A stretch of DNA of 64,000 nucleotides, taken from the NCBI GenBank assembly GCA_036272195.1, contig DATAZE010000049.1, positions 1 through 64,000 on the forward strand, written 5' to 3'. The notes under the pieces were generated by a model. That model did not search any database and was not told the origin of the DNA. It saw nothing but the letters and a program-made list of their open reading frames with translations. This document shows, piece after piece, positions 1-64,000 of this stretch. Every line of letters starts with the position of its first letter. The first letter of the stretch is position 1. The translations under genes and the position numbers were made by a program. Source of the DNA: Verrucomicrobiia bacterium. Its GTDB lineage: Bacteria; Verrucomicrobiota; Verrucomicrobiia; Limisphaerales; DASXHY01.

Positions 1-211
1 GCAATGGACCGACGGCATGTTGTACCCGGTATTGCATCGGATGGAAAACAACGGCTGGATCAAGTCGCGCTGGGTGAAGATGGAGAACGGCCGGAAGCGG
101 AAATATTATTCGGTGAAAAAGGACGGGACGCGCGCGCTCGACGAACAGCGCGCGCAATGGCTTAAAGTCCACAGCGTTCTGACTCAATTATGGGGAGAAC
201 AATATGCGTAA
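1..211 (+). CDS. PadR family transcriptional regulator (5' partial, window starts inside gene)
   Basis: C-terminal PadR-like winged-helix motif (LYPVLHRMENNGWI...YYSVTKDG...). Stop TAA 209-211 overlaps ATG of next gene (ATGCGTAA). Confidence 0.7.
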   Translation, partial: QWTDGMLYPVLHRMENNGWIKSRWVKMENGRKRKYYSVKKDGTRALDEQRAQWLKVHSVLTQLWGEQYA

Positions 212-1061
212 CCTCGAAGAAAAAATCGCCGATTGGCGCGAGCAAATGGCCGCGGGGGGAATCAAGTCGCCCACGATCCTCGACGAATTGGAAAGCCATT
301 TGAGAGAGGAGATTGATATCAGGCTGGCTTGCGGCGACTCGGAATCCGCTGCTTTTGAACGCGGGGTTGTTTGGATCGGAACCCCGGGTGCGATACAAGC
401 CGAGTTCAACAAGGTGGAACGTACAGGTTGTCTGCCAATGAAAATTGGCGCAACGGTGTGGGCCGTATTGAGTCTCGGGGAGGCGATTGTGTTGTCGGGG
501 CTAATGTTTTCCGGAACGCTTCATTTACTCGTCGCGACACATATTTTTTGCCTCTGCGTGGGATATCTGGCGTCTTTTATCACCGGCGGATTGGCCATCT
601 ATTACGCTTACCGCCATTGGTTCGGGAACTTCTCGACCGCACAGCGACAATCCGTGGAGCGTGCGGTTCTTTGGTTCAGCCAGGCTGCTGCCGGACTGGC
701 CGTCGTGGGGTTCATCCTCGGCGTTTTGTGGAGCATACAAAATAGCGGCACCTATTGGGGCGGCACTCCGCGGGAGATCGGAGGACTGTGCGCTTCGGTC
801 TGGCTGGTGGTTTTGTGGAGCGTGCAACAGTTTTTTCGGAAGGACGCTTACGCGCGTATGCAGGCGTGCATCGGCGGGAATGTAATTATTGGTCTGGCAT
901 GGTCCGGAGCCGTGGTTTTGAGCGGCGACTCTCTGCCACGCCACCTCGGCGATTATTGGTTTATCGAACTTTTCCTTGGCTTGCATCTGGTCGTCTTCGC
1001 GATGGGACTCTCGCGCCGATTGAGCGGGCTAAATCGTCAACGAAAGGAATATGGTGTTTAA
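204..1061 (+). CDS. membrane protein, paralog 1 of PadR-linked family (conserved ~65-aa N-terminal cytoplasmic domain + multi-TM region)
   Basis: N-term motif I-x-[DE]WR-x-QM-x-GGIK-x3-[IV]LDELESHLRE[ED] shared with ORFs at 1051, 1720, 2787, 48498(-). Hydrophobic TM segments after aa ~75. ATG overlaps padR stop. Confidence 0.6.
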   Translation: MRNLEEKIADWREQMAAGGIKSPTILDELESHLREEIDIRLACGDSESAAFERGVVWIGTPGAIQAEFNKVERTGCLPMKIGATVWAVLSLGEAIVLSGLMFSGTLHLLVATHIFCLCVGYLASFITGGLAIYYAYRHWFGNFSTAQRQSVERAVLWFSQAAAGLAVVGFILGVLWSIQNSGTYWGGTPREIGGLCASVWLVVLWSVQQFFRKDAYARMQACIGGNVIIGLAWSGAVVLSGDSLPRHLGDYWFIELFLGLHLVVFAMGLSRRLSGLNRQRKEYGV

Positions 1062-1707
1062 CCTCGATCCAGCAATCACCGAGTGGCGGCGGAAAATGGC
1101 TGCCGGTGGAATCAAATCCCCCGCCGTGGTGGACGAACTCGAAAGCCATCTGCACGAAGACGTGGAACAGCAAATGCGAGCCGGAACCAGCGCCCGGGAG
1201 AGCGAGGCAAATTACCGCGTGAGCAATTAACCTCAAGCGGGTCAAAACAATATGCTTGAACTTGACCAGGCCAGGAGAAACCGGACACGAATGCTTTTGC
1301 AACGATGGTCGCTCATTGTCGGAATTGCATTTGTCTATTCCACCATGGCGGTTACGTGGTTCATCGGTTTGCGGCAGGGAAAAATCGAACTCACGTGGAT
1401 CGAAGTCGTTCTCGCGTTGGGCGCGATGGCACCAATGGTCCTGCTGGGTCGCGCCGGGCGAGCGCTGGCGAAATTCCTGCCGCTCGTCCACGAAAACTGG
1501 GTCATTGTCATGGCGCTCTCTGCGCTCTTCCTCGGGGCGGCCGTATTGAGAACGTTTTTCAATGAGCTATCGCCGGCCAATCTCGTTCAGGTCCAGGTGA
1601 TCGCGCTCTGGAGCCTTTCGCCGACGCTTGGATTTGGAAGCTGCGTTTCGGCCTGGTACGACCGGTCGCTGGCGGCACGGGAGAACGCGAGGACGGTCAA
1701 CGTTTAA
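1051..1707 (+). pseudogene. paralog 2 of the same family, interrupted by in-frame TAA at 1228-1230 (N-domain 1051-1230, TM part 1252-1707 in same frame)
   Basis: 1051 and 1252 are in the same reading frame. Sequence across the stop (…YRVSN*PQAGQNNMLELDQARRNRTRMLLQRWSLIVGIAF) aligns with the paralog 4 linker (…QQIGQLERLKAEFEKTETNERKLMKRGLIIGAGV). ATG at 1051 overlaps stop of paralog 1 (ATGGTGTTTAA). Confidence 0.45.
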
Positions 1708-1719
1708 AAAACTTCGGTT

Positions 1720-2781
1720 ATGTTCGATCTCGATCTGGCAATTTCGGAATGGCGGCGGCAAATGTCCGCTGGCGGAATCAAGTCGCGCGAAGTGCTCGCC
1801 GAGTTGGAAAGCCACCTGCGCGACGATGTAGAACAACAAATGCGCTCCGGCATCGCCGCCGAAAAGGCATTTCATGAAGCGGTGCGGCGGATTGGTCCCG
1901 CGGACAAAGTCCGAGTCGAATTTGCCAAGGTGGCTGCGCCTCCCGCACTGTCCGGCATGAAATTGTTGCGCGTTTGTTGTGCTGGCATGGCCGTGTTTAT
2001 TGCCGTCATTGAGACCTGGCTGCTGCTCATGTCTGAAGTGACACCGGTGGAGCGAATTTTAGGAATGACGTTTGTTTGTTTGATCGCGGCTTACGTAGGC
2101 GCCCTTCCCTATCTCAATCAAAGACTGTTTCCGGGCGTGCGCGGCGCTGCGCTGAGAAATGTGCTCGGCGCGGTCTGTAATTTCGGAGGATTGTTATGGG
2201 TGTCGCTGGCCCTCCTTGGCGCTTTGAACGTGATTCGTTTGCCGAATGGAATTCTTTTCGATCTAGTGGGCTGGTCACTGCTCGGCGCCGGGACCGCAAC
2301 GATTTTTGTGATCGCGCACGGAACTGATTGGGATCTGCTCGGGCTTTGGAGCCCGGCGGTCAAGCAGTGCTTTGAAACCGCCACCGAGGAGGCATTTCGG
2401 TTTCGCCACGATTTTGTCGGCACCGAACATGTGTTGCTCGGGTTGCTGCAATCCGATGACAGAATCGTTTCAAAGGTCTTGGGAAAGTTGGACGTAAGCC
2501 GCGAAACAGTGCGTGCAGAAATTGAAAAAATTGTCGGCCTCGGGCCGCAATTGCAATCGACCCCAAAACACGCACCGATTTACACACCACGGGCGAAGAA
2601 GGCCATCCGCCTCGCAATGAAAGAGGCGCGGGATTTGAAACGCGACCGTGTGGAAGCGGAGCACATTTTTCTGGGGTTGCTGCTGGAAGGCAGCGGCGTG
2701 GCGGCGCTGACTCTCAAAAACCTGGGCGTGAACCCCGGCGCTGCGCGCTACGAAATTCTCAAGGAATCACGCCTCGCTTAA
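1720..2781 (+). CDS. paralog 3: N-terminal family domain + ~4 TM helices + C-terminal Clp_N (ClpA/B/C N-terminal) double-repeat domain
   Basis: C-terminal ~140 aa: FVGTEHVLLGLLQSDD..VSKVLGKLDVS...TPRAKKAIRLAMKEARDLKRDRVEAEHIFLGLLLEGSGVAALTLKNLGVN = canonical two-repeat Clp_N fold signature. The N-term motif matches the family. Confidence 0.7.
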   Translation: MFDLDLAISEWRRQMSAGGIKSREVLAELESHLRDDVEQQMRSGIAAEKAFHEAVRRIGPADKVRVEFAKVAAPPALSGMKLLRVCCAGMAVFIAVIETWLLLMSEVTPVERILGMTFVCLIAAYVGALPYLNQRLFPGVRGAALRNVLGAVCNFGGLLWVSLALLGALNVIRLPNGILFDLVGWSLLGAGTATIFVIAHGTDWDLLGLWSPAVKQCFETATEEAFRFRHDFVGTEHVLLGLLQSDDRIVSKVLGKLDVSRETVRAEIEKIVGLGPQLQSTPKHAPIYTPRAKKAIRLAMKEARDLKRDRVEAEHIFLGLLLEGSGVAALTLKNLGVNPGAARYEILKESRLA

Positions 2782-2786
2782 CCAAT

Positions 2787-3215
2787 ATGTTCAACCTCGA
2801 ACACGAAATCGCGGAATGGCGGCAGCAAATGATCTCCGTGGGGATCAAAAATCCCGCCGTGCTCGATGAGTTGGAAAGTCACCTCCGCGAGGATATGGAG
2901 CACAGAATTCTGTATGGCGAAGCGCAAGACACCTTTCAAAAGGCAACGCAACAAATCGGCCAACTGGAACGGCTCAAGGCGGAATTTGAAAAAACGGAAA
3001 CAAACGAAAGGAAGCTTATGAAACGAGGTCTCATTATCGGCGCCGGAGTCATTGGCATTTTGGTAGGCATGGGGTTTGTAACACCGGCAGTGGCGCAATA
3101 TCAGCATGAAGGAGTGATGAAGAACGCCGAACCGTGGTTGTTTCTACTCGGAAGCCTGCTCACGCTGGCGAGCTTTGGTTTGGCGATTCGAGGCCTGAAA
3201 AAGAGCCGGGCTTGA
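2787..3215 (+). CDS. paralog 4: N-terminal family domain + 2 TM helices
   Basis: MFNLEHEIAEWRQQMISVGIKNPAVLDELESHLREDMEH... followed by hydrophobic segments. Confidence 0.6.
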   Translation: MFNLEHEIAEWRQQMISVGIKNPAVLDELESHLREDMEHRILYGEAQDTFQKATQQIGQLERLKAEFEKTETNERKLMKRGLIIGAGVIGILVGMGFVTPAVAQYQHEGVMKNAEPWLFLLGSLLTLASFGLAIRGLKKSRA

Positions 3216-3258
3216 TTACCCTCCCCCGGACACGTCCTTCTCCGCGCCGAAATTTGTT

Positions 3259-3287
3259 TTGCGCGGAACCACCGGCAAAGCTATTTT
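3259..3287 (+). promoter_or_regulatory. putative sigma70 promoter for tRNA-Gln (TTGCGC-17 nt-TATTTT)
   Basis: -35 TTGCGC 3259-3264, 17-nt spacer, -10 TATTTT 3282-3287, 10 nt before mature tRNA 5' end. Same architecture as the promoter upstream of tRNA-Arg(CCG). Confidence 0.4.
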
Positions 3288-3297
3288 CCTTTCGGCT

Positions 3298-3371
3298 TGG
3301 CCGATGGTGTAATGGTAACACAGTGCCCTTTGGAGGCATTATTCATGGTTCGAATCCATGTCGGCCAGCCA
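3298..3371 (+). tRNA. tRNA-Gln (anticodon UUG), CCA encoded
   Basis: Manual cloverleaf: acceptor TGGCCGA/TCGGCCA, D-stem GTGT/ACAC, anticodon stem GTGCC/GGCAT with loop CTTTGGA (U33, anticodon TTG, R37), T-arm CATGG-TTCGAAT-CCATG, discriminator G. Confidence 0.85.
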
Positions 3372-3425
3372 CTTCTTTCCCCTTTTACCCATTTTTGATT
3401 TACGACCGTGTGGCCGTCTCATCGA

Positions 3426-4805
3426 TCATCCATTCCCAATGCGCTGACGCACAAAGCCGATGTGCTCGCGTAACCCATAAAACTGTCCAGCAAAGGATGC
3501 CGGAACTTTCATGCGGTTCACGGTTTCTTCGATCTGATCCAGTCGCCGCCGCAGTTCTTCGCGTTTGGCTGGTGAGATTTCACCGAACAATTCCCGTTCG
3601 ACTTTCAGCAAGTTGCGATACCAGCGATAAATTCGCAGTTGGGTTCGCAATTTGTAAGCCGTGGGAACCAGCTTCAATCCGGGAATCAACAGCAACACCA
3701 TCGGCACAATCGCCACCAGCAATCTATTCACCAGGCTGGCGAGCCAAAAAGGCAAAGACCGATAAAGAAACGTTTTTCCGGATTCGTAATAGCGCGTGGC
3801 TTCGGGATTGATTTTCAATTCCTGTTTGAGGGGCGCCGGAAATTCACCACGCCGTTGAAGCAGTGTGGCGTTGCCGTGCACCTCCCGCGCGGCTTCGAGC
3901 AACAAATCGCAGAGGGCCGGATGCAATCGCGCGCGTCCCACCAATTCCACCGTGGGGCCAATCAGGTGCACGTCGTAGGGCGGCAGATCCTTGCCGAGGT
4001 CGATCGAACCTCGTGGCAGGTCGAGTCTGTTCAAATAGGAAAATCGCCGCGTGTAGCCATCCGCCTGCTTGAAATCGTACATCTGGACGCCCGGCGCGCG
4101 GAGCAAAGTGCGCATGGTTTGAGGCGAAGCGGAATCGCCCATCAGAAAAACGGCGTCGACTTTGCCATCCAACAAACCTTTCGCGGCATCTTCCGCATCC
4201 AAATCAAGAAATGTCGTTGTTCCGTCAGCACGAACGCCATTGGTCCCGAGCAAAGTCAGTGCGAGCGTGCGCGCCCCACTGCCAGGAGCGCCGACGGCAA
4301 GTTTTTTGCCAGCGAAGTCGGACAAGAGATTTACCGGCGCTGAACTCCGATAAAATATCAACAGGGGCTGATAAGAAATGCTGCCGAGGGAAAGCAGGCT
4401 GGAATTTTGATCGGATTCCGGCTCGCCGGTTTGAACGAAACCGATGTCCACGCGAAATTTCGGATTGGAGAGCCGGCGGAGGTTTTCCACGGAACCTTCC
4501 GAAGGGAGAATTTTCAATACCACTCCATTGCTCGAAAGGATGTCACGATACCGTTCGGCAATGCGCTCATAGGAACTGCCGGCCGGCCCGCTCGTGATAA
4601 TCAAGGTCCGGGGAGGCGCTGAATGAATCGACCAAAAAATCGCCGCGACTATTACCGCCACGATAAAAAGAACCGTGCCCGCCGCGGCTGTCCGCGTCAT
4701 CCCAAAATTCTCCGTGAACGTGGACAGCACTTGCGAAACGACCATCGGTTCGCTTTTTCCCGTGCTGTCGGGCCCGCGCGTATTTTCTTTTTCGTCGGAG
4801 TTCAT
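3426..4805 (-). CDS. TAXI-family TRAP-transporter solute-binding protein-like, with C-terminal TM helix and coiled-coil tail
   Basis: LIITSGPAGSSYERIAERYRDIL...SEGSVENLRRLSN...VDIGFVQTG resembles the TAXI (TIGR02122-like) N-terminal region. N-terminal signal anchor, C-terminal hydrophobic helix + charged coiled coil. Confidence 0.5.
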   Translation of the reverse strand: MNSDEKENTRGPDSTGKSEPMVVSQVLSTFTENFGMTRTAAAGTVLFIVAVIVAAIFWSIHSAPPRTLIITSGPAGSSYERIAERYRDILSSNGVVLKILPSEGSVENLRRLSNPKFRVDIGFVQTGEPESDQNSSLLSLGSISYQPLLIFYRSSAPVNLLSDFAGKKLAVGAPGSGARTLALTLLGTNGVRADGTTTFLDLDAEDAAKGLLDGKVDAVFLMGDSASPQTMRTLLRAPGVQMYDFKQADGYTRRFSYLNRLDLPRGSIDLGKDLPPYDVHLIGPTVELVGRARLHPALCDLLLEAAREVHGNATLLQRRGEFPAPLKQELKINPEATRYYESGKTFLYRSLPFWLASLVNRLLVAIVPMVLLLIPGLKLVPTAYKLRTQLRIYRWYRNLLKVERELFGEISPAKREELRRRLDQIEETVNRMKVPASFAGQFYGLREHIGFVRQRIGNG

Positions 4806-4844
4806 TGAAATCTTCTTCTGTTTTCGGCTCGTGATTTTCGCGGC

Positions 4845-5894
4845 TTAATTTTCTCCCGACGGCGGCGGAAGGCTCACCGTTGACGACACTGGTTTTCCAA
4901 AATTCGGCGTTCCGTCCGCGTTCCAGGTGAACGGCTGGATGCGGACATCGCGGCGCTTGCTGTCCTTTGCGACGAGCGCGTGATAAACAATCCAATCTTC
5001 CTTACCGTCCGGCGATTTTGTGAAGGAGCAATGCCCGGGCCCAAAGACATCCTCGGTCCGCGCAAAAACGGGTTGCGCTGTTTTGGTCCACGACTTCGGA
5101 TTCATCACGTCACCGCCCATCCAATTCAGTTCGCCGAGGCAATAATTCACATCCCAAAACCCGCTCGCAGAATAGATAATGAACAACCGACCATTGTGCC
5201 AGAGCGTTTCCGGGCCCTCGTTGATATGTGGAAAATCGTGTTGCTCCCAGCTTCGATCCGGTTGCGAAATGCAGACTCGTTCACCGCTGATCGTCCAGGG
5301 ATTGCTCATGGGCGCGATGTAAAGATTTTGCACGCCATCCGTTGCCTCCGGCCAACCGGCCCAGATAAAATAAAGTTTTCCCTCCAGCATTTCGAGCACG
5401 GTGCCATCGATGGCCCAACAGTCGATTGGTGCCGCAATTTTGCCCTTGAACGCGAAAGGCGCTTGCGGATCGTTCGCCGTGCCTTCGAGAACGTACATGC
5501 GATGATGCGGGTTGGCGCCGTCGTCCGCGGCGACGTAAATGTACCATTTGCCTTGAAGGAAATGCAGTTCGGGCGCCCAAATCTCGCGTGAGTAAGGCGT
5601 GTTGGTTGGAGCCTGCCAGACGCATCGCCAATGGTCGACGCCGATGTCCTCCAACCGCGTCGCACGATTCACCCAGACGCCGCTTCCCCGCGATTGGCAA
5701 AGGAAATAATTGGTTCCCTCGCGAATAACCCACGGGTCTTGTCCGTGTGCGACCACGGGATTTTTAAATTCGCGGTGTGCGTTTTGGCAAATCGCCGGGA
5801 GCGGCGCGCCAAAAACCAGAAGCAGCGAAAGCAAAGCAAACGGCAAACATTTCGAGTTCATCAACGGGGCGAATTTATCTCTCCAGCTTTCCAT
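4845..5894 (-). CDS. glycoside hydrolase family 43 protein (secreted)
   Basis: GH43 hallmarks: HGQDPWVIREGTNYF (catalytic Asp region), IWAPELHF..GKWYIYVAADDG, signal peptide. Confidence 0.75.
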   Translation of the reverse strand: MESWRDKFAPLMNSKCLPFALLSLLLVFGAPLPAICQNAHREFKNPVVAHGQDPWVIREGTNYFLCQSRGSGVWVNRATRLEDIGVDHWRCVWQAPTNTPYSREIWAPELHFLQGKWYIYVAADDGANPHHRMYVLEGTANDPQAPFAFKGKIAAPIDCWAIDGTVLEMLEGKLYFIWAGWPEATDGVQNLYIAPMSNPWTISGERVCISQPDRSWEQHDFPHINEGPETLWHNGRLFIIYSASGFWDVNYCLGELNWMGGDVMNPKSWTKTAQPVFARTEDVFGPGHCSFTKSPDGKEDWIVYHALVAKDSKRRDVRIQPFTWNADGTPNFGKPVSSTVSLPPPSGEN

Positions 5895-6019
5895 TGACGA
5901 TAAAAAATCGGGCTGCTGGACTTTAAGACTGGTCGGCGGGACGCTTGTGGTCCCAAGCTATCCTTACCGTTCGACAAGTTTCTCCTCCTGGCGCATGATG
6001 ACGGGATACTTTTGGAAGA

Positions 6020-8080
6020 ATGCCTGCGAAGTCCGCCACATTCACGCCGCCGAACCGAACGGATCGGTGGCAAGCCATCTTGCCGGGATTGGCGATAGTC
6101 CTGCTGGTCGTGGTTGCCTACCTGCCCGCGTTGCACGGGCAGTTCATTTGGGATGACGATTTTCACGTCCTCAAAAACGCCTCTTTGCGTTCGCTAAGCG
6201 GGTTGTGGCGTATCTGGTTTGAACCGGGCGCGACGCAACAATATTACCCGATCACCTACTCGAGCTTTTGGATCGATTACCACTTATGGGGAATGAATCC
6301 CCCGCCCTATCACGCTGAAAATATTTTCCTTCATGCGCTCAATGCGCTGCTGGTCTGGCAACTCTTGCGGCGATTGAGCGTGCCCGGCGCGTGGCTCGGC
6401 GCGGCGCTGTTTGCGTTGCACCCGGTTTGCGTTGAATCGGTGGCGTGGGTCAGCGAACGGAAAAACACGCTTTCGGGATTCTTTTTTCTGATGTCCTTAT
6501 TCGCGGCCATTGAATTCTGGCTGCCTCGACGAAACGAAATCAAAAAGACCAACAGCCTCAAAGACACTGAATTCATTTTTGGGCCATGGAAGTTTTACTG
6601 GCTCACCCTATTCCTCTACCTATGCGCGCTGTGGTGCAAAACCGTCACCGCCGGCTTGCCAGGCGTCATCCTGGTGCTGGCCTGGTGGAAGCGCGGGCGA
6701 CTGCGATGGAAGGACGCACTTTTAGTCCTGCCGTTTTTGGCGCTCGGAATCGGAATCGGATTACTCACGGTTTCCATTGAGCACAAATCAATTGTCGACG
6801 CCGCAAATCTCGATGAATGGAAGCTGTCGTTACCGGCGAAGTTTTTCATCGCGGGACGGGCGTTCTGGTTTTATCTGGGAAAATTATGCTGGCCGTATCC
6901 GCTGATTTTCATTTACCCGCGCTGGAACATCGAGAGTCTGCGAGTAGTAAATTATCTACCACTGGCGGCTGCGGTTGCCGGATTTGCATTGTTGTGGTTC
7001 AAGCGCCGCGCGTGGGGTCGAGCGCCGTTGGCGGCGGCGGGTTATTTCGTCATTGTGCTCTTCCCGGCGTTGGGGTTCGTGAACATCTTTCCCTTCCGCT
7101 ATTCTTTTGTGGCAGATCATTTTCAATATCTCGCCACAATCGGACCACTGGCGTTGGCGGCAGCAGGCATCAGCGCTCTGCTGACGCGATTACCTGAAAA
7201 AAATGCCACGGTAAAACGGTCGCTGGCAGGTGCGCTTTTATTAGTAATGGCGGTGCTGACCTGGCGGCAAACGGGAATTTATCGCAATCTCGAAGTCCTC
7301 TGGCGCGATACGCTCGCGCGCAATCCGGGCGCATGGATGGCGCATGATAATCTAGGCCGCTACCTGACTGGGGCGCGGCGTTTTGACGAAGCGAAGGTTG
7401 AATATCACAAGGCCATCGAGATTCGGACGAACGATCACGTGGCCTATTATGATCTGGGATTGGAAGCCGCCATGTTGGGGAACCTCGACGAGGCGAAACA
7501 GGATTTCACAAAAACCCTCGAACTTTGCCCGACCTTCGCCACGGCGCATTACGAAATGGGCAATGTCTTCACGCGTGAGGGTAACCTGGATGAAGCAATT
7601 CACGAATACAAAGAGACGCTCAAGGCGATTCCCGGTCTCGTGTTGGCTCATTTTAATCTCGCCAACGCGCTGGCCCGGCAGGGGAAGCTGGAGGATGCTG
7701 TCGAAGAATATAAGCGGACGTTGGAAAAAGATCCGGACTACGCACCGGCGCACGCTACGCTGGGCCGAATCATGGCTTCGCGCGGAAATGTTGAGGGAGC
7801 GATCGAGCATTACCAGGCCGCGTTGGAGAGCGATCCGAATTCTTTGGAAGCGCTCGTGAATCTCGCCAACGCGCTGGTTTCCAAAGGGCAGTTGGACGAG
7901 GCGGTCACGCGCTATCACGAGGCGTTGCAATTGGATCCCAACAGCCCCGTAATCCACTTCAATTTATCCGTGGCGTTGGCGAAGCAAGGCAATGCCTCGG
8001 AGGCAGAACACGAGCGCACGGAAGCGCAACGACTCCAAGCCGAACGCTCGGCAGCTGGTGGGACGCGCCCGGCGAATTAG
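6020..8080 (+). CDS. TMTC/PMT_2-like multi-TM protein with C-terminal TPR repeats (putative O-mannosyltransferase-like)
   Basis: N-terminal YLPALHGQFIWDDDFHV...YYPITYSSFWIDYHLWG (DUF1736/PMT_2-like) + ~10 TM. C-terminal 34-aa TPR repeats (AHxNLGxxL.xxGxxxEA...). Confidence 0.65.
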   Translation: MPAKSATFTPPNRTDRWQAILPGLAIVLLVVVAYLPALHGQFIWDDDFHVLKNASLRSLSGLWRIWFEPGATQQYYPITYSSFWIDYHLWGMNPPPYHAENIFLHALNALLVWQLLRRLSVPGAWLGAALFALHPVCVESVAWVSERKNTLSGFFFLMSLFAAIEFWLPRRNEIKKTNSLKDTEFIFGPWKFYWLTLFLYLCALWCKTVTAGLPGVILVLAWWKRGRLRWKDALLVLPFLALGIGIGLLTVSIEHKSIVDAANLDEWKLSLPAKFFIAGRAFWFYLGKLCWPYPLIFIYPRWNIESLRVVNYLPLAAAVAGFALLWFKRRAWGRAPLAAAGYFVIVLFPALGFVNIFPFRYSFVADHFQYLATIGPLALAAAGISALLTRLPEKNATVKRSLAGALLLVMAVLTWRQTGIYRNLEVLWRDTLARNPGAWMAHDNLGRYLTGARRFDEAKVEYHKAIEIRTNDHVAYYDLGLEAAMLGNLDEAKQDFTKTLELCPTFATAHYEMGNVFTREGNLDEAIHEYKETLKAIPGLVLAHFNLANALARQGKLEDAVEEYKRTLEKDPDYAPAHATLGRIMASRGNVEGAIEHYQAALESDPNSLEALVNLANALVSKGQLDEAVTRYHEALQLDPNSPVIHFNLSVALAKQGNASEAEHERTEAQRLQAERSAAGGTRPAN

Positions 8081-8212
8081 CGCGCCGCGCCACGTTGATG
8101 ACTGGACACCATCGGCGCATTTCGACATTCTTGTCGCGTGACCAAAAGAGGCACAGTCTTCGTGACACAGTTCGCCGGCGACTGTCCATTCCTTTTGTAA
8201 CGCGACAATATT

Positions 8213-9625
8213 ATGGAAACCGCACCCACTCCCCCGCCATCCTCGGCTCCGCCGCCGATTATTGCGTCCGTTCCCAAAAAAACCAAAAAAAGTCGCAAGA
8301 CACTTTTCTTCATCATCGGCGGCCTGCTGCTTGTGGTGATAGTGGTGGTAGTGGTCATTTTGCGGGGAAGAAAACCGCCCATTATCGTTCAGACCGAAAA
8401 AGTGGCGCGGCGTAACATCACGGAAGTTGTCGTTGCGAACGGCAAAATCCAGCCGGTCACGGAAGTGATGATCAGTCCGGAAGTCGCCGGCGAAATCGTC
8501 GCGTTGCCGGTCAAGGAAGGCGACCACGTGAAGAAAGGCGACTTGTTGGTGCAAATCAAGCCGGACAATTATCAGGCCACTCGCGACTCCGCGGATGCCA
8601 ATTATCGTTCGGCGCTGGCCAACAAAAGCCTGGCACAGGCGCAATTGGACAAGGCCGAGGCGGAATACAAACGCAACCTCGAATTGTTCCAGCACAAGCT
8701 CGTTTCGGATTCGGTTTTTCTGGACATCAAAACCACCTACGAAGTGGCCAAACTGCAGCTTGAAACCGCATCGCACCAGGTCGACCAGGCCAAGTTCGGG
8801 CTCGACAACGCCAACGCCGATTTGAGCAAGACGACCATTCTTTCCCCGATTACCGGCACTGTCGTCCAGTTAAAATCACAACTCGGCGAGCGCGTGCTGG
8901 GCACGTCGTTCAACATGGGCACCGAAATCATGACGGTGGCCGACTTGAACGAAATGGAGGCGCAGGTGGACGTCGGCGAAATGGATGTGGTGCTGATGCA
9001 TCCCGATCAGAATGCGCGCCTGGAAGTGGATGCGTTCAAAGACCAGAAATTCAACGGCACCGTAACCGAAGTGGCGAATTCAGCGAAGGGTTTCAGCTCG
9101 AGCGCCACCGCGTTGGGCGGAGGCAGCAGCGCGACCGGAGACGCCACCAAGTTTGAGGTGCATATTCGAATCAAGGAAAAGGAACTGTTCCGCCCGGGCA
9201 TGTCAGTGACGGCGGAGATTGAAACGCGTTCGCGCACCAACGTAATGGTAGTGCCCATCGCGAGCGTGACGGCGCGGTTGCCCAAGCCCGCGAAGGATCT
9301 GGCAAAAACGAATTCACCAGCAGCGGGCACGAATGCCAGCGTGGCATCGTCGTCGACCACCACAAACGCGGTGAAGACGGACAAGAAAGCGAAAGAAGGA
9401 CCCAAGCAAATCGATGTCGTGTTTGTGGTGGAAGGCGATCATGTGAAGATGGTCCCCGTGAAAATCGGCATCAGCGACGACAATTACTGGGAGGTAACCG
9501 ATGGTTTGCAGGAGGGACAGGACGTGGTTTCGGGCGGTTATCACGCCATCAGTCACGATTTGGAGGACGGCAAAAAAATCACCAAGGGCCCGGCCCCGAT
9601 GGGCGGTGAGAAGAAAGAAATGTAG
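8213..9625 (+). CDS. macA: efflux RND/ABC-type periplasmic adaptor (membrane fusion protein, MacA-like)
   Basis: HlyD/MFP architecture: N-terminal TM, coiled-coil hairpin, beta-barrel motifs ([12 protein letters not shown]..., MVVPIASV). First gene of the macAB-ftsX operon. Confidence 0.8.
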
Positions 9626-9675
9626 AGCCCGCCAACGCCGAAAATAGCGGCGGCCACAAATCGCCGCTACCAAAC

Positions 9676-10362
9676 ATGAGCCTCATTCGACTTCACAATA
9701 TTTCGCGCCGCTACCAAATGGGCACGGAAACAGTCCACGCGTTGCGCGAAGTTTCGCTGGAAATCCAGCGCGGCGAATACGTCGCCATCATGGGGCCGTC
9801 CGGCTCCGGCAAATCTACTTTGATGAATCTGCTCGGTTGCCTTGATACACCCACGGCTGGGCAATACGAACTCAACGGCATCCAGGTCAGCGAAATGGAT
9901 GACAACCGGCTCGCCGAAGTGCGGAACAAGGAAATCGGGTTTGTTTTTCAAACCTTCAACCTCCTGCCGCGTTCCGATGCATTGCGCAATGTGGAATTGC
10001 CGCTGATTTATTCCGGCATGCCCAGCGAAGAACGCCGCCGCATCGCGCTCGAAGCGCTGGCAAGCGTTGGTTTGGGCGATCGCATTCATCATCGGCCCAA
10101 CGAACTTTCCGGCGGCCAACGGCAGCGGGTGGCCGTGGCGCGCGCGCTGGTGAATCGGCCTTCGATTCTGCTCGCGGATGAACCGACCGGAAACCTCGAT
10201 TCAAAAACGGGCGAAGAAATGATGGCCTTGTTCGAGCAGCTTTGGAGCAAGGGAAACACAATCATCCTGGTCACTCACGAAGAGGACATCGCCCGGCATG
10301 CCAAGCGGGTCATTCGCATACGCGATGGATTGATTGCCAGCGATGAGCGGATGGATGGATAA
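9676..10362 (+). CDS. macB: ABC transporter ATP-binding protein (MacB/LolD family)
   Basis: Walker [10 protein letters not shown], signature [15 protein letters not shown], Walker [14 protein letters not shown]-loop. Confidence 0.9.
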
Positions 10363-10866
10363 ATGGATTGGTGGATTTTTGGATGAACGGTTGGGCGACA
10401 GCTCTCAAAACTGTTTGTTCTTATGGAGTATACAAAACGAAGGAATTTGAATCGAGGATATATGAAACTCGAAGCGTGGCAACGCGGTATGGATTTATTT
10501 GCCATGGCATATCGCATGTCTGGGCATGTTTCTGACTTCAAACTCAAATCGCAATCCAGGGACTCCGCTCAGTCAGTTTCTGCAAACATTGGGGAAGGCT
10601 ATGGCCGTCGTTCACTGCCCGAGTACCTGCAATTTCTCTACATCGCCAAAGGTTCACTTGCCGAAACGCTCACTCGCGCGATAGGGTTCCGTAGCGTCGA
10701 GACCCTGTCCAGCGACGACTTCGAAGAATTTGATAAGCTCCATTACGAAGTGGAAAATAAGCTTTTACGCCTCATCGAATCACTTGAATCCAAGCGCGAG
10801 AGGAATGACTGGCGCGACACATTGCCATCCAGCAATCCAAAAATCCAGCCATCCATTTATCCTTCC
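10353..10866. mobile_element. four-helix-bundle gene cassette bounded by ~38-bp imperfect inverted repeats (10353-10390 / 10829-10866)
   Basis: GGATGGATAAATGGATTGGTGGATTTTTGGATGAACGG vs reverse complement of right end GGAAGGATAAATGGATGGCTGGATTTTTGGATTGCTGG (~34/38). Left IR overlaps macB stop, right IR abuts ftsX start. Confidence 0.5.
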
Positions 10867-10872
10867 CGATGA
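10462..10872 (+). CDS. four helix bundle protein (TIGR02436 / 23S-rRNA intervening-sequence protein family)
   Basis: MKLEAWQRGMDL...ANIGEGYGRRS..EYLQFLYIAKGSLAE... is a strong family signature. GAGGA SD 6 nt upstream of ATG 10462. Confidence 0.85.
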   Translation: MKLEAWQRGMDLFAMAYRMSGHVSDFKLKSQSRDSAQSVSANIGEGYGRRSLPEYLQFLYIAKGSLAETLTRAIGFRSVETLSSDDFEEFDKLHYEVENKLLRLIESLESKRERNDWRDTLPSSNPKIQPSIYPSR

Positions 10873-12095
10873 ACTTCCTGACCGAGTTACGCGAAGGCCT
10901 GGCGATTTCCTGGAGCGCCATTCGCGCGAACCGGTTGCGCTCCGTGCTTGCCACCCTTGGCATCGTCATTGGGATTGTGACCGTCACACTGATGGGCACC
11001 GCTATCCAGGCGCTGAATCGCTCCTTCGAGAAAAGCATTTCGTTCATCGGCGGCGACGTCCTGTATGTGGATCGAGGCTCGTGGTTCATGCAATCCTACC
11101 AGGAATGGCGGGACTCGCAAAAGCGCCCGGCGCTCTCACTTTCGGAAGCGGATGGTTTGGCGGAACAACTCACACTTTCGAGCGCCGTGACTTCCGTGGC
11201 CTCCACCGATGAGCCGGTGAAATACAAAAAGCATAGCTCAGGAGGGGTTTCGATTGTTGGCACCACCGAGAATTTCATGTTCACCATGGGCTTTTCGATT
11301 GCTGAAGGCCGTTTTCTCTCCGGCCCGGAATGCGATTTCGGCCGACCCGTCTGTGTCATCGGAGCCACCGTGGCCACCAATTTGTTTCCGCACGAACCAC
11401 CGGTCGGGAACAAGGTGCTCATCGGCAATTTGCCGTTTCAAGTTGTGGGCGTGCTCGATAAACAGGGCGGGTTCGTCGATAAGAATGTCGATAACCAGGT
11501 GATGATTCCCATGCCTCAATATATTTCGCATTTCGACGATAGCCCCGACCTGCAAATTCAGGTGAAAGTGAAAGACATGGCGCAGGTGGATGAAGCCAAG
11601 GATGAATTGCGGCTGATCATGCGCCGCCTGCGTCGACTCGCGCCAAATGACCCGGACAATTTCGCCATCAATCAGCAGGACCAGATCCTCACCATGTTCC
11701 ACGCGGTCGCCGGGACTATTGGAGCCATCGGGCTTTTTGTCACCGGACTTTCGCTGTTCGTGGGCGGCATCGGCATCATGAATATCATGTTTGTGTCCGT
11801 GGCCGAACGAACGCGTGAAATCGGCATTCGCAAAGCCATCGGCGCGAAACGGCGAACAATCCTCCTCCAATTTTTAATTGAAGCCGCGAGCATTTGCCTT
11901 ATGGGCGGATTCATCGCATTGGCCATCGCGTGGCCGATGACGTTGTTGATGCAACGGATGATGCCGGCGGAGTTGTCGTTGAATGTGGCTGGTGTCGCGC
12001 TCGGCGTGGCGCTGGTGACGGGTGTGCTGGCGGGATTTTTTCCCGCGTGGCGGGCGGCAAGGATGAACCCGGTGGATGCACTTAGGAACGAATGA
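10869..12095 (+). CDS. ABC transporter permease, FtsX/MacB-like (4 TM + periplasmic domain)
   Basis: N-term LRSVLATLGIVIGIVTV, large periplasmic domain, C-terminal FtsX motif ERTREIGIRKAIGAKRRTI. Confidence 0.85.
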   Translation: MNFLTELREGLAISWSAIRANRLRSVLATLGIVIGIVTVTLMGTAIQALNRSFEKSISFIGGDVLYVDRGSWFMQSYQEWRDSQKRPALSLSEADGLAEQLTLSSAVTSVASTDEPVKYKKHSSGGVSIVGTTENFMFTMGFSIAEGRFLSGPECDFGRPVCVIGATVATNLFPHEPPVGNKVLIGNLPFQVVGVLDKQGGFVDKNVDNQVMIPMPQYISHFDDSPDLQIQVKVKDMAQVDEAKDELRLIMRRLRRLAPNDPDNFAINQQDQILTMFHAVAGTIGAIGLFVTGLSLFVGGIGIMNIMFVSVAERTREIGIRKAIGAKRRTILLQFLIEAASICLMGGFIALAIAWPMTLLMQRMMPAELSLNVAGVALGVALVTGVLAGFFPAWRAARMNPVDALRNE

Positions 12096-12103
12096 ACAAT
12101 CAT

Positions 12104-12653
12104 GGTGGGGCGAGACTCCGTCGAGCCCTATCTAATTATGAATCCGAACGATTCAAATATTGAAGTCGGCAGAAAAAATCCATCAACGGGCGTCCACGTT
12201 CATTTTGGAGAATCAACGATAGTGTTGTTGACTGTGACCACTGAAAACAGGATGCCTTGGCTGGCGAATCCGCTTGCCGACCGGCTTCTGCGAGAAACCT
12301 GGCAAGACGCGAGAGCGTGGCTGGTTGGCGACTACCTGTTAATGCCCGATCACCTTCATGCCTTTTGCGCACCCCAAGACTTTTCATTTTCAATTGAGCA
12401 ATGGATGACTTTTTGGAAGCGCGATTTTCGGCGACGACATGGCCGGGAGGATTGGCGCTTTCAATCTCGTGGCTGGCATCATCGCCTTCGCCATGGCGAA
12501 GACCACTCCACCAAGTGGCTTTACATTCAGGAAAATCCGGTTCGTAAAGGACTTGCGAACAGAATCGAGGATTGGCTGTACAAGGGATCAATTCATTACA
12601 TCAGATGGTAACTCGCAACAAAAGATCAGGGCTCGACGGAGTCTCGCCCCACC
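12104..12653. mobile_element. RAYT unit: REP-associated tyrosine transposase gene flanked by perfect 26-bp inverted repeats
   Basis: 12104-12129 GGTGGGGCGAGACTCCGTCGAGCCCT; 12628-12653 is its exact reverse complement. Each arm is itself an imperfect hairpin. Inserted between the two ftsX genes. Confidence 0.7.
12138..12611 (+). CDS. REP-associated tyrosine transposase (RAYT, IS200/IS605-like Y1 HUH transposase)
   Basis: HUH motif PDHLHAF, C-terminal catalytic Tyr region WLYIQENPVRKGL. Collinear with E. coli YafM/TnpA_REP (VLPEHMHCIW; YIYINPVKHGWV). Alternative start ATG 12102 overlapping the left IR. Confidence 0.8.
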   Translation: MNPNDSNIEVGRKNPSTGVHVHFGESTIVLLTVTTENRMPWLANPLADRLLRETWQDARAWLVGDYLLMPDHLHAFCAPQDFSFSIEQWMTFWKRDFRRRHGREDWRFQSRGWHHRLRHGEDHSTKWLYIQENPVRKGLANRIEDWLYKGSIHYIRW

Positions 12654-12697
12654 GTAGGGGGGCACTCCTTCTCGCCGAGCTAAACGAAAGCTTTCGC

Positions 12698-13906
12698 ATG
12701 GGCATGGGCGCTTTGGCGGCGCACAAGTTGCGTTCGGCGCTCACGCTGCTGGGCGTGCTCATCGGCGTGTTTTCCATCATCGTGGTGATGACCGCCATGC
12801 GCGTCTTGCAGCACAATGTCGAGGAGAACCTCAGCCAGATGGGCGCCCAGACTTTCATGGTCCGCAAGGCTCCAATGATTTTTTTCGACAGCCCGGACGG
12901 ATTTGAAAAATTCCGGCGGCGGAAAAATATCACCATGGCCCAGGTAAAACGGCTCGACGATAAAACAACCTTGCCGGCGAGCATCGGAATGGAAACGTCG
13001 TTTTGGGCGGGTGAAATGCAGACCCGCTACGGAAAAAGCGCCCCCGATGTGCCCGTCTTCGGCGAAACCCCCGGCAGTTTTCCCGCGCATAACTGGATCG
13101 TGCAGGACGGGCGCGCCTTATTGGAAATGGATGTGGACGGCATACGCGATGTTTGCGTGCTGGGCAACAAGCTTGCCGAAACTCTTTTCCCGCACAGCCC
13201 GGCGCTCGGCGAATGGTTAAAGATCGACGGCATCAATTATTTGATCATCGGCGTTCTTGAATCCCGCGGCGGCACGCTCGGCGGCAACCAGGATAATTTT
13301 GTCGTGATGCCCATCACCACCGGCTTGAACCGTTACGGACGCTATGGACGCAGCTTGAATGTGCTTGTGGAGGCGCGCGATGCGGCGAGTTACAACGCCA
13401 CGGAGGAGGAAGTGCGCGGCGCGTTGCGGGTCATCCGCAAGGTGCCGCCGGGAGAGGAGGACGACTTCGAGCTTTTTTCCAACGATTCGATGATCTCGCA
13501 GTTCAACGATTTCACGCGCGCAGTCCGCATCGGCGTGGCACTGGTCAGTTCGATCGCGCTGCTCGCCGCCGGGATCGGCATCATGAACATCATGCTCGTC
13601 TCCGTCACGGAGCGAACGCGCGAAATCGGCATCCGCCGCGCCGTGGGTGCGAAGAAGCGCAACATCATGGCACAATTCATCATGGAAGCGATCGTGTTGT
13701 GCGAGGTGGGCGGCGTGATCGGCGTGGGGTTGGGTATACTCGGAGGAAATGTCCTGGCACTGGTCTTGAAATTGCCGCCGGTGATCCCGGTGGATTGGGT
13801 GGTGCTGGGCCTGTTGATTTGCTCGGTGGTGGGAGTTGTGTTCGGGACTTATCCGGCGTTTAAAGCGGCGAATCTGGATCCGATTGAGTCATTGCGATAC
13901 GAATGA
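12698..13906 (+). CDS. ABC transporter permease, FtsX/MacB-like (second permease)
   Basis: KLRSALTLLGVLIGVFSII..., ERTREIGIRRAVGAKKRNI. The ORF-track start 12572 lies inside the RAYT gene. First ATG after the right IR is 12698; the native start may have been displaced by the insertion. Confidence 0.75.
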   Translation: MGMGALAAHKLRSALTLLGVLIGVFSIIVVMTAMRVLQHNVEENLSQMGAQTFMVRKAPMIFFDSPDGFEKFRRRKNITMAQVKRLDDKTTLPASIGMETSFWAGEMQTRYGKSAPDVPVFGETPGSFPAHNWIVQDGRALLEMDVDGIRDVCVLGNKLAETLFPHSPALGEWLKIDGINYLIIGVLESRGGTLGGNQDNFVVMPITTGLNRYGRYGRSLNVLVEARDAASYNATEEEVRGALRVIRKVPPGEEDDFELFSNDSMISQFNDFTRAVRIGVALVSSIALLAAGIGIMNIMLVSVTERTREIGIRRAVGAKKRNIMAQFIMEAIVLCEVGGVIGVGLGILGGNVLALVLKLPPVIPVDWVVLGLLICSVVGVVFGTYPAFKAANLDPIESLRYE

Positions 13907-13922
13907 ACGTTTTCCTGCGAAC

Positions 13923-13952
13923 GCTGACGTCCCGCCGGCGGGACGTCAGCGC
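13923..13952. terminator. perfect 30-bp palindrome (13-bp stem) between convergent genes, bidirectional terminator-like
   Basis: GCTGACGTCCCGCCGGCGGGACGTCAGC directly after ftsX2 stop (13906) and before the end of the minus-strand DUF1573 gene. Confidence 0.45.
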
Positions 13953-13980
13953 TCCCAGGATTGAAAGCCGTTCTCGGACG

Positions 13981-14508
13981 TTATTTCGAATCCGAAACAA
14001 TCGCTTTCACCTTCAGCCGCCGATTTCCTTGCGAGGTAAAAACAATGATCTCGTTCGTCACGACGTTACTGGTTTTTTTGGTTAAATCGATCGTGGCTTC
14101 GATTTTTCCAGAGGCGCCGGCGGTAAGAGTCCACGGTTTCGATGGCAGGCTCGCCACCGTGCAATCACAAGTGGTGCTCGTGTCGTAAATTACCACCGGG
14201 CCGGAAGAGACATTCGTCAGGTTGAACGTGAACGGCGCTTTCAACTCACCGGTTTTTGCGCGGTATTCCTTCGAAACTGTATCCCACACCAGGATATTCG
14301 GCACCATGCTGTCACCCGAATCCGGCGGCAGTGTGACCGGAGGTTGTGAGGGTTTATTGGTTTCGCTTGGTGATGGAATTATCGGAGTGATCGGAGTTGC
14401 CGGCACAGGCCGCTCCGGTTTTTGCCCGGAAATTTTGCAGCCACCCACCAGCGCCAGCGACAAGGCCGCGAGGAACGGAAAATAAATTGTGCGCGTGAAC
14501 GAAAACAT
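13981..14508 (-). CDS. DUF1573-domain lipoprotein
   Basis: Signal peptide + lipobox LALVGGC, Pro-rich linker, C-terminal DUF1573-like region with CDCT motif. Confidence 0.55.
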   Translation of the reverse strand: MFSFTRTIYFPFLAALSLALVGGCKISGQKPERPVPATPITPIIPSPSETNKPSQPPVTLPPDSGDSMVPNILVWDTVSKEYRAKTGELKAPFTFNLTNVSSGPVVIYDTSTTCDCTVASLPSKPWTLTAGASGKIEATIDLTKKTSNVVTNEIIVFTSQGNRRLKVKAIVSDSK

Positions 14509-14605
14509 CGTATCACTTGTACGTCATCCGGTTGTCACAAACAAGTTTCGGAATCGCCAAAAATTTGGAATTGCTGAATGACTTAGTGCGGGAGATTCTT
14601 GAGCC

Positions 14606-17272
14606 ATGAAATTCCTGGTGAACTTGCTCTGCGCCTCTCTTGTTTTAACGGCTGCAGCCGATGATTTTGATACCACCACCGCCACGGTGGGACATGTGGG
14701 AAATGCATTGGTAACACCGGTAAACCAGCTGGTCACGCCCGCGGGCACACAGATCGATCTGCCGGGCATGAGGCCGAACGCGCTCGCGCTCAGCCCCGAT
14801 GGAACACTGCTCTTAACCTCCGGTCTCACGCGCGAGTTACTTGTCCTTGACCCGGCCACAACTAAAATACTTCAGCACGTTGATTTACCCTCTGACAAAG
14901 CCTCGCCGGAAAACCTGCTCGACGCCCCAATTCTCGATCCGCAAGACAAGGCGAAGCTTAGTTTCACCGGGCTCGTTTTCTCGCCAGACGGTTCGCGTAT
15001 CTATTTGGCAAATGTGAACGGCGACATCAAAGTTTTTGGAGTCGCGAAAAATCTGCACGTCTCGCCGTTATTTTCCTTTCCGCTGCCGCTGGCCAATGCG
15101 CCGCATCGCAAGGAGGAAATTCCGGCAGGCATCGCGGTTTCGCGCGATGGCAAAAAAATTTATGTCGCGCTCAATCTCTCCAATCGCCTGGCGGAAATGG
15201 ACACAGCGACTGGTAAAGTGTTGCGGATTTGGGACGTGGGCGTGGCGCCGTTTGATGTCGCACTCGTGGGACACAAGGCTTACGTGAGCAACTGGGGCGG
15301 CCGCCGGACGGACGCGCACAGTTTCACCGGCCCTGCCGGCCGCGGCACGTTTGTGCGCGTGGATAACCGCTACATTGCGGATGAAGGCTCGGTGACGGTG
15401 ATTGATCTGGACGCGGGACCCGAGACTGCCGGCTGGGAACAGGAAATTCTCACTGGCGTCCGCGCGTGCGCCCTCGCGGTTTCGCCCAATGGCCGGTATC
15501 TCGTCGTCGCCAATGCGGGCAGCGATTCTTTGACCGTCATCGACACGCGCGAAGATAAAATCATCGAAACCATTTGCGCGCGGCAGGACCCCGGGGATTT
15601 GTTCGGCGCACAACCGAACGCGCTCGCCTTCGATAAACGCGGAAAAACACTCTATGCCTGCAACGGCTCGCAGAACGCCGTGGCCGTTTTCCAATTCAAC
15701 CCCGGCGAGTCAAAATTGCTCGGGTTGATTCCCGTGGGCTGGTTTCCGGGCGCGATTTGCTGCGACGCCCACCGTAACACGCTTTACGTCGCGAACATCA
15801 AGAGCATTGCCGAGACCAAACAAAAGCCCGGGCGCGGAATGGGAGCAGGTCTCGGTTTCAATACCCATCAATATTACGGCTCACTTTCGTTCGTCCCTTT
15901 GCCGTCCGGCAAAGAATTGGCGGCTTTCACACAGAAAGCCCTGGCGAATCTGCGTTACCCCCTGCTGGCTCAGGCCAAACTGCCCCCGCGCGAAGGCGTT
16001 CAGGCGCGGCCCGTGCCTGAACGCGTGGGTGAGCCGAGCGTGTTCAAGCATGTTATTTACATCATCAAGGAAAACCGCTCCTACGACCAGGTACTCGGCG
16101 ACGTGACGAATGGCAACGGCGACGCCGACCTGTGCATTTTTGGCGAGCACGTCACGCCAAATGAACACAAACTGGTGCGGGAATTCACGCTGCTGGACAA
16201 CACTTACTGCTCCAGCATCCTGAGCGCAGACGGCCACAATTGGACCGATACCGGACTCGCGACCGATTATCTCGAACGTTCCTTCGCCGGTTGGCCGCGG
16301 AGTTATCCCTCCGGTGGCGACGAGGAAAGCGTCGATGCCCTTGCTTATTCGCCCGCCGGTTTTATTTGGGACGACGCGCTCGCCCACGGGAAAACATTCC
16401 GCGATTATGGTGAATTCACCACCGGTCGCAGCCATTGGACGGATCTCACCCGCAAGAAACCCTTTCGGTTCCTCGATTCCTACCGCGATTCCATGAGCGG
16501 CTCGAATGCGATCACCTACATCTGCGAGCCGGAAGTCGAAACCCTGCGCCCTTACATTCGCGAGGATTATCCCAGTTGGAACCTGGATGTGCCGGACCAG
16601 TTGCGCGCGGCAAAATTTATTGAAGACCTGAAAAAGCACGACGAGGCCGGGACGTTTCCCGATTTCACCATTGTCTGGATGCCGAACGATCACACGAGCG
16701 GAACCAAACCCGGTTCGCCAAAACCCGAGGCGCAAGTGGCGGACAACGACCTCGCCGTCGGCAAGATCGTCGCCGCCGTGAGCCACAGTGCGTTTTGGAA
16801 GGACACCTGCATTTTTTGCATCGAAGACGACCCGCAAAACGGCTGGGACCATGTGAGCGGCTATCGCACGACGGCCTACGTCATCAGCCCCTACACCAAA
16901 CGCCACGCGGTGGTGAGCACGCAATACAATCAGACCAGCTTGCTGCGCACGATGGAACTCATCCTCGGCCTGCCGCCCATGAATCAATTCGATGCCACTG
17001 CCACGCCAATGTTTGATTGTTTTACGGATGCGCCGGACTTCGCGCCCTTCGATTCCGTCGCGAACAATGTGCAATTAGACGACATGAATCCGCCGGCGAG
17101 AAAAGTCTCCGACGCACAGTTACGCAAAGACGCTTACGTTTCAGCGCGGTTGCCGCTGACACTGGCGGATCAATGTCCGGAAGGCGTGCTGAATGAGATC
17201 CTCTGGCGTTCGGTGAAAGGCATGCAATCGCCCTATCCGAGTTGGGCGGTCAAAGTGGTGGACGACGATTGA
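14606..17272 (+). CDS. bifunctional YncE-like beta-propeller / phosphoesterase-family (PlcC/AcpA-like) protein, secreted
   Basis: N-terminal signal. Repeated YVTN-type propeller blades (ALSPDGTLL, YVANVNGD, VSPNGRYLVVAN...). C-terminal IYIIKENRSYDQVLGD = phosphoesterase (PF04185-like) signature. Confidence 0.7.
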   Translation: MKFLVNLLCASLVLTAAADDFDTTTATVGHVGNALVTPVNQLVTPAGTQIDLPGMRPNALALSPDGTLLLTSGLTRELLVLDPATTKILQHVDLPSDKASPENLLDAPILDPQDKAKLSFTGLVFSPDGSRIYLANVNGDIKVFGVAKNLHVSPLFSFPLPLANAPHRKEEIPAGIAVSRDGKKIYVALNLSNRLAEMDTATGKVLRIWDVGVAPFDVALVGHKAYVSNWGGRRTDAHSFTGPAGRGTFVRVDNRYIADEGSVTVIDLDAGPETAGWEQEILTGVRACALAVSPNGRYLVVANAGSDSLTVIDTREDKIIETICARQDPGDLFGAQPNALAFDKRGKTLYACNGSQNAVAVFQFNPGESKLLGLIPVGWFPGAICCDAHRNTLYVANIKSIAETKQKPGRGMGAGLGFNTHQYYGSLSFVPLPSGKELAAFTQKALANLRYPLLAQAKLPPREGVQARPVPERVGEPSVFKHVIYIIKENRSYDQVLGDVTNGNGDADLCIFGEHVTPNEHKLVREFTLLDNTYCSSILSADGHNWTDTGLATDYLERSFAGWPRSYPSGGDEESVDALAYSPAGFIWDDALAHGKTFRDYGEFTTGRSHWTDLTRKKPFRFLDSYRDSMSGSNAITYICEPEVETLRPYIREDYPSWNLDVPDQLRAAKFIEDLKKHDEAGTFPDFTIVWMPNDHTSGTKPGSPKPEAQVADNDLAVGKIVAAVSHSAFWKDTCIFCIEDDPQNGWDHVSGYRTTAYVISPYTKRHAVVSTQYNQTSLLRTMELILGLPPMNQFDATATPMFDCFTDAPDFAPFDSVANNVQLDDMNPPARKVSDAQLRKDAYVSARLPLTLADQCPEGVLNEILWRSVKGMQSPYPSWAVKVVDDD

Positions 17273-17274
17273 AA

Positions 17275-17340
17275 CAGAGCGCGGACTTCAGTCCGCGTGT
17301 CTCCATACAATTAATAACTCGCGGACTGAAGTCCGCGCTC
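17275..17340. terminator. 20-bp perfect inverted repeat (arms themselves palindromic) between convergent genes
   Basis: AGAGCGCGGACTTCAGTCCGCG ...23 nt... CGCGGACTGAAGTCCGCGCTC. Lies between the phosphoesterase stop (17272) and the SNF2 helicase stop (17353). Confidence 0.4.
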
Positions 17341-17352
17341 CATGTCGCGTAA

Positions 17353-20300
17353 TCAATCTTCCGAAAACAAATATTCCAAATCTGTCTTCGACAGGCTGCG
17401 AGCAAAACCTTCTTCGCCGAGCACATCGGAAATTGTTTGCGCCTTGCTCTGTTGCAGTTCCCAGATTTTTTCCTCGACCGTCCCGGGCGAAATCAGCCGG
17501 TACGCATTCACGGTTTGCGTCTGACCGATGCGATGAGAGCGGTCGATGGCTTGCGCCTCGACAGCTGGATTCCACCACGGATCGTAAAGCACCACGTAGC
17601 TCGCAGTGGTCAGGTTCAAGCCGGTGCCGGCCGCGCGCAGGCTAAGCAGGAACACCGCGGCATTCGGATCGCTCTGGAACGCGCTGACGACTTCCTGACG
17701 GTCCTTGGTCTGGCCGGTAAGAATGTGCGTGTTGATATTGTGCGTTTTGCATTCCTTTTCCAGCAACTCAAGCATCTGCACAAATTGGCTGAAGACGAGC
17801 ACCTTCTGTCCTTCGGCCACCAATGAATCGAGCAATTCGAATAGCGTCTCGGTTTTGCCGGAAGCCGAATCGTTGCCCACGAGTCTGGGATGACAGCAAA
17901 TCTGGCGTAAACGAGTCAGCGCGGCCAGGACGTGCATCTTGCTCTTGTTGATACCTTGCGTCGCGACGACCTGCATGACCTGGTCGCGGCTGCGGCGCAA
18001 TTCAGCCAGGTAAAGTTTCCGCTGCTCCTCGCCAAGTTCGCAGTCGCGGCGTTGCTCAATACGATCCGGCAAATCCTTCGCGACATGCTTTTTCAAGCGG
18101 CGCAACAACAACGGCCGCAGTTTGGCCGAGAGCCGTCGACGAGCGATGCGCTGCGCGGATTCCGCGTTCTCGATGCCGCGCGGCTCGTAAGTCTCCAGAA
18201 AATGTTCCTGCGTGCCCAGGTAGGTCGGCTGCACAAAATCTACGATGCTCCACAAATCGAGCAACCGGTTCTCCAGCGGCGTGCCGGTGAGCGCCAGCCG
18301 ATGTTCGGACTTCAATTGCTTCACCGATTGCGTGACCTGCGCGCCGGGGTTTTTGATAAATTGCGCTTCGTCCAAAATGACGGTGCGGAACGCGAACTTC
18401 TGCAGTTCCTCCAAGTCGCGGCGCAGGAGCGCGTAGTTCGTGACGATGATATCGTGCTGCGGGATTTTCTTGCGCAAACCGTGCCGCGCTGCGCCGCTTT
18501 CCAGCACGAGCACCTTCAAATGCGGGGTGAAGCGCTCCGCTTCGCGCCGCCAGTTGTGCAACACGGATGCCGGGCAAATAACCAGCGACGGCTTGTGATT
18601 CTTCTTATTCTGCGCCTGCAACCACGCCAGCCACGTGAGCGTTTGCAGGGTTTTGCCGAGGCCCATGTCGTCGGCCAGAATTCCACCAAGCCTGATTTGC
18701 GTGAGGTGACAGAGGAAATCGAAACCGTCTTTCTGATACGGACGCAGTCCCGCCTGCACAGTGGAGGGAATTTCCGTTGAGGGAACACCTTTGAAATTCT
18801 TCAGATTCTCGCGCAACACGGCCGCCTGCGGAGAATCCGCGAAACGTTTCAACGTTTCATCGTCCAAATGCGCCGCCTGCTCGAGACCAATGCGATGCGC
18901 AATCGGCACCAGTCCATCCACGCCGATGTCCGCCATCGTTTCATGCGCCGATTGGACGGCGTTCGTATCCAATTCCACCCAGCCGGAATCTGGCAACTTC
19001 ACGAAACGGCTGGTGGCTGCGGCCAACCGTTGCAAATCGGCGGCTGAGAGTTTGAGTCCTTCCTGCTCCCATTCCGCCGAAACCGAAAGCCAATCAATGC
19101 CGCTGCCTTTCACGATCAACCGCGGCTTAAGTTGGCGCGGTTGCAGGAACAAGCGATGAAACGCCGGGTTCCCGAGGCACTCAACTTCCGGCGGGCGATT
19201 GGCCCACGCGCGGGCGAGCAGCCCGAGGAAATTTTCGTTCGCATCGCCGACCCACAGGCCCGGTTCGGGCGTGAACCAATCCAATTGGCGCAACCACTGT
19301 GTAGCTGGTTCGAGGCGGGGGTCGTCGAGGATTTCCGGTTTGTCGTTGGCGCGTCTGCGCGGCTCATTGGTCAGCCAATCGTGACCGTTCCAAAACCACA
19401 CGCTGTCGTCGCGCTGGCTTTTCGCCAGGAGACGCAGCCGGACGGTTTCATCGAGCAGCTCGAAAATGAACTGTGGCTTGGCCGGATGCGCCACGCATAG
19501 TTCCTCCCAATCCAAACCGTGGCTCGCCTGCGTGCGCCGCAAATGCGTGAGCAATCGATGACTCAACTTGCGCACCGGCACGGCCGGCCGGTCCTTCCAC
19601 AATTCGAGCACGGAGGAAGGCGGTGCGTTGCGGAGCAGGTAAAAAGTATTTCCCGCCAGCGCAAGCGGCGGTTGGCTGGAGAAGAAATAAACATCCGGCA
19701 GCGCGTGCACCTGCCCGTCCGGCAGTTTAAGCCGGTGGGTAAAGGACAGATCGCGGCCTTCGCCGTTTTCCAGGTGCGGCGTTAATTCAGCAACCTGCCC
19801 GTGAAAGTGCAGCGCCTTTTGATCCGTTGCAGATTCCAGCCGCGCGGTGTGGCCCCAGTGCGCCAGCCAGTGCATCAGTTCAGCGTTCGATAACACCAGC
19901 GTATCATCGCCGTCCTGCCGATTGGAATGCGTTTGGGCGAGCCACTGGATGAATTCCCAATCGTGCGGCGGAAAAAGTTCCTGCTCGTGCGCCGCGCGGG
20001 TCGTCAATTCGACCATGTCCTGCAATGACCGCAATTTCTCGCCGGTCCGCGGGCGCATCAGATGAAATTGGACGGTCAGACGGAAACGCGACGCGTTGTC
20101 GGGATCCGATTGCGGCTGGCAAATGACCCGTAACGTCGCGCGCGGTGAATCCAGGTGCACCGGCTTGGGCGGGAAAAGCCAATGTTCCAGTTCGCGGATG
20201 AGCTTTTGTTCCAGTTCGGCCTCCTCGACCTGCGCAAAACGGCCGAGATTGGCGTGGGCGGACAATTCAGTCGGTGGGGGCCGGCGGGCGCGTAAAAAGA

Positions 20301-20757
20301 GAAATGCGAGTTCCTCCAGACGCCCCTTGCCTTGGGCGGCCAGCAAACGTGGCCACCAATCCGTGGCGGGAAAATCCCGGCGCGAAAGCGACAGTTTCTC
20401 GAAGTAATCTTCGAGCAGCAACCAGGCCCGCTGCGAGTCGGCGCAGGTGGAAAAGCTGTTCAGGAGTTCTTCGCGCTCAGCGACAGCCGATTTTGAATCG
20501 GACAATTCGCGGCGCAGATCTGCCAGCGCACCGTAAGTCTGAGAGAGAACTTTCTGGTGCGCGTCGTATTTCGTGCTTCCTGAGCGCGAGCCGTTTTTAT
20601 TTTTCGATAGAGCCTTTGCCATTCTGATTAAAAGCAACCCGCCTAAACGGCCGAAGCCGGTGGCGGCACTTCCATCGCGACCGCTCCTGGCGCGAAGGAA
20701 AACCCATAAAACAACTAGCGGCCTATCATCTCGACATAGATTGGCCATTCCGGTCAA
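17353..20757 (-). CDS. SNF2-family helicase (RapA/HepA-like), ~600-aa N-terminal region of unknown function
   Basis: Motifs LRPYQKDGFDFL, ILADDMGLGKTLQTL (I), DEAQFIKN (II), LTGTPLENRL (III), helicase-C LLSLRAAGTGLNLTTASYVVLYDPWWNPAVEAQAIDRSHRIGQ. The true start may be the internal Met at ~20622. Confidence 0.85.
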   Translation of the reverse strand: MTGMANLCRDDRPLVVLWVFLRARSGRDGSAATGFGRLGGLLLIRMAKALSKNKNGSRSGSTKYDAHQKVLSQTYGALADLRRELSDSKSAVAEREELLNSFSTCADSQRAWLLLEDYFEKLSLSRRDFPATDWWPRLLAAQGKGRLEELAFLFLRARRPPPTELSAHANLGRFAQVEEAELEQKLIRELEHWLFPPKPVHLDSPRATLRVICQPQSDPDNASRFRLTVQFHLMRPRTGEKLRSLQDMVELTTRAAHEQELFPPHDWEFIQWLAQTHSNRQDGDDTLVLSNAELMHWLAHWGHTARLESATDQKALHFHGQVAELTPHLENGEGRDLSFTHRLKLPDGQVHALPDVYFFSSQPPLALAGNTFYLLRNAPPSSVLELWKDRPAVPVRKLSHRLLTHLRRTQASHGLDWEELCVAHPAKPQFIFELLDETVRLRLLAKSQRDDSVWFWNGHDWLTNEPRRRANDKPEILDDPRLEPATQWLRQLDWFTPEPGLWVGDANENFLGLLARAWANRPPEVECLGNPAFHRLFLQPRQLKPRLIVKGSGIDWLSVSAEWEQEGLKLSAADLQRLAAATSRFVKLPDSGWVELDTNAVQSAHETMADIGVDGLVPIAHRIGLEQAAHLDDETLKRFADSPQAAVLRENLKNFKGVPSTEIPSTVQAGLRPYQKDGFDFLCHLTQIRLGGILADDMGLGKTLQTLTWLAWLQAQNKKNHKPSLVICPASVLHNWRREAERFTPHLKVLVLESGAARHGLRKKIPQHDIIVTNYALLRRDLEELQKFAFRTVILDEAQFIKNPGAQVTQSVKQLKSEHRLALTGTPLENRLLDLWSIVDFVQPTYLGTQEHFLETYEPRGIENAESAQRIARRRLSAKLRPLLLRRLKKHVAKDLPDRIEQRRDCELGEEQRKLYLAELRRSRDQVMQVVATQGINKSKMHVLAALTRLRQICCHPRLVGNDSASGKTETLFELLDSLVAEGQKVLVFSQFVQMLELLEKECKTHNINTHILTGQTKDRQEVVSAFQSDPNAAVFLLSLRAAGTGLNLTTASYVVLYDPWWNPAVEAQAIDRSHRIGQTQTVNAYRLISPGTVEEKIWELQQSKAQTISDVLGEEGFARSLSKTDLEYLFSED

Positions 20758-21021
20758 TCAGAAAGCGCAAAAATCTTGATTGTGACAAGGAAGTTGTCCG
20801 GAAGATTTCGGAAAGAAACCGGGCTGAATTCAGCAGAAATATTGCAAAAAGTAGCTAAAAATGACGGTAATTCCTTTTTCTTCGCCATGCGCTAAATGAA
20901 ATTTTGATGCCTGTTTTACTCAATTCAGCCCCTACCCCCGAACACCAAAGACTCGTCGATTGAATCAAAAGCACTCCTATGACTATCAACCCCACCGGAG
21001 AGTCGGTCGCTCAGAAGCTTC

Positions 21022-22041
21022 TTGTTTTTGCGGCGTAAAATCTCCTACTTTTTGGAAATGAGTTTTGGGGAGAAACGTCGATTTCAAATTTGCTTGGAGA
21101 AGGGGGGGCCGATTCTTTCGCTATGTTGGGATGGCGACGATTTAGTTGACTGGGCAGGTGGTGGACGTCGGTTCTCCCTTGACGGCTCCATTACGCGGCC
21201 CAATGTTCTCTGGGCATATCCTTTCGACAGAGCCATTTGCAGTCGCAACGGAAATTACCAAATCATCTATCAAACACTGGGAACAAAAGGCCTGATTATC
21301 CAAGGGAACAAACTGATCCGGGAAATCAATCGCAGTTTTTACCATGCCGATGTCTACGAATATCCAATTGCATTCGTATGTTGTCCAGGACGCGGAGTGG
21401 GAATTGCCCATTGTCCAGCGGAGTATTGCAGGCTCGAAATCGAGGACGTTGAATCAGGCAAGCCATTGACATGGCGTTCGGGAAAATCTCCGGATTTTTT
21501 TCATTCCCGTCTCCAGACAAGTCTGGATGGCAAATACCTTCTCAGTGCGGGATGGGTATGGCATCCGATAGACCACGCATGCCTGTTTTCGATTGAAAAG
21601 GCATTCAGAGACCCTGCACACTTGGATAATCCGATCGATTTTGAATTGCCTGATGAGTTCTCCGAGGTGAACTCCGCCACTTTTCAAGGAAACGATGCAT
21701 TGCTTCTGGCCGGGAGTTCGGAATCCGGCGATTCAAAAGCGTTTATTGGACGGTATAATCTCAAGGAGGCAACCATCGAAACAAAATCCGCACTGGAAAC
21801 GGCGCCCGGCAATATAATGGCAGTTGGCTCAGATCACTTCGTAGGATTTCATGAGTATCCCAAACTATTCGAGATTTCTTCAGGCAAAATAATCCGGAGT
21901 TGGCCGGAATTGAAATCTGGCACCCGATATTCGAGTATCATCCACCATCTGGAACCGCAACCTGCAGTGGCTTTGGATCCGGTTCACCAGAGGTTTGCTG
22001 TCGCAAATGAAGCAGGTATCACCGTGATTGAGTTAGGTTAA
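21022..22041 (+). CDS. hypothetical protein, low-GC (~45-48%) gene, probably horizontally acquired
   Basis: Long ORF with coding-like composition in an AT-rich island (20760-22060) flanked by ~60% GC genes. No recognisable motif. Possible start at 21061. Confidence 0.45.
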   Translation: MFLRRKISYFLEMSFGEKRRFQICLEKGGPILSLCWDGDDLVDWAGGGRRFSLDGSITRPNVLWAYPFDRAICSRNGNYQIIYQTLGTKGLIIQGNKLIREINRSFYHADVYEYPIAFVCCPGRGVGIAHCPAEYCRLEIEDVESGKPLTWRSGKSPDFFHSRLQTSLDGKYLLSAGWVWHPIDHACLFSIEKAFRDPAHLDNPIDFELPDEFSEVNSATFQGNDALLLAGSSESGDSKAFIGRYNLKEATIETKSALETAPGNIMAVGSDHFVGFHEYPKLFEISSGKIIRSWPELKSGTRYSSIIHHLEPQPAVALDPVHQRFAVANEAGITVIELG

Positions 22042-22124
22042 ACGAACCTGTCGCGCAGCAGTGATTCGCTCTTGAACATTCCTCACTGGATTCCCCGATT
22101 GAACTCATGTAACGTTCCGCGACT

Positions 22125-23271
22125 ATGTTTGACACCATCACGGCGGAAATTTCGACGGCGGCGGAGAAACTCGCGCATCTGCGGAGGTTTCTTTGACGTC
22201 CCGGGCGCGCAAAAACGGATAACGGAACTGACTGCTTTGATGGCGGGTGAGACCTTCTGGAACAGTCGCGAACACGCCCAAAAGGTCATCGACGAATCCA
22301 ATTCGCTCCGCAATAAGATCGAGCCATTGCTCAAGGCGGAAAAGCAACTCGAAGATTTCCAGGTGATGGTCGAGTTGGGTGAAGCCGAGCCGCCAGAGGC
22401 CCAGGCTAAAATCCAAAAAGAACTCGAAGCCGACCTCGCCAAGTTTTTCAAACAACTTGAGGCGACGGAACTGCGGGTTTTTCTCAACGGCCCGCACGAC
22501 AAGAATAATTGCATCCTGAGCATCAACTCCGGCGCGGGTGGCACCGAGGCCTGCGATTGGGCGAATATGCTCCTGCGGATGTATCAACGCTGGGCGGAAT
22601 CGCGCGGCTGGGAGATTGAGGTCACCGACGCGTTGCCCGGTGAAGGCGCGGGCATCAAAAGCGCCACCATGCTGATCACGGGGGAGAATGCCTACGGCTT
22701 TTGCAAAGCGGAGCGTGGCGTTCATCGGCTCGTGCGCATCTCGCCGTTTGATTCCAACAAACGTCGCCATACCAGTTTCGCGAGCGTGGACACGATTGCG
22801 GAACTCGAGGAGGACACCACGGAAATCGTCATTCCGCCGAATGAATTTTCGGTGGACACCTTTCGTTCCGGCGGCAAAGGCGGCCAGAACGTGAACAAGG
22901 TGGAAACTGCAGTGCGTATTACGCACATTCCCACCGGCCTGGTCGTGGCTTCGCAAGCGCAACGTTCGCAGCATCAGAACCGCGCCACCGCGATGAAGCT
23001 CCTGCTGTCCCGCATTTTCGCGCAACGGCTCGATGCCGCCAAGGCGGACATGGAAAAATTTTATGGCGAAAAAGGCAGCGTCTCCTGGGGCAACCAGATT
23101 CGCAGCTACGTTTTTCAACCTTACCGAATGGTCAAAGACCTGCGCACCGGCGTTGAGACGAGCGACGTGCAAGGCGTAATGGATGGCAACCTTGATCCAT
23201 ACGTTAACGGCTGGCTACGCGCCGGCTGCCCGGCGAAGCGCATGCAGGGCGTGAAGGATGAAGAAGATTAA
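22125..23271 (+). CDS. prfB: peptide chain release factor 2, with programmed +1 ribosomal frameshift at 22191-22197 (CTT TGA C)
   Basis: Frame-0 ORF ATG 22125...LRRFL-TGA. SD-like GGAGG 3 nt upstream of CTTTGAC is the canonical RF2 autoregulatory site. The +1 frame continues DVPGAQKRITEL... through SPF, GGQ (SGGKGGQNVNK) and RF2 motifs to 23271. Confidence 0.9.
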
Positions 23272-23336
23272 CGCAAAGACGCAAAGACGCAAAGAAAAGA
23301 ACGGCTCTGCGACTTTGCTTCTTTGCGCCTTTGCGT
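23271..23336. repeat. (ACGCAAAG)x3 tandem octamer facing three inverted copies, ~24-bp stem hairpin between prfB and trpC
   Basis: ACGCAAAGACGCAAAGACGCAAAG-aaaagaacggctctgcga-CTTTGCTTCTTTGCGCCTTTGCGT, 22/24 pairing. Overlaps prfB stop, ends 9 nt before trpC ATG. Confidence 0.5.
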
Positions 23337-23344
23337 TGAATTCC

Positions 23345-24241
23345 ATGGCAAATATTTTAGATACCATCGTTGAAGAAAAGAAACGCGAGGTCGCGCGGCT
23401 ACCGGAGCGCGTGCTGGCCGCGGGCGATTTACGCGATGCCATGCTGGAACACGGCGAACGGCGCGATTTCATGGCTGCGCTAAGATCACGTAGCAGCCGA
23501 GGTAACGAGGCTCAAATCAAACCGGAGCCTCCTAACGTCGGCGGCTACAATTCAATTGCGCTGATTGCGGAAGTGAAGAAGGCCTCCCCATCGGCGGGCA
23601 TTATTTGCAAAGATTTTGATCCCGTTAAGATTGCCAGGGAATACGAAGCGGCAGGCGCGAGTTGTTTGTCAGTGCTAACGGACGAAAAGTTTTTCCAAGG
23701 CTCGCTGGATTACCTGCGGCAAATTCGCGCAGCCGTGAAGCTGCCGCTGTTGCGCAAGGATTTCATCATCGACGAGCGGCAGATTCTGGAAGCCATCGAG
23801 TGGGGCGCGGATGCGATTTTGTTGATCGTGGCGATTCTCGACGACGAGCGCTTGAAACGCTTCCATTCACTGGCGAAAGGCGCTGGCTTGTCTGTGCTGG
23901 TGGAAGTGCACGACGAAGCTGAATTGGAACGCGCGCTGGCGATTGGCGCCGATCTCATTGGCGTGAACAATCGCGATTTGAAAACTTTCAAAGTGGATTT
24001 AGGAACGACGGAACGGCTGGCGGCTAAACTTTATAGTGGCACGGGCATCTTGCCCGTGCGATTGCAGAAAGAAACGCACGGGCAAGATGCCCGTGCCACT
24101 ATGCTCGTCGCCGAAAGCGGCATTCACACGCGAGCGGACGTCGAGCGGTTGACCAAATGCGGCGCGGCGGCAATTCTGGTTGGCGAATCGTTAATGAAGG
24201 GCGGGGATATTCGGGCGAAAGTGAAGGAATTGATTGCCTGA
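23345..24241 (+). CDS. trpC: indole-3-glycerol phosphate synthase, carrying an in-frame 22-aa insertion encoded by a palindromic repeat
   Basis: IGPS motifs (ALIAEVKKASPSAG, SVLTDEKFFQGS, LPLLRKDFIIDERQILEA, VLVEVHDE, IGVNNRDL, VAESGI). Start at MANILDTIVEEKK (23345); the upstream part of the track ORF is the hairpin region. Confidence 0.85.
   Translation: MANILDTIVEEKKREVARLPERVLAAGDLRDAMLEHGERRDFMAALRSRSSRGNEAQIKPEPPNVGGYNSIALIAEVKKASPSAGIICKDFDPVKIAREYEAAGASCLSVLTDEKFFQGSLDYLRQIRAAVKLPLLRKDFIIDERQILEAIEWGADAILLIVAILDDERLKRFHSLAKGAGLSVLVEVHDEAELERALAIGADLIGVNNRDLKTFKVDLGTTERLAAKLYSGTGILPVRLQKETHGQDARATMLVAESGIHTRADVERLTKCGAAAILVGESLMKGGDIRAKVKELIA
24035..24100. repeat. REP-like doublet: two inverted copies of a 26-bp palindromic unit (AGTGGCACGGGCATCTTGCCCGTGCG) with 14-nt spacer, inside the trpC reading frame
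   Basis: Copy 1 24035-24060, copy 2 (inverted) 24075-24100. 66 bp = 22 codons starting on a codon boundary (SGTGILPVRLQKETHGQDARAT), no stop. Third copy at 36676-36701. Confidence 0.7.
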
Positions 24242-24323
24242 ATGGCGGGGGTTCGAGCGCCGTAGGCGCGGAATATTTGCAGAACACGTCGCGAAAAAAT
24301 TCCAAAGCTCAAAACCGTTGCTA

Positions 24324-25175
24324 TTAATTTGCAGGGTATACATTGTTTGTAGACTTCGGATCATGCGAATAAATCAGGCTGTTCAATTTCGCCACCGCAT
24401 CTTCGTTGCCCTGCTGCGAACATTTCTTAAGCCAGTATATTGCGAGGTCGCGGTTTGTTTCACACCCCTGCCCCTTCAAATAGTGAAGTGCCAAGCCGTA
24501 TTGTGCGGAAACGCTTCCGTTTGTGGCCTCGGGCGCGAGCCAGATCACCGCATTTGATTGTGCGATGAATTGCGCTAATTGGGATCGGGCTTTTGCCGCT
24601 GCGTTGGCCTTGGATACCGCCTCATTATATTTCGACACCCATTCGGGGGGAGGCAAGCACGGTGTTCCGTAGTCGATAGCACGGATTGTCCTCGATCCTC
24701 CAGAAACCGCGGTGTAACTATAGGTGCCGATGTACCGCCCGAGAAAATGCTCTTGAATCGAAATAACCTCGTTCTCAGCAACGGAAAACGGAAAGTTTTT
24801 CACAAAGAATTCTCGATTGTCGTCATGATAAGCATCGCTTCCGTAATAATGCGGGCTTTCTCCGAAATCTCCCATTATCCGAATTCCCTCGGGCTGAACC
24901 TCTACCACTTTTCCGCAAAATTGCACCATGTCGCATCCGGCGACAAAGTTTGTTCCTCCATTAAAAATTCTCCACGGGTGACGATTATATGCCGCTATCA
25001 TTTCTTGGGTGCGAAGCTCTTGTGCGTGTTTTGCTTGTTCGACCTGTTCGGCAGTCACCATAGCATCGATCGTTGTCCCGCCAGAATACTGCCCAACAAA
25101 TTGCCCTCCACCTATTGCGATTTCGATTCCAAAGCTAAATATCGTCGCAAAGAGAATTCGTTGATGTGCATTCAT
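24324..25175 (-). CDS. hypothetical secreted protein with C-terminal Sel1-like repeats, low-GC gene
   Basis: N-terminal hydrophobic segment. C-terminal AQYGLALHYLKGQGCETNRDLAIYWLKKCSQQGNEDA resembles Sel1/TPR-like repeats. Region ~47% GC. Confidence 0.45.
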   Translation of the reverse strand: MNAHQRILFATIFSFGIEIAIGGGQFVGQYSGGTTIDAMVTAEQVEQAKHAQELRTQEMIAAYNRHPWRIFNGGTNFVAGCDMVQFCGKVVEVQPEGIRIMGDFGESPHYYGSDAYHDDNREFFVKNFPFSVAENEVISIQEHFLGRYIGTYSYTAVSGGSRTIRAIDYGTPCLPPPEWVSKYNEAVSKANAAAKARSQLAQFIAQSNAVIWLAPEATNGSVSAQYGLALHYLKGQGCETNRDLAIYWLKKCSQQGNEDAVAKLNSLIYSHDPKSTNNVYPAN

Positions 25176-25258
25176 ATTGCAAAGTTATTGGACTTATTCA
25201 GATAGACACTATTTGTCCGACCCATTGTCCAAAATTACGGACCTGCTTTGTGTTTGAC

Positions 25259-26419
25259 CTACACCCTCACCCACTTGCCCGACTTCGCCGATTCTTCCAC
25301 CGCTTCCAACACGCGCTGATTTTTTAACCCATCCTCAAACGTCGGCTGAACCGACTTGCGGTCGACACACGCATTCACGAAATCCGCAACCGTGTGCACG
25401 AATGTATGTTCATAGCCGATAATGTGCCCCGGCGGCCACCACTGGCCCACGTAAGGATGAATCCCGTTTTGTTGCGTGACGATGATATCGCGGAAACCCT
25501 GCCGGTCCGGCGGATTGGTGTTATCGAAAAATTTCAGCCGATTCATGTCCTCGAAATCAAAGCAGAGCGACCCTTTGCTGCCGTTGATTTCAATTTGAAT
25601 GTGGTTTTTACGGCCCAATGCAAAACGCGTGGCTTCGAGATTGGCCAAGGCACCGTTTTCAAACGTGCCCAGGAAAATCGCAGCGTCATCCACCGTCACC
25701 TTCCCCATTTTGCGCTGTGACTTGGGCACGAGCGCGGCGCTTTTGACGGGCGATTCAATCGGGCGCTCCGGAATAAACGTGTGCATCATCCCGCACACTT
25801 TGGTGAACTCACCGACGAGATAGCGGCCGAGGTCGATGATGTGCGCGTTGATGTCACCATGAGCGCCGCTGCCGGAAACTTTTTTGTCGAGACGCCAGGT
25901 CATCGGAAAATCCGGGTCCACAATCCAGTCCTGGGCATAACGCGCGCGGTAGTGATAAATCTGCCCAATAGCGCCTTCGGAAATCATTTTTTTGGCGAGC
26001 GCAATCGCCGGGATACGGCGATAATTATGGCAGACCATGTGGACAATCTTGGATTTCTGCGCCGCGTTGAACATCGTCTGCGCCTGCTTCACCGTCATCG
26101 CCAGTGGTTTCTCACACAGCACATGCTTGCCGTTTTGCGCGGCCGCCACGGCAATTTCGCAATGGCTGTCGTTCGGCGTGTTGATGTCGATGATATCGAT
26201 GAGCGGGTCATTGATAAGCTCGCGCCAATCAGTTGAGGAATTTTGCCAGCCGAATTGCAAACGCGCCGCCTGCACGCCTGCGGAATCGCGTCCGCAGATG
26301 GTGTGCATTTCGACATGAGCTTTCAGCGGGAAAAATCGAGGGGCCTGACGCCAGGCATTCGAGTGGGCTTTCCCCATGAACCGATAACCGACCATTCCGA
26401 CGCGGAGAGTTTTCGCCAT
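25259..26419 (-). CDS. Gfo/Idh/MocA family oxidoreductase
   Basis: N-terminal Rossmann LRVGMVGYRFMGKAHSNAW, typical family length and C-terminal alpha/beta domain. Confidence 0.85.
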   Translation of the reverse strand: MAKTLRVGMVGYRFMGKAHSNAWRQAPRFFPLKAHVEMHTICGRDSAGVQAARLQFGWQNSSTDWRELINDPLIDIIDINTPNDSHCEIAVAAAQNGKHVLCEKPLAMTVKQAQTMFNAAQKSKIVHMVCHNYRRIPAIALAKKMISEGAIGQIYHYRARYAQDWIVDPDFPMTWRLDKKVSGSGAHGDINAHIIDLGRYLVGEFTKVCGMMHTFIPERPIESPVKSAALVPKSQRKMGKVTVDDAAIFLGTFENGALANLEATRFALGRKNHIQIEINGSKGSLCFDFEDMNRLKFFDNTNPPDRQGFRDIIVTQQNGIHPYVGQWWPPGHIIGYEHTFVHTVADFVNACVDRKSVQPTFEDGLKNQRVLEAVEESAKSGKWVRV

Positions 26420-26570
26420 AAAGTTGGTGGTTGAATTAGCGTCCGCCGTCTTTATAGTGACCTACGATTTTCAAGTCAATCGGCGACTGGGGCTTTGGCA
26501 TAAATCCGGCTTGAATCGTTCGTCAAAGTAAAGCCGTTTAAATTCAAAAGTCACTGTTTAACAAAGACTT

Positions 26571-27593
26571 ATGCCGTTTACCACTGCTGAAATCGCGAAA
26601 TATCTGAAAGGCGAGGTTTTGGGCGATGTCGCCGCTGTCCTGAACACGTTCGCTCCCGCCGACCGCGCCCAGGTTGGTGATCTTACCTTCGCTGAAAACG
26701 CGGATTATTTCTCACGCGCCGAACAAAGCGCTGCCTCCGCGATCATCGTGGATGGCGATTTCACCTCGAAAAAAATCCTCATTCGCGTGCCGAACGCGCG
26801 CATCGGTTTTGCAAAAGCGCTGGAATTATTTTTTCCCGAACCGGCTTTTGCGCCGGGTGTGCATCCCACCGCCATCGTGGCTGCTTCAGCGCAAATCGAT
26901 CCCACGGCGCACGTGGGACCGTATTGTGTGGTCGCGGAAAAAGCCCACATCGGCGCGCGATCGATTTTGCAAGGCGGCAATCATCTGGGCGCGCACTGTC
27001 ATCTGGGCGAGGACGTGAATTTATTTCCGAACGTCACAGTTTACGCGCGCAGCGAAATCGGCAATCGCGTCCGCATTCACGCCGGGACGGTTGTCGGCTC
27101 CGACGGATTTGGTTACGTGCAGGATAACGGCATTCACCGCAAGGTGCCACAAATCGGCAACGTGATTATTCGCGACGACGTGGAAATCGGCTCGAACGTC
27201 TGCATCGATCGCGGAGCGCTCGGACCGACGATCATCGGCAAAGGCACCAAGATCGACAACCTCGTACAAATCGCGCACAACGTTTCCATCGGCGAACATT
27301 GCCTGGTCATTTCGCAAGTGGGCGTGGCCGGCAGCACGAAGCTGGGAAATTATGTGATTCTGGCGGGGCAGGCGGGACTGGCGGGACATTTGAAAATCGG
27401 CAATCGCGTGACGGTGACTGCGCAGGCCGGAGTAATGAACAATATTCCCGACGGCGAAAAGTGGCTGGGCTCGCCCGCGCAACCCGATCGCCAAGCCAAG
27501 CGGCAGATGATTGCCGCTACGCATTTACCGGATTTGTTGAAGCGCGTCGCCGAGCTGGAGAAAAAATTGGGCGTGGAATCGGAGCGGGAATAA
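26571..27593 (+). CDS. lpxD: UDP-3-O-(3-hydroxyacyl)glucosamine N-acyltransferase
   Basis: LpxD N-terminal domain + left-handed beta-helix hexapeptide repeats (IGxxVxIxxxxVIG...), C-terminal helix. Confidence 0.85.
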   Translation: MPFTTAEIAKYLKGEVLGDVAAVLNTFAPADRAQVGDLTFAENADYFSRAEQSAASAIIVDGDFTSKKILIRVPNARIGFAKALELFFPEPAFAPGVHPTAIVAASAQIDPTAHVGPYCVVAEKAHIGARSILQGGNHLGAHCHLGEDVNLFPNVTVYARSEIGNRVRIHAGTVVGSDGFGYVQDNGIHRKVPQIGNVIIRDDVEIGSNVCIDRGALGPTIIGKGTKIDNLVQIAHNVSIGEHCLVISQVGVAGSTKLGNYVILAGQAGLAGHLKIGNRVTVTAQAGVMNNIPDGEKWLGSPAQPDRQAKRQMIAATHLPDLLKRVAELEKKLGVESERE

Positions 27594-27837
27594 ATCGATT
27601 TCCCTCTAAAAATCGCGAGACGCTTGTAAGCGAGCGTCAACCGGGGACGCAATTCGCGCAGACCGTGGCAAGGCAGCACATTTTCAATTCGCAACTTCCT
27701 GCCATCGCCCCCTTTAACGCATGGCCTCATCATTTAAGGGTCAGCTCCATTTGTTGGCTGGGATTAAATATATTTTCCTCTTAATCAGATACTTATACGG
27801 CGACTCATTGACACCTCCAATCCTCAGGCGCACACTC

Positions 27838-28175
27838 GCCTTGTAGCAGCCTAAGTCGGCCTGCCTTCCTGCAGGCCGTCGCGGGGGACCCAAACCCGGA
27901 TTCCGCAATTGCGGAACGGGGCGGGGCGAACGGCGATGGCGAACCATCGTCGAGGTCACTTTCAGGACCTAGCCCGTCAGCTAACCTCGTCGGCATCTGG
28001 AAGGGCGATCCTCCAGGACCCGCGTGTGCGGGCACCCGCGGTCTCCCCACTCAAAACGCGTTGCGTGTTGTAGCGGCGGTCTATGCCCGTCGCCAAGATA
28101 TGCAGCGGCGCTCCCTGAGCGCCGGACTGACCTTGTAGAACTGCGGCGGTCATAGACCGCTGCTACACGAGCTAC
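27838..28175. repeat. cluster of GTAG...CTAC REP-like palindromic elements (BIME-like) upstream of flotillin gene; alternatively a structured ncRNA
   Basis: GTAG-headed palindromes: 27842 GTAGCAGCC + hairpin GGCCTGC-cttcct-GCAGGCC; 28068 GTAGCGGCGGTCTATG pairs with 28152 CATAGACCGCTGCTAC; 28136-28167 GTAGAACTGCGGCGGTCATAGACCGCTGCTAC; inner hairpin GGCGCTC-cct-GAGCGCC. Confidence 0.35.
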
Positions 28176-28201
28176 AGCGCAGCCATATCGGAGATTGGGT
28201 T

Positions 28202-29998
28202 ATGACAAATGTATTCACGTTTTTGGCAAATCACTGGGTGCTTACCGGCGTGGCGTTCATCGTCTTGTTTGCAATGTTCGCGCAATTGTTTACTGGAGCG
28301 GCGCTCATCTCGGAACGGCAGGTCGGCATCGTCGTGAAGCGATTCGGCGGGCGCGGTTTGGAACCGGGCCGCTTGATTGCCCTTGCCGGCGAAGCGGGGT
28401 ATCAGGCCGATACGCTCGCGCCGGGACTGCATTTCGGGTTCTGGCGCTGGCAATATCGAATCATCAAAGGCTCGGTCACCGTCGTGCCCCAGGGTGAAAT
28501 CGCCCTGGTGCTCGCGGCAGATGGCGCCGCGATTCCCGCCGAGCGAATCCTGGGAAAAATCGTCGATTGCGACAATTTCCAGGACGCGCGGAAGTTCCTG
28601 GTGAACGGCGGCGAAAAGGGCCGTCAGCTCGGGATGCTGACTGGCGGCACGTATCGCATCAATTCCGCGTTGTTCACGGTCATCACGTCGCACACGGCGG
28701 AAAATCACGCCATGGCGCCGTTGCAACTGGAACTCACCCGTGTGAACACCGACATGGTGGGCATCGTGACGACACTGGACGGCCGGCCGATTGAGGCCGG
28801 GGAAATTGCCGGGCCGACCATTGCCGGTCACGACAACTTCCAGAATGCACAGGCATTCCTGGACGGCGGCGGCAGTCGCGGATTGCAGGAACAAGTCCTG
28901 TTGTCCGGCACGTGGAACCTGAATCCCTGGTTCGCCCAGGTGGAGCAGGTCCCGATGGTGCATATACCGATTGGCCACATTGGCGTCGTGATCTCGTTCG
29001 TTGGAAAGGCGCACGAGGACGTCAGCGGAGTCGAGTTCAAACATGGCGACCTGGTCATGGTCGGTCACAAAGGTGTGTGGGTGACGCCGCTTTATCCCGG
29101 CAAACACCCGCTCAACACCCGCGTGATGAAAGTTGAATTGGTCCCGACCACGAACATCGTATTGAACTGGGCCACGCGCACCGAGGCGCATCATTACGAC
29201 GAGAAGCTTTCGTCGATAACCGTGCGCTCGAAGGACGGGTTCGCGTTCAATCTCGACGTGTCGCAGATCATCCACGTCGGCGCGCTCGACGCGCCGAAGG
29301 TCATCTCGCGCGTCGGATCGATGCAGAACCTGGTCGATCACGTGTTGCAGCCGATTGTCGGAAATTACTTCCGCAACTCGGCGCAGGATTACACGGTGCT
29401 CGACTTCCTGAGCGCGCGCAGCCATCGCCAGACGGAAGCGGCGGAACATATCCGCACGGCCATCGGCGCTTATGACGTGCAGGCGATCGACACGCTGATT
29501 GGCGATATCAATCCACCGGCCCAGTTGATGCAGACGCAGACGGACCGGAAGATCGCCGAAGAGCAGAAGAAGACCTACGAAGTGCAGGAAGCCGCGCAGA
29601 AGCAGCGCCAACAATTGGTGCGACAGACTTCGCTCGCGGACATCCAGCAACAGGTCGTCGGCGCGGAACAGGGCGTGAGCATCGCGGAATTGCACGCGAA
29701 CGCCAACGTCAAGCAGGCGGCCGGTGAAGCCGAATCGACGCGGTTGCGCGCCATCGGCGAAGCGGAAGCGATTCGCGCAACCGGCCAGGCGAAGGCCGAA
29801 GCTTATCGCGCGGGCGTGGAATCGCTCGGCACACAGGGCTACACGGTGATGCAGTTGATGCAAATCGTGGGCGACCGCAACGTGCGAATTGTGCCGGACG
29901 TCGCGGTAAGCGGCGCCACGGCAAACCCGGGCCTGGTGGATGGATTACTCGGCGTGATGCTGCGCAATCAAAATACCGGCCCAACTCAGAAAAACTGA
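28202..29998 (+). CDS. flotillin/SPFH (band-7) family protein (YqiK-like)
   Basis: N-terminal TM, SPFH domain, long C-terminal coiled-coil/EA-rich region (EQKKTYEVQEAAQKQRQQL...). Confidence 0.8.
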   Translation: MTNVFTFLANHWVLTGVAFIVLFAMFAQLFTGAALISERQVGIVVKRFGGRGLEPGRLIALAGEAGYQADTLAPGLHFGFWRWQYRIIKGSVTVVPQGEIALVLAADGAAIPAERILGKIVDCDNFQDARKFLVNGGEKGRQLGMLTGGTYRINSALFTVITSHTAENHAMAPLQLELTRVNTDMVGIVTTLDGRPIEAGEIAGPTIAGHDNFQNAQAFLDGGGSRGLQEQVLLSGTWNLNPWFAQVEQVPMVHIPIGHIGVVISFVGKAHEDVSGVEFKHGDLVMVGHKGVWVTPLYPGKHPLNTRVMKVELVPTTNIVLNWATRTEAHHYDEKLSSITVRSKDGFAFNLDVSQIIHVGALDAPKVISRVGSMQNLVDHVLQPIVGNYFRNSAQDYTVLDFLSARSHRQTEAAEHIRTAIGAYDVQAIDTLIGDINPPAQLMQTQTDRKIAEEQKKTYEVQEAAQKQRQQLVRQTSLADIQQQVVGAEQGVSIAELHANANVKQAAGEAESTRLRAIGEAEAIRATGQAKAEAYRAGVESLGTQGYTVMQLMQIVGDRNVRIVPDVAVSGATANPGLVDGLLGVMLRNQNTGPTQKN

Positions 29999-30074
29999 GC
30001 GCCAGGGAGGCACGGAGCGCGCCAGCAATGGCGCGCTCCCTTTTCTCTGGAAAATAAGCCAACCGAAATTCGAT

Positions 30075-30494
30075 ATGAATACTTACCAGCACACTCAACC
30101 AGGCACGGCCATCGTCAATTGCATGCGGGTGATGTTCGTGTTTTTCGCCGTCGGCAGCGTCTTCCTGCATCAATTTATAATCGGGACAATAATAATCGCA
30201 ATCACCGGCTGGGTCTTTCGCTCGATGACCATTGAAATCTCCGAGACGGAATTGATTTGGTATTTCGGCTCCGGTTTTCTGCGGAAACGTGTGCCGCTGA
30301 GCGAAGTGGCATCGGCAGAGCCGGTCACGACCACATTTTGGAACGGCTGGGGGATTCATTACACGTCGCGCGGCTGGCTTTACAACGTGGCCGGTCGAGG
30401 CGCAGTCACCATCACCTTGCGGAATGGCAAACAGTTCTGTCTGGGAACAGATGAGCCGGAGGAGTTAGCCAGGCAATTGATGGCGCGCAAATAA
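30075..30494 (+). CDS. hypothetical membrane protein (2 TM + small soluble domain)
   Basis: ORF with TM helices immediately downstream of the flotillin gene; no confident family. Confidence 0.45.
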   Translation: MNTYQHTQPGTAIVNCMRVMFVFFAVGSVFLHQFIIGTIIIAITGWVFRSMTIEISETELIWYFGSGFLRKRVPLSEVASAEPVTTTFWNGWGIHYTSRGWLYNVAGRGAVTITLRNGKQFCLGTDEPEELARQLMARK

Positions 30495-30530
30495 TAACGC
30501 GAAGCACGAACGGAAGCGCACCCAACATTC

Positions 30531-30603
30531 GTAGCAGCCGACGTCAGGAGGCTCCAATCAGATTTTCCAAAAAAGGAATGAGCCTCCTGATGTCGGCTGC
30601 TAC
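30531..30603. terminator. 24-bp inverted repeat with 25-nt loop, GTAG...CTAC REP-like, between convergent genes
   Basis: GTAGCAGCCGACGTCAGGAGGCTC ... GAGCCTCCTGATGTCGGCTGCTAC (23/24). Right arm overlaps the stop of the minus-strand DUF2007 gene. Confidence 0.5.
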
Positions 30604-30809
30604 AACTCATCTTCCCGCTCGGCGTAGAATAACTGGTGGGCGCGATCGTAATCGGCTTCAGGAACGAACACTTTGGCGGGGCGATTTAAATCGCCATCTT
30701 CCGGCAGCGTCGGATCTACGAATTCCTGCGTGGCCATGATGCCGTGTTTTTCCAGCATCACGACGAGCATTTCAGTATTAATGACCGGGCCGGTATAGAA
30801 GAGCTTCAC
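30600..30809 (-). CDS. DUF2007-domain small protein (putative signal-transducing, PII-like fold)
   Basis: MKLFYTGPVINTEMLVVMLEKHGI...VFVPEADYDRAHQL matches the DUF2007 pattern. Confidence 0.5.
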   Translation of the reverse strand: MKLFYTGPVINTEMLVVMLEKHGIMATQEFVDPTLPEDGDLNRPAKVFVPEADYDRAHQLFYAEREDEL

Positions 30810-30935
30810 TTCAGTGAATTAAACCACGATAGGCCGTGAAGCGTAAAACACGAATTAACCTGAACGCGTTCTTATAAATTGACGCAATACGCACATACGC
30901 ACCCCACCCCATACAAAATAACTCTTCTCGTGTAA

Positions 30936-31316
30936 TTGTCATCGCGTCCGGGATTTGAGAAAGTAATGCGCAACGAGGCAATTATGAATGACATCAATAA
31001 AGAAGAAGTTTTTAGCAACCTGAAGAGTTTCTTGAAATCGAAAGGCATCGAAATCCAGGACGGCTCCTACGCCGCCGGAATTCGCAAGGGCTGCGAAATC
31101 CTCACCGATACCGTGAACCTCAGCCAGCGGGCATTGGTGCGGGCAAAGGGCGCGATGGACAAGGGCCTGGATCAGGTTCGGCAAACCGTCCACGAGCGGA
31201 CAGCGCCGAAAACGGGCGGTGCCAAAGCAAAGGAACCCGCCTCCGCCAAATCCAAAAATAAAACCCGCCCAAAAACAAACACCGAAAAAAAACGCGCCAG
31301 GCGCTCTCCCAAATAG
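30936..31316 (+). CDS. hypothetical small basic protein
   Basis: ORF with Lys/Arg-rich C-terminus. Start uncertain (30969 or 30984). Confidence 0.35.
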   Translation: MSSRPGFEKVMRNEAIMNDINKEEVFSNLKSFLKSKGIEIQDGSYAAGIRKGCEILTDTVNLSQRALVRAKGAMDKGLDQVRQTVHERTAPKTGGAKAKEPASAKSKNKTRPKTNTEKKRARRSPK

Positions 31317-31790
31317 CGCGGCCCAGCGACATCAGCACAGAATATCAGCCGTGATCGACACATCTCGTTTTTCGCGTACGATCTTCAAAATGTTTCAGTC
31401 CCAAAGGAGCTTCCGATTTGAACCGCGGAGCGGTTATGGATATTAGCCGGGGACAACGTCCCCGGTTACGGGTGTAAAAATAACTTCGTCGCGGAGCGAC
31501 GAAGGAAAACGGCCGCTCCTCACCAACCTGAACTGGCTTCCAAAACGCGAAACCGTTTTGCCTGGCAGAAAGAATCTTTGCACCACCTTGAACCGCGGGA
31601 CGATTAGGGAAAATACCACGGCGTTTCAACGCCAGGAACTGGCTCGCTCCCACACAAGGCCCGAACGGACGGCTGATCTGGGAATCGCGTTTTCGACGAT
31701 GCCCTCGGGACTTAACCGCTCACGCCCGCCGCGCTCCCATCGAAAAACCGCTATTGGATTTCGCCCGCTGTCTGGCATAGTTCGCGGACA

Positions 31791-32366
31791 ATGGAACGGA
31801 CTGAAGCGGAATTGATAGCCGCAGTTTTGAAGGGCGATGCCGCCAGTTTCGAGCCGTTGATTGAGAAGTATTCTCCCCGCGTTTTTGCCACCGCCCGGCG
31901 CTATGCCCGCCGCGAAAGCGAGATCGAGGACATCGTCCAGGAAGTGTGGCTTAAAGCCTATCAAAAGCTGCAAAGCTTTCGCGGCGAAGCCCCCTTCGAG
32001 CATTGGCTGATGCGCCTGGCCGTGCGCACCTGCTACGATTTTTTACGCAGCCATCAGCGCAACCGCGAATCCGCCTTCTCGGATTTGAGTGAGCCGGAGG
32101 ATGATTGGCTGGAGCGCTTCGTCCACACGCCGGGCGCCGCGCGGGAGGATGCTGATGCGGCCCGCCAGCTCGTCCAGCGCGTCCTGCAATCCCTTTCACC
32201 ACCGGCGCGCCTGGTCATCACGCTGCTGGAAATCGAGGACCGGTCGGTGAAGGAAATCTCCAAACTGACCGGATGGTCCGTTCCGTTGGTGAAAGTGCGC
32301 GCCTTTCGCGCCCGGGCTGAGATGCGAAAGATATTGGCAAAAATTACCCAAGAGAAGTATCTGTAA
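31791..32366 (+). CDS. RNA polymerase sigma-70 factor, ECF subfamily
   Basis: Region 2 (IVQEVWLKAYQKLQSFRGEAPFEHWLMRLAVRTCYDFLR) and region 4 HTH (SVKEISKLTGWSVPLVKVRAFRARAEMRK). Confidence 0.85.
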   Translation: MERTEAELIAAVLKGDAASFEPLIEKYSPRVFATARRYARRESEIEDIVQEVWLKAYQKLQSFRGEAPFEHWLMRLAVRTCYDFLRSHQRNRESAFSDLSEPEDDWLERFVHTPGAAREDADAARQLVQRVLQSLSPPARLVITLLEIEDRSVKEISKLTGWSVPLVKVRAFRARAEMRKILAKITQEKYL

Positions 32367-32403
32367 CTGAACGAAAATATCAGGCGTCTAGTAAAATAGA
32401 AGT

Positions 32404-32715
32404 ATGAACCTTGTTGAGCTGCAAAAGAAGTTGATTGCCGCCGCCCGCGCGAATCCGCCGAGCGACCGCGTCCCGCCATCATTTGAAAAACGGATCATGG
32501 CATTGATTACTGCCCGCCCCGTTTCTGACGTCTGGGCCGCATGGGCTCGGGGTCTCTGGGTTGCTGCCGCGCCGTGCGTGGCCGTCATGCTCCTGTTCAG
32601 CGCCATGGCATTTTTCCATGCGCCGCAACCAAGCAATCCCTCCATCGATCTCGCCCAGCAACTCGATAACACCTTGCTCGCCGCGGTGGATCAAAATAGT
32701 GATTCCTCCTGGTGA
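32404..32715 (+). CDS. putative anti-sigma factor (single-TM)
   Basis: Small protein with a central TM helix immediately downstream of the ECF sigma. Confidence 0.4.
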   Translation: MNLVELQKKLIAAARANPPSDRVPPSFEKRIMALITARPVSDVWAAWARGLWVAAAPCVAVMLLFSAMAFFHAPQPSNPSIDLAQQLDNTLLAAVDQNSDSSW

Positions 32716-33173
32716 ACACGTGGAAAGCCATCTTTGCTGCGCTGGTGATTTTCGGCGCCGGCTTCGTGACCGGTAACGTCCTGAATCGCATCACTTCAAA
32801 GACGCCCCTTTCAGCCGTGGCTCCCCATGCTGGAACTCGTTCCTCCTCCCAGCCGCTTTCTCTCGAGCAACTTCGCAAAGTCGAATTGATGGGACGCGTC
32901 CAAAAAGACCTCGACCTCACGCCCGAGCAACACGCCCGCATTGAAAAAATCATTGGCGACGCCCAGGAACGCATTCGCGATTTGTGGGACCAGGTCGCCC
33001 CGGACATTCACGACGAATACGACGACTTCCAGAAAAAGCTGTGCAGTGAATTGACGCCGGACCAGAAGAAGCGTTTCGACGCGCTCATGAAAGCCCAGCA
33101 GCATTCGCACAAGCCCGCTTCCACGAATGCCCCGCCCCAAGCCGCCGTGGAACCGAAGAAGATCGACGCTTAA
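32712..33173 (+). CDS. Spy/CpxP-family (LTXXQ motif) periplasmic protein
   Basis: Signal anchor + two LTxxQ motifs (LTPEQHARIEKI, LTPDQKKRFDAL). Confidence 0.55.
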   Translation: MNTWKAIFAALVIFGAGFVTGNVLNRITSKTPLSAVAPHAGTRSSSQPLSLEQLRKVELMGRVQKDLDLTPEQHARIEKIIGDAQERIRDLWDQVAPDIHDEYDDFQKKLCSELTPDQKKRFDALMKAQQHSHKPASTNAPPQAAVEPKKIDA

Positions 33174-33225
33174 ATTGTCTGGCTGCGGTATCGGCACATT
33201 TCAGGGCTGACGTTTTCAACCACAG

Positions 33226-33316
33226 AAAAGCTTCAAATTCCAAGCCCCAATTCGTCACTATCTTCTTTGGTATTTGGAGTTTGGCGATTCTTTGGAGCTT
33301 GGGGCTTGGAATTTGG
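33226..33316. repeat. 21-bp inverted repeat (GCTTCAAATTCCAAGCCCCAA / TTGGGGCTTGGAATTTGGAGC) enclosing a TTGGAG repeat array, upstream of the rpmH promoter
   Basis: 20/21 complementarity. The 49-bp spacer carries TTGGAG/TTGGCG/TTTGGAG repeats. Confidence 0.45.
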
Positions 33317-33372
33317 AGCTTTAGGCCACACGGAGAAGTTTAAATTCAAATTAGGACATCCGTCGGCCATCC

Positions 33373-33400
33373 TTGACACCCAAAAGTTCGCTGATATGCT
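33373..33400 (+). promoter_or_regulatory. putative sigma70 promoter of rpmH operon (TTGACA-16 nt-TATGCT)
   Basis: -35 TTGACA 33373-33378, -10 TATGCT 33395-33400, ~78 nt upstream of rpmH ATG. Confidence 0.45.
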
Positions 33401-33478
33401 CCCGCGTTCCGATTTTAGGGATGTTTCCCGAACTCGTTGGTGGCGCGAATTGTCGCGCCCATTAGCTGATTAGAATTT

Positions 33479-33616
33479 ATGAAACGACAGTATCAACCGT
33501 CCAAACGCCGCCGGGTCCGGCAGCATGGTTTTCTGGCACGCAACAGCACCAAGAGCGGGCGCGCCACTTTGGCCAATCGCCGCCGCCAGGGCCGCAAGCG
33601 CCTGACGCCGGTTTAA
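33479..33616 (+). CDS. rpmH: 50S ribosomal protein L34 (not in ORF track because <60 aa)
   Basis: [45 protein letters not shown] matches L34 consensus. Immediately upstream of rnpA. Confidence 0.9.
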
Positions 33617-33622
33617 TCGGCC

Positions 33623-33991
33623 ATGCCCGCCGAGCCGCCCAGGCTGAAGTTTGGCCGCGCGATGCGCATCAAGCAGGGCCGGGATTTTTCCCGCGTGCGG
33701 CAGGACGGCCAGCGGTTGGTGCACGGCTGCATGATCGCCAATTGGCGCAAGCTGCCGGTGGAATCAAGCCATCGCCTCGGCGTCGTGACGAGTGGCAAGC
33801 TCGGCAATGCTGTGGTTCGCAACCGGGCGCGCCGGCTGTTAAGGGAGGCCTTTCGCACCCATCAATACGATTTGACGCAACCGGTGGATTTAGTCCTGGT
33901 GGCGCGGGCTTCGATTGTAGGCAAAACTTTTGCCTTCGTGGAAAAGGACTTTTTGACAACGTTGCGCAAAGCGGGACTGTTAAGCAAATGA
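33623..33991 (+). CDS. rnpA: ribonuclease P protein component
   Basis: RnpA motifs ([32 protein letters not shown]). Conserved rpmH-rnpA linkage. Confidence 0.85.
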
Positions 33992-34008
33992 ACAAGGCAG
34001 AAGGCAGA

Positions 34009-34371
34009 ATGAAGAAACTGATCCCGGCGCGTGTGCGTCGGGCTTTTGCATTCTTCCTTCTTCCTTCTTCCTTCTTAATTCTCTTCGTCCGTCTCTATCG
34101 CATCACGCTCTCGCCGGCCAAAGCGTTTCTCTTCGGTCCGTCCGCGCAATGCCGCTTCGAGCCGAGCTGCTCACAATACGCCATCGAGGCCCTCAAAACC
34201 CACGGCGCCATAAGCGGCGGCTGGCTCGCGGCCAAACGCGTTTGCCGCTGCCATCCCTGGGGCGAATGCGGCGAAGACCCGGTGCCGGCAGTTAAGCCCA
34301 AAGTCCAAAATCTAAAGTCCAACGCTCCGCATCCCACGTTCCAGGTTTCGAACTTTGGATCGCGAATCTAA
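34009..34371 (+). CDS. yidD: membrane protein insertion efficiency factor YidD
   Basis: Embedded in track ORF 33742..34371. [65 protein letters not shown] = DUF37/YidD signature. Alternative start 33988. Confidence 0.75.
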
Positions 34372-34376
34372 TTTTC

Positions 34377-36176
34377 ATGGATCGCAAATCAATAGCAATT
34401 ATCGCCGGGTGTGTTGTCATGTTGGTTGTCTGGCAGTTTGTCATCGTGCCGAAATACTGGCCCTACAAACCACCGCAGCCCTCGGCCCACACCGTCACCA
34501 ATGGCGTTGTTCAAGGCACCCTCACCAACGGAAGCAATGTTCACCAGCAATTGGAGCAGGCCCCTCAAACGGCGGCCTCAATGACTCACCCCGGGTCGCA
34601 ATTGGAAATCACCGCCGAGACACCCGAACAATTGCTGGTCGTGTCCAACGAAAACGCCCGTTACACCTTCACCTCCTACGGCGGCGGGTTGAAACTCGTG
34701 GAATTGCTGGCCTATCCCGAAACCATTCCGTCCTGGCGCAATAAAAAGGCCCAGGCTGGCGGCCTCGCTTCGCTGAACACTTACACTCCTTCACCAACCC
34801 TCGCCGTGCTGGATGGATCCGCAGTGCAGGGCGACGGCGTTTTTACTTTGATGCGCACGGCCACCGGTATTCGTGCCGAAAAAACACTCACGAACGGCTT
34901 GACCATCGTGAAAGATTTCTCACCCACCACTAATTTTTTGGTCAACGCCTCCGTATGGCTCGAGAACCACTCCACACAATCACTATCATTGCCCGAGCAG
35001 GAATGGACCGTAGGCACCGCCACGCCGATGAATCCAGACGACCGCGGCACACCTTACATCGGTATGATGTGGTCGGACGGCGACAAAATGTCCGACACAG
35101 CGGGAGCGACCTATTTTTCATCGCGCGGAATCGCCTGCATGCCGCGCACGCCGCCGGCGGAATATCGCCTCAGCCAGACAAACATCGCCTGGGCGGCCGT
35201 GCATAATCAGTATTTCGCGCTCGCGGTGGTTCCACACGACAGCCCCACCGGCGTGGTGATGCGCAAGGTGGATTTGCCCCGGCCTGTCGGCGAGGAATTC
35301 CCGATGTATTCCTCCAACGGCTACACTGCGGCGCTGGTTTACCCGGCCATCACGCTCTCGACCAATCAAATCGTGCAGCGCCAATTTGCTTTGTACATCG
35401 GCCCGAAAGAATACAAGACCCTCGCCCGGGTCGCCACCGAGTTGAATAACAACCTCGATGCGATCATGAACTTCGGCCGCATTCTCGGGTTTTTCTCCAA
35501 GGCATTGCTGTTGACGATGAATTTCCTTCACGCCGCGATCAGCGTCCCCTACGGCTGGGTGATCGTGCTGATCACGGTCCTGTTGAGAGCAGTCTTCTGG
35601 CCGCTCACCGCCGCTGGCACGCGCTCGATGAAACGCATGCAGGCCCTCCAACCGCAGGTCAAGGCCATCCAGGAAAAGTATAAAGACGACCCGGTGAAGG
35701 CGCAGAAAAAGCAAATGGAGCTTTGGAAAGAAAACAAAGTGAATCCCATGGGCGGATGCCTTCCCGCGTTGATCCAGATGCCCGTGTTCATCGGTTTTTA
35801 CACGATGATCCGCACCGCCATCGAATTGCGCGGCGCGCATTTCCTTTGGGTCACCGACTTGTCCAAGCCGGACACGCTGTTCCTCGTTCCCGGGATTAAT
35901 TTTCCGTTCAACCTGCTCCCGCTGCTCATGGTAGGCGTCATGGTCTGGCAGGCGCACCTCACCCCGCCATCGCCCGGCATGGACCCGGGACAGCAAAAGA
36001 TGATGCGTTACATGCCCGCGCTGTTCCTGGTGTTTCTTTACAATTATTCCTCCGGCATGGCGCTTTACATGTTCGTCAGCACGCTGTTAGGCATCATCCA
36101 GACGAAATTGACCAAAACCCAGCCCGCCCCGGCTGCCACTCCCGCCTTGACGTCGCCGCCAAAAAAGAAGAAATAA
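34377..36176 (+). CDS. yidC: membrane protein insertase YidC
   Basis: N-terminal TM, large periplasmic P1 domain, conserved 60-kDa-IMP C-terminal core (LLPLLMVGVMVWQ, MMRYMPALFLVF), basic tail. Confidence 0.9.
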   Translation: MDRKSIAIIAGCVVMLVVWQFVIVPKYWPYKPPQPSAHTVTNGVVQGTLTNGSNVHQQLEQAPQTAASMTHPGSQLEITAETPEQLLVVSNENARYTFTSYGGGLKLVELLAYPETIPSWRNKKAQAGGLASLNTYTPSPTLAVLDGSAVQGDGVFTLMRTATGIRAEKTLTNGLTIVKDFSPTTNFLVNASVWLENHSTQSLSLPEQEWTVGTATPMNPDDRGTPYIGMMWSDGDKMSDTAGATYFSSRGIACMPRTPPAEYRLSQTNIAWAAVHNQYFALAVVPHDSPTGVVMRKVDLPRPVGEEFPMYSSNGYTAALVYPAITLSTNQIVQRQFALYIGPKEYKTLARVATELNNNLDAIMNFGRILGFFSKALLLTMNFLHAAISVPYGWVIVLITVLLRAVFWPLTAAGTRSMKRMQALQPQVKAIQEKYKDDPVKAQKKQMELWKENKVNPMGGCLPALIQMPVFIGFYTMIRTAIELRGAHFLWVTDLSKPDTLFLVPGINFPFNLLPLLMVGVMVWQAHLTPPSPGMDPGQQKMMRYMPALFLVFLYNYSSGMALYMFVSTLLGIIQTKLTKTQPAPAATPALTSPPKKKK

Positions 36177-36222
36177 CGCCAACGCAACTCTCAACGCTCA
36201 ACTCTTAACTCTCAACTTTCAG

Positions 36223-36672
36223 ATGTCCGCCCAACCTAAAGCCACGCTGGAGAAAATCATGGAGTTGCTCGGTTTCACCGCCACGGTGGAAGATCACGCC
36301 ATGGAAGACGGCATCCTGCTCGATGTAAAGACCGAGGACTCCGGCCGCCTCATCGGCCGCCAGGGCCAAACGCTGGCGGACCTGCAATACATCGCCAACC
36401 GCTTGTTGTTCCAGCAGGACCCTGCCGCGCCGAAAATCATGGTCGACGTGGGTGGTTATCGCGCCCAGGCTCGCGAAGCGCTCGTCAAGAAAGCCAAAGA
36501 CGCCGCCGAAAAAGTCCGCCGCTGGGGCGATGTGGTTGAACTCGAACCGATGACCGCCTTCGATCGCCGCATCATCCATCAGGCCTTGAAAGATGACCCC
36601 GGCGTCGAAACCGCCAGTGTGGAAGTCGAAGGCACCGACAAGAAGGCGATCCTGCTTAGACCGAAGCACTGA
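36223..36672 (+). CDS. khpB: RNA-binding protein Jag/KhpB (KH + R3H domains)
   Basis: KH region (GRLIGRQGQTLADLQYIANRLL) and R3H region (EPMTAFDRRIIHQALKDDPGVETASVE). Conserved position after yidC. Confidence 0.8.
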   Translation: MSAQPKATLEKIMELLGFTATVEDHAMEDGILLDVKTEDSGRLIGRQGQTLADLQYIANRLLFQQDPAAPKIMVDVGGYRAQAREALVKKAKDAAEKVRRWGDVVELEPMTAFDRRIIHQALKDDPGVETASVEVEGTDKKAILLRPKH

Positions 36673-36675
36673 GAT

Positions 36676-36701
36676 AGTGGCACGGGCATCTTGCCCGTAC
36701 G
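36676..36701. repeat. single copy of the 26-bp REP-like unit (AGTGGCACGGGCATCTTGCCCGTACG)
   Basis: 25/26 identical to the copies inside trpC. Lies between the convergent stops of jag (36672) and the minus-strand gene ending at 36706. Confidence 0.65.
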
Positions 36702-36705
36702 AATC

Positions 36706-37329
36706 TCACTGCATCACATGCCCCGGCATCGAGCACGTCGGCGCGACCCCCACCACATTTAAGCTGTAATTCCCCCCGCTGGGACACTGAGGCATCGATT
36801 GCCCGGGCAAAAAGGGCGCAATATCCACTGGTGTTGGCGTGGCATCCTGCGGCTTGTTATTCTGAACGGCCCACTGCTGCTTCGCCGCCTGCAACATCCG
36901 CAAATTATTGATGCAAGTCATCGTCGCTGCCTGGTTTTGCTTCATCTGCAGGATTTGCTGCTCGGCCATGGCCTTCGCTTTTTCCGCCGTGCGATCCGCC
37001 TGCTGCTGCATTTGGGCCTGGACACGCTCCGTCTGCGCTTGCGCGGACTGCGCTTGCTTCACCATTTGCTGCTTCTCATCCGTCAACTGGCGGACCTGGT
37101 TGCGCAAGCGCAGCAATTCCGCGTTGCCCTCTTGCATTGACGCGATCTGCTCATTCTGCGACGCCACCTGTTTCTGCGCCTCGTCCAACTGCGATTGCAA
37201 CGCCTCAGCTTGCTGGACCTGCGTGCGCGCCTTGGCCAACTCGGCGTCGGTGGAAGCTTTGGAAAAATAAAGCGCACCCGCGCCGACGGCGCACGCCACC
37301 GCAACGATCCAGGGTAAAATGTTCTTCAT
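36706..37329 (-). CDS. hypothetical single-TM coiled-coil protein with C-terminal DUF1559/pseudopilin-like Cys-containing tail
   Basis: N-terminal TM, ~130-aa Q/A-rich coiled coil, C-terminal CINNLRMLQAAKQQWAVQNNK...CPSGGNY motif. Confidence 0.45.
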   Translation of the reverse strand: MKNILPWIVAVACAVGAGALYFSKASTDAELAKARTQVQQAEALQSQLDEAQKQVASQNEQIASMQEGNAELLRLRNQVRQLTDEKQQMVKQAQSAQAQTERVQAQMQQQADRTAEKAKAMAEQQILQMKQNQAATMTCINNLRMLQAAKQQWAVQNNKPQDATPTPVDIAPFLPGQSMPQCPSGGNYSLNVVGVAPTCSMPGHVMQ

Positions 37330-37472
37330 GGCAGTTTCTTTTCTCCTTTTTGCAGGCGGGCGTCAAACAATTACGGCGAATGTTTCTCTTGGTCCATCGT
37401 CGACGAATGTCAAACGGAGACCAGCGATTGAGGATGTCCGACCAGAAAAGAATTCGGACTATAGCTTCGACG

Positions 37473-38726
37473 CTACTGGGGACCCGCGGAGTCTGCCGCC
37501 GTGCGGAAGTCCACCAGGATGTTGATAACCTTATGTGATTCAAGTGTGAATGTTAGGCCAAGGTCTTTGTATTCCAGTTGTTCCTGCATCACAACTCCAG
37601 CGTCCCACGGTTTTGCTGTCGTTGGCTGACCGAAAGCTTTGATGACATCCTCACGGCTGGATTCCATGCCGATACCTTCCTTGGTGTGTCCTTTGAATGC
37701 CTTTACGCCAGGGTATTTCAGGAGGCTGTCTCCGCAAAAGACAGCCGTCACTCCCCGTTTGTTTGCAGCGACGGACATACCGAGGCGTTGATCGTAGACC
37801 ATTATTTTGCCCTGCCATTTTTCCGGCTTGCCCAGCACCGCTTCCACTTCATTTGTCGTCATGCCCTTCACAACGTTGCCCACCCTTGCACCCGGCACAA
37901 TCAGGATGGGCGCTTGTTGCCCAGTCTGAGCACCCTGCTTCACCGATTCCGCGGATAATACAATTATCACACCGCTGCCTCCGAGCAGTATCGCCGAGGT
38001 CATGCCAATCGCGAATTTCATTTTCACCCAAGTCATGGTTTTCATAGTTCCTTTCACAAGTTCCATTAACGCGCCGGATACGGTTCCCCCTTTTGCGGCC
38101 GCCGTCGTGACGGCCACGGCAAGTGCCGTTGGCGCAGCTTGAACCGAATTAACTGATACCGCCGCGGCAATCGCCGCTCCGGAAAGAATCACTCCTCGTT
38201 TGGTGAAGAAGCCCCGTAATCTCTCCAGCCCACGATTGACTCTCATGCGTGCGCCGTCTTCGGTCGTTCCCATCTCCGCCCCGACCTGGGTGAATTCCTT
38301 TCCTTCGAAGAATCGGAGGATGACAGCGTCATGCTCTTTTTTGCCCAGGCAACTCAGTGCTTCATCCAGCATCGGGGCGATTTGGTCCCATGCGTTGGCA
38401 TCCGATTCATTCGTAATGGATTCCATGTGCGCCTCCTGTTCACGGACTTGGCGGCGGCGTTGCTGTCTCAAGGCATGGGCCGAAACATTTCGCGCCGTCC
38501 GGCAGAGCCAACTGCTGAGTATCGTATTTGGTGCAAGTGATTTTGCCTTTCTAGCCAAAATGATGAAAACGCCTTGAGTGACGTCTTCGGCCAGATGAGA
38601 GTCGTGTACTTGGCGCAGGGCAACTGAATAGACTAAATTAACGTATCGCGATACCAGTGCGGCAAAAGCCTGCTCGGAATTCCTTTGGGCATATTCCTGA
38701 ACCAACGCCATGTCATTCGTCGCCAT
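37473..38726 (-). CDS. ECF-type sigma factor fused to two TM helices and a ~180-aa extracytoplasmic C-terminal domain
   Basis: N-terminal sigma-70 r2 (YVNLVYSVALRQV...DVTQGVFIILARK) and r4 (DAVILRFFEGKEFTQVGAEMGTTEDGARMRVNRGLERLR), then hydrophobic helices and a soluble C-terminal domain. Confidence 0.7.
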   Translation of the reverse strand: MATNDMALVQEYAQRNSEQAFAALVSRYVNLVYSVALRQVHDSHLAEDVTQGVFIILARKAKSLAPNTILSSWLCRTARNVSAHALRQQRRRQVREQEAHMESITNESDANAWDQIAPMLDEALSCLGKKEHDAVILRFFEGKEFTQVGAEMGTTEDGARMRVNRGLERLRGFFTKRGVILSGAAIAAAVSVNSVQAAPTALAVAVTTAAAKGGTVSGALMELVKGTMKTMTWVKMKFAIGMTSAILLGGSGVIIVLSAESVKQGAQTGQQAPILIVPGARVGNVVKGMTTNEVEAVLGKPEKWQGKIMVYDQRLGMSVAANKRGVTAVFCGDSLLKYPGVKAFKGHTKEGIGMESSREDVIKAFGQPTTAKPWDAGVVMQEQLEYKDLGLTFTLESHKVINILVDFRTAADSAGPQ

Positions 38727-38886
38727 TTTCCTAATACATGCCCGCGAAAGCGAAAAAGCGAACAGATTATTTTGAAGATTCTTAGAAGACCCTGCTCAAA
38801 TTCAATCGCTCGACCACGGTCACGGAATGAGACCACTACAGTCAAACATTGAATCCTTCGCTATTCCTGCTATCTAAACACCCAAC

Positions 38887-40476
38887 ATGCGCGCTCAATT
38901 TTCAGCCCGTTGGACGTGTTTTGCCCTGATGGTCATGTTGTGGCCGATTTTGCTCCGCGCCCAAACCCCGCCGGAGACGACAATCACCAGCGGCCCCTCA
39001 GGCACCATCAATAATCCCAATCCGTCGTTCACGTTCACCAGTCCCGAGCCTGATTGCACTTTCACCGCTCAAATGGATGGCGGCGGGTATGTTGCCGTCA
39101 CTTCGCCAAAGACTTACAGCGGCCTCGCCGACGGCAAACACACATTTCAAGTGCGCGCTACCGACCCTTCCAATAACACGGATCCGACGCCGGCCTCTCT
39201 CACCTTCCTTGTGGACACCATTGCGCCGAGCACCTCCATCACCGCCGGGCCTTCGGGGTTGATCAACAATTCAAACCCTTCGTTCAGTTTCACCAGTCCT
39301 GACGGAACGGCAACTTTTCAGGTGCAGATGGATGGAGGCGGTTACACTGCGGCGACTTCGCCAAAGAATTACTCCGGCCTTTCTAATGGAACTCATACCT
39401 TTCAGGTCCGCGCCGTCGATCCCGCGGGAAATATCGGCTCTCCCGCCAGCCGCAGTATTACTGTGGATACCGTTTCACCAGATACAACCATCACTCAAGG
39501 ACCGCCAGGCATTACCGGCAGTCCGACTGCGACCTTTGATTTCATCAGCTCCGAGGTTAATTCAACCTTCCAGGCCCAATTGGATGGCGCGGCATATACT
39601 TTGACATCCTCTCCCATAACTTACAACGGGCTCTCCGACGGATCGCATACGTTTCAAGTGCGTGCCATCGATGCCGCAGGAAATACCGATGCTTCTCCGG
39701 CGAGTGTGACTTTCACGGTGGACACCATCCCGCCCAACACCTCCATCACCGCCGGCCCTTCGGGATTCACGAGCAATGCAAGCCCCTCGTTTAGCTTCAT
39801 CAGCCCTGATTCCACTGCAACTTTTCAAGCCCAAATGGACGGTGGCGCATACGCCACGGTGACTTCTCCAAAAAGTTATCCCGGCCTCGGCGACGGCTCC
39901 CATACCTTCCGGGTGCGGGCCCTTGACCCAGCCGGAAATATCGATCCAGCGCCGCCCAGCCGAACCTTTACAGTGGATACGATTCCGCCCATCACCACCA
40001 TCTTCAGCTCCCCACCGGGCATCGCAACGACCAACACGGCCATTTTTGGATTCCAAAGCAGCGAATCAGGCTCAACGTTTCAGGTGAGATTGGACGGCGA
40101 AGCCTATTTTTCCGCCGCCTCCCCGTACATTTGGACGAACCTGACCGGCGGCAGTCATACGTTTCAGGTGCGCGCCATCGATCCGGCGGGAAATGTTGAC
40201 CCGGCGCCGGCTACACGTTCATGGGCAATTATTCCTCCCTTCATTGGATCAAATCAATTAACCATCGCGCCTTTCGGAAGCACGCAAGTCACGGTAACTT
40301 ATTTCGGCGATCCAAACGCCTCTTACACCTTGCAACAATCCACCAACCTCCTCAATTGGAACACATGGTATTCGACCGTGTCTCCGTCGAATGGAGTCAT
40401 TCAACAACCTGACACTTTGGGCACCGCCAAACGCTTCTATCGCGCCGTGGCCAGCCCCAACGGATCACATCCCTAA
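38887..40476 (+). CDS. secreted protein with five tandem ~85-aa Ig-like repeats
   Basis: Signal peptide. Repeat unit TxITxGPSGxxNNxNPSFxFTSP[ED]xTxTFQxQMDGGGYxAxTSPKxYSGLxDGxHTFQVRAxDPAGNxDPxPAxxTFxVDTIxP occurs 5 times. C-terminal RFYRAV tail. Confidence 0.6.
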   Translation: MRAQFSARWTCFALMVMLWPILLRAQTPPETTITSGPSGTINNPNPSFTFTSPEPDCTFTAQMDGGGYVAVTSPKTYSGLADGKHTFQVRATDPSNNTDPTPASLTFLVDTIAPSTSITAGPSGLINNSNPSFSFTSPDGTATFQVQMDGGGYTAATSPKNYSGLSNGTHTFQVRAVDPAGNIGSPASRSITVDTVSPDTTITQGPPGITGSPTATFDFISSEVNSTFQAQLDGAAYTLTSSPITYNGLSDGSHTFQVRAIDAAGNTDASPASVTFTVDTIPPNTSITAGPSGFTSNASPSFSFISPDSTATFQAQMDGGAYATVTSPKSYPGLGDGSHTFRVRALDPAGNIDPAPPSRTFTVDTIPPITTIFSSPPGIATTNTAIFGFQSSESGSTFQVRLDGEAYFSAASPYIWTNLTGGSHTFQVRAIDPAGNVDPAPATRSWAIIPPFIGSNQLTIAPFGSTQVTVTYFGDPNASYTLQQSTNLLNWNTWYSTVSPSNGVIQQPDTLGTAKRFYRAVASPNGSHP

Positions 40477-40929
40477 GTCCGTCGGGTAAAATTGGTGGAA
40501 CCGGAGGGATCTGCGCGAAGACTGGCGTGCCGAGCCGTAGCTCGAAGCGCAGCGGAGAGCGAAGGCTGGTCCTACATCCTTTTTTTAGCAAATGCGCGGC
40601 CGGAGGCAGATTTCAGATACCGTTCAAATTCAATCGCCCGTTGACTCAATGAATGCAACCGCTGTCTTTATCCTCCACGGACAAAACTTGGCCGTGTGCG
40701 GGACCCGTCCGGAATTATGGGTTTTCAGACGGTCTTGTAAGTCCTCGGTGAAACCAACATAAAAACGTTCCGAGATGGTTTCGCTTTGAAGAATGTAAAC
40801 GTAGAAGAACTACATTGGCTCTTGATGGCTTGCCGAGTCGTAGCTCGCCTACCGCAGTGAACCAAACGCCCGCCTTCGTTTTACTTCGGCGCGGCAGTCT
40901 TCGCGCTCCACTGCGTTGCGAGCGAAGAC

Positions 40930-41006
40930 TGGTGCGCGAGGAGAGGGTCGAACTCTCAACCTTCGGCTTCGGAGGCCGACGCTCTATCCAATTGAGCTAC
41001 TCGCGC
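40930..41006 (-). tRNA. tRNA-Arg (anticodon CCG), CCA encoded
   Basis: Minus-strand cloverleaf: acceptor GCGCGAG/CTCGCGC, D-arm GCTC-AATTGGATA-GAGC, anticodon stem TCGGC/GCCGA with loop CTCCGAA (CCG), T-arm GAGAG-TTCGACC-CTCTC, discriminator A. Confidence 0.85.
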
Positions 41007-41015
41007 AACTTGCCG

Positions 41016-41044
41016 AAAATAGGCCATGCGCCCGCCCTCGGCAA
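41016..41044 (-). promoter_or_regulatory. putative sigma70 promoter for tRNA-Arg(CCG) (TTGCCG-17 nt-TATTTT)
   Basis: On the minus strand TTGCCGAGGGCGGGCGCATGGCCTATTTTCGGCAAGT precedes the tRNA 5' end. Same -10 hexamer and spacing as the tRNA-Gln promoter. Confidence 0.4.
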
Positions 41045-41381
41045 TCTGTTTTCCACTGAATCCCATAATCCGGGCGCATATCAAAATTTGAATGGTATTT
41101 CAGCCACGGAGTGGCGGTAGATGGTAGCCCATGGCGCGAGCCGTGGGAACCGAACGTGGAAATTGTTAAGCCCCGGATGGGGCGAAAGAAAAATGCCGTG
41201 CCGCGTTCTTTCGCTGCTCCGCAGCTAGTTCCTCGATTTTTTGCGATATGCAATTTTTGATATGCGCCCCCGTAACCCCGCAGTTCGAATGGGCACGGCG
41301 CAGCGCAATTGGAACTTGGAATTTGGAACTTTATTTGACAGCCATGCTATAATAGCCGCAGAAGGAGGACAGAAAGGGCAA

Positions 41382-41831
41382 ATGAAAAAGCGGGTGAAGC
41401 AATTCGGGGTTAATGGAAAACTCACCGTCCCCTCCCAAGGTTTTGGATCGTGGAATTTGGAACTTCATCACCCGACGCCGTCTCGGCGCAAATCGTTATC
41501 CTTCAACCGTGCTCCAACCATTCCGACCCATTCCACTCTATTCGGGGGGGGGATATATGAGTCTGCCGGCCGGACCTCGGACCGCTCGTTGCGCCGGAGC
41601 CGGGCGAAGGCGAATGGACTCTGGGCGACTGGTAGGGCTCGCGCTGCCGCGCGGCCCCATATTCCGTCCCGCGCCCATAGCGCGGAGCAAAACCGCCGCT
41701 CCGATGGCAATTGCGATAAGTCTGCTGCACCGATGTCTGCGTCCGATGAGCCTCTGCGGCAAAACACCAAGTCGCCGTCAATCGCCCCGAGTCGCCGTCA
41801 AAAAAAATTCTTTTTCCGTTCTTTGACATAA
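41382..41831 (+). CDS. hypothetical small basic/low-complexity protein with strong expression signals
   Basis: Extended -10 TGcTATAAT (41345-41353), SD GAAGGAGGA (41361-41369), ATG 41382. 149 aa, Arg/Ser/Pro-rich, no homology recognised. The track ORF 41241..41831 includes the leader. Confidence 0.35.
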   Translation: MKKRVKQFGVNGKLTVPSQGFGSWNLELHHPTPSRRKSLSFNRAPTIPTHSTLFGGGIYESAGRTSDRSLRRSRAKANGLWATGRARAAARPHIPSRAHSAEQNRRSDGNCDKSAAPMSASDEPLRQNTKSPSIAPSRRQKKFFFRSLT

Positions 41832-41847
41832 CGTTCGGCAGAAGGAC

Positions 41848-43059
41848 CTAATCCTTCTTCACCAACGTCCCATCGCGCCGCAAGTGATACATCTGTCCGC
41901 GCCACTCGATGCGGTTGCCCACGAACGCGTACAGCCAGATAGCGGTGTGGAGCACGTCCTTGACGGGCGCCAGCCACAAATAGCGTCGATGACCTGAAGA
42001 TTGCGTGAGACGGCGCTGTAAATTGGACGCGACGATTATTCGAGCGATAACGAACAGCCCGCCACAGAGCAGACCAATATGTAGATTGAGATTCCAAACG
42101 TCGAAAACATGGCGCGTGGTGGAAAAATGCAGGTGCGAGGCGCGGACAGTCATCACGAGGCCAAAAATCAACAACACCAAAGCCCAAAATCCCGCATTGT
42201 TCAAAATGCTGAAAAAATAAGGAAGCGGCTGACACACGCGAATCGTTCTGGCCCAGCGCAATTGATGCCTCCACACGGCACGCCAGCCCATCGGCGGGTC
42301 CCAGCATTCCACCACAATCGGACTAAGCATGATGCGATAGCCGTTGCGCGAAATCCGATTGCCGAGTTGATAATCGTCCGCCAGACAATTCACGAGCGAC
42401 TTGAATCCACCGATTTCCTCCAGGGGCCGGCGGCGGACAAACATGACCGCGCCGAGCGCGAAATCCAGCGGGTTGAGCGTTTGCGACTGCAAGACATGGC
42501 TCCAAAAATCGGCATTGATGGCGATGGCTTCCCATTGCATCGCGAGCGTCGACGGATTGGCCAGACGATAGAAGCAATTGATCAGGCCCACTCCCGGCTC
42601 GCGCAGCGGCACAACCGCACTCGCCATAAAATCCGATTGCACACGCACGTCGGCATCACTGACCACAAAGATGTCATGCTTCGCAAGCTTCTCAATTTCC
42701 GCCAGTTTGGAAACTTTGGCGCTGGCGCCGATGAGTTGAGGCACCATGACGAGTTGAGCGTCCCGCTGCGGAAATTCCTGCATCAGTTTGCGCACAATTT
42801 CGCAAACGGGATCTTCGGCGGAAACCACGCCGAAAAGAATCTGCACTTCTCCCGTGTAATTCTGCGCGAACCAGCTTCGCAGGCAATCTTCAGTGGCTGC
42901 GTCGGCTCCTTTGAGTGATTTGAGCAGCGTGACTGCGGGCGCGAACGATTCGTCGCTGGCGTGGTGGTGCAGTGGAAATCGGCGTGCCGCCACCCATTGC
43001 CAAATCAACAAGGCAAAACTGAGGAGGGCAAGGGAGCCAAAGATTATGCTTAAAATCAC
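41848..43059 (-). CDS. glycosyltransferase family 2, ceramide-glucosyltransferase-like (Glyco_transf_21; HpnI-like)
   Basis: N-terminal TM, DxD region (VVSDADV), Q/HxxRW motif (HQLRWARTIR), C-terminal TM helices. Confidence 0.65.
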   Translation of the reverse strand: MILSIIFGSLALLSFALLIWQWVAARRFPLHHHASDESFAPAVTLLKSLKGADAATEDCLRSWFAQNYTGEVQILFGVVSAEDPVCEIVRKLMQEFPQRDAQLVMVPQLIGASAKVSKLAEIEKLAKHDIFVVSDADVRVQSDFMASAVVPLREPGVGLINCFYRLANPSTLAMQWEAIAINADFWSHVLQSQTLNPLDFALGAVMFVRRRPLEEIGGFKSLVNCLADDYQLGNRISRNGYRIMLSPIVVECWDPPMGWRAVWRHQLRWARTIRVCQPLPYFFSILNNAGFWALVLLIFGLVMTVRASHLHFSTTRHVFDVWNLNLHIGLLCGGLFVIARIIVASNLQRRLTQSSGHRRYLWLAPVKDVLHTAIWLYAFVGNRIEWRGQMYHLRRDGTLVKKD

Positions 43060-43158
43060 CGCCCGTTCCTAAACAGGATGCGCCGCCGTCGCAAGCACGA
43101 ATTGGAGATTCGGGTTTTCAAATCAGAACCTTCAAACGTTGGCGCTATGGAAATTGAG

Positions 43159-44403
43159 TTACCGTTTTCTCCGCTTAGCCGGCCCGAAGAAATATCCGCC
43201 GCGCACACGCACCGCCTGCACCCGGCGATCGTGGCCGGTCGGTTGGCCAGGTTTGCCCTCCTCGAACAACGCAGTATAGCGGTATTCAAAATTCTCCAGC
43301 CTCACCCGTTCAACTTTCTGGCCGATGAACCGTTCGATGGCCGCCACGTGGGAAGAATCCTCGGCCACCATGAGCGTGAACGCGTCCCCGGTGGCTTCCG
43401 CGCGGCCCGTGCGGCCTATGCGATGAATGTAATCCTCTGGATGATGCGGCACATCATAGTTGATCACGTGGCTGACGTCCGCGATATCCAGGCCGCGCGC
43501 GGCAATGTCCGTCGCCACGAGCACTTCGAAACGGCCATCGCGGAAGCCTTTGAGCGCTTGCTCGCGTTCGCGTTGCGTACGGTTGGAGTGCAGCACGGCC
43601 ACGGCGTGATTGTTGCGCTTAAGCAATTGGGCGATGCGATCCGCGCCATGTTTCGTCCGGCAAAACACGATCACTGACTCGTAATGCACGCGATCCAGCA
43701 ACGCGAGGAGCAAATCAGTTTTTTGAGCGTCGGCCACTGGATAAATCACGTGCTTGACCGTTTCCGCCGGGGTCCGCCGCGCGCCGATTTCAATCGTCTC
43801 CGGATTGCGCATCGCCCATTTGATGAGCGTCTCGATCTGCACCGGGATGGTCGCCGAGAACAGCATCGTCTGGCGCTCGCGCGGGCATTTCTGAACGATG
43901 CGGCGCACGTCCGGCAGGAAACCCATGTCGAGCATCCGGTCGGCTTCATCGAGCACGAGATGCTGGACGTGGTCCAAATGACACGTGCCTTGTTCCAAAT
44001 GATCGAGCAAACGGCCAGGCGTGGCGACGATGATATCCGCGCCGGCTTTGAGCATTTCATTTTGGCGGCCGTAACCGACGCCGCCGAACACGACGGCGAT
44101 TTTCAAATCGGTGAAGCGCGCAAAATCGTGAATGGCGGTTTCCACCTGCGCCGCGAGTTCGCGCGTAGGCTCCAGCACGAGAAAACGGGTGCGCGGATCG
44201 TGATGGCCCATCTTCGTAAGAACCGGCAAAGCGAATGCGGCGGTCTTGCCAGTGCCGGTTTGTGCGCTGCCGATGACATCCTTTCCTTCCAGAACCAGTG
44301 GAATGGCGCGGAGCTGGATGGGCGTCGGGTCCGTGTACCCCATGGCTTTCACGCCTTCCAGAACGGGAGCAGACAAACCGAGTTTGGCAAATGGCATAGG
44401 CAT
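43159..44403 (-). CDS. DEAD-box ATP-dependent RNA helicase (RhlE-like)
   Basis: Q-motif/PTPIQ, AQTGTGKT, DEAD (VLDEADRMLD), SAT, HRIGRTGRAG, basic C-terminal tail. Confidence 0.9.
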   Translation of the reverse strand: MPMPFAKLGLSAPVLEGVKAMGYTDPTPIQLRAIPLVLEGKDVIGSAQTGTGKTAAFALPVLTKMGHHDPRTRFLVLEPTRELAAQVETAIHDFARFTDLKIAVVFGGVGYGRQNEMLKAGADIIVATPGRLLDHLEQGTCHLDHVQHLVLDEADRMLDMGFLPDVRRIVQKCPRERQTMLFSATIPVQIETLIKWAMRNPETIEIGARRTPAETVKHVIYPVADAQKTDLLLALLDRVHYESVIVFCRTKHGADRIAQLLKRNNHAVAVLHSNRTQREREQALKGFRDGRFEVLVATDIAARGLDIADVSHVINYDVPHHPEDYIHRIGRTGRAEATGDAFTLMVAEDSSHVAAIERFIGQKVERVRLENFEYRYTALFEEGKPGQPTGHDRRVQAVRVRGGYFFGPAKRRKR

Positions 44404-44529
44404 AATCTGTGGTTTAAGGGGAGAAATGTCTATGAAGGATTTGACCTGTCCGGAGCGCCGGTGTCCCGCGGGCCAACATCAAAATTGCCTTACAAACGGG
44501 TCGGTTTGGAGATCAGCACTCTGCTGACC

Positions 44530-45156
44530 TCATGCAATCTCGATGCTCTTTGCCGCGCGAATGAACTCACGAACTTTTTCGTGGTCCTTTTTTCCGGGCG
44601 CGGCTTCGACGCCGCTGGAGACATCCACGCCGTATGGCTGAACTTTTTGAACCGCCTCAGCCACGTTTGCCGGCGTCAATCCGCCGGCGAGAAAAATCGG
44701 GCGGCCCAGTTTTTTCGCTTCGACGGCAAGGTCCCAATTAAACTTTTCTCCGGTGCCGCCAGGTTTGTCGGCGACAAAAGCATCGAGCAACCACGCCTCG
44801 GTCGGATATTCCGGCAGGGCTTTGAGCGATTCCGCGTCGCGAATGCGAAAGGCCTTCATGCTCATCAGGCCAAATTGCGCACAATACTCGGGCGTCTCGT
44901 GGCCGTGGAACTGAAGCATGTTCAACCCGCAATCGCCAATCGCACGCATCACGAGGTCTTCGCCGGCGTCCACGAACACTCCTACTTTGATGACGAGGGG
45001 CGGTAATTGGCGGACGACCTCCGCGGCATCGCGAATCGACACGTGGCGCGGGCTTGGCTCGTAGAACATGAAGCCGAGCGCATCCGCGCCCGCTTCGACG
45101 GCGGCGAGCGCGTCGGGCGCGTTGGTAATGCCACAGATTTTGACTTTGACACTCAT
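44530..45156 (-). CDS. trpF: phosphoribosylanthranilate isomerase
   Basis: VKICGITN...GADALGFMF...LAGGLTPANVAEAV = TrpF TIM-barrel motifs. Start at MSVKVKICG (45156); upstream part of the track ORF is unlikely coding. Confidence 0.85.
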   Translation of the reverse strand: MSVKVKICGITNAPDALAAVEAGADALGFMFYEPSPRHVSIRDAAEVVRQLPPLVIKVGVFVDAGEDLVMRAIGDCGLNMLQFHGHETPEYCAQFGLMSMKAFRIRDAESLKALPEYPTEAWLLDAFVADKPGGTGEKFNWDLAVEAKKLGRPIFLAGGLTPANVAEAVQKVQPYGVDVSSGVEAAPGKKDHEKVREFIRAAKSIEIA

Positions 45157-45256
45157 GGAGCGGGCATAGCATTCCATGTTGCGGCGAAAAAACAAGAGCG
45201 CGGACCGGTCAAAGAGGTTGGCGCGGCAAAGATTCTCCCTTATCCTCACCGGGGCT

Positions 45257-45332
45257 GCCCCTATAGCTCAAATGGATAGAGCAGCGGTTTCCTAAACCGT
45301 TGATTTCGGTTCAATTCCGAATGGGGGTACCA
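45257..45332 (+). tRNA. tRNA-Arg (anticodon CCU), CCA encoded
   Basis: Acceptor GCCCCTA/TGGGGGT (G1-U72 and U6-G67 wobbles), D-arm GCTC-AAATGGATA-GAGC, anticodon stem GCGGT/ACCGT with loop TTCCTAA (CCT), T-arm TTCGG-TTCAATT-CCGAA, discriminator A. 76 nt. Confidence 0.7.
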
Positions 45333-45393
45333 TCGTAAACTCTCCAATTTCACTGACTCCGCAGCAAGCAGTGCATTTTGCCCGTCGCGGTAT

Positions 45394-45684
45394 TTACGCA
45401 CAGGAACACGAAAGCTCGGAGTGTTCCAGGGCCTCGATGACGTAAGGCCAGTTTTTTTGGCATTCAAAAACATCACCCACTCTCAGTAAGATATCGCCCT
45501 TCGCCGGCGTGCTTGTCAGCCAGACAACACCGGTTTTGATTTCAATCCGTTTGATTCCCGAGCGCTGCTCCAGTCGAATGACTTTATCGCGAGCCAGGGT
45601 GCGAATGCCACTCCGCGAGGAAAGCGTTTCAGGGCTGGCTGATTGCGAAGAATCCAGCGTGCCGATATGTGCAGTCGATGTCAT
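45394..45684 (-). CDS. DUF2917-domain protein
   Basis: KTGVVWLTSTPAKGDILLRVGDVF...WPYVIEAL matches the DUF2917 pattern. Start at internal Met (MTSTAHIG). Confidence 0.5.
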   Translation of the reverse strand: MTSTAHIGTLDSSQSASPETLSSRSGIRTLARDKVIRLEQRSGIKRIEIKTGVVWLTSTPAKGDILLRVGDVFECQKNWPYVIEALEHSELSCSCA

Positions 45685-45841
45685 AATCTGTTCTGAAGCA
45701 AGCTGACACGGAAGCCCGGGCTTTAACAGATACAGTGGAACGCTTTCTTTGCTTTCACAGATGAGAATTGGTAAACTGTACAACCTGATTTTGAAATAAA
45801 CTGTATCTGTTAAAAGTGCGCGAAAAGCGCACAGTACCCTT

Positions 45842-47269
45842 ATGCGCGCAAATCTCCCGATTTATGAACAACTCGCCGGCCAATTGGGCGAGATGATCCA
45901 AACCCGGTCGTTGCGGGCCGGTGACCGGATGCCGTCGGTCCGGAAATTCAGCGTTCAACAGCGAGTCAGTGTACCCACGGCTTTGAAGGCGTATGTGACG
46001 TTGGAAACGCGCGGCTTGATTGAGGCGCGCCCCAAATCCGGATTTTACGTTCGAGCGCGGCGGATCGACTTGACGCCCGAACCAATGCCGTCACCCACCA
46101 TGCCGAAAGTGATTGCCGTAGGAAATTTCGATCCCGTGAGAGCTTTGTTGTCCGATCATGCCAATTCAAAGCTGGTGCCTTTGGGCGCCGCGTTGCCGAG
46201 CGCGGAATTGCTGCCGGGAGTCAAGTTGACGCGGACGATGGCAATGATTGGCCGGAGGCTCGGCGCCAATAGCATCGATTACGATATGGCCCCGGGACAT
46301 GAGACATTACGCCGCGAACTGGCCCGCCGTTCATTGGAGTGGGGCTGCGCTTTGAAGGCGGACGATTTTATTGTGACCGTGGGCGGCACAGAAGCACTCT
46401 CGCTTGCTTTGCGAGCCACCTGCAAGCCCGGCGACACCGTCGTCGTGGAATCCCCCACTTATTTCGGACTTCCCGGCATGTTGCGCGAGTTGCAGCTCAA
46501 GGCGCTGCCGATCCCGGTGCACGGTTCGGAAGGAATTGATTTAGATCTTTTGCAGAAATCGTTGCGCAAGACGCGTGTCGGCGCCTGCGTTTTAATTCCG
46601 AACATCCATAACCCCATCGGCTTCATCATGCCAGACGAACGCAAACGACAATTGATTGAAATTTGCGCGGAGCGGAAAATTCCGGTCATTGAAGACGACA
46701 CTTACGGAGACTTGCAGCATGAAGGTGCCCGCCCGCGCTGTTTGAAAGCATTCGATCCCGAAGGCTTCGTGCTGCTGTGTGGCTCCTATTCCAAGAGACT
46801 CGCGCCAGGCTATCGCGTTGGATACATCGCCGCGGGAAAATGGCAGACTCGCGTGCTCGCGCAAAAACAGGCGAGCACGTTAAACGGCGCATTGCTGCCA
46901 ACCCTGACCGTGGCAGAGTTTCTGAAGAACGGCGGCTATGATCGTTACCTGCGTTCCGTCCGGCAGGCCTATCATAACCAGGTTGCCAAAATGCGGGAGG
47001 CAATCGCCGAACATTTTCCGAAGGGCGTTGGCCTATCACGTCCCAAAGGAGGTTACCTGCTGTGGTGCGAACTTCCTAAGTCGGTCGATGCTTTTAAATT
47101 GTCCAAGCAGGCTCGCGAGGCGGGAATCAGTATTGCGCCCGGACCGTTGTTTTCAGCGGCGGACGATTTTCAAAATTTTATCCGCGTCAATTGCGGTTAT
47201 CCGTGGAATCCAGCAATGGAACGCGCAGTGCGAACTCTGGGACAATTAGTGAGAAAGCAACTAAGTTAG
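45842..47269 (+). CDS. MocR-family transcriptional regulator (GntR-type HTH fused to PLP-dependent aminotransferase-like domain)
   Basis: N-terminal GntR HTH (MPSVRKFSVQQRVSVPTALKAYVTLETRGLIEARPKSGFYV). Fold-type I aminotransferase domain with the PLP-Lys region (YSKRLAPGYRVGY). Confidence 0.85.
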   Translation: MRANLPIYEQLAGQLGEMIQTRSLRAGDRMPSVRKFSVQQRVSVPTALKAYVTLETRGLIEARPKSGFYVRARRIDLTPEPMPSPTMPKVIAVGNFDPVRALLSDHANSKLVPLGAALPSAELLPGVKLTRTMAMIGRRLGANSIDYDMAPGHETLRRELARRSLEWGCALKADDFIVTVGGTEALSLALRATCKPGDTVVVESPTYFGLPGMLRELQLKALPIPVHGSEGIDLDLLQKSLRKTRVGACVLIPNIHNPIGFIMPDERKRQLIEICAERKIPVIEDDTYGDLQHEGARPRCLKAFDPEGFVLLCGSYSKRLAPGYRVGYIAAGKWQTRVLAQKQASTLNGALLPTLTVAEFLKNGGYDRYLRSVRQAYHNQVAKMREAIAEHFPKGVGLSRPKGGYLLWCELPKSVDAFKLSKQAREAGISIAPGPLFSAADDFQNFIRVNCGYPWNPAMERAVRTLGQLVRKQLS

Positions 47270-47364
47270 TTTAGCCGTCAATGCTCCAATTCAGGCGAGT
47301 CCGTCCTTGATTAAAACCCCGGCGTCTGGTGAATTTCCGGAACGACGCTTTCGTCGAATTAACA

Positions 47365-47970
47365 ATGACAATATTAAGCTCTTCACGATTTATGGCAAAG
47401 CCCCCTTTCATCCTTCTTCTGGTCATAGGCGCGTTATTTGTCGCGACTCGATCTCCCGCGCAGACTACAAACCTGCCGCCCGCGACCACGTTGGAAGCGG
47501 TCGAAACTTCGCCGAATCAATTAGTGTTGAAAGGCTCGTTCCTGATGGGTTCAGTCGCGGTTCAACAAGCCACTATTACGCTGGTGTGCAAAGAGGATGC
47601 CATCATCAATCCAAGCGACAATACGCGTGTAAAATGGTATGGCTGCTCGTTTGGAATTAAAGTCAATAATCAGACCCTGGGAAGAACCCTCATTGATTAC
47701 GACGAAATGGATTCGCTGCTGAAAGCGGTTGAGTATATGAAAAACGTCACCTGGTCAGTGACGCCGCTCCCCTCTTTCGATTTGGTCTACACCACAAAAG
47801 CGGGATTGAGATTTTCAGTGTTTAGCGACAACCGTGAAAGTAGAATTCAGTTTTTGATGCGAAATAACTACATGGACAAAAGAATTTTCCTCACGTCCGA
47901 CCAGATCGCTCAACTTTATTCCCTCCTGCAACAGACCAAAGCAAAGCTTGATGATTTGCGCAAAAGCTAA
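47365..47970 (+). CDS. hypothetical secreted protein
   Basis: Signal peptide MTILSSSRFMAKPPFILLLVIGALFVATRSPAQT; no family recognised; moderately AT-rich. Confidence 0.4.
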   Translation: MTILSSSRFMAKPPFILLLVIGALFVATRSPAQTTNLPPATTLEAVETSPNQLVLKGSFLMGSVAVQQATITLVCKEDAIINPSDNTRVKWYGCSFGIKVNNQTLGRTLIDYDEMDSLLKAVEYMKNVTWSVTPLPSFDLVYTTKAGLRFSVFSDNRESRIQFLMRNNYMDKRIFLTSDQIAQLYSLLQQTKAKLDDLRKS

Positions 47971-48003
47971 CGATTCGAACCACCGCGGCGGGCGGGCCGG
48001 CCG

Positions 48004-48498
48004 TCAATGTTTGGCCAGGCTTTGCTTCTTCGCAAACCACAAGGCAATCGTCGCGATCCATCCAAAGGCGATCAGGACCGACCACAGCGTCGCGTGCAAG
48101 TAAGGCACATTGTAGGAGTCATAGAGTCGATCAAAGTCGCCGCCCTTCAGGGTTGGGATAACGATTTCGATTATCCAGCGGCTGAAATAGATTCCCGCCG
48201 TCGCCGTCGGGATCAGCCAACCGGTCAGTGAAAAAAAACGGATTGGTGTTTGCATGGTGTGTGTTGGTTTGAAACGGTCTACTTTCTTGAATTCCGCAAT
48301 AAGACGCTCGGGTTCTCCCAGACGTTGAAAGGCCTGTGCAAGTGCGCGTTGTTCGGATGTTCCCAAACTCGTCAACTGCTCGACCTCCTCGCGTAAATGC
48401 ATCTCCAATTCGTCCAGAGTCCGCGAACATTTAATTCCGCCTCCCTGCAACTGCTCTCGCCATTGCGCAATGACTATCTCCAAGTCAGGTGCGTTCAT
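48004..48498 (-). CDS. paralog 5 of the PadR-linked N-terminal-domain family (N domain + 2-3 TM), solitary copy
   Basis: MNAPDLEIVIAQWREQLQGGGIKCSRTLDELEMHLREEVEQ...LIAEFKKVD matches the motif of the genes at 204-3215. A 6-bp inverted repeat ACATAG-N5-CTATGT lies ~30 bp upstream of the track ORF start (48534). Confidence 0.6.
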   Translation of the reverse strand: MNAPDLEIVIAQWREQLQGGGIKCSRTLDELEMHLREEVEQLTSLGTSEQRALAQAFQRLGEPERLIAEFKKVDRFKPTHTMQTPIRFFSLTGWLIPTATAGIYFSRWIIEIVIPTLKGGDFDRLYDSYNVPYLHATLWSVLIAFGWIATIALWFAKKQSLAKH

Positions 48499-48734
48499 GC
48501 GCGTTTTATTCTCATCAGACATGGAATGCGACAATACATAGTGACGCTATGTATGTCAAGTGAAGTTATTGTATTGTGGATTTGTGAATTTCGCGGAACC
48601 AGATTACGATCCGCCCTCTCTTACAAAGGCGGGCATATCGGTTGAAGGGTGCCAAACCGAATGAATAGGGGTCGGTGCGTGAGAGTCTAACTTATATGAC
48701 ACGCCGTAGAAATCGCGTAAGTTAATTGTGAGAT

Positions 48735-51023
48735 ATGAAGGCAAAGCTTTTCCAAAGGTGCGGGTTGGCCCTCTTTCTGGCGCTCATCCCCCTTTTAGGC
48801 GGATGCGACCAGGAAACCGCCAATTCTGCGACCGTTCCCAATGTTGTCACCAGCCAACCGCCGGTTGACTCAACCGCAGCCCCGGCACCCGCCCTTGCCG
48901 ACACGAACCAAGCCGTAGCGCCGGCCGCGACGCCGCAGGAAACCGAGCAGGAATTGGAGAATGCCCCTGGGAAGATCATTTCCACACCGGATATAGGTTC
49001 CACTAACGTAAGCAATAACCCCCGCCTGACCGAACTCGTCAAACTGGTCGAGGCAGGACTTGGAGAAAACGTGCTGATTGCCTACGTCACCAATTCCCCA
49101 ATGGCTTTCAATATTTCCTCCGACGATATTCTCTATCTCAACGACTTGGGGACCCCGGAAACGGTGGTGACCGCGATGCTCCAGCGTGATCAGCAGGCCA
49201 ATCCCGCGGCTGCTCCGGTCGCGGCCACACCTGCTCCGGCACCCACTCAGCCACAATCCCCTTACCTTCCCTATGCCAATCCCGGGCCCGGGCAACCGCC
49301 GCCGCCCGCCGACGGAACTTATGCGGACCCGAACATGACCGCGCAAACCGACGTGGCTGTGCCGCCGTTGACACCCACGCCGGCTACCGAGGAGGACGTG
49401 CAACAGGCGCCCAACGGTTCCTATTCCTACTTTTGCGATTCATTGTCGCCCTACGGAAGCTGGGTTGATATCGAGGGTTATGGACCTTGCTGGCAACCGA
49501 CTGCCGTGGTCGCAAATCCCGGCTGGCAGCCGTATGGCGATCACGGGCATTGGGCATACACCGACAGCGGTTGGTGTTGGGTCTCGGATTATTCGTGGGG
49601 CTGGGCACCGTTTCACTATGGCCGTTGGTTCCGTCATGGCCGTTTCGGCTGGTGCTGGGCGCCGGATACCGTGTGGGGTCCCGCATGGGTAAGCTGGCGC
49701 TATGACAACTCTTATTGCGGCTGGGCTCCGCTGCCGCCGGCGGCTTGTTATCGTCCGGGATTCGGTTTCACTTATTTTGGACGTTCGGTCGGTTTCGATT
49801 TCGGTTTTGGGCTTTCGGCGAATTGGTTTGTGTTCGTCCCGCTAGGCCATTTTCACGATCGGGATTTTTACCATCACCGGATGCCGCATCGCGAAGTCAC
49901 TAAAATTTACGCCAACACAACCATTCACAACCAGATCATCCGCGGTAACCATAACAATCTCATCAACCGTGGAGTTCCGGTGGATCGCGTGGCAGCCGCC
50001 AGCCACACTCAAATCCACCCCGTCCGTATTCGCGCGGAGGCCAACGCGCCAAGATCCGGCCAACTGGATCGGGACGGCCGGTCCTTGTCGGTGTTTCGTC
50101 CTGCGTTGCCGGTTCCGAAGCCGAATAACAACGCGCGGTTGGTGGGCGAAGGTGTGCAGCCGAACCCGCAATTTAATCTGCATTCCCGTATCCAGCAGGC
50201 TCCCGTGCAGCATAATCGGGCGGTTACTGCCGGTCCCGGACGCCAGCCGATTATTTCCAATCCGGCAGGAACTCCGGGACGTGACAATCACCTGCCTCAA
50301 GCGGGCAACGAACGGCCGAATTCCATCATTATGCACGGACCCAACAACGGGAATTCATTACGCGGAAATCCCGCACAGACCGCGCCGCAAAATCTGGGGC
50401 ACGGGCCCGTATTCCAACCTCAAACTCCCGCGCAACCGGGACAGGAAAACAATCACCGCGTGGTTATTCCGCAAGGGCAACAACAATCAGGTCAACCAAT
50501 TCAGCCCACACCACGGCAGCAGAATCAACTGCCGCCGCCTACATTTAATCGTCCCATCAATAACGGACCGGACTTGCTACAGCAGCAGCAGCAACAGCAG
50601 CAGCAGCAACAGCAGCAGCAGCAACAGCAGCAGCGAGAACTACAGCAACGAGAATTCCAGCAGAGACAGTTTCAACAACCACAACAGCAGCAGCCAGTGA
50701 CGCCGACGCCGCGGCAAGACGGGCCGCCACGCGCTTTCGAATCACCTCGTGCGCGCGACCAGAATGCCAATCCGGGATTCCACTCTGAGCCGATCGCCCC
50801 CACGCCGCCTCAACGAAATTTTGAACCACGACAGGCGCCGGAAGTGCATTCAGCGCCACCGCAATTCAGCGCGCCAGCCCGCCAGGAGAATAACTCGGGC
50901 AGAAGCATTGGGGGCGGAGGCGGGAACGGCAATGGAAACGGTAACAATAATGGCGGCGGAGGCGGGGGCCGTGGTGGGAATAACGGTGGGGGCAATGGCG
51001 GCGGGGGCGGTCGCAATCGTTAA
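48735..51023 (+). CDS. Pro/Gln-rich lipoprotein with Trp/Gly-rich central domain, poly-Gln tract and Gly/Asn-rich C-terminus
   Basis: Lipobox LLGGC; P/A/Q-rich linker; W-rich block (YGSWVDIEGYGPCWQP...WCWVSDYSWGWAPFHYGRWFRHGRFGWCWAPDTVWGPAWVSWRY); Q18; C-terminal GGGGGNGNGNGNNNGGGGGGRGGNNGGGNGGGGGRNR. Confidence 0.6.
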   Translation: MKAKLFQRCGLALFLALIPLLGGCDQETANSATVPNVVTSQPPVDSTAAPAPALADTNQAVAPAATPQETEQELENAPGKIISTPDIGSTNVSNNPRLTELVKLVEAGLGENVLIAYVTNSPMAFNISSDDILYLNDLGTPETVVTAMLQRDQQANPAAAPVAATPAPAPTQPQSPYLPYANPGPGQPPPPADGTYADPNMTAQTDVAVPPLTPTPATEEDVQQAPNGSYSYFCDSLSPYGSWVDIEGYGPCWQPTAVVANPGWQPYGDHGHWAYTDSGWCWVSDYSWGWAPFHYGRWFRHGRFGWCWAPDTVWGPAWVSWRYDNSYCGWAPLPPAACYRPGFGFTYFGRSVGFDFGFGLSANWFVFVPLGHFHDRDFYHHRMPHREVTKIYANTTIHNQIIRGNHNNLINRGVPVDRVAAASHTQIHPVRIRAEANAPRSGQLDRDGRSLSVFRPALPVPKPNNNARLVGEGVQPNPQFNLHSRIQQAPVQHNRAVTAGPGRQPIISNPAGTPGRDNHLPQAGNERPNSIIMHGPNNGNSLRGNPAQTAPQNLGHGPVFQPQTPAQPGQENNHRVVIPQGQQQSGQPIQPTPRQQNQLPPPTFNRPINNGPDLLQQQQQQQQQQQQQQQQQQRELQQREFQQRQFQQPQQQQPVTPTPRQDGPPRAFESPRARDQNANPGFHSEPIAPTPPQRNFEPRQAPEVHSAPPQFSAPARQENNSGRSIGGGGGNGNGNGNNNGGGGGGRGGNNGGGNGGGGGRNR
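50580..50633 (+). repeat. (CAG/CAA)18 trinucleotide microsatellite encoding poly-Gln within the lipoprotein gene
   Basis: cagcagcagcagcaacagcagcagcagcaacagcagcagcagcaacagcagcag read directly from the sequence. Confidence 0.85.
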
Positions 51024-51119
51024 GTTCGCATCAGCTTAACCTGGAGCGCGGAGCATTGCTCCGCGCTCCGGAAATTTCTTTTCTGCTTTTGAAATAGCTT
51101 TCCCGTTGGCATTATCGTC

Positions 51120-51731
51120 GTGATGGGCATCACGCCGCAGCAATTTAAACGCATGGAAGAGCGCCTCAGCCGTTCTACGCGGGTGGCGGCTGTCGCGTTC
51201 GAACCAACCGTTCGTCTTATCCCGAACTCACACCGCATCATTCTTGGCCTCGATCCGTCATTGCGCGGCACCGGCTTTGGTGTGATACGACTCGCCAAAC
51301 CATGTCCCGAGACGCTCGCGCACGGCACCATTTCGTGCGCGCAAAGCTGGGAACGCTCGCGTTGTCTCGTGAGAATCGTGCAGACCCTGCGCGATGTGAT
51401 AAAACAATTCCAACCGACCGTCTGCGCCGTGGAAGGTATTTTTTACGCGCAAAATTTGCAAACGGCGATGATCATGGGCGAAGCGCGCGGCGCAGCCCTT
51501 TCGGCGATTGGCGAGGCCGGGCTGGAAATTTATGAAATGGCGCCGCGCAAAGTGAAGCAGGCCATCGTCGGCTACGGCGCCGCGCAAAAAATCGCGGTCG
51601 CCAAAATGGTCCAGCGAATGTTGCGCCTGGCCGTGATTCCCGCGCCGGACGCTGCCGACGCGCTCGCGCTCGCGCTTGCTCACGCGCAGGAAAACGGACG
51701 ATATTCATTTTCCCCGCCGAAGAAGATCTGA
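51120..51731 (+). CDS. ruvC: crossover junction endodeoxyribonuclease RuvC (start codon uncertain)
   Basis: RIILGLDPSLRGTGFGVI...CAVEGIFYAQNLQTAMIMGEARGAA...AAQK..V..MVQRML = RuvC catalytic motifs. No ATG adjacent to the conserved N-terminus; candidate starts are ATG 51120/51153 or an in-frame GTG. Confidence 0.8.
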   Translation: MMGITPQQFKRMEERLSRSTRVAAVAFEPTVRLIPNSHRIILGLDPSLRGTGFGVIRLAKPCPETLAHGTISCAQSWERSRCLVRIVQTLRDVIKQFQPTVCAVEGIFYAQNLQTAMIMGEARGAALSAIGEAGLEIYEMAPRKVKQAIVGYGAAQKIAVAKMVQRMLRLAVIPAPDAADALALALAHAQENGRYSFSPPKKI

Positions 51732-51738
51732 AGCATTC

Positions 51739-52344
51739 ATGATCACGTTCCTTCACGGCAAACTTGTCGAAGCGCTCCCCACCCAGGTCACGGTGGATGT
51801 CAACGGCGTCGGTTACGAAGCGCTGATTCCGCTATCGTCATTCGACAAATTGCCGCTACCGGGCCAGGCGATAAAACTGCTCACTCAATTGGTGGTTCGC
51901 GAGGACGCGCACACGCTTTACGGCTTCATGACTTCGGAGGAGCGCGATTTATTTCGAATGCTCGTTCACACTGTGAGCGGGATCGGACCCAAGACCGCGC
52001 TGAATGTGCTGAGCGGAATCAGCGTGACAACTTTTCGCGGCGCGGTGGCGAACGGCGACATCAAGTCACTCTCGAAAATTTCCGGCGTCGGAAAAAAAAC
52101 CGCCGAGCGAATCATCGTGGAATTGAAGGACAAAATCGGCATGGCCGGCGCGTGGGAAGCCGCCAGCGCAAAACACCGCCTGTCCGCGGACGAACAACGC
52201 ATCAATGACGCCGTGCTGGCGCTGGTGGCCCTCGGGTTCAAGCAAATCGATGCGCACGATTCCGTCCGCGCCGCGCAGGCGATGCTCGGGATGCAGGCCA
52301 CGGTGGAAGAACTGGTTCGCGCCTGTTTGAAAAAGGGGGCATAA
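51739..52344 (+). CDS. ruvA: Holliday junction DNA helicase RuvA
   Basis: MITFLHGKLVE...VTVDVNGVGYEA (OB domain), HhH motifs (VSGIGPKTALNVL; ISGVGKKTAERI), C-terminal domain III. Confidence 0.9.
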   Translation: MITFLHGKLVEALPTQVTVDVNGVGYEALIPLSSFDKLPLPGQAIKLLTQLVVREDAHTLYGFMTSEERDLFRMLVHTVSGIGPKTALNVLSGISVTTFRGAVANGDIKSLSKISGVGKKTAERIIVELKDKIGMAGAWEAASAKHRLSADEQRINDAVLALVALGFKQIDAHDSVRAAQAMLGMQATVEELVRACLKKGA

Positions 52345-53048
52345 TGGTCGAAGTGAGACCAACAGGCCGCCAGCGAAAATCGGGAGTGGTCGTGCCGCAC
52401 TCGCCACGGTGGTATCAACGGCTCGGCGCTTCGCTGATTTATTTTCTCGCGCGCGCGTACACGATGACGCTGCGCACCCAGTGGGACAATCGCTCAGGTT
52501 ATTTCCTGGATAAACTGGGCGGCCCGGCAATCTATTGCCTGTGGCACAACCGGCTATTTCTTTGCATGGAGGCGTACCTGGAACAGACGCAACAGCGCAG
52601 CCTGGGCAAAGGCCTCGCCGCACTCATTAGCGCGAGCAAAGACGGAGCCTTTCTAGCCGCCGTCCTGGAGCGTTTCCGGGTCCAGCCGGTGCGCGGGTCC
52701 TCGAGCCGCCGCGGCCCACAAGCGTTGCTCGAACTAACGTCGTGGGCGGAATGCGGCTATGATCTGGCGATTACACCCGACGGCCCGCGCGGCCCGCGCT
52801 ACGTCGTACAGGAAGGCGTGATGTCGCTGGCGCAAATTACCGGCTTGCCGATCGTGCCCTTCGCGTTTCACGCGCACCGGAAAATTTGCCTGAAAAGCTG
52901 GGATGGATTTCAGATTCCGCTGCCATTTTCGCGGTGCGACCTGAGCCTGGGAAAACCGATCTATGTTCCACGCGAGGCGACTGACATTGAACGAGAAGAG
53001 ATCCGCAAACAACTGGAACGAACGCTGATCAACATTTCGCGGGATTAG
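52344..53048 (+). CDS. DUF374-domain protein (lysophospholipid acyltransferase-like)
   Basis: AIYCLWHNRLF...DGAFLAAVLERFRVQPVRGSSSRRG...ITPDGPRGPRY resembles the DUF374/LPLAT pattern. Confidence 0.55.
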   Translation: MVEVRPTGRQRKSGVVVPHSPRWYQRLGASLIYFLARAYTMTLRTQWDNRSGYFLDKLGGPAIYCLWHNRLFLCMEAYLEQTQQRSLGKGLAALISASKDGAFLAAVLERFRVQPVRGSSSRRGPQALLELTSWAECGYDLAITPDGPRGPRYVVQEGVMSLAQITGLPIVPFAFHAHRKICLKSWDGFQIPLPFSRCDLSLGKPIYVPREATDIEREEIRKQLERTLINISRD

Positions 53049-53064
53049 CTTTCTCGGGAAATTC

Positions 53065-53754
53065 TCACCCAAGGCGCGCGAGAAATTTATAAAACGCATA
53101 TCGCCGCATGATCGACCTCACGTAAGCCCTCGTATTCGGAAACCCGATTTGACCGATGAATACTGCGCTGTTGGTCGCCGCCGCGCCGCCGTTCCATTTC
53201 AGTAAATGGCCGCGGCCGGCGTTGTAATCGGCCAACGCGAATGGCAGCGGGTCATCCGTACGCGCGTAACGCTTCATTAATTTGCCCAGGTAAAATGTCC
53301 CCGCCAGAACGTTGGTGCCGGGATCGAAACATTGTTCGTGCGAGAAATTTTGGACGTGCTCAGCCACGGCCCAATCAAGCGCCGCCGCCTCCTGGATTTG
53401 CATCAGGCCGATTTCACCGGCACGACCGCGCCGATCGGGATGAAACCGCGTCTCCCGCCAGATCACTGCCTTCACCAGGAGCGGATCGACATTGTAACGT
53501 TTCGCGGCGGCATTGATTTGTGGTTGGAATTTTCTGCCCTGGGTGGCAGCAAACCACAAATAAACGCCGCCGCTTATGAGTGCCGCCGAGCACAACGCAA
53601 CCAGCAGCAAAATTATCCGGCGCCATTTCACGGCGTCATTGTAGCGGTGCTCCGCGGGCGTCGCATTCCAAATTTCTGATGTGCTCCAATCATTCCGGGA
53701 GCGCTGACGTCTCGGCATCGCCTCACATTTGAGACCCTCGCGCTTGACAGTCAT
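53065..53754 (-). CDS. lytic transglycosylase domain protein (SLT family)
   Basis: N-terminal TM. SLT catalytic region VKAVIWRETRFHPDRRGRAGEIGLMQI...ALADYNAGRG. Start at internal Met to avoid overlap with priA. Confidence 0.75.
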   Translation of the reverse strand: MTVKREGLKCEAMPRRQRSRNDWSTSEIWNATPAEHRYNDAVKWRRIILLLVALCSAALISGGVYLWFAATQGRKFQPQINAAAKRYNVDPLLVKAVIWRETRFHPDRRGRAGEIGLMQIQEAAALDWAVAEHVQNFSHEQCFDPGTNVLAGTFYLGKLMKRYARTDDPLPFALADYNAGRGHLLKWNGGAAATNSAVFIGQIGFPNTRAYVRSIMRRYAFYKFLARLG

Positions 53755-53782
53755 TGCGTATGCCTCAACTCTCCATTCCAGA

Positions 53783-56110
53783 ATGATCGCGCGCGTCAGC
53801 CTCGAAATCGCCCTCCGCAAGGAGTTCGATTACATGATTCCGCCCGGCCTCACCGGCCAGGTGGATGTGGGCAGTCGCGTGCAGGTGCCCTTTGGCCCGC
53901 GCAAAGTCCTCGGCTGCGTGACCGCGCTCGCTGAGGAATCGGCGCATACAAAACTGAAGCCGATCATCAAAGTCATCGGCGCGCAAACGCTGGTGACGCC
54001 AAAAGTCCTCAAGCTCGCGCGGTGGATCGCAGATTATTATTGCTGCGCGTCGGAGATTGCGCTCAAAAGCGTCCTTCCCGAAGTGGTCCGGAAGGAACAA
54101 AGCGGATGGCGCGAGCGACTCTTCGTGCGCGCGCTTCCGGTGGCGGGCGAGTTGCCAAAACTGCCGAAACGTCAGCGCGAAATCTGGAACATCATCGAGG
54201 AACGCCGCGAGTTGCCTTTGCAGGAATTGCTTGAGCTTGCCGAGACCACGGCATCCACCATTCGGCGGCTGGAAGACCGCGGCCTCGTCGAAATCGCAAA
54301 TCAAATTTCCGAGCGGGATCCCTACGCGCGCGAACATATTTTGCCGTCGCAACCGCTACCGCTCAACGCCGCGCAGGCAGAGGCATTGGAAAAAATAAAA
54401 AGCGCCATGAATGCCGGCGCCATGCAAAATTCAGATGTGCAGCTATCAACCACAGCACATCCGTCTTCTAAGACATTTCTTTTGCACGGCGTCACCGGTT
54501 CGGGAAAAACGGAGGTCTATCTTCAAGCCATTGCCCACGCTCTTGAGCAAGGCAAAGGCGCGATTGTGCTTGTGCCCGAAATTTCCCTGACGCCTCAAAC
54601 AGTGGAGCGATTCAAAGCCCGCTTCAGTTCCGGCAACTTGCAGACACTCGTGGCGGTGCTGCATTCGCATCTTTCATCGGGCGAACGGCATGATGAATGG
54701 CACAAGATACGCCAGGGCCGCGCGCGCATTGTCATCGGCGCGCGATCGGCGATCTTCGCTCCTGTGGATCCGCTGGGACTGATTATCGTGGATGAGGAAC
54801 ACGAGCACACTTACAAGCAGGAGGAATCGCCGCGTTACCACGCGCGCGACGTGGCGATCATGCGCGGCCAAATGGAAGGCGCGCCGGTCGTGCTCGGTTC
54901 GGCAACGCCATCGCTGGAGACGTATTTCAATTGCCGCAAGGGAAAATACACGCTGCTGGAATTGCCTGAGCGCGTGGACGACCAAAAAATGCCGCAGGTG
55001 CGGGTCGTGGACATGCGGCAGGCCGCCCGCAAAGAAAAGGGCACACCCATTTTTTCGCCGCAACTCAAGGAGGCCATCACGCAGCGGCTGGAACGCGGCG
55101 AGCAAACTATTTTGTTTTTGAACCGGCGAGGCTACTCGACTTCACTGCAATGCCCCAAGTGCGGTCACGTTTGCGGCTGTCCGAATTGCAGTATTTCGCT
55201 CACCTATCATCGCCTGGAACAAAAGCTTTCGTGCCACATCTGCGGTCATAGCGAAAAGGTCCCCTCGGTTTGCCCCAATGAAAGCTGTAAAAATCCTGCG
55301 ATCCGCTTTGCCGGCACAGGCACGCAGAAGGTGGAAGAAACACTGGCGAAATTATTTCCCAATGCCCGCACCAAACGCATGGATGCCGACACCATGAAGC
55401 GCAAGGATGATTACCGTACGATTCTCGGAGATTTTCGCGTGGGTAAAATCGACATCCTCGTCGGCACGCAAATGATCGCAAAAGGCCTGCATTTCCCGAA
55501 TGTCACGCTGGTGGGAATTATTTTTGCGGACCTTGCGTTGCATCAACCGGACTTCCGCGCCGGCGAGCGTACTTTTCAATTGCTCACGCAGGTCGCCGGC
55601 CGGGCCGGGCGCGGTGATATTGAGGGCCAAGTTGTGGTGCAGGCATTCACGCCATTTCATCCAGCCATTCAATTCGCGCGGCGCCATGATTTCGGCGGCT
55701 TCTACGAGCAGGAACTGGAATTTCGCGAACAACTGAAATATCCACCGTTCAGCCGGGTGGCGTTACTGACCTTGAAAGGCCGGAACGAAGAGAAGGTGAA
55801 ATTTTCCGCTGAACATTTGAAGAAGGTGCTTGAGTCAGTTGTCCAAAAATCCAAAGCCCAAAGTCCAATGTCCAAAGAAACCGCGGCGGGCGCGACCTCG
55901 GACCATGGGCCTTGGACTTCGGACTTGGTAATCGCCGGCCCCGCTCCTGCGCCTTTACTGCGGGCGGAGACGTTTTACCGTTATCAAATTATGCTGCGCA
56001 CACATCGCATGAGCGCGCTCAGCCGCGAGCTCGCAAAAATTATTCAGGCACTGGTGTTGCCGGAAGACATAATGCTGGCGGTGGATATTGATCCAGTGGA
56101 CCTCGGGTAA
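53783..56110 (+). CDS. priA: primosomal protein N' (replication restart helicase PriA)
   Basis: 3'-BD N-terminus, Walker A LLHGVTGSGKTEVYL, DEEH, Cys-rich zinc-binding region (CPKCGHVCGCPNCSISLTYH...CHICGH), helicase C motifs. Confidence 0.9.
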   Translation: MIARVSLEIALRKEFDYMIPPGLTGQVDVGSRVQVPFGPRKVLGCVTALAEESAHTKLKPIIKVIGAQTLVTPKVLKLARWIADYYCCASEIALKSVLPEVVRKEQSGWRERLFVRALPVAGELPKLPKRQREIWNIIEERRELPLQELLELAETTASTIRRLEDRGLVEIANQISERDPYAREHILPSQPLPLNAAQAEALEKIKSAMNAGAMQNSDVQLSTTAHPSSKTFLLHGVTGSGKTEVYLQAIAHALEQGKGAIVLVPEISLTPQTVERFKARFSSGNLQTLVAVLHSHLSSGERHDEWHKIRQGRARIVIGARSAIFAPVDPLGLIIVDEEHEHTYKQEESPRYHARDVAIMRGQMEGAPVVLGSATPSLETYFNCRKGKYTLLELPERVDDQKMPQVRVVDMRQAARKEKGTPIFSPQLKEAITQRLERGEQTILFLNRRGYSTSLQCPKCGHVCGCPNCSISLTYHRLEQKLSCHICGHSEKVPSVCPNESCKNPAIRFAGTGTQKVEETLAKLFPNARTKRMDADTMKRKDDYRTILGDFRVGKIDILVGTQMIAKGLHFPNVTLVGIIFADLALHQPDFRAGERTFQLLTQVAGRAGRGDIEGQVVVQAFTPFHPAIQFARRHDFGGFYEQELEFREQLKYPPFSRVALLTLKGRNEEKVKFSAEHLKKVLESVVQKSKAQSPMSKETAAGATSDHGPWTSDLVIAGPAPAPLLRAETFYRYQIMLRTHRMSALSRELAKIIQALVLPEDIMLAVDIDPVDLG

Positions 56111-56142
56111 GTTAACGAAAGCCTGCCGGGACGAAAGGCGAC

Positions 56143-56946
56143 CTACTTCACCTTTACCCGAAATTCGCTCGCATTCGTGATCTTCGCCAAATCACCGCCG
56201 TAGAATGCCGCGCGATAATTCTCGGTTTCCAACAGGTGCTGCTCCAAATCTTTCTTATCGCGTTTAAGGATGAATTTGAGCTCGTCCATGTCGTCCGACC
56301 AGCGAAAGCCGTTGAAGAATTGCGAGCCGGCAAATTGCGTTTTATAGAGCGCGTTGTGCGAGTAACAGGTGCCCAGGTAAAGATGTTTCAAGCCCCGCTC
56401 GGCGAATAATGCCGCCGCGTAAGTCATCATGAACATGCCCAGATTGCGCGCGTAGTAATTCAAGTCGTAGAACGCGTAATAATAAAACGCCAGTTCCCTG
56501 CCTTCGAGATATACTGTCGCAGCGCCCACTTCCGTGCCCGTCTTCACGTCGATGAACAAAAGAAGGTGTGAAATAATCGGCGAAGCGAACAACCCGTCGA
56601 GCCGCTCGAACGTCATCACGTCTTTGCCGAATTTAATGTCCGCGTAGGTCTTGAAAAATTGGCGGCGTTCCGCGGTATAATCGTATTTGTCGCGCGGGAC
56701 AAGTTTGACCTCGATGCCTTCGCCCTTACGCAGGATGCGGCGGTTCTCAGACGACGGCTTGAACTTCGCGAGGTTTATCCGCACCTGGCGGCAAAGATAA
56801 AAACGGTCCAAGTTGCGCGACGACGGAAGAAAGCCGGCGTTGAAAATGTCCGAGGGAGCTTCGCCCGACTCCGGCACGGCCCAAATGGCGTAGGGAAATT
56901 GATAATGATCGTAATCGGAGTTTTGTTCAGAGAATAAAAGTTTCAT
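56143..56946 (-). CDS. arginyl/leucyl-tRNA--protein transferase-like protein (ATE/Bpt family, N-end rule)
   Basis: ATE_N/ATE_C-like region (FKTYADIKFGKDVMTFERLDGLFA...YLGTCYSHNALYKTQFAGSQFFNGFRW). Confidence 0.45.
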   Translation of the reverse strand: MKLLFSEQNSDYDHYQFPYAIWAVPESGEAPSDIFNAGFLPSSRNLDRFYLCRQVRINLAKFKPSSENRRILRKGEGIEVKLVPRDKYDYTAERRQFFKTYADIKFGKDVMTFERLDGLFASPIISHLLLFIDVKTGTEVGAATVYLEGRELAFYYYAFYDLNYYARNLGMFMMTYAAALFAERGLKHLYLGTCYSHNALYKTQFAGSQFFNGFRWSDDMDELKFILKRDKKDLEQHLLETENYRAAFYGGDLAKITNASEFRVKVK

Positions 56947-56974
56947 AGTGAACCCGGAATGGACGCGGCGAGCA

Positions 56975-58162
56975 TCACACCGAAACCGTTTCCCTCGTGT
57001 GTTGGTGTTTGCTTGAGTCGTTCACGCATTTGCGGCGCAGGCGCAGGCGCCAGCTGGTGAGCACTTCGTAGCTCACCGAACCCTTGAGCTTCGCCATGTC
57101 GTGCACGGTGATTTCCTCCGCGCCCTGCCGGCCCATGAGGACCGCTTCATCCCACATTTGCGCCTCGGGAATATCCGTGATGTCCACCATCAACGCGTCC
57201 ATCGCGATGCCGCCGACGAGCGGCGCGCGCTTGCCGTGAATCAGCGCCCCGCCCTGGTTGCGCACGCGCGGAAAACCGTCGCCGTAGCCAATCGGCAGCA
57301 CGGCGACGCGGCGGGGTGAAGACGCGGTGTAACGCATGCCGTAGCCGACCACCTCGCCCGGCTCGAGTTTTTGGATCGCGGCAATGCGCGCCTTTACTGA
57401 CATGACCGGCTCGATGCCCGCGATGCGGCGGCACACCGTCGATGGAAAAATGCCAAACATCAAAATACCCGTGCGAATCATATCGCGATGCGCGTGCGCA
57501 AGGTCCAAAAATCCGCCGCTGTTACACAGATGCTGGCACTTCACGCGGATGCCCTTTTCAGCCAAGCCGGCCATGACTTCATCGAAGCGTGAAATCTGGA
57601 GGTTCGCGAATGTTTTGTCCGTTTCATCGGACTGTGCGAAGTGAGTCATGGCCCCTTCGAGCAGCAGGGATTTCTCGGAGCAAATCAATTCGATCAGCGA
57701 AAGCGCCTCGTCCCAACGAACCCCGTAACGGCTCATTCCGGTATGAATTTTTACATGGACCGGCACGCGTTTACCCGCCTCGGCAGCGATGTGGGCGAGT
57801 TTACGCAAAGTGTTCGGTTCGTTGACACAGACGGTCAAATCATGGGCAACGCACCACGGCAGTTCGGCTTCCTGCCGTTCCCCAAGCAAGAGCAGCGAGG
57901 CGGTGATGCCAGCGTCGCGAAGCGTCATGGCCTCTTCCAGCGTGCTCAAGCCGAGGCAGTTGGCGCCTTCGTCCAGAGCGATTCGCGCCACATCCAAAGC
58001 GCCGTGGCCGTAGGCTTCGTCTTTAACCACTGCCATCATTTTGACCTTGGCCGGAAGATCGCGGCGGATGAGTTGCAGGTTGCGGCGCAGGCGGCCGAGG
58101 TCAATCTCAGTCCAGGCCGGGCGCAACGGAAAGTTTGTCGAATTTAAGTCCATTTTGACCAA
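56975..58162 (-). CDS. alr: alanine racemase
   Basis: PLP-Lys motif AVVKDEAYGHG, TIM-barrel + C-terminal beta domain (VGYGMRYTA...GRQG), short C-terminal extension. Confidence 0.85.
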   Translation of the reverse strand: MVKMDLNSTNFPLRPAWTEIDLGRLRRNLQLIRRDLPAKVKMMAVVKDEAYGHGALDVARIALDEGANCLGLSTLEEAMTLRDAGITASLLLLGERQEAELPWCVAHDLTVCVNEPNTLRKLAHIAAEAGKRVPVHVKIHTGMSRYGVRWDEALSLIELICSEKSLLLEGAMTHFAQSDETDKTFANLQISRFDEVMAGLAEKGIRVKCQHLCNSGGFLDLAHAHRDMIRTGILMFGIFPSTVCRRIAGIEPVMSVKARIAAIQKLEPGEVVGYGMRYTASSPRRVAVLPIGYGDGFPRVRNQGGALIHGKRAPLVGGIAMDALMVDITDIPEAQMWDEAVLMGRQGAEEITVHDMAKLKGSVSYEVLTSWRLRLRRKCVNDSSKHQHTRETVSV

Positions 58163-58311
58163 GCTTGTTTAAGCACGAAACAAACCAAATGGCACGAGAA
58201 AACCGCTGAGATTCCTGTCAAATGTCATTTTCCACCATCTTGCCAGCGCCAGCGGACGCCAATGAGGTGTTCACTTGATAAGCCGGCCCCCATCCGTTAT
58301 TCCATCTCCTC

Positions 58312-59211
58312 ATGCAACCCTACGAACTGAAATTGGAGGGAGTCATTTCCTTTCCCTGCACACCCTTTAAAAGCGATCTCTCGCTAGATCTCGACGGATT
58401 GCGAAAAAATCTCCGTTCTCTGCTGAAACATCCAGTTTGCGCCGTGGTAGCCCCGGCGGGCACAGGAGAAATTCATTGCCTCTCACCGGCTGAACATTTA
58501 GCGGTCGTCAAGGCGACAGTCGAAGAAGTCAACGGGCGTGTGCCGGTGCTGACCGGTGTGGGGTTTAACCTCGCCATGGCGGCCGATATGGCCCGGCAAG
58601 CCGCAACCGCAGGCGTCAGCGGAATTCTCGCTTTCCCGCCATATTATCCAAGTCCTGACGAAGAAGGTATTGTGGCCTATTACAAGGGCATCGCGGAAGC
58701 CACTCCGCTCGGGTTGTTGATTTATAGCCGCGATTGGTTCAATCCCTCACCGGCTCTCGTCGAAAAACTCGCGCGGACAATTCCCAACCTGATTGCGTGG
58801 AAAGACGGTCAGGCCGACATGCGCCGTTATCAAATGATCCGCCAGCGCGTCGGTGATCGCCTGCACTGGATCGGCGGCGCGGGCGACGACGCGGTGCCCG
58901 CTTATTACACCATCGGAGTTCGCACCTACACATCCAGCATTGCCAACGTGGCGCCGAAACTCTCTCTGCGCCTGCATGAATTGGCTTCGGCCGGTTACTC
59001 GGACGAACTGACAAAATTGATGAACGAATTGATCGTTCCACTCTACGCCTTGCGGGCGCGTCGAAAGGGCTACGAAGTCTCCGTCATGAAATCGATGATG
59101 GAGATGGCTGGACTGGTTGGTGGTCCGGTGCGTCCACCGTTGGTCGATTTGAAACCTGATGAAATCGAAACGCTGCGCGGCATGATGGACAAGTGGAAGC
59201 CCTGGCTGTGA
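58312..59211 (+). CDS. dihydrodipicolinate synthase / N-acetylneuraminate lyase family protein (DapA/KdgD-like)
   Basis: TIM-barrel class I aldolase motifs (ISFPCTPF, VVAPAGTGEIHCLS, PVLTGVG, Lys region in IAWKDG). Confidence 0.7.
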   Translation: MQPYELKLEGVISFPCTPFKSDLSLDLDGLRKNLRSLLKHPVCAVVAPAGTGEIHCLSPAEHLAVVKATVEEVNGRVPVLTGVGFNLAMAADMARQAATAGVSGILAFPPYYPSPDEEGIVAYYKGIAEATPLGLLIYSRDWFNPSPALVEKLARTIPNLIAWKDGQADMRRYQMIRQRVGDRLHWIGGAGDDAVPAYYTIGVRTYTSSIANVAPKLSLRLHELASAGYSDELTKLMNELIVPLYALRARRKGYEVSVMKSMMEMAGLVGGPVRPPLVDLKPDEIETLRGMMDKWKPWL

Positions 59212-59450
59212 CCCGGGGCACCGCTCTCCTGCGTGGCAACGGTTTCAACGCAAATGACGAATGAAGAATGGCCTGGCGGGCACTTGACTCCATTTGTCAT
59301 TCACCATTAAAGAGTCACTTTCAGTTGGACATTTACGCTGAAGTAACCGATTAGTTATAACTCTTATCGCTAAAGGCGATTTGTAAATCGTGCCTTTGCA
59401 GTTACAATGAAAACATTGGTGGTTAGTTACCGGATCTAGCTTTAAAGGGT

Positions 59451-60695
59451 ATGGATGAATCACAGCCTCAGGGCGCCACTCCTCCGAAAACAAACGGCGG
59501 GGAAAATGCCCCCGCAAAAAACGCCGGGCGTTCCATCTGGAAACGTCCGCCGGTTGTCATTTTGGGAACCATTGTTCTTGCGCTGATTCTTATTTGGAGT
59601 CTCGCGGAGGTCGCGAAAAGTTTCTCCCACGAAAGCACTGATGATGCCTTCCTAGCTGCGGACATCGTGTCCATTTCTCCTAAGATTTCGGGCGAAGTAA
59701 AACAGGTTTTCGTAAAGGACAATCAGACGGTTAAGGCGGGAGATCCGCTCGTGGAAATTGACCCGCGCGATTACGCAACCGCGCTCGCGGAGAAAAAAGC
59801 CGCACTGGCGGCGGCAAATGCCAATACTAATGTCATTGCTTCCAGCTTCCAGATGCTGGGCGTGCAAATCACCACCGCCGAAGCCACCGCACAGCAATCC
59901 GCCGCACAGGCCGCCGCCGACCAGGCCACCGCCGAGAAGGCTGCCTCAGACCAGAAACGCGCCCAGGATTTATTTGAGCGAAAAATCATTGCCCCGCAGG
60001 AATTCGATTCCGCCAAAGCCATCGCCGACGCGGCCACTAATACTTTGAAAGCCAGCGAGGCCAAGGCCGCCAGTGATCGCTCTAAAATTGACGAAGCCAG
60101 GGCCGAATTCGAAGCTGGGCGCAGCGCTTATTATCGCGCCCTCGCCCAGGCCACACAGGCGGACGTCGATGTTTCCCAGGCCGATTTGAGCCTGTCTTAC
60201 GCCCACATCGTGGCGCCAGCGGACGGTCGCATCACGCGCAAGGCGGTCGAACCTGGCGATTACGTCCAGGTCGGTCAGCGGTTGATGGCGGTTGTGCCCA
60301 CCAACATCTGGATCGTCGCCAATTTCAAAGAGACGCAATTAACAAAAATTCGAACCAACCAGCCAGTTGAAATTTCCGTGGACGCAATCCATGGACGCAC
60401 CTTTACGGGGCATGTCGAAAGCATCCAGGCCGGCAGCGGCGCAGCTTTCAGTTTGTTGCCTCCGGAAAACGCGGTGGGCAATTACGTGAAAGTCGTTCAG
60501 CGCGTTCCGGTGAAAATTGTTTTTGATGACCCGCTCGATGCCGGGCACGTGCTTGGGCCGGGCATGTCGGCAGTGCCGAGCGTTCAAGTGGGAGCGCCAG
60601 TTTCCAAAGCGGTCGTCATCGTGATCGCAATCCTGGTCGCGCTCGGAATCGGAGTTTTCTGGTGGCGCGCCGCGACTAAACGGCCTGCCGCGTAG
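59451..60695 (+). CDS. emrA: HlyD-family secretion protein (EmrA-like membrane fusion protein)
   Basis: N-terminal TM, long coiled-coil hairpin, beta-barrel motifs (IVAPADGRITRKAVEPGDYVQVGQRLMAVVP), C-terminal TM. Confidence 0.8.
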   Translation: MDESQPQGATPPKTNGGENAPAKNAGRSIWKRPPVVILGTIVLALILIWSLAEVAKSFSHESTDDAFLAADIVSISPKISGEVKQVFVKDNQTVKAGDPLVEIDPRDYATALAEKKAALAAANANTNVIASSFQMLGVQITTAEATAQQSAAQAAADQATAEKAASDQKRAQDLFERKIIAPQEFDSAKAIADAATNTLKASEAKAASDRSKIDEARAEFEAGRSAYYRALAQATQADVDVSQADLSLSYAHIVAPADGRITRKAVEPGDYVQVGQRLMAVVPTNIWIVANFKETQLTKIRTNQPVEISVDAIHGRTFTGHVESIQAGSGAAFSLLPPENAVGNYVKVVQRVPVKIVFDDPLDAGHVLGPGMSAVPSVQVGAPVSKAVVIVIAILVALGIGVFWWRAATKRPAA

Positions 60696-60699
60696 AAAA

Positions 60700-62280
60700 A
60701 TGCCCGCTGCATCCGCCAGTAAGATTCAGCAGCCGTGGCAGCCCAACCACAACCCGTGGCTCATCGCCGTTGCGGTCATGGCCGCCACGTTCATGGAAGT
60801 GCTCGACACCTCGGTCGCGAATGTTTCGCTTCCGCACATCGCCGGCAATCTGTCCGTCACCACCGACGAAGCCACCTGGGTCCTGACCAGCTATCTCGTC
60901 TCCAACGCCATCGTGCTGCCGATCACCGGCTGGCTGGGAATTTATTTTGGACGGAAACGGCTGCTCGTTATCTGCGTCATCATTTTTACGATCGCTTCGA
61001 TCCTTTGCGGCATGGCGCCGAGCCTGCCATTTCTCATCGTCGCGCGCGTCCTTCAAGGTGTCGGAGGCGGCGCCATGCAACCGATTGCGCAGGCGGTGTT
61101 GCTGGAAAGTTTTCCACCGGAAAAACGGGGCGTGGCCATGGCCACGTACGGCATGGGTGTCATTGTCGCGCCAATTCTGGGGCCAACGCTGGGCGGTTGG
61201 ATCACCGACAATTATTCCTGGCGCTGGATTTTTTACATCAACGTGCCGGTCGGGATTTTCGCCGTGCTTATGGCGCAGGCGTTCATTGAAGATCCTCCCT
61301 ACATTAAGAATGCAAAGGTCGAAAGTGTAGACTTTTATGGTTTCGCTTTTCTGGCCGTGTGGCTGGGAACATTGCAAGTCGTGCTCGACAAAGGCCAGCA
61401 GGAGGACTGGTTTGCCTCCGATTGGATCGTGTGGTTTTCCGTGATTTCAACGGTGTGCTTTATCGCGTTCGTCATGCGTGAGCTGCGTACCGATCATCCC
61501 ATCGTGAACTTGCGCGTCCTCAAGAATCGGAATTTCGTTGCCGGTGTGGTGCTGATTACGTGCCTCGGTGGCGTGCTTTACGGCACTACCGCGGCCTTGC
61601 CTATTTTTCTGCAGACATTGATGGGTTACCCGGCGTTGCAAAGTGGATACGCCCTCAGCCCGCGCGGCATCGGCGCGCTAATCACCACTTTCATCGTGGG
61701 ACGGCTCATTGGAAAAGTGCCCAACCGGCTCCTCATCACGGTTGGATTCATCCTGCTCGCCATGTCCTCCTTCTGGCTTGGAATGATTAATCTCCAGATT
61801 TCCGTTTGGAACATCATCTGGCCGAGCGTACTGAACGGAATTGCAATTAGTTTCATCTTTGTCGCGCTCACGACCTCGGCCATGGGGCATCTCCGCCAGG
61901 AACAGATGGGCAACGCCGCCGGCATCTATAACTTAATGCGAAATCTTGGCGGCAGTTTCGGCATCGCCTCAGTCACGACGATCATCGCCCGCCGCTCCCA
62001 GATCCATCAGGCCCTAATGGTCGGCCACCTGACGCCTTACGACCCCGCCTACACCCAGCAACTCGCCGCTGCACAACACGCCCTCACCCCAAGCGTCGGT
62101 TCGTGGCTCGCGCATGAACAGGCGCTCGGGTTGCTTTACAATTCCTTGCTTCAACAAAGCACTTTATGGGCGTTCGTCGAGAACTTCCGACTCTTCGGAA
62201 TTTTGTGCTTGGTTTGCCTTCCCCTGATTTTATTATTCAAACGCGTCCGGCGCGGACAAAAGGCTATCGCGGCGCATTGA
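60700..62280 (+). CDS. emrB: MFS transporter, DHA2 family (EmrB/QacA-like, 14 TM)
   Basis: MFS motif A (GWLGIYFGRKRLL), motif C (GPTLGGWITDNYSWRWIFYINVPVG), 14 predicted TM; follows emrA with a 4-nt gap. Confidence 0.85.
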   Translation: MPAASASKIQQPWQPNHNPWLIAVAVMAATFMEVLDTSVANVSLPHIAGNLSVTTDEATWVLTSYLVSNAIVLPITGWLGIYFGRKRLLVICVIIFTIASILCGMAPSLPFLIVARVLQGVGGGAMQPIAQAVLLESFPPEKRGVAMATYGMGVIVAPILGPTLGGWITDNYSWRWIFYINVPVGIFAVLMAQAFIEDPPYIKNAKVESVDFYGFAFLAVWLGTLQVVLDKGQQEDWFASDWIVWFSVISTVCFIAFVMRELRTDHPIVNLRVLKNRNFVAGVVLITCLGGVLYGTTAALPIFLQTLMGYPALQSGYALSPRGIGALITTFIVGRLIGKVPNRLLITVGFILLAMSSFWLGMINLQISVWNIIWPSVLNGIAISFIFVALTTSAMGHLRQEQMGNAAGIYNLMRNLGGSFGIASVTTIIARRSQIHQALMVGHLTPYDPAYTQQLAAAQHALTPSVGSWLAHEQALGLLYNSLLQQSTLWAFVENFRLFGILCLVCLPLILLFKRVRRGQKAIAAH

Positions 62281-62284
62281 GGTT

Positions 62285-62393
62285 GGTCAAATCAGTTAAA
62301 TAAGTTAAATGGGTTAAATTAGTGAATGAGCAGCGAATCGCAGAGTCCCCACCCATTGAACCGATTTAACTTATTTAATTCGTTTAACTGACC
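62285..62393. repeat. AT-rich ~40-bp imperfect inverted repeat pair between emrB and lutA (core TTAAATAAGTTAAAT)
   Basis: GGTCAAATCAGTTAAATAAGTTAAATGGGTTAAATTAGTG ... CCCATTGAACCGATTTAACTTATTTAATTCGTTTAACTGACC. Strongly AT-rich in a 60% GC context. Confidence 0.5.
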
Positions 62394-62400
62394 GCTCACC

Positions 62401-63117
62401 ATGACCGTCACGCTTTTCATCCCTTGCTTTGTGGACCTGATGTTTCCGCGCGTCGGTATCAGCATCGTCGAGATTTTTGAAAAGCTCGGACATAAAATCG
62501 AGTATCCGGAAGACCTCACTTGCTGCGGACAGCCGGCTTTCAACTCCGGTTATTGGCCGGAAGCGCGCGAAGTCGCATTGCCGGTTTTGAAACGCCTGCG
62601 GAACACCGAAGTCGTTGTAATTGCCTCCGGTTCCTGCGGTGCCATGCTGAAGGTTTTTTATCCGCAACTCTTCGCCGGGACCGAACACGAGAAAGCGGCG
62701 CAGGAGCTCTCGGCAAAGTGCTATGAATTTTCTGATTTTCTCGTCACTAAATTGGGTGTTACCGATCTCGGCGCGCGTTTTCCCGCGAAGGTCACCTTTC
62801 ACGACGGCTGCCACGGTTTGCGCGAACTCGGCAACAAAAAACCCGCGCGCGATTTGCTCGCCAAAGTGCGCGGTCTTGAACTCGTGGAAATGCGCGATGC
62901 CGAGACCTGCTGCGGCTTCGGCGGAACATTTGCGGCAAAGTTTCCGATGATCTCCACTGCCATGGGCGAAGTGAAATGCGCATCCGCCTCTGAAACCGGC
63001 GCGGAGTATATCGTCTCGAACGATTCCAGCTGTCTCATGCACGTCCAGGGCCTGCTCGATAAACAAGGCCGTAAACTTAAAACCATTCACCTGGCCGAAG
63101 TGCTCGCGAGCAAATAA
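62401..63117 (+). CDS. lutA: (Fe-S)-binding protein LutA (L-lactate utilization, two CCG domains)
   Basis: CCG motifs (CCGQPAFNSGYW; CCGFGGTFAAKFP). MTVTLFIPCFVDLMFP is a typical LutA N-terminus. Confidence 0.8.
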   Translation: MTVTLFIPCFVDLMFPRVGISIVEIFEKLGHKIEYPEDLTCCGQPAFNSGYWPEAREVALPVLKRLRNTEVVVIASGSCGAMLKVFYPQLFAGTEHEKAAQELSAKCYEFSDFLVTKLGVTDLGARFPAKVTFHDGCHGLRELGNKKPARDLLAKVRGLELVEMRDAETCCGFGGTFAAKFPMISTAMGEVKCASASETGAEYIVSNDSSCLMHVQGLLDKQGRKLKTIHLAEVLASK

Positions 63118-63233
63118 CCATCAAAACCGCAGATGAACGCAAATGCACACAGATTGGGAAAGGGGCGCATTACGGATAACACAAAAACTTTTCGCATCTG
63201 CGTTTATTTACGTTCATGTGCGGTTGAAATTTG

Positions 63234-64000
63234 ATGATCTCGCCCTTCCAACAATTCAAAGCGCAGGCGGAAATCCTCACGCATGATTTGCGGCATCGCG
63301 ATATCGTCCAGACCGCGTTACGCAAATACGAGATCGTGCGCGACAAATCGCGCGGCGCATTCCAGGATTACCCCTCTGCACGACAGGCGGCGGCCGAGAC
63401 CAAATGGGAAGCCCTCAATCATCTCGATAAATATCTCGAGCAATTCGCCGCCAAACTCGAAGCGCGCGGCACGAAAGTTCATTGGGCCACCACCGGTGAA
63501 CAGGCGCGCGACATCATCCTCGGCATCATTCGTGAAAAAAAGGCGCGCTCCATCGTCAAGTCCAAGGCGATGACCTCGGAGGAAATCCATCTCAATCACG
63601 CCCTCGAACACGAGGGATTTGAAGTTGTGGAATCCGACCTGGGCGAATTCATCGTCCAACTTCGCAAAGAAACGCCGTATCATATCGTGTTTCCGGCGAT
63701 GCATCTCACGCGCGGCGACATTAAGGAATTATTCAATCGCGAACTGAACGCCAATTCAACCGACAATCCCGAGGAATTGACCATGGTCGCGCGCCGCGTC
63801 CTGCGGCAGAAATATATTCATGCCGACATTGGTTTCACCGGCGCGAATTTCGCCATCGCCGAAACCGGGATGATTTCCATCACGGAAAATGAGGGCAACG
63901 CCCGTCTGACCGCCGCGCTGCCGAAAACCATGATCACGCTGCTAGGCATCGAGAAAGTCTTGCCGCGCCTCGAAGACCTGGCGTTGTTTCTCCCGCTGTT
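63234..64000 (+). CDS. lutB: lactate utilization protein LutB (LUD/Fe-S), 3' truncated by window end; not in ORF track
   Basis: Manual translation from ATG 63234: MISPFQQFKAQAEILTHDLRHRDIVQTALRKYEIVRDKSRGAF...KVHWATTGEQARDIILGII...HIVFPAMHLTRGDIKELF...DIGFTGANFAIAETGMISITENEGNARL. Open to the end of the window. Confidence 0.75.
   Translation, partial: MISPFQQFKAQAEILTHDLRHRDIVQTALRKYEIVRDKSRGAFQDYPSARQAAAETKWEALNHLDKYLEQFAAKLEARGTKVHWATTGEQARDIILGIIREKKARSIVKSKAMTSEEIHLNHALEHEGFEVVESDLGEFIVQLRKETPYHIVFPAMHLTRGDIKELFNRELNANSTDNPEELTMVARRVLRQKYIHADIGFTGANFAIAETGMISITENEGNARLTAALPKTMITLLGIEKVLPRLEDLALFLPL

Follow-up and report, generated by a model that had tools for sequence, protein, structure and literature searches.

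A single-copy RAYT-like gene between inverted REPs in a verrucomicrobial exporter operon: a probable REPtron of old origin that would supply the start of the following permease gene

RAYT/REP systems are well described in Proteobacteria, and both the persistence of their single-copy RAYT genes and the movement of REPtrons as a unit are debated questions. REPs have been defined by a GT[AG]G tetranucleotide that precedes a GC-rich hairpin, often an imperfect one, by 0-2 nt on its 5' side (PMC6006769). The same work, from which the residue roles of E. coli TnpA_REP used below for comparison are taken, also records GTGG-tagged REPs, the poor coverage of TnpA_REP by the Pfam family PF01797, and the in-frame insertion of REPs in subclass 2.4 tnpA_REP genes and in other genes (PMC6006769). 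In Verrucomicrobia, REPs were reported earlier as the GTAG repeats of Opitutus terrae (PMC3733652).

The locus analysed here lies in a 64-kb stretch of DNA, the whole of which is referred to as the window. We consider it likely that the unit under study is a REPtron, in which a single-copy RAYT (a transposase gene of domesticated type) with one inverted cognate REP on each side, belonging to a clade restricted to Verrucomicrobia, would have entered an operon long ago and would now contain the start of the gene that follows it. The operon order in the window is TPR protein, HlyD-like adaptor, ABC ATPase, permease 1 and permease 2, with an IVP ORF set between the ATPase and permease 1 and the RAYT set between the two permeases. 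The features of the region are as follows.

10869..12095, + strand: permease 1, with MacB_PCD and FtsX domains (Pfam; synteny with loci L179, L181 and L182)
12104-12129, + strand: left REP, GGTGGGGCGAGACTCCGTCGAGCCCT (exact inverted repeat; covariance-model match of 31.5 bits; predicted ssDNA fold)
12138..12611, + strand: RAYT, a TnpA_REP-like gene of 157 aa plus TAA (NCBIfam; sequence and fold of 4er8; 441 homologues)
12351-12359, + strand: HUH motif of the RAYT, H72-L73-H74 in PDHLHAF (aligned to H59/H61 of 4er8)
12522-12524, + strand: catalytic Tyr Y129 in WLYIQENP (aligned to Y115 of 4er8)
12534-12536, + strand: N133 of the RAYT, in YxxxN (aligned to N119 of 4er8)
12605..12607, + strand: ATG overlapping the RAYT end TGG-TAA (as ATGGTAA), proposed start of permease 2 (open 433-aa ORF)
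12605..13906, + strand: permease 2, with MacB_PCD and FtsX domains (Pfam), read from the proposed start with a predicted REP-encoded N-terminal extension
12628-12653, - strand: right REP, exact reverse complement of the left REP (covariance-model match of 31.5 bits)

The perfect 26-nt inverted repeat around one ORF with HUH and Tyr motifs, as described in an earlier note on this DNA, was confirmed. Its left arm begins 8 nt after the TGA stop of permease 1 and is made up of a GTGG guide tetranucleotide (12105-12108) and a hairpin, GGGC-GA-GAC-TCC-GTC-GA-GCCC (12108-12128). The earlier note had itself named the objection that the arms might be a piece of a longer duplication unrelated to the gene; this was rejected, as the repeat stops at exactly 26 nt and the bordering bases differ at both sides. 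No further copy of GGTGGGGCGAGACTCCGTCGAGCCCT was found in the 64-kb window at up to 3 mismatches, with 0 expected from shuffles, and the two arms were the only matches of a REP covariance model in the window, the next best scoring 11.9 bits.

The mechanically predicted ORF starts at ATG 12102, which lies inside or adjoins the left arm. The start was placed at ATG 12138 as the most likely one because the homologues (n=441) are mostly 157 aa long, starting at the equivalent of this codon, and because the frame opened by ATG 12102 runs into a stop codon after the left REP in five of the six syntenic loci. A Pfam scan of the ORF gave no match even at E<=10, PF01797 (Y1_Tnp) included, and by the letter of the earlier note a failed search of this kind would count against a RAYT. 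We set it aside because more specific evidence was obtained from NCBIfam and from the sequence and fold of 4er8. NF047646, "REP-associated tyrosine transposase" (REP_Tyr_transpos), was matched over the full model length with E=2.1e-18 at 66.6 bits, a score below the curated cut-off of 80 bits, and the sole significant PDB sequence match was E. coli TnpA_REP (4er8, E=1.3e-5). In this alignment H59/H61, Q95, H101, R104, Y115 and N119 of 4er8 are aligned to identical residues, while W94 is replaced by Phe and E100 by His. An AlphaFold model built from 28 homologues, of moderate confidence (pLDDT 70.5), likewise returned 4er8_A as its top Foldseek match (E=8.5e-6, TM 0.56), followed by the TnpA proteins of IS608 and ISDra2 with E about 1e-3. 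Across the 28 aligned homologues the HUH, the Tyr, the Asn and the segment FQSRGWHHRLR, the counterpart of the stretch by which E. coli TnpA_REP recognises GTAG, are invariant. The homologues bear the annotation "hypothetical protein" or "putative transposase", with a single instance of "REP-associated tyrosine transposase". Judged by sequence and modelled fold, the window ORF appears to be a distant RAYT-like HUH-Y1 enzyme, as the earlier note had identified it.

A genome scan based on two peptide patterns, by which divergent paralogues may be missed, recovered 57 RAYT loci in 56 assemblies, almost all of them from Verrucomicrobia (Limisphaerales, "subdivision 3"). The gene was present once per assembly in 55 of the 56, and the window holds one copy. 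Of 58 loci, counting the window with the 57 from genomes, 56 had repeats headed by GGTGGGGCGAG at no more than 400 nt from the RAYT, and 210 such copies were collected near RAYT loci, often as inverted doublets at both sides of the gene. The 22-26-nt REP of the window arm is identical among species whose RAYTs share just 60-74% identity. The general form of the family is GTGG followed by GGC-GA-NNN-loop(3-4)-NNN-GA-GCC, in which the outer stem varies as GGC/GCC, GGT/ACC, GCC/GGC or CGC/GCG and the inner stem as GAC/GTC, GCG/CGC, GAG/CTC, GTG/CAC or GGC/GCC, the tandem G.A/A.G mismatch remaining constant across the family. These variants track RAYT clades, the GCG/CGC type occurring in the "WSGK" clade.

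Alignment of all variants by MAFFT was gapless and placed the forms with 3-nt and 4-nt loops out of register, and the 4-nt-loop class was aligned separately for the pair counts and the covariance model. Among the 42 distinct variants of this class, 94.4% of cells were paired compared with 80.7% in shuffles and 24-46% in slid-register controls, and two-sided compensatory changes occurred in all six hairpin pairs, a result matched by none of 500 shuffles. The predicted ssDNA fold of the window REP is ((((..(((...)))..)))), and its hairpin energy of -4.7 kcal/mol does not surpass what shuffled sequence gives; because the folding energy is not exceptional, the structure rests on the covariation. 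The GTGG tag of the window directly abuts the stem, which fits the definition of PMC6006769, and on these comparisons we take the arms to be genuine REPs in inverted orientation around the gene. The REP is also dispersed. An exact 25-mer of it was found in at least 120 metagenome contigs and, among the matches listed, 4 were accompanied by a RAYT and 116 were not; the same listed matches comprised 60 convergent doublets (mostly 72-75 nt overall, which is also the mode) and 99 singlets. In genome loci L004, L007, L043 and L052, REP copies lie kilobases away from the gene. Such singlets and doublets without a gene conform, as far as sequence can tell, to the REP/REPIN pattern.

The arms could also be envisaged as acting mainly in RNA, through a ~30-bp stem in the operon transcript, resembling that of a 23S rRNA intervening sequence, by which RNase III would excise or regulate the ORF, its similarity to RAYTs being secondary. 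The predicted mRNA fold does pair the arms across 498 nt (MFE -244 kcal/mol, z=-6.1), the neighbouring 23S_rRNA_IVP ORF of the operon has a like layout of inverted repeat, ORF and inverted repeat, and IVP ORFs take the place of the RAYT at the permease junction in two related loci. However, the arms differ in several loci, just 15-16 nt of exact complementarity being found in L004 and L052, cleavage of the stem would cut ATG 12605 off from the rest of permease 2, and the catalytic residues are invariant across the RAYT family. We hold a primary role in RNA to be highly improbable. Because the covariation lies within each arm, as in a hairpin, and not between the arms, and because most REPs enclose no ORF, occurring instead as singlets or 73-nt doublets, pairing of the arms over ~30 bp in RNA or ssDNA would possibly be a regulatory side effect and not the primary function.

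GTAG...CTAC palindromes at 23.5, 28.1 and 30.5 kb of the window form a separate family, which is over-represented with 14 matches against 4.5 expected. The suggestion that GTAG-headed palindromes (27.8-28.2 kb and 30.5 kb) could be REP substrates of the RAYT did not hold, as they are devoid of the GTGG-GGC-GA hairpin signature and gave no match to the REP covariance model. The 27.8-28.2 kb region also includes a further feature.

27838-28010: c-di-AMP riboswitch

Family members of the RAYT occupy many genomic contexts, and at nine loci besides the window (L002, L003, L004, L007, L052, L112, L147, L182 and L183) the gene sits at the identical junction of permease 1 and permease 2. Compared with the window, permease 1 of these nine is 53-89% identical, the 89% of L183 spanning just 74 aa and full-length comparisons giving at most 80%; permease 2 is 60-96% identical, with no value for L112, in which it is off the contig; and the RAYTs are 69-87% identical. 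The closest is that of L183 at 87%, flanked by permease fragments of 89% and 96% identity, and the other junction RAYTs reach 69-78%. All ten junction RAYTs fall in one clade of a neighbour-joining tree of 51 family members, drawn without support values, and because of this clade membership we argue for a single origin of the junction cassette. Divergence of the RAYTs was not significantly correlated with that of the two permeases (Mantel r=0.10 and 0.18), whereas permease 1 and permease 2 correlated with r=0.87; because co-divergence was not significant, the argument for one origin relies on the RAYT clade membership.

A check for empty sites in relatives, as the earlier note had advised, found them in L179/L180, L184 and L185, and two further relatives carried a different insert. 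The alleles other than those with a RAYT are as follows.

L179/L180 (permease 2 94-95% identical): empty, with a 29-nt spacer; colinear with window 5.7-17.3 kb, without RAYT and IVP ORF
L184 and L185 (sisters of occupied alleles): empty, with a native 4-nt ATGA overlap
L181 (permease 2 92-93% identical): filled by a 23S_rRNA_IVP ORF between GTGAAACG-type inverted repeats
L186 (sister of an occupied allele): filled by a 23S_rRNA_IVP ORF between GTGAAACG-type inverted repeats

Measured against the empty site of L179, positions 12096-12667 of the window replace 53 nt, namely the 29-nt spacer and the first 8 codons of permease 2. The earlier picture of an insertion between two operon genes is borne out as to its position between the permease genes, but the insertion is not a clean one, as part of permease 2 was replaced along with the spacer. 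In the permease 2 tree (neighbour-joining, without support values) the occupied alleles are scattered, each beside an unoccupied one, and because of this scatter simple vertical descent fails to explain the distribution. A patchy cassette of single origin would require either that the occupied allele spread laterally, with the conserved flanks serving for homologous recombination, or that empty alleles repeatedly replaced it.

The 100% identity of its ends had led to the proposal of recent mobility, and the 550-bp unit could be taken for an insertion sequence of IS200/IS605 type, autonomous and active in recent times, that moved as a unit into the operon. Its presence or absence as a block relative to close relatives, the scatter of occupied alleles and the other genomic contexts of the family would all suit such an element, as would the native permease 2 codons TTC-CAC-CGG, which at the place where the right REP ends hold CCACC, the complement of the REP head, and could mark the target site; CCACC gives only a hint of a GTGG target. 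The identity of the arms, however, does not date the insertion, because the REP is conserved between species, and it is explained by that conservation. The nearest RAYT at the same junction is only 87% identical. All junction RAYTs lie in one clade and share a common fusion architecture, which indicates a single old event. The gene is also single-copy in the window and in 55 of the 56 assemblies, its flanking ends are inverted REPs, whereas IS200/IS605 elements have subterminal hairpins on the same strand, a tnpB is lacking, and nearly all of the REP-bearing metagenome contigs listed are without the gene. We regard a recently active insertion sequence as very unlikely, and the cassette appears, from these comparisons, to be an old insertion of single origin and not a recent jump.

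The REPtron reading of the locus extends to the start of permease 2. ATG 12605 opens a 433-aa frame that leads into permease 2 by way of the right REP; on the + strand this REP reads SGLDGVSPH, as part of the N-terminal extension. In all ten junction loci the RAYT ends as xxA-TGG-TAA, which places an ATG four bases before its stop. The codons preceding the terminal Trp in these loci are AGA, CGA, ACA, GCA, ATA and CAA; they specify differing amino acids and all end in A, compared with 2 of 11 A-ending codons in RAYT family members elsewhere that have a terminal Trp (Fisher p=2e-4). The frame so opened continues through the right REP to a full-length permease 2 in eight of the ten. The exceptions are L003, in which a native ATG is retained after the REP, and L004, in which a 21-24-nt duplicate of the end of permease 1 restores an overlapped start. 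Differences in length of the extension among loci amount to whole codons, and five independently predicted permeases of 434 aa start with MVTRxKKSGLDGVSPH.

Publicly annotated versions of permease 2 begin at an internal Met, 12698 or 12704 (M32/M34; 400 or 402 aa). The segment LLAELNESFR, which is conserved in the window permease 2 and common to the native N-termini, lies upstream of the internal Met, and among ATG, GTG and TTG codons none precedes it in the window except ATG 12605 and TTG 12572. By this comparison the N-terminus of permease 2 is probably cut short in public annotations, with omission of the conserved segment, a matter of practical consequence, and permease 2 probably starts at ATG 12605, which would make the right REP coding. 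The peptide of the predicted REP-encoded permease 2 N-terminus is MVTRNKRSGLDGVSPHR.

This apparent dependence bears on another possibility, namely that the cassette is a stranded relic in which the RAYT is kept only since its deletion would remove the permease 2 start, and which serves no REP population here. Neither the 64-kb window nor 44 kb from related loci without the cassette gave any other family REP with the covariance model, and the loss of the native permease 2 start makes deletion costly. Against this, the reading frame is unbroken and retains every catalytic residue, the 69-87% identity within the junction clade points to purifying selection on the protein itself, both flanking REPs are perfect, and the part inspected is just ~1.4% of a genome whose size is roughly 4-5 Mb. 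We consider a relic unlikely.

As a working REPtron, the locus can be pictured in the following manner. The RAYT clade would be confined to the Limisphaerales and related Verrucomicrobia. If it acts as E. coli TnpA_REP does, the RAYT would bind the REP hairpin in single-stranded DNA and read its 5' GTGG tag, and Y129 would cleave and rejoin the DNA with a metal held by H72/H74. We infer that this activity would maintain and disperse the REP singlets and the ~73-nt inverted, REPIN-like doublets. A single, ancient insertion would have brought the cassette to the place where the stop of one permease gene overlapped the start of the other in a MacB-type exporter operon, with loss of the native permease 2 start and first codons. 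Because no promoter-like or terminator-like sites were found to coincide with the window REPs, co-transcription fits, and the cassette, having neither promoter nor terminator of its own, would presumably be co-transcribed with the operon. Translation from the ATGGTAA overlap through the right REP would then add ~13 residues to the cytoplasmic N-terminus of permease 2.

A broader and more tentative proposal, which we think possible but rather doubtful, is that the stop/start overlaps within this operon serve as landing pads for cassettes of inverted repeat, ORF and inverted repeat, whether a RAYT with GTGG REPs or a 23S_rRNA_IVP ORF, each re-creating the overlap. The 23S_rRNA_IVP ORF is a four-helix-bundle cargo with its own repeats and is unrelated to the RAYT. 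The RAYT would have become entrenched by furnishing permease 2 with its start codon and N-terminal residues, so that a host deleting the cassette would forfeit the permease, and the scatter of alleles would reflect their exchange by homologous recombination between related species. If true, this would provide a concrete mechanism for the long-debated persistence of single-copy RAYTs.

What is new here is the verrucomicrobial RAYT clade itself, previously uncharacterised, together with its REP with a tandem G.A loop, which appears from the sequences to be strictly conserved between species, the putatively translationally coupled arrangement within an operon, and the series of apparently occupied, empty and alternatively occupied alleles at one operon junction. 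The locus leaves the concept of the RAYT unchanged; it offers evidence of a host gene that would depend on the cassette for its start codon.

Among known systems, the IS200/IS605 elements (IS608, ISDra2) share with the window RAYT the HUH-Y1 fold of their TnpA and the presumed recognition of a hairpin in ssDNA with a tetranucleotide guide. Unlike the window cassette, however, these elements are multicopy, have non-inverted subterminal hairpins and often a tnpB, and insert 3' of a fixed tetranucleotide. PF01797, which was built on IS200/IS605 TnpA, misses the window RAYT. The cassette departs from this group in its single copy, its inverted ends and its failure to match that family. The in-frame REPs of PMC6006769 are alike in that a REP is tolerated within a coding sequence with the frame intact. 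They differ in that the window REP is not a later loop insertion but would form a new N-terminal extension after a whole REPtron displaced the native start.

The Pseudomonas RAYT-REPIN systems (Bertels & Rainey; PMC3116915, PMC5581495) likewise have one RAYT per REP family, REPs found mostly as dispersed inverted doublets (REPINs) with no gene attached, and a long, housekeeping-like persistence that is not IS-like. In contrast, the window RAYT belongs to another phylum and another RAYT clade, its doublets measure ~73 nt, its presence at one locus is patchy, and REP abundance is low in the 64 kb sampled. The E. coli TnpA_REP (4er8) REPtron differs in that its gene lies in an intergenic REP cluster, whereas the window RAYT lies inside an operon and is putatively translationally coupled to the next gene. 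The two proteins are ~23% identical; the tag is GTGG in the window and GTAG in E. coli, and E100 of E. coli corresponds to an invariant His in the window family, which is a correlation only. Unlike that of E. coli, the window REP hairpin is short (3+3 or 4+3 bp) and has a conserved tandem G.A/A.G internal loop. Nevertheless, both consist of a single-copy HUH-Y1 gene between inverted REPs, both keep the equivalents of HUH, Y115 and N119 together with Q95, H101 and R104 of the tag-recognition segment, and in both the GT[AG]G tag stands at the foot of a GC-rich imperfect hairpin.

The permease 1/permease 2 junction of the exporter operon, which in the window holds the RAYT, was found to be filled in two related loci, L181 and L186, by a 23S_rRNA_IVP ORF (179-183 aa) flanked in both cases by the inverted repeats GTGAAACG / CGTTTCAC.
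L181 5405-6004, region of the junction IVP ORF
L186 2388-3000, region of the junction IVP ORF
In L179, where the junction is empty, the palindrome GAAACGTTTC lies within the 29-nt spacer and may represent either a footprint or a target.

The window itself also has an IVP ORF, in this case precisely where the genes for the ABC ATPase and permease 1 natively share an ATGA overlap.
10423-10872, 23S_rRNA_IVP ORF (PF05635, four-helix-bundle)
10353-10384 / 10835-10866, inverted repeat around this ORF (32 nt, 91%, GGAT-rich)
This unit (10353-10872) rewrites the last codons of the ABC ATPase, and the TGA of the IVP ORF overlaps the ATG of permease 1 (10869). The related locus L007 carries an IVP ORF at this ATPase/permease 1 spot, as in the window; none was present there in L179, L181 or L185.

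In a further relative, L004, a 21-24-nt stretch of the permease 1 3' end (GACGCTTTGAGAAATGAGTAA) is directly duplicated on both sides of the REPtron, and the overlapped stop/start for permease 2 is restored by this duplicated end, which may have originated by target duplication or repair.
L004 9915-9940 and 10497-10520, duplicated permease 1 end, direct
Public records annotate permease 2 from internal Met codons (NCBI, 400 aa; JGI, 402 aa; window 12605-12706), with loss of a conserved N-terminal segment, and the start codon was probably misannotated on account of the REP.

The earlier note had proposed GTAG-headed palindromes at 27.8-28.2 kb and 30.5 kb as possible REP substrates; part of the former proved to be a riboswitch, upstream of an ORF that starts at 28202.
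27838-28010, c-di-AMP riboswitch, ydaO/yuaA type (51.2 bits)
23490-23548, 28070-28166 and 30531-30603, three GTAG inverted doublets
These doublets are 'double-foot' GTAG...CTAC palindromes with the head GTAGC[AG]GC[CG]G (14 matches to this motif vs 4.5 expected) and the end ...GCTGCTAC. They form a second family of REP-like sequences, for which a different RAYT, encoded beyond the window, is presumably responsible.

Other structured elements were also observed in the window.
13913-13960, 17277-17340, 24033-24102 and 62281-62393, further long near-perfect hairpins
41102-41147 (-), Acido-Lenti-1 small RNA motif
40930-41006 (-), tRNA-Arg(CCG)
The hairpins share no sequence relationship with the REP and include a 24+24-nt palindrome directly past the permease 2 stop and, at 24.0 kb, a 31-nt stem (97%). 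The Acido-Lenti-1 motif, which adjoins the tRNA, scored 39 bits, barely over its gathering score.

Residues 108-118 of the RAYT encoded at 12138-12611 are the counterpart of W94-R104 of E. coli TnpA_REP, the segment recognising the GTAG tag. While the E. coli protein has E100, the window's RAYT family has an invariant His at the same position, and this His correlates with the GTGG tag.

Follow-up and report, generated by a model that had tools for sequence, protein, structure and literature searches.

An inverted REP dimer translated in frame within trpC of a Verrucomicrobiia bacterium and the occupancy of the same loop in orthologous genes

Introduction

The trpC gene in a 64,000-nt stretch of contig DATAZE010000049.1 (Verrucomicrobiia bacterium, assembly GCA_036272195.1), hereinafter called the window, contains a perfect inverted repeat that is read through as part of the encoded enzyme. 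This raises the questions of what kind of element the repeat is, how the protein accommodates it and how it came to reside in a biosynthetic gene. The original prediction, made from the letters of the window without database searches, regarded it as a rare in-frame insertion of a REP-like doublet.

Results

The trpC gene and the structure of its product

The trpC product was attributed to indole-3-glycerol-phosphate synthase (IGPS), with a full-length Pfam match to PF00218 (291.7 bits, E 5.2e-87, profile positions 1–254 of 254), and was 100% identical to the protein P0001, annotated as 'MAG TPA: ... TrpC [Verrucomicrobiae bacterium]'. The best match among solved structures was 3tsm (3.5e-56). 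The motifs kept in all 37 aligned TrpC orthologs include AEVKKASPS, RKDF, VEVH, VNNR, AESG and VGES, and the catalytic-site residues E76, K78, K138, E187, N208, E257 and S282, among others, were invariant in the ortholog alignment.

Modeling using AlphaFold led to a structure with a pTM of 0.81, in which the TIM barrel is confident except for residues 50–68 and 233–249. Only there does the pLDDT fall below 50, and these two segments correspond to two inserts. In the model, residues 233–249 fall between helix 220–231 and strand 253–257, and residues 50–68 between helix 42–47 and strand 72–77. According to the predicted structure, both inserts are located in connections into beta-strands, on the non-catalytic face: the insert at 24033–24102 lies between alpha6 and beta7 of the TIM barrel, opposite the active site, and the second one lies in the connection before beta1. 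This placement agrees with the original prediction, which had assigned an inverted doublet of the REP type to a loop on the IGPS surface that immediately precedes the VAESGI strand.

Table 1. Repeats and associated genes of the window (positions in the 64-kb stretch).
Feature	Position	Strand	Basis
RAYT-like gene (ORF 12102–12611) between perfect 25-nt inverted GTGG-headed repeats (12104–12128 and 12629–12653)	12102–12653	+	NF047646, motifs
trpC (IGPS), host of both inserts	23345–24241	+	ORF, 298 aa
Second in-frame palindrome of trpC (site A), ~residues 49–68, RSSRGNEAQIKPEPPNVGGY	23490–23548	+	RNA fold, copy at 30531–30603
REPIN, inverted REP dimer in frame, residues 231–252, SGTGILPVRLQKETHGQDARAT	24033–24102, including AT/AT flanks	+	palindrome, fold, pLDDT
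Left REP unit: head GTGG (24036–24039), stem GCACGGGCA, loop TCT, stem TGCCCGTGC	24035–24060	+	ssDNA hairpin, −12.1 kcal/mol
Doublet spacer, 14 nt, ATTGCAGAAAGAAA	24061–24074	+	sequence
Right REP unit, same 26-mer inverted	24075–24100	−	ssDNA hairpin, −11.7 kcal/mol
Intergenic doublet, family of trpC site A, GTAGCAGCCGACGTCAGGAGGCTC / inverted copy	30531–30603	+	palindrome comparison
Extragenic single REP, family of the trpC doublet, 1 mismatch	36676–36701	+	sequence match

Architecture of the insert

The predicted composition of the insert, two inverted 26-bp units and a 14-nt spacer making up 66 bp at 24035–24100, was found to be exact. The 26-nt unit, AGTGGCACGGGCATCTTGCCCGTGCG, is followed by the spacer and then by its reverse complement, the arms being perfectly complementary; shuffled sequence gave 0 matches. 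The palindrome reaches 24033–24102, with 31-nt arms that are 97% complementary. The reading frame was also correctly described: the insert begins on a codon boundary (24035 − 23345 = 690) and contains no stop, and its peptide stands between AAKLY and MLVAESGI. With a length divisible by three and no in-frame stop, the insert is translated as a disordered surface loop. All 22 predicted residues are encoded, but the net gain is only ~19 aa compared with empty-loop orthologs and with solved IGPS structures, which show a gap of ~19 aa at TrpC 231–252.

Folding of the doublet as RNA gave an MFE of −68.4 kcal/mol (z −11.5), in line with the strong mRNA hairpin that had been proposed, although the stem comprises ~29 bp plus 2 instead of 25 bp. 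As DNA, the doublet had a folding energy of −39.9 kcal/mol. Each 26-nt unit alone forms a hairpin with a 9-bp stem and a 3-nt loop (about −12 kcal/mol as ssDNA), and none of 200 shuffles folded as well. The units carry a GTGG head at one end (on the minus strand for the right unit) and have the length and stem characteristic of REPs (20–40 nt, stem of 6–9 bp). The doublet as a whole has the features of a REPIN, namely two inverted REPs, a short spacer, a long hairpin and correlated arms.

No target-site duplication was found around the doublet: the flanks (CTTTAT|AGTGG...CCACT|ATGCTC) lack a direct repeat, and the copies in orthologs are alike in this respect. Note that the AT/AT at the ends only extends the palindrome. 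An Rfam identity for the hairpin was also considered and rejected. Only sub-threshold matches of ~45 bits were obtained (mir-2831, mir-2041, mir-5595 and others; gathering scores 59–100), and their alignments showed pairing without sequence identity, so they are generic matches of a perfect hairpin to unrelated miRNA-precursor models.

Other repeats of the window

The trpC gene contains a second in-frame palindrome (site A), which was absent from the original prediction. Its GTAG-headed 24-nt arms (23490–23513 and 23525–23548) are separated by an 11-nt spacer, are more degenerate than those of the REPIN and differ from the intergenic copy at 30531–30603 by 3 and 2 mismatches. The RNA fold of this palindrome was −39.3 kcal/mol (z −5.2). 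Site A was empty in 54 of 74 trpC orthologs. This palindrome is older-looking and likewise translated in frame.

The family of the trpC doublet is represented in the window by three REP units, two in trpC and one extragenic. The latter, which the original prediction had already pointed out at 36676, fills a 33-nt gap between the convergent ORFs 36223–36672 (+) and 36706–37329 (−).

The REP family in other genomes

The original prediction had named a 26-mer confined to trpC and position 36676 as a sign against a repeat insertion. This is not the case: a near-identical doublet was found outside trpC in the locus L017, and copies occur in many genomes. The spacers of the ortholog doublets and of the L017 doublet are of similar length, and their sequences agree in part. 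Several dispersed copies were found in related genomes, with at least 4 loci in OY969416. Among 128 core-palindrome copies in other genomes, 105 had a GT(G/A)G head on exactly one side (~6% expected by chance), and the loop was TCT or TCC in 89 of the 104 oriented copies. Conservation of the REP consensus is just as high in unrelated phyla and outside coding sequence. Perfect REP units of the GTAG/GTRG superfamily numbered 38 in trpC and 4 elsewhere in 423 kb (the window and the ortholog loci). We identify the trpC insert as a REPIN composed of two GTGG-headed REP hairpins in inverted orientation, a member of the GTAG/GTRG-tagged REP superfamily.

RAYT genes and transposases

In the search for RAYT genes, probe sequences served as leads only, and hits were validated with Pfam and NCBIfam. 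The best match of the window ORF 12102–12611 was the NCBIfam model NF047646, 'REP-associated tyrosine transposase' (66.6 bits, E 2e-18, below the cutoff of 80), and the ORF contains the HUH-like motif DHLHAF and the motif YIQENPVRKGL. This gene shows that transposases of this class are encoded in the genome. The repeats around it (REPtron) are of another REP type than that of trpC, and no RAYT flanked by the exact trpC REP was found within the 64-kb window, where this is the sole RAYT-like gene.

Such an association was found in other genomes. In L101, trpC-type REPs at positions 514 and 1308 bracket a RAYT gene (NF047646, 81.8 bits, cutoff 80). RAYT genes with this REP on both sides or next to them were also found in L014 (75 bits, cutoff 80) and L063, and in L070 the REP lies ~90 nt upstream of one. 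All-against-all clustering of ORFs from 120 census loci revealed no dominant neighbor family near REP copies. A Y1 transposase directly downstream of trpC in OY969416 (L201) and in L129 was considered as the RAYT for trpC REPs and rejected, since it is a TnpA of the IS200/IS605 type (NF033573, 63.9 bits, above the cutoff) and has long terminal repeats of its own, which bear no relation to the REP.

Occupancy of the loop in 74 orthologs

The loop of the REPIN (site B) was compared in 74 trpC orthologs, and six classes were distinguished: empty, GTGG-REPs, GTAG-REPs, abutting REPs, heptamer repeats and other palindromes. REPs are located in this loop in about one third of the orthologs, so the insert is not the rare single event that had been supposed; in most orthologs, the loop is either empty (KKIGAGKILVAESGI at this site) or contains unrelated heptamer repeats or other palindromes. 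Dozens of independent assemblies have the insert, one of them a complete chromosome of 5.9 Mb (L201).

An NJ tree built from 696 masked nucleotides of trpC, which was star-like and used only for a rough minimum, required at least 29 state changes at site B, compared with a mean of 43 and a minimum of 37 for permuted labels. The states are thus more clustered than permuted labels, which indicates inheritance. With a short gene and saturated third positions, the resolution of the tree is poor, and independent events can be counted only approximately. The pair L170 and L189 (K2P 0.058) have identical right REPs and different left REPs. In the window, L123 and L132, the sub-type of the trpC REP is that of the extragenic copy on the same contig. 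Decayed REP copies were found in L157 (−26.8 kcal/mol) and L133, as is expected of non-essential DNA.

Within one REP type, head and stems differed at 0.07, against 0.43 for trpC third positions and 0.10 for positions 1+2. The stems are thus ~6 times less divergent than third positions, which argues that the copies are renewed or constrained and do not passively decay. The local hairpins of ortholog REPs were 99.5% paired, with both sides changed in 6 of 16 pairs; in the long hairpin, compared across 13 distinct doublets from orthologs, 93.7% of the cells were paired, both sides had changed in 11 of 27 pairs, and none of 500 shuffles reached the score, all in a sample biased by a selection pattern that required an intact head and stem.

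Discussion

Origin and maintenance of the insert

These results allow us to assume, with some confidence, that the trpC insert is a REPIN that persists as tolerated selfish DNA at a REP landing site that is long-lived and repeatedly refilled across related Verrucomicrobiae. REPINs are non-autonomous and, judging from the family, are thought to be copied as ssDNA hairpins by a RAYT (a HUH/Y1 tyrosine transposase) acting in trans. IGPS would tolerate the encoded loop, and in an occupied trpC loop the REP content would repeatedly be replaced or homogenized from the REP pool of the genome, through gene conversion or through a RAYT acting on the resident REP. Such replacement would explain why the hairpins stay intact despite the divergence of the surrounding gene. 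We infer, as with the mobility of the insert and the mechanism of its renewal, that it is most likely neutral or slightly costly for the enzyme and not a functional module. The 29-bp hairpin in the mRNA may influence translation or susceptibility to RNase III.

The excess of REP units in trpC would fit a site fidelity above what passive tolerance alone predicts and, together with the slow divergence of the stems, would fit selection on the hairpin as well. A stronger reading is that the alpha6-beta7 loop is a conserved intragenic 'home' of REPINs across a whole verrucomicrobial lineage, in which active maintenance, by RAYT renewal directed to the site or by selection for a structured element in the coding sequence, keeps the hairpins intact at divergences that bring synonymous sites near saturation; at present, we regard this as rather unlikely, though worth considering. 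Somewhat more doubtful is that the hairpin in trpC mRNA or ssDNA has been selected as such throughout a verrucomicrobial clade, i.e., that a domesticated REPIN tunes translation, mRNA decay (e.g., through RNase III) or replication and recombination. The divergence of head and stems (0.07 vs. 0.43 at third positions and 0.10 at positions 1+2), the many pair changes on both sides with 93.7% (long hairpin) and 99.5% (local hairpins) of pairing retained, the 38 perfect units against 4 elsewhere in 423 kb and the RNA MFE of −68 kcal/mol are all in its favor. However, most orthologs have an empty loop or one with heptamers or other palindromes, so no single structure is required, and the decayed copy of L157 is tolerated. 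In addition, arm covariation is expected from a REPIN origin, and the equal conservation of the REP in unrelated phyla and non-coding DNA means that the REP/RAYT system can explain the conservation. Dozens of unrelated Opitutus terrae ORFs also carry the same elements (PMC3733652).

If each occupied ortholog had acquired its element by an independent de novo insertion at a sequence-specific hot spot, neither inheritance nor renewal would be needed. Three REP sub-families (GTGG-CACGGGC, GTAG-GACAGGC and GCGCAGGC) are indeed found at one nucleotide position, the states of site B are interspersed on the tree, and the REP-bearing L127 groups with an empty clade. Enzymes of the IS200/IS605 type recognize short specific target sequences, which also speaks for such insertions. 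We nevertheless consider this improbable: the clustering of states (29 changes against a permuted mean of 43 and minimum of 37) argues against it, the local sequence differs in empty-site orthologs without an obvious REP target, and the partial replacement in L170/L189 is better explained by renewal at an occupied site. It is hardly credible that the 22 aa are an old protein loop kept by peptide selection, with an incidental likeness to a repeat, or that they are an assembly artefact. The original prediction had proposed sharing of the 22 aa by orthologs as a sign of an old loop and, to the letter, SGTGVSPVR..KETHGQDARAT occurs in several of them (more generally SGTG(V/I)(S/L)PVR..ETHGQDARAT). 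The repeat reading stands, since the DNA of these orthologs is canonical REP with hairpins and head motif intact. Moreover, the same DNA is located in non-coding regions and beside RAYT genes, the segment is predicted by AlphaFold to be disordered, variation tracks base-pairing and not amino-acid similarity, and the same peptide is found in unrelated O. terrae proteins (PMC3733652). An artefact is ruled out by the presence of the insert in dozens of independent assemblies, including the L201 chromosome.

Significance

Taken alone, the trpC insert is one more case of REP dimers translated in Verrucomicrobia genes and is mainly of value for annotation: the 22 aa are repeat-encoded and not a feature of IGPS, and GTG[VI].PV, HGQDARAT and SRGNEAQ/EPPHVG.Y encountered elsewhere should be read likewise. 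The ortholog comparison represents a natural experiment, in which one loop of an essential-pathway enzyme is empty or filled with REPs, heptamers or palindromes in close relatives. Such a series could be used to measure site choice and retention by REPINs, renewal of resident copies by RAYTs and the tolerance of TIM-barrel alpha-to-beta loops. This tolerance matters for loop engineering, since IGPS is often chosen as a scaffold in protein design (many designed IGPS-derived proteins are among the solved structures). If a persistent REPIN home in trpC were real, it would imply a function at the level of host or element and not a passive passenger.

Comparison with known systems

Like the trpC element, IS-derived MITEs (Correia/NEMIS, ERIC, RUP and others) are short non-autonomous inverted repeats that can give in-frame fusions and RNA hairpins. 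However, MITEs end in inverted repeats derived from a parent IS and have target-site duplications, whereas the trpC element has REP-hairpin arms with a GTGG head and no duplication. Rickettsia palindromic elements (Ogata et al. 2000/2002), as summarized in PMC3733652 and PMC10969869, are also palindromes located in frame in many functional genes, with peptides judged compatible with the fold. The RPE families of Rickettsia span ~100–150 bp. RPE-1 is ~150 bp long, specific to Rickettsia and not known to be linked to RAYTs; the trpC element has 66–70 bp. Its size, host phylum and GTGG-REP architecture make membership in this family unlikely, and the in-frame behavior is analogous; PMC3733652 also treats REPs apart from RPE-1.

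The architecture is that of REPINs and their RAYTs (Bertels & Rainey 2011, PMC3116915; Nunvar 2010; Messing 2012, PMC3479197), with which the trpC element shares two inverted REPs, a short spacer and one long hairpin, as well as correlated arms and persistence at orthologous positions (PMC3116915, PMC3479197). RAYT genes with the matching REP on their flanks are known for these systems and were found for the trpC-type REP in some genomes, although no cognate RAYT was found in the window. Unlike the trpC copy, which is translated, classical REPINs are extragenic and are known mainly from Gammaproteobacteria (PMC3116915, PMC3479197). In addition, the trpC REP sequence is common to many phyla, whereas vertical inheritance has been described for most REPIN-RAYT systems.

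The most similar case is O. terrae, of the same phylum, for which 'GTAG-19' REP dimers were reported inside ~70 ORF entries (Di Nocera 2013, BMC Genomics 14:522, PMC3733652). The GTAG-17/18/19 REPs of this species have a GTAG head, mutated to GTGG in some elements as in trpC, and share with trpC a 6–9-bp stem and the inverted dimer. The dimers are likewise located in frame in ordinary enzymes, encode 20–30 aa and have hit some ORFs twice. GTAG-19 dimers in these ORFs encode GTGVPPVMADQPHGRDARAT and GTGVPPVDSGSASDDHGRDARAT (Additional file 3), with GTGVPPV...HGRDARAT in Oter_1564 and Oter_3168 (supplement). The peptides of the window (GTGILPV...HGQDARAT) and of orthologs (GTGVSPV...HGQDARAT) fit the GTAG-19 patterns GTGV(P/S)PV and HG(R/Q)DARAT, a correspondence at the peptide level only. 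The supposed rarity of such insertions is therefore not confirmed, since intragenic in-frame REP dimers with nearly the same peptide had been tabulated in O. terrae. The two cases differ in host class or order (a Verrucomicrobiae MAG here) and in the REP loop, which is TCT/TCC in trpC, compared with the O. terrae variant encoding VPP. Di Nocera (2013) did not survey the occupancy of orthologous sites over many lineages and mentioned only different REPs at approximately the same recB site of Xanthomonas, and trpC is missing from the list of O. terrae host genes. Thus, in-frame REP dimers are of a known kind in Verrucomicrobia, and trpC is a new host gene for them.

Results

The trpC doublet and its repeat family

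Direct reading of the window confirmed the original prediction of an in-frame inverted doublet in trpC. It consists of AGTGGCACGGGCATCTTGCCCGTGCG, ATTGCAGAAAGAAA and CGCACGGGCAAGATGCCCGTGCCACT and starts on a codon boundary of an ORF that encodes a full-length indole-3-glycerol-phosphate synthase (IGPS; Pfam IGPS, 5e-87). Three of the six reading frames are open through it, and the window TrpC is 100% identical to that of a 'Verrucomicrobiae bacterium' MAG. The 26-mer unit was absent from shuffled sequence. The predicted position of the doublet stood, while the extent and stem length of the palindrome were corrected: the inverted repeat has 31-nt arms (97% complementary) and its predicted RNA fold has a stem of about 29 bp (−68.4 kcal/mol, z = −11.5). 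A single unit alone forms a 9-bp hairpin of about −12 kcal/mol as ssDNA.

The core GCACGGGCA-NNN-TGCCCGTGC was scanned in one genome per species, which gave at least 120 loci. The matches listed come mostly from MAGs, frequently several per genome, of Planctomycetota, Verrucomicrobiota, Desulfobacterota, Acidobacteriota, Armatimonadota, Sumerlaeota, Zixibacteria and others. A few matches in high-GC Actinobacteria look like chance or terminator matches. Among the matches listed, a GTGG or GTAG head was found on exactly one side in 105 of 128 copies (about 6% by chance), and of 104 oriented copies 89 had a TCT or TCC loop. The 'GTAG' REP superfamily is defined by a short palindrome headed by GT(A/G)G, and the GTGG variant is known from the verrucomicrobium Opitutus terrae (PMC3733652). 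The label 'REP-like doublet' was thus right; since a pair of REPs in opposite orientation around a short spacer fits the definition of Bertels and Rainey (PMC3116915), REPIN is the more exact name. Another Verrucomicrobiia MAG (L017) carries, at a place other than trpC, a near-identical doublet that shares the 66-nt layout. In addition, a trpC-type REP adjoins a Y1/HUH transposase gene, or two copies enclose it, at four loci, all matching Pfam Y1_Tnp; the best NCBIfam match for three of them (L101, L014, L070) was the 'REP-associated tyrosine transposase' (RAYT) model.

Across the census loci, the REP GT(G/A)GCACGGGCATC(T/C)TGCCCGTGC is nearly unchanged in MAGs assigned by label to eight phyla or more. 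RAYTs flanked by this shared REP form one family with 32–54% identity (L014, Sumerlaeota; L063, L098 and L101, Planctomycetota; L084, 'delta proteobacterium'). Such sharing sits oddly with the view of REPIN-RAYT systems as lineage-specific and vertically inherited. Hairpins neighbouring the census REPs often have other stems and the same loop (AGGAT, GGGAC, GAGAC, TGGAA).

Coordinates of the features in the window and in related loci
Feature	Sequence	Position	Details
ORFs flanking the RAYT-like ORF	window	10869-12095; 12572-13906	
RAYT-like ORF	window	12102-12611 (with its repeats, 12102-12653)	169 aa; NF047646, 66.6 bits; HUH-like DHLHAF; YIQENPVRKGL
Inverted repeats bracketing it	window	12104-12128; 12629-12653	perfect, 25 nt, GTGG-headed
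Release factor ORF	window	22072-23271	upstream of trpC
trpC ORF	window	23345-24241	298 aa
Site A palindrome	window	23490-23548	in frame in trpC; GTAG-headed 24-nt arms, 11-nt spacer
Site B doublet	window	24035-24100	inverted repeat 24033-24102
26-mer unit	window	24035 (+); 24075 (-); 36676 (+)	last copy with one mismatch
Solo terminal inverted repeat	window	24257-24283	directly after the trpC stop; GCGCCGTAGGCGCGGAATATTTGCAGA
ORF on minus strand	window	24324-25175	283 aa
Intergenic doublet	window	30531-30603	
Other palindromes	window	13913-13960; 17277-17340; 28069-28167; 62281-62393; 53504-53573	
Low-pLDDT segment 1	window TrpC	residues 50-68	between helix 42-47 and strand 72-77
Low-pLDDT segment 2	window TrpC	residues 233-249	between helix 220-231 and strand 253-257
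REPs with Y1/HUH transposase	L101 (Planctomycetota)	514; 1308	NCBIfam 81.8 bits (cutoff 80)
REPs with Y1/HUH transposase	L014 (Sumerlaeota)	4682; 5438	NCBIfam 75 bits
REP-RAYT-REP	L063 (Planctomycetota)	within 3065-7018	Pfam scan only
REP with Y1/HUH transposase	L070 (Verrucomicrobiae chromosome OY969416)	REP ~90 nt upstream	NCBIfam 63 bits
IS200/IS605 transposase	L201 (trpC locus of OY969416)	3880-4510	
IS200/IS605 transposase	L129 (trpC ortholog locus)	913-1368	

Inserts in TrpC and its orthologs

A second palindrome in trpC (site A) encodes RSSRGNEAQIKPEPPNVGGY and belongs to the same family as the intergenic doublet; its arms are more degenerate (3 and 2 mismatches versus the intergenic copy). 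AlphaFold modelling based on 37 orthologs gave a confident barrel (pTM 0.81), with pLDDT below 50 only in two segments, which are exactly the two inserts. Both are placed in connections leading into a beta-strand. In (beta-alpha)8 barrels such connections lie on the face opposite the catalytic C-terminal strand ends, and the secondary-structure order and barrel geometry would put both inserts there. In the alignment, solved IGPS structures lack about 19 residues at site B, where 3tsm, for one, reads ERLAKMAPSDRLLVGESGI. All aligned orthologs keep the catalytic-site motifs unchanged.

Of 80 trpC loci from metagenomes, 74 were usable, and their site B loop is extraordinarily variable. It was empty (KKIGAGKILVAESGI) in 13 orthologs and longer by 5–6 aa, mostly heptanucleotide tandem repeats, in 24; the others included GTAG-GACAGGC doublets (11), inverted GGAAGAT heptamer arrays (9), two abutting REPs (8) and window-like GTGG-CACGGGC doublets (7, or 8 counting the partly decayed L133). 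Site A was empty in 54, with a GTAG palindrome in 9, heptamer repeats in 8 and something else in 3, and the states of the two sites vary independently. A rough NJ tree required at least 29 changes of site B state, fewer than with permuted labels (mean 43, minimum 37) yet many; therefore, there is some inheritance with high turnover. In one pair of orthologs (L170 and L189, K2P 0.058) the right REP is identical and the left REPs are different.

The heptanucleotide repeats include TCGTCAC, AAATTCG and CCCTCGA at site B and ACGCAAC and ACGCATC at site A (period-7 score 0.6–0.9; three units equal 7 aa in frame). The inverted (GGAAGAT)n/(ATCTTCC)n array pair encodes MEDGRWKMAK...PSSILNSPSSP.

Hairpin integrity

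Covariation was analyzed in 13 distinct doublets chosen by sequence pattern for intactness (decayed ones, L157 and L133, exist), where 93.7% of cells were paired in the long arm-to-arm hairpin and 99.5% in the two local REP hairpins. Both sides had changed in 11 of 27 and 6 of 16 pairs, respectively. For both hairpin types the covariation score was reached by none of 500 shuffles, and pairing fell to 27–51% when the partner column was slid. Arm-to-arm mismatches cluster at inner-loop positions, giving 'heterodimers'. Among copies of one REP type, the share of positions that differ was 0.07 in REP head and stems, 0.18 in REP loops and 0.22 in the spacer, versus 0.43 at third and 0.10 at first and second codon positions of trpC. 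Neutral decay of one ancient insertion cannot yield this pattern of intact hairpins and divergence. Note that different phyla share a conserved REP consensus and that the L017 spacer differs from that of the window at 5 of 12 positions, as similar as orthologous spacers; therefore, identity cannot date a copy.

Other elements and neighbors

The RAYT-like ORF of the window is wedged between two large ORFs that resemble each other and look like putative membrane permeases; the annotated ORFs extend at their ends into the 25-nt repeats. This element appears to be a REPtron (a RAYT flanked by its REPs) with a REP type other than that of trpC. In OY969416 and L129, GCGCCGTAGGCGCGGAATATTTGCAGA brackets an IS200/IS605 transposase between trpC and a GFO_IDH_MocA gene. 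In the window this slot holds an unrelated ORF, for which no NCBIfam match was found. Upstream of trpC lies the ORF of a peptide-chain release factor, with PCRF and RF-1 domains in the L201 ortholog; the N-terminus as listed for the window ORF (MNIPHWIPRLNS...RRRRNSRICGGFFDV) seems to be out of frame. RF2 usually has a programmed +1 frameshift.

The window genome has several palindromic repeat families. Further nested or long palindromes include GAGCGCGGACTTCAGTCCGCG doublets and an inverted repeat with 44-nt arms made of GTTAAAT-like repeats. Four of them lie within no long ORF; the fifth, 53504-53573, may fall within one. In the Planctomycetota MAG JAKJER010000032 (L063), a complete REP-RAYT-REP lies in frame within the valyl-tRNA synthetase gene (RAYT of ~230 aa; flanks FWYLKYPLEE... 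and ...THITVATTRPETMLGD; whole ORF 1317 aa). Unless mis-assembled, this is an in-frame transposase gene within an essential aminoacyl-tRNA synthetase.

Discussion

The trpC element is probably tolerated selfish DNA, the content of which is renewed at an occupied site. A REPIN would have landed in a permissive TrpC loop, where a length divisible by three and the lack of a stop codon in that frame let it survive. The occupied site may since have acted as a landing pad, its presumably neutral REP content being renewed from the REP pool of each genome by RAYT action at the resident REP or by gene conversion. Since imprecise deletion would destroy trpC, the element would reside there longer. The data establish what the element is, where it lies, the disorder predicted for it, the turnover at the site and the integrity of the hairpins, while mobility by a RAYT, the way of renewal and neutrality are inferred. 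The extragenic REP on the same contig is of the sub-type of the trpC copy in the window, L123 and L132.

The main rival, selection on the hairpin itself as RNA or DNA, is considered unlikely. The covariation is consistent with it, as are the 38 perfect REP units of the superfamily in trpC versus 4 elsewhere in 423 kb of window and ortholog loci; the cross-phylum REP consensus must be set beside both. Pure reinsertion at a hot spot seems still more improbable: the start of the REP head at the identical nucleotide position in every REP-bearing ortholog would fit it, but the tree retains some inheritance. An old protein loop or an assembly artefact can hardly be credited; against the latter, dozens of independent assemblies and one complete chromosome (L201) contain the insert.

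The predicted rarity of an in-frame palindrome within a gene was not borne out. For O. terrae, about 70 intragenic REP entries are tabulated; over all intragenic inserts of that study, more than half are dimers or grouped repeats encoding 20–30 aa, and some ORFs hold two inserts (Di Nocera et al. 2013, PMC3733652); therefore, the phenomenon is not rare in this phylum. In Rickettsia, in-frame palindromic elements (RPEs) are a hallmark, as summarised in PMC3733652 and PMC10969869. The trpC insert is real, was correctly recognised as REP-like and is another case of an already known kind, with trpC absent as a host gene from the Di Nocera table. As far as the accessible literature goes, what is new is that REPs, heptamer repeats and other palindromes have filled the loop of one enzyme time and again, with the REP hairpins kept intact; this comparative pattern is of moderate interest for those working on REPINs and RAYTs. 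The GTAG-19 dimers of O. terrae encode GTGVPPVMADQPHGRDARAT (Oter_1564) and GTGVPPVDSGSASDDHGRDARAT (uvrA, Oter_3168) (PMC3733652), the same peptide pattern as SGTGILPVRLQKETHGQDARAT of the window.
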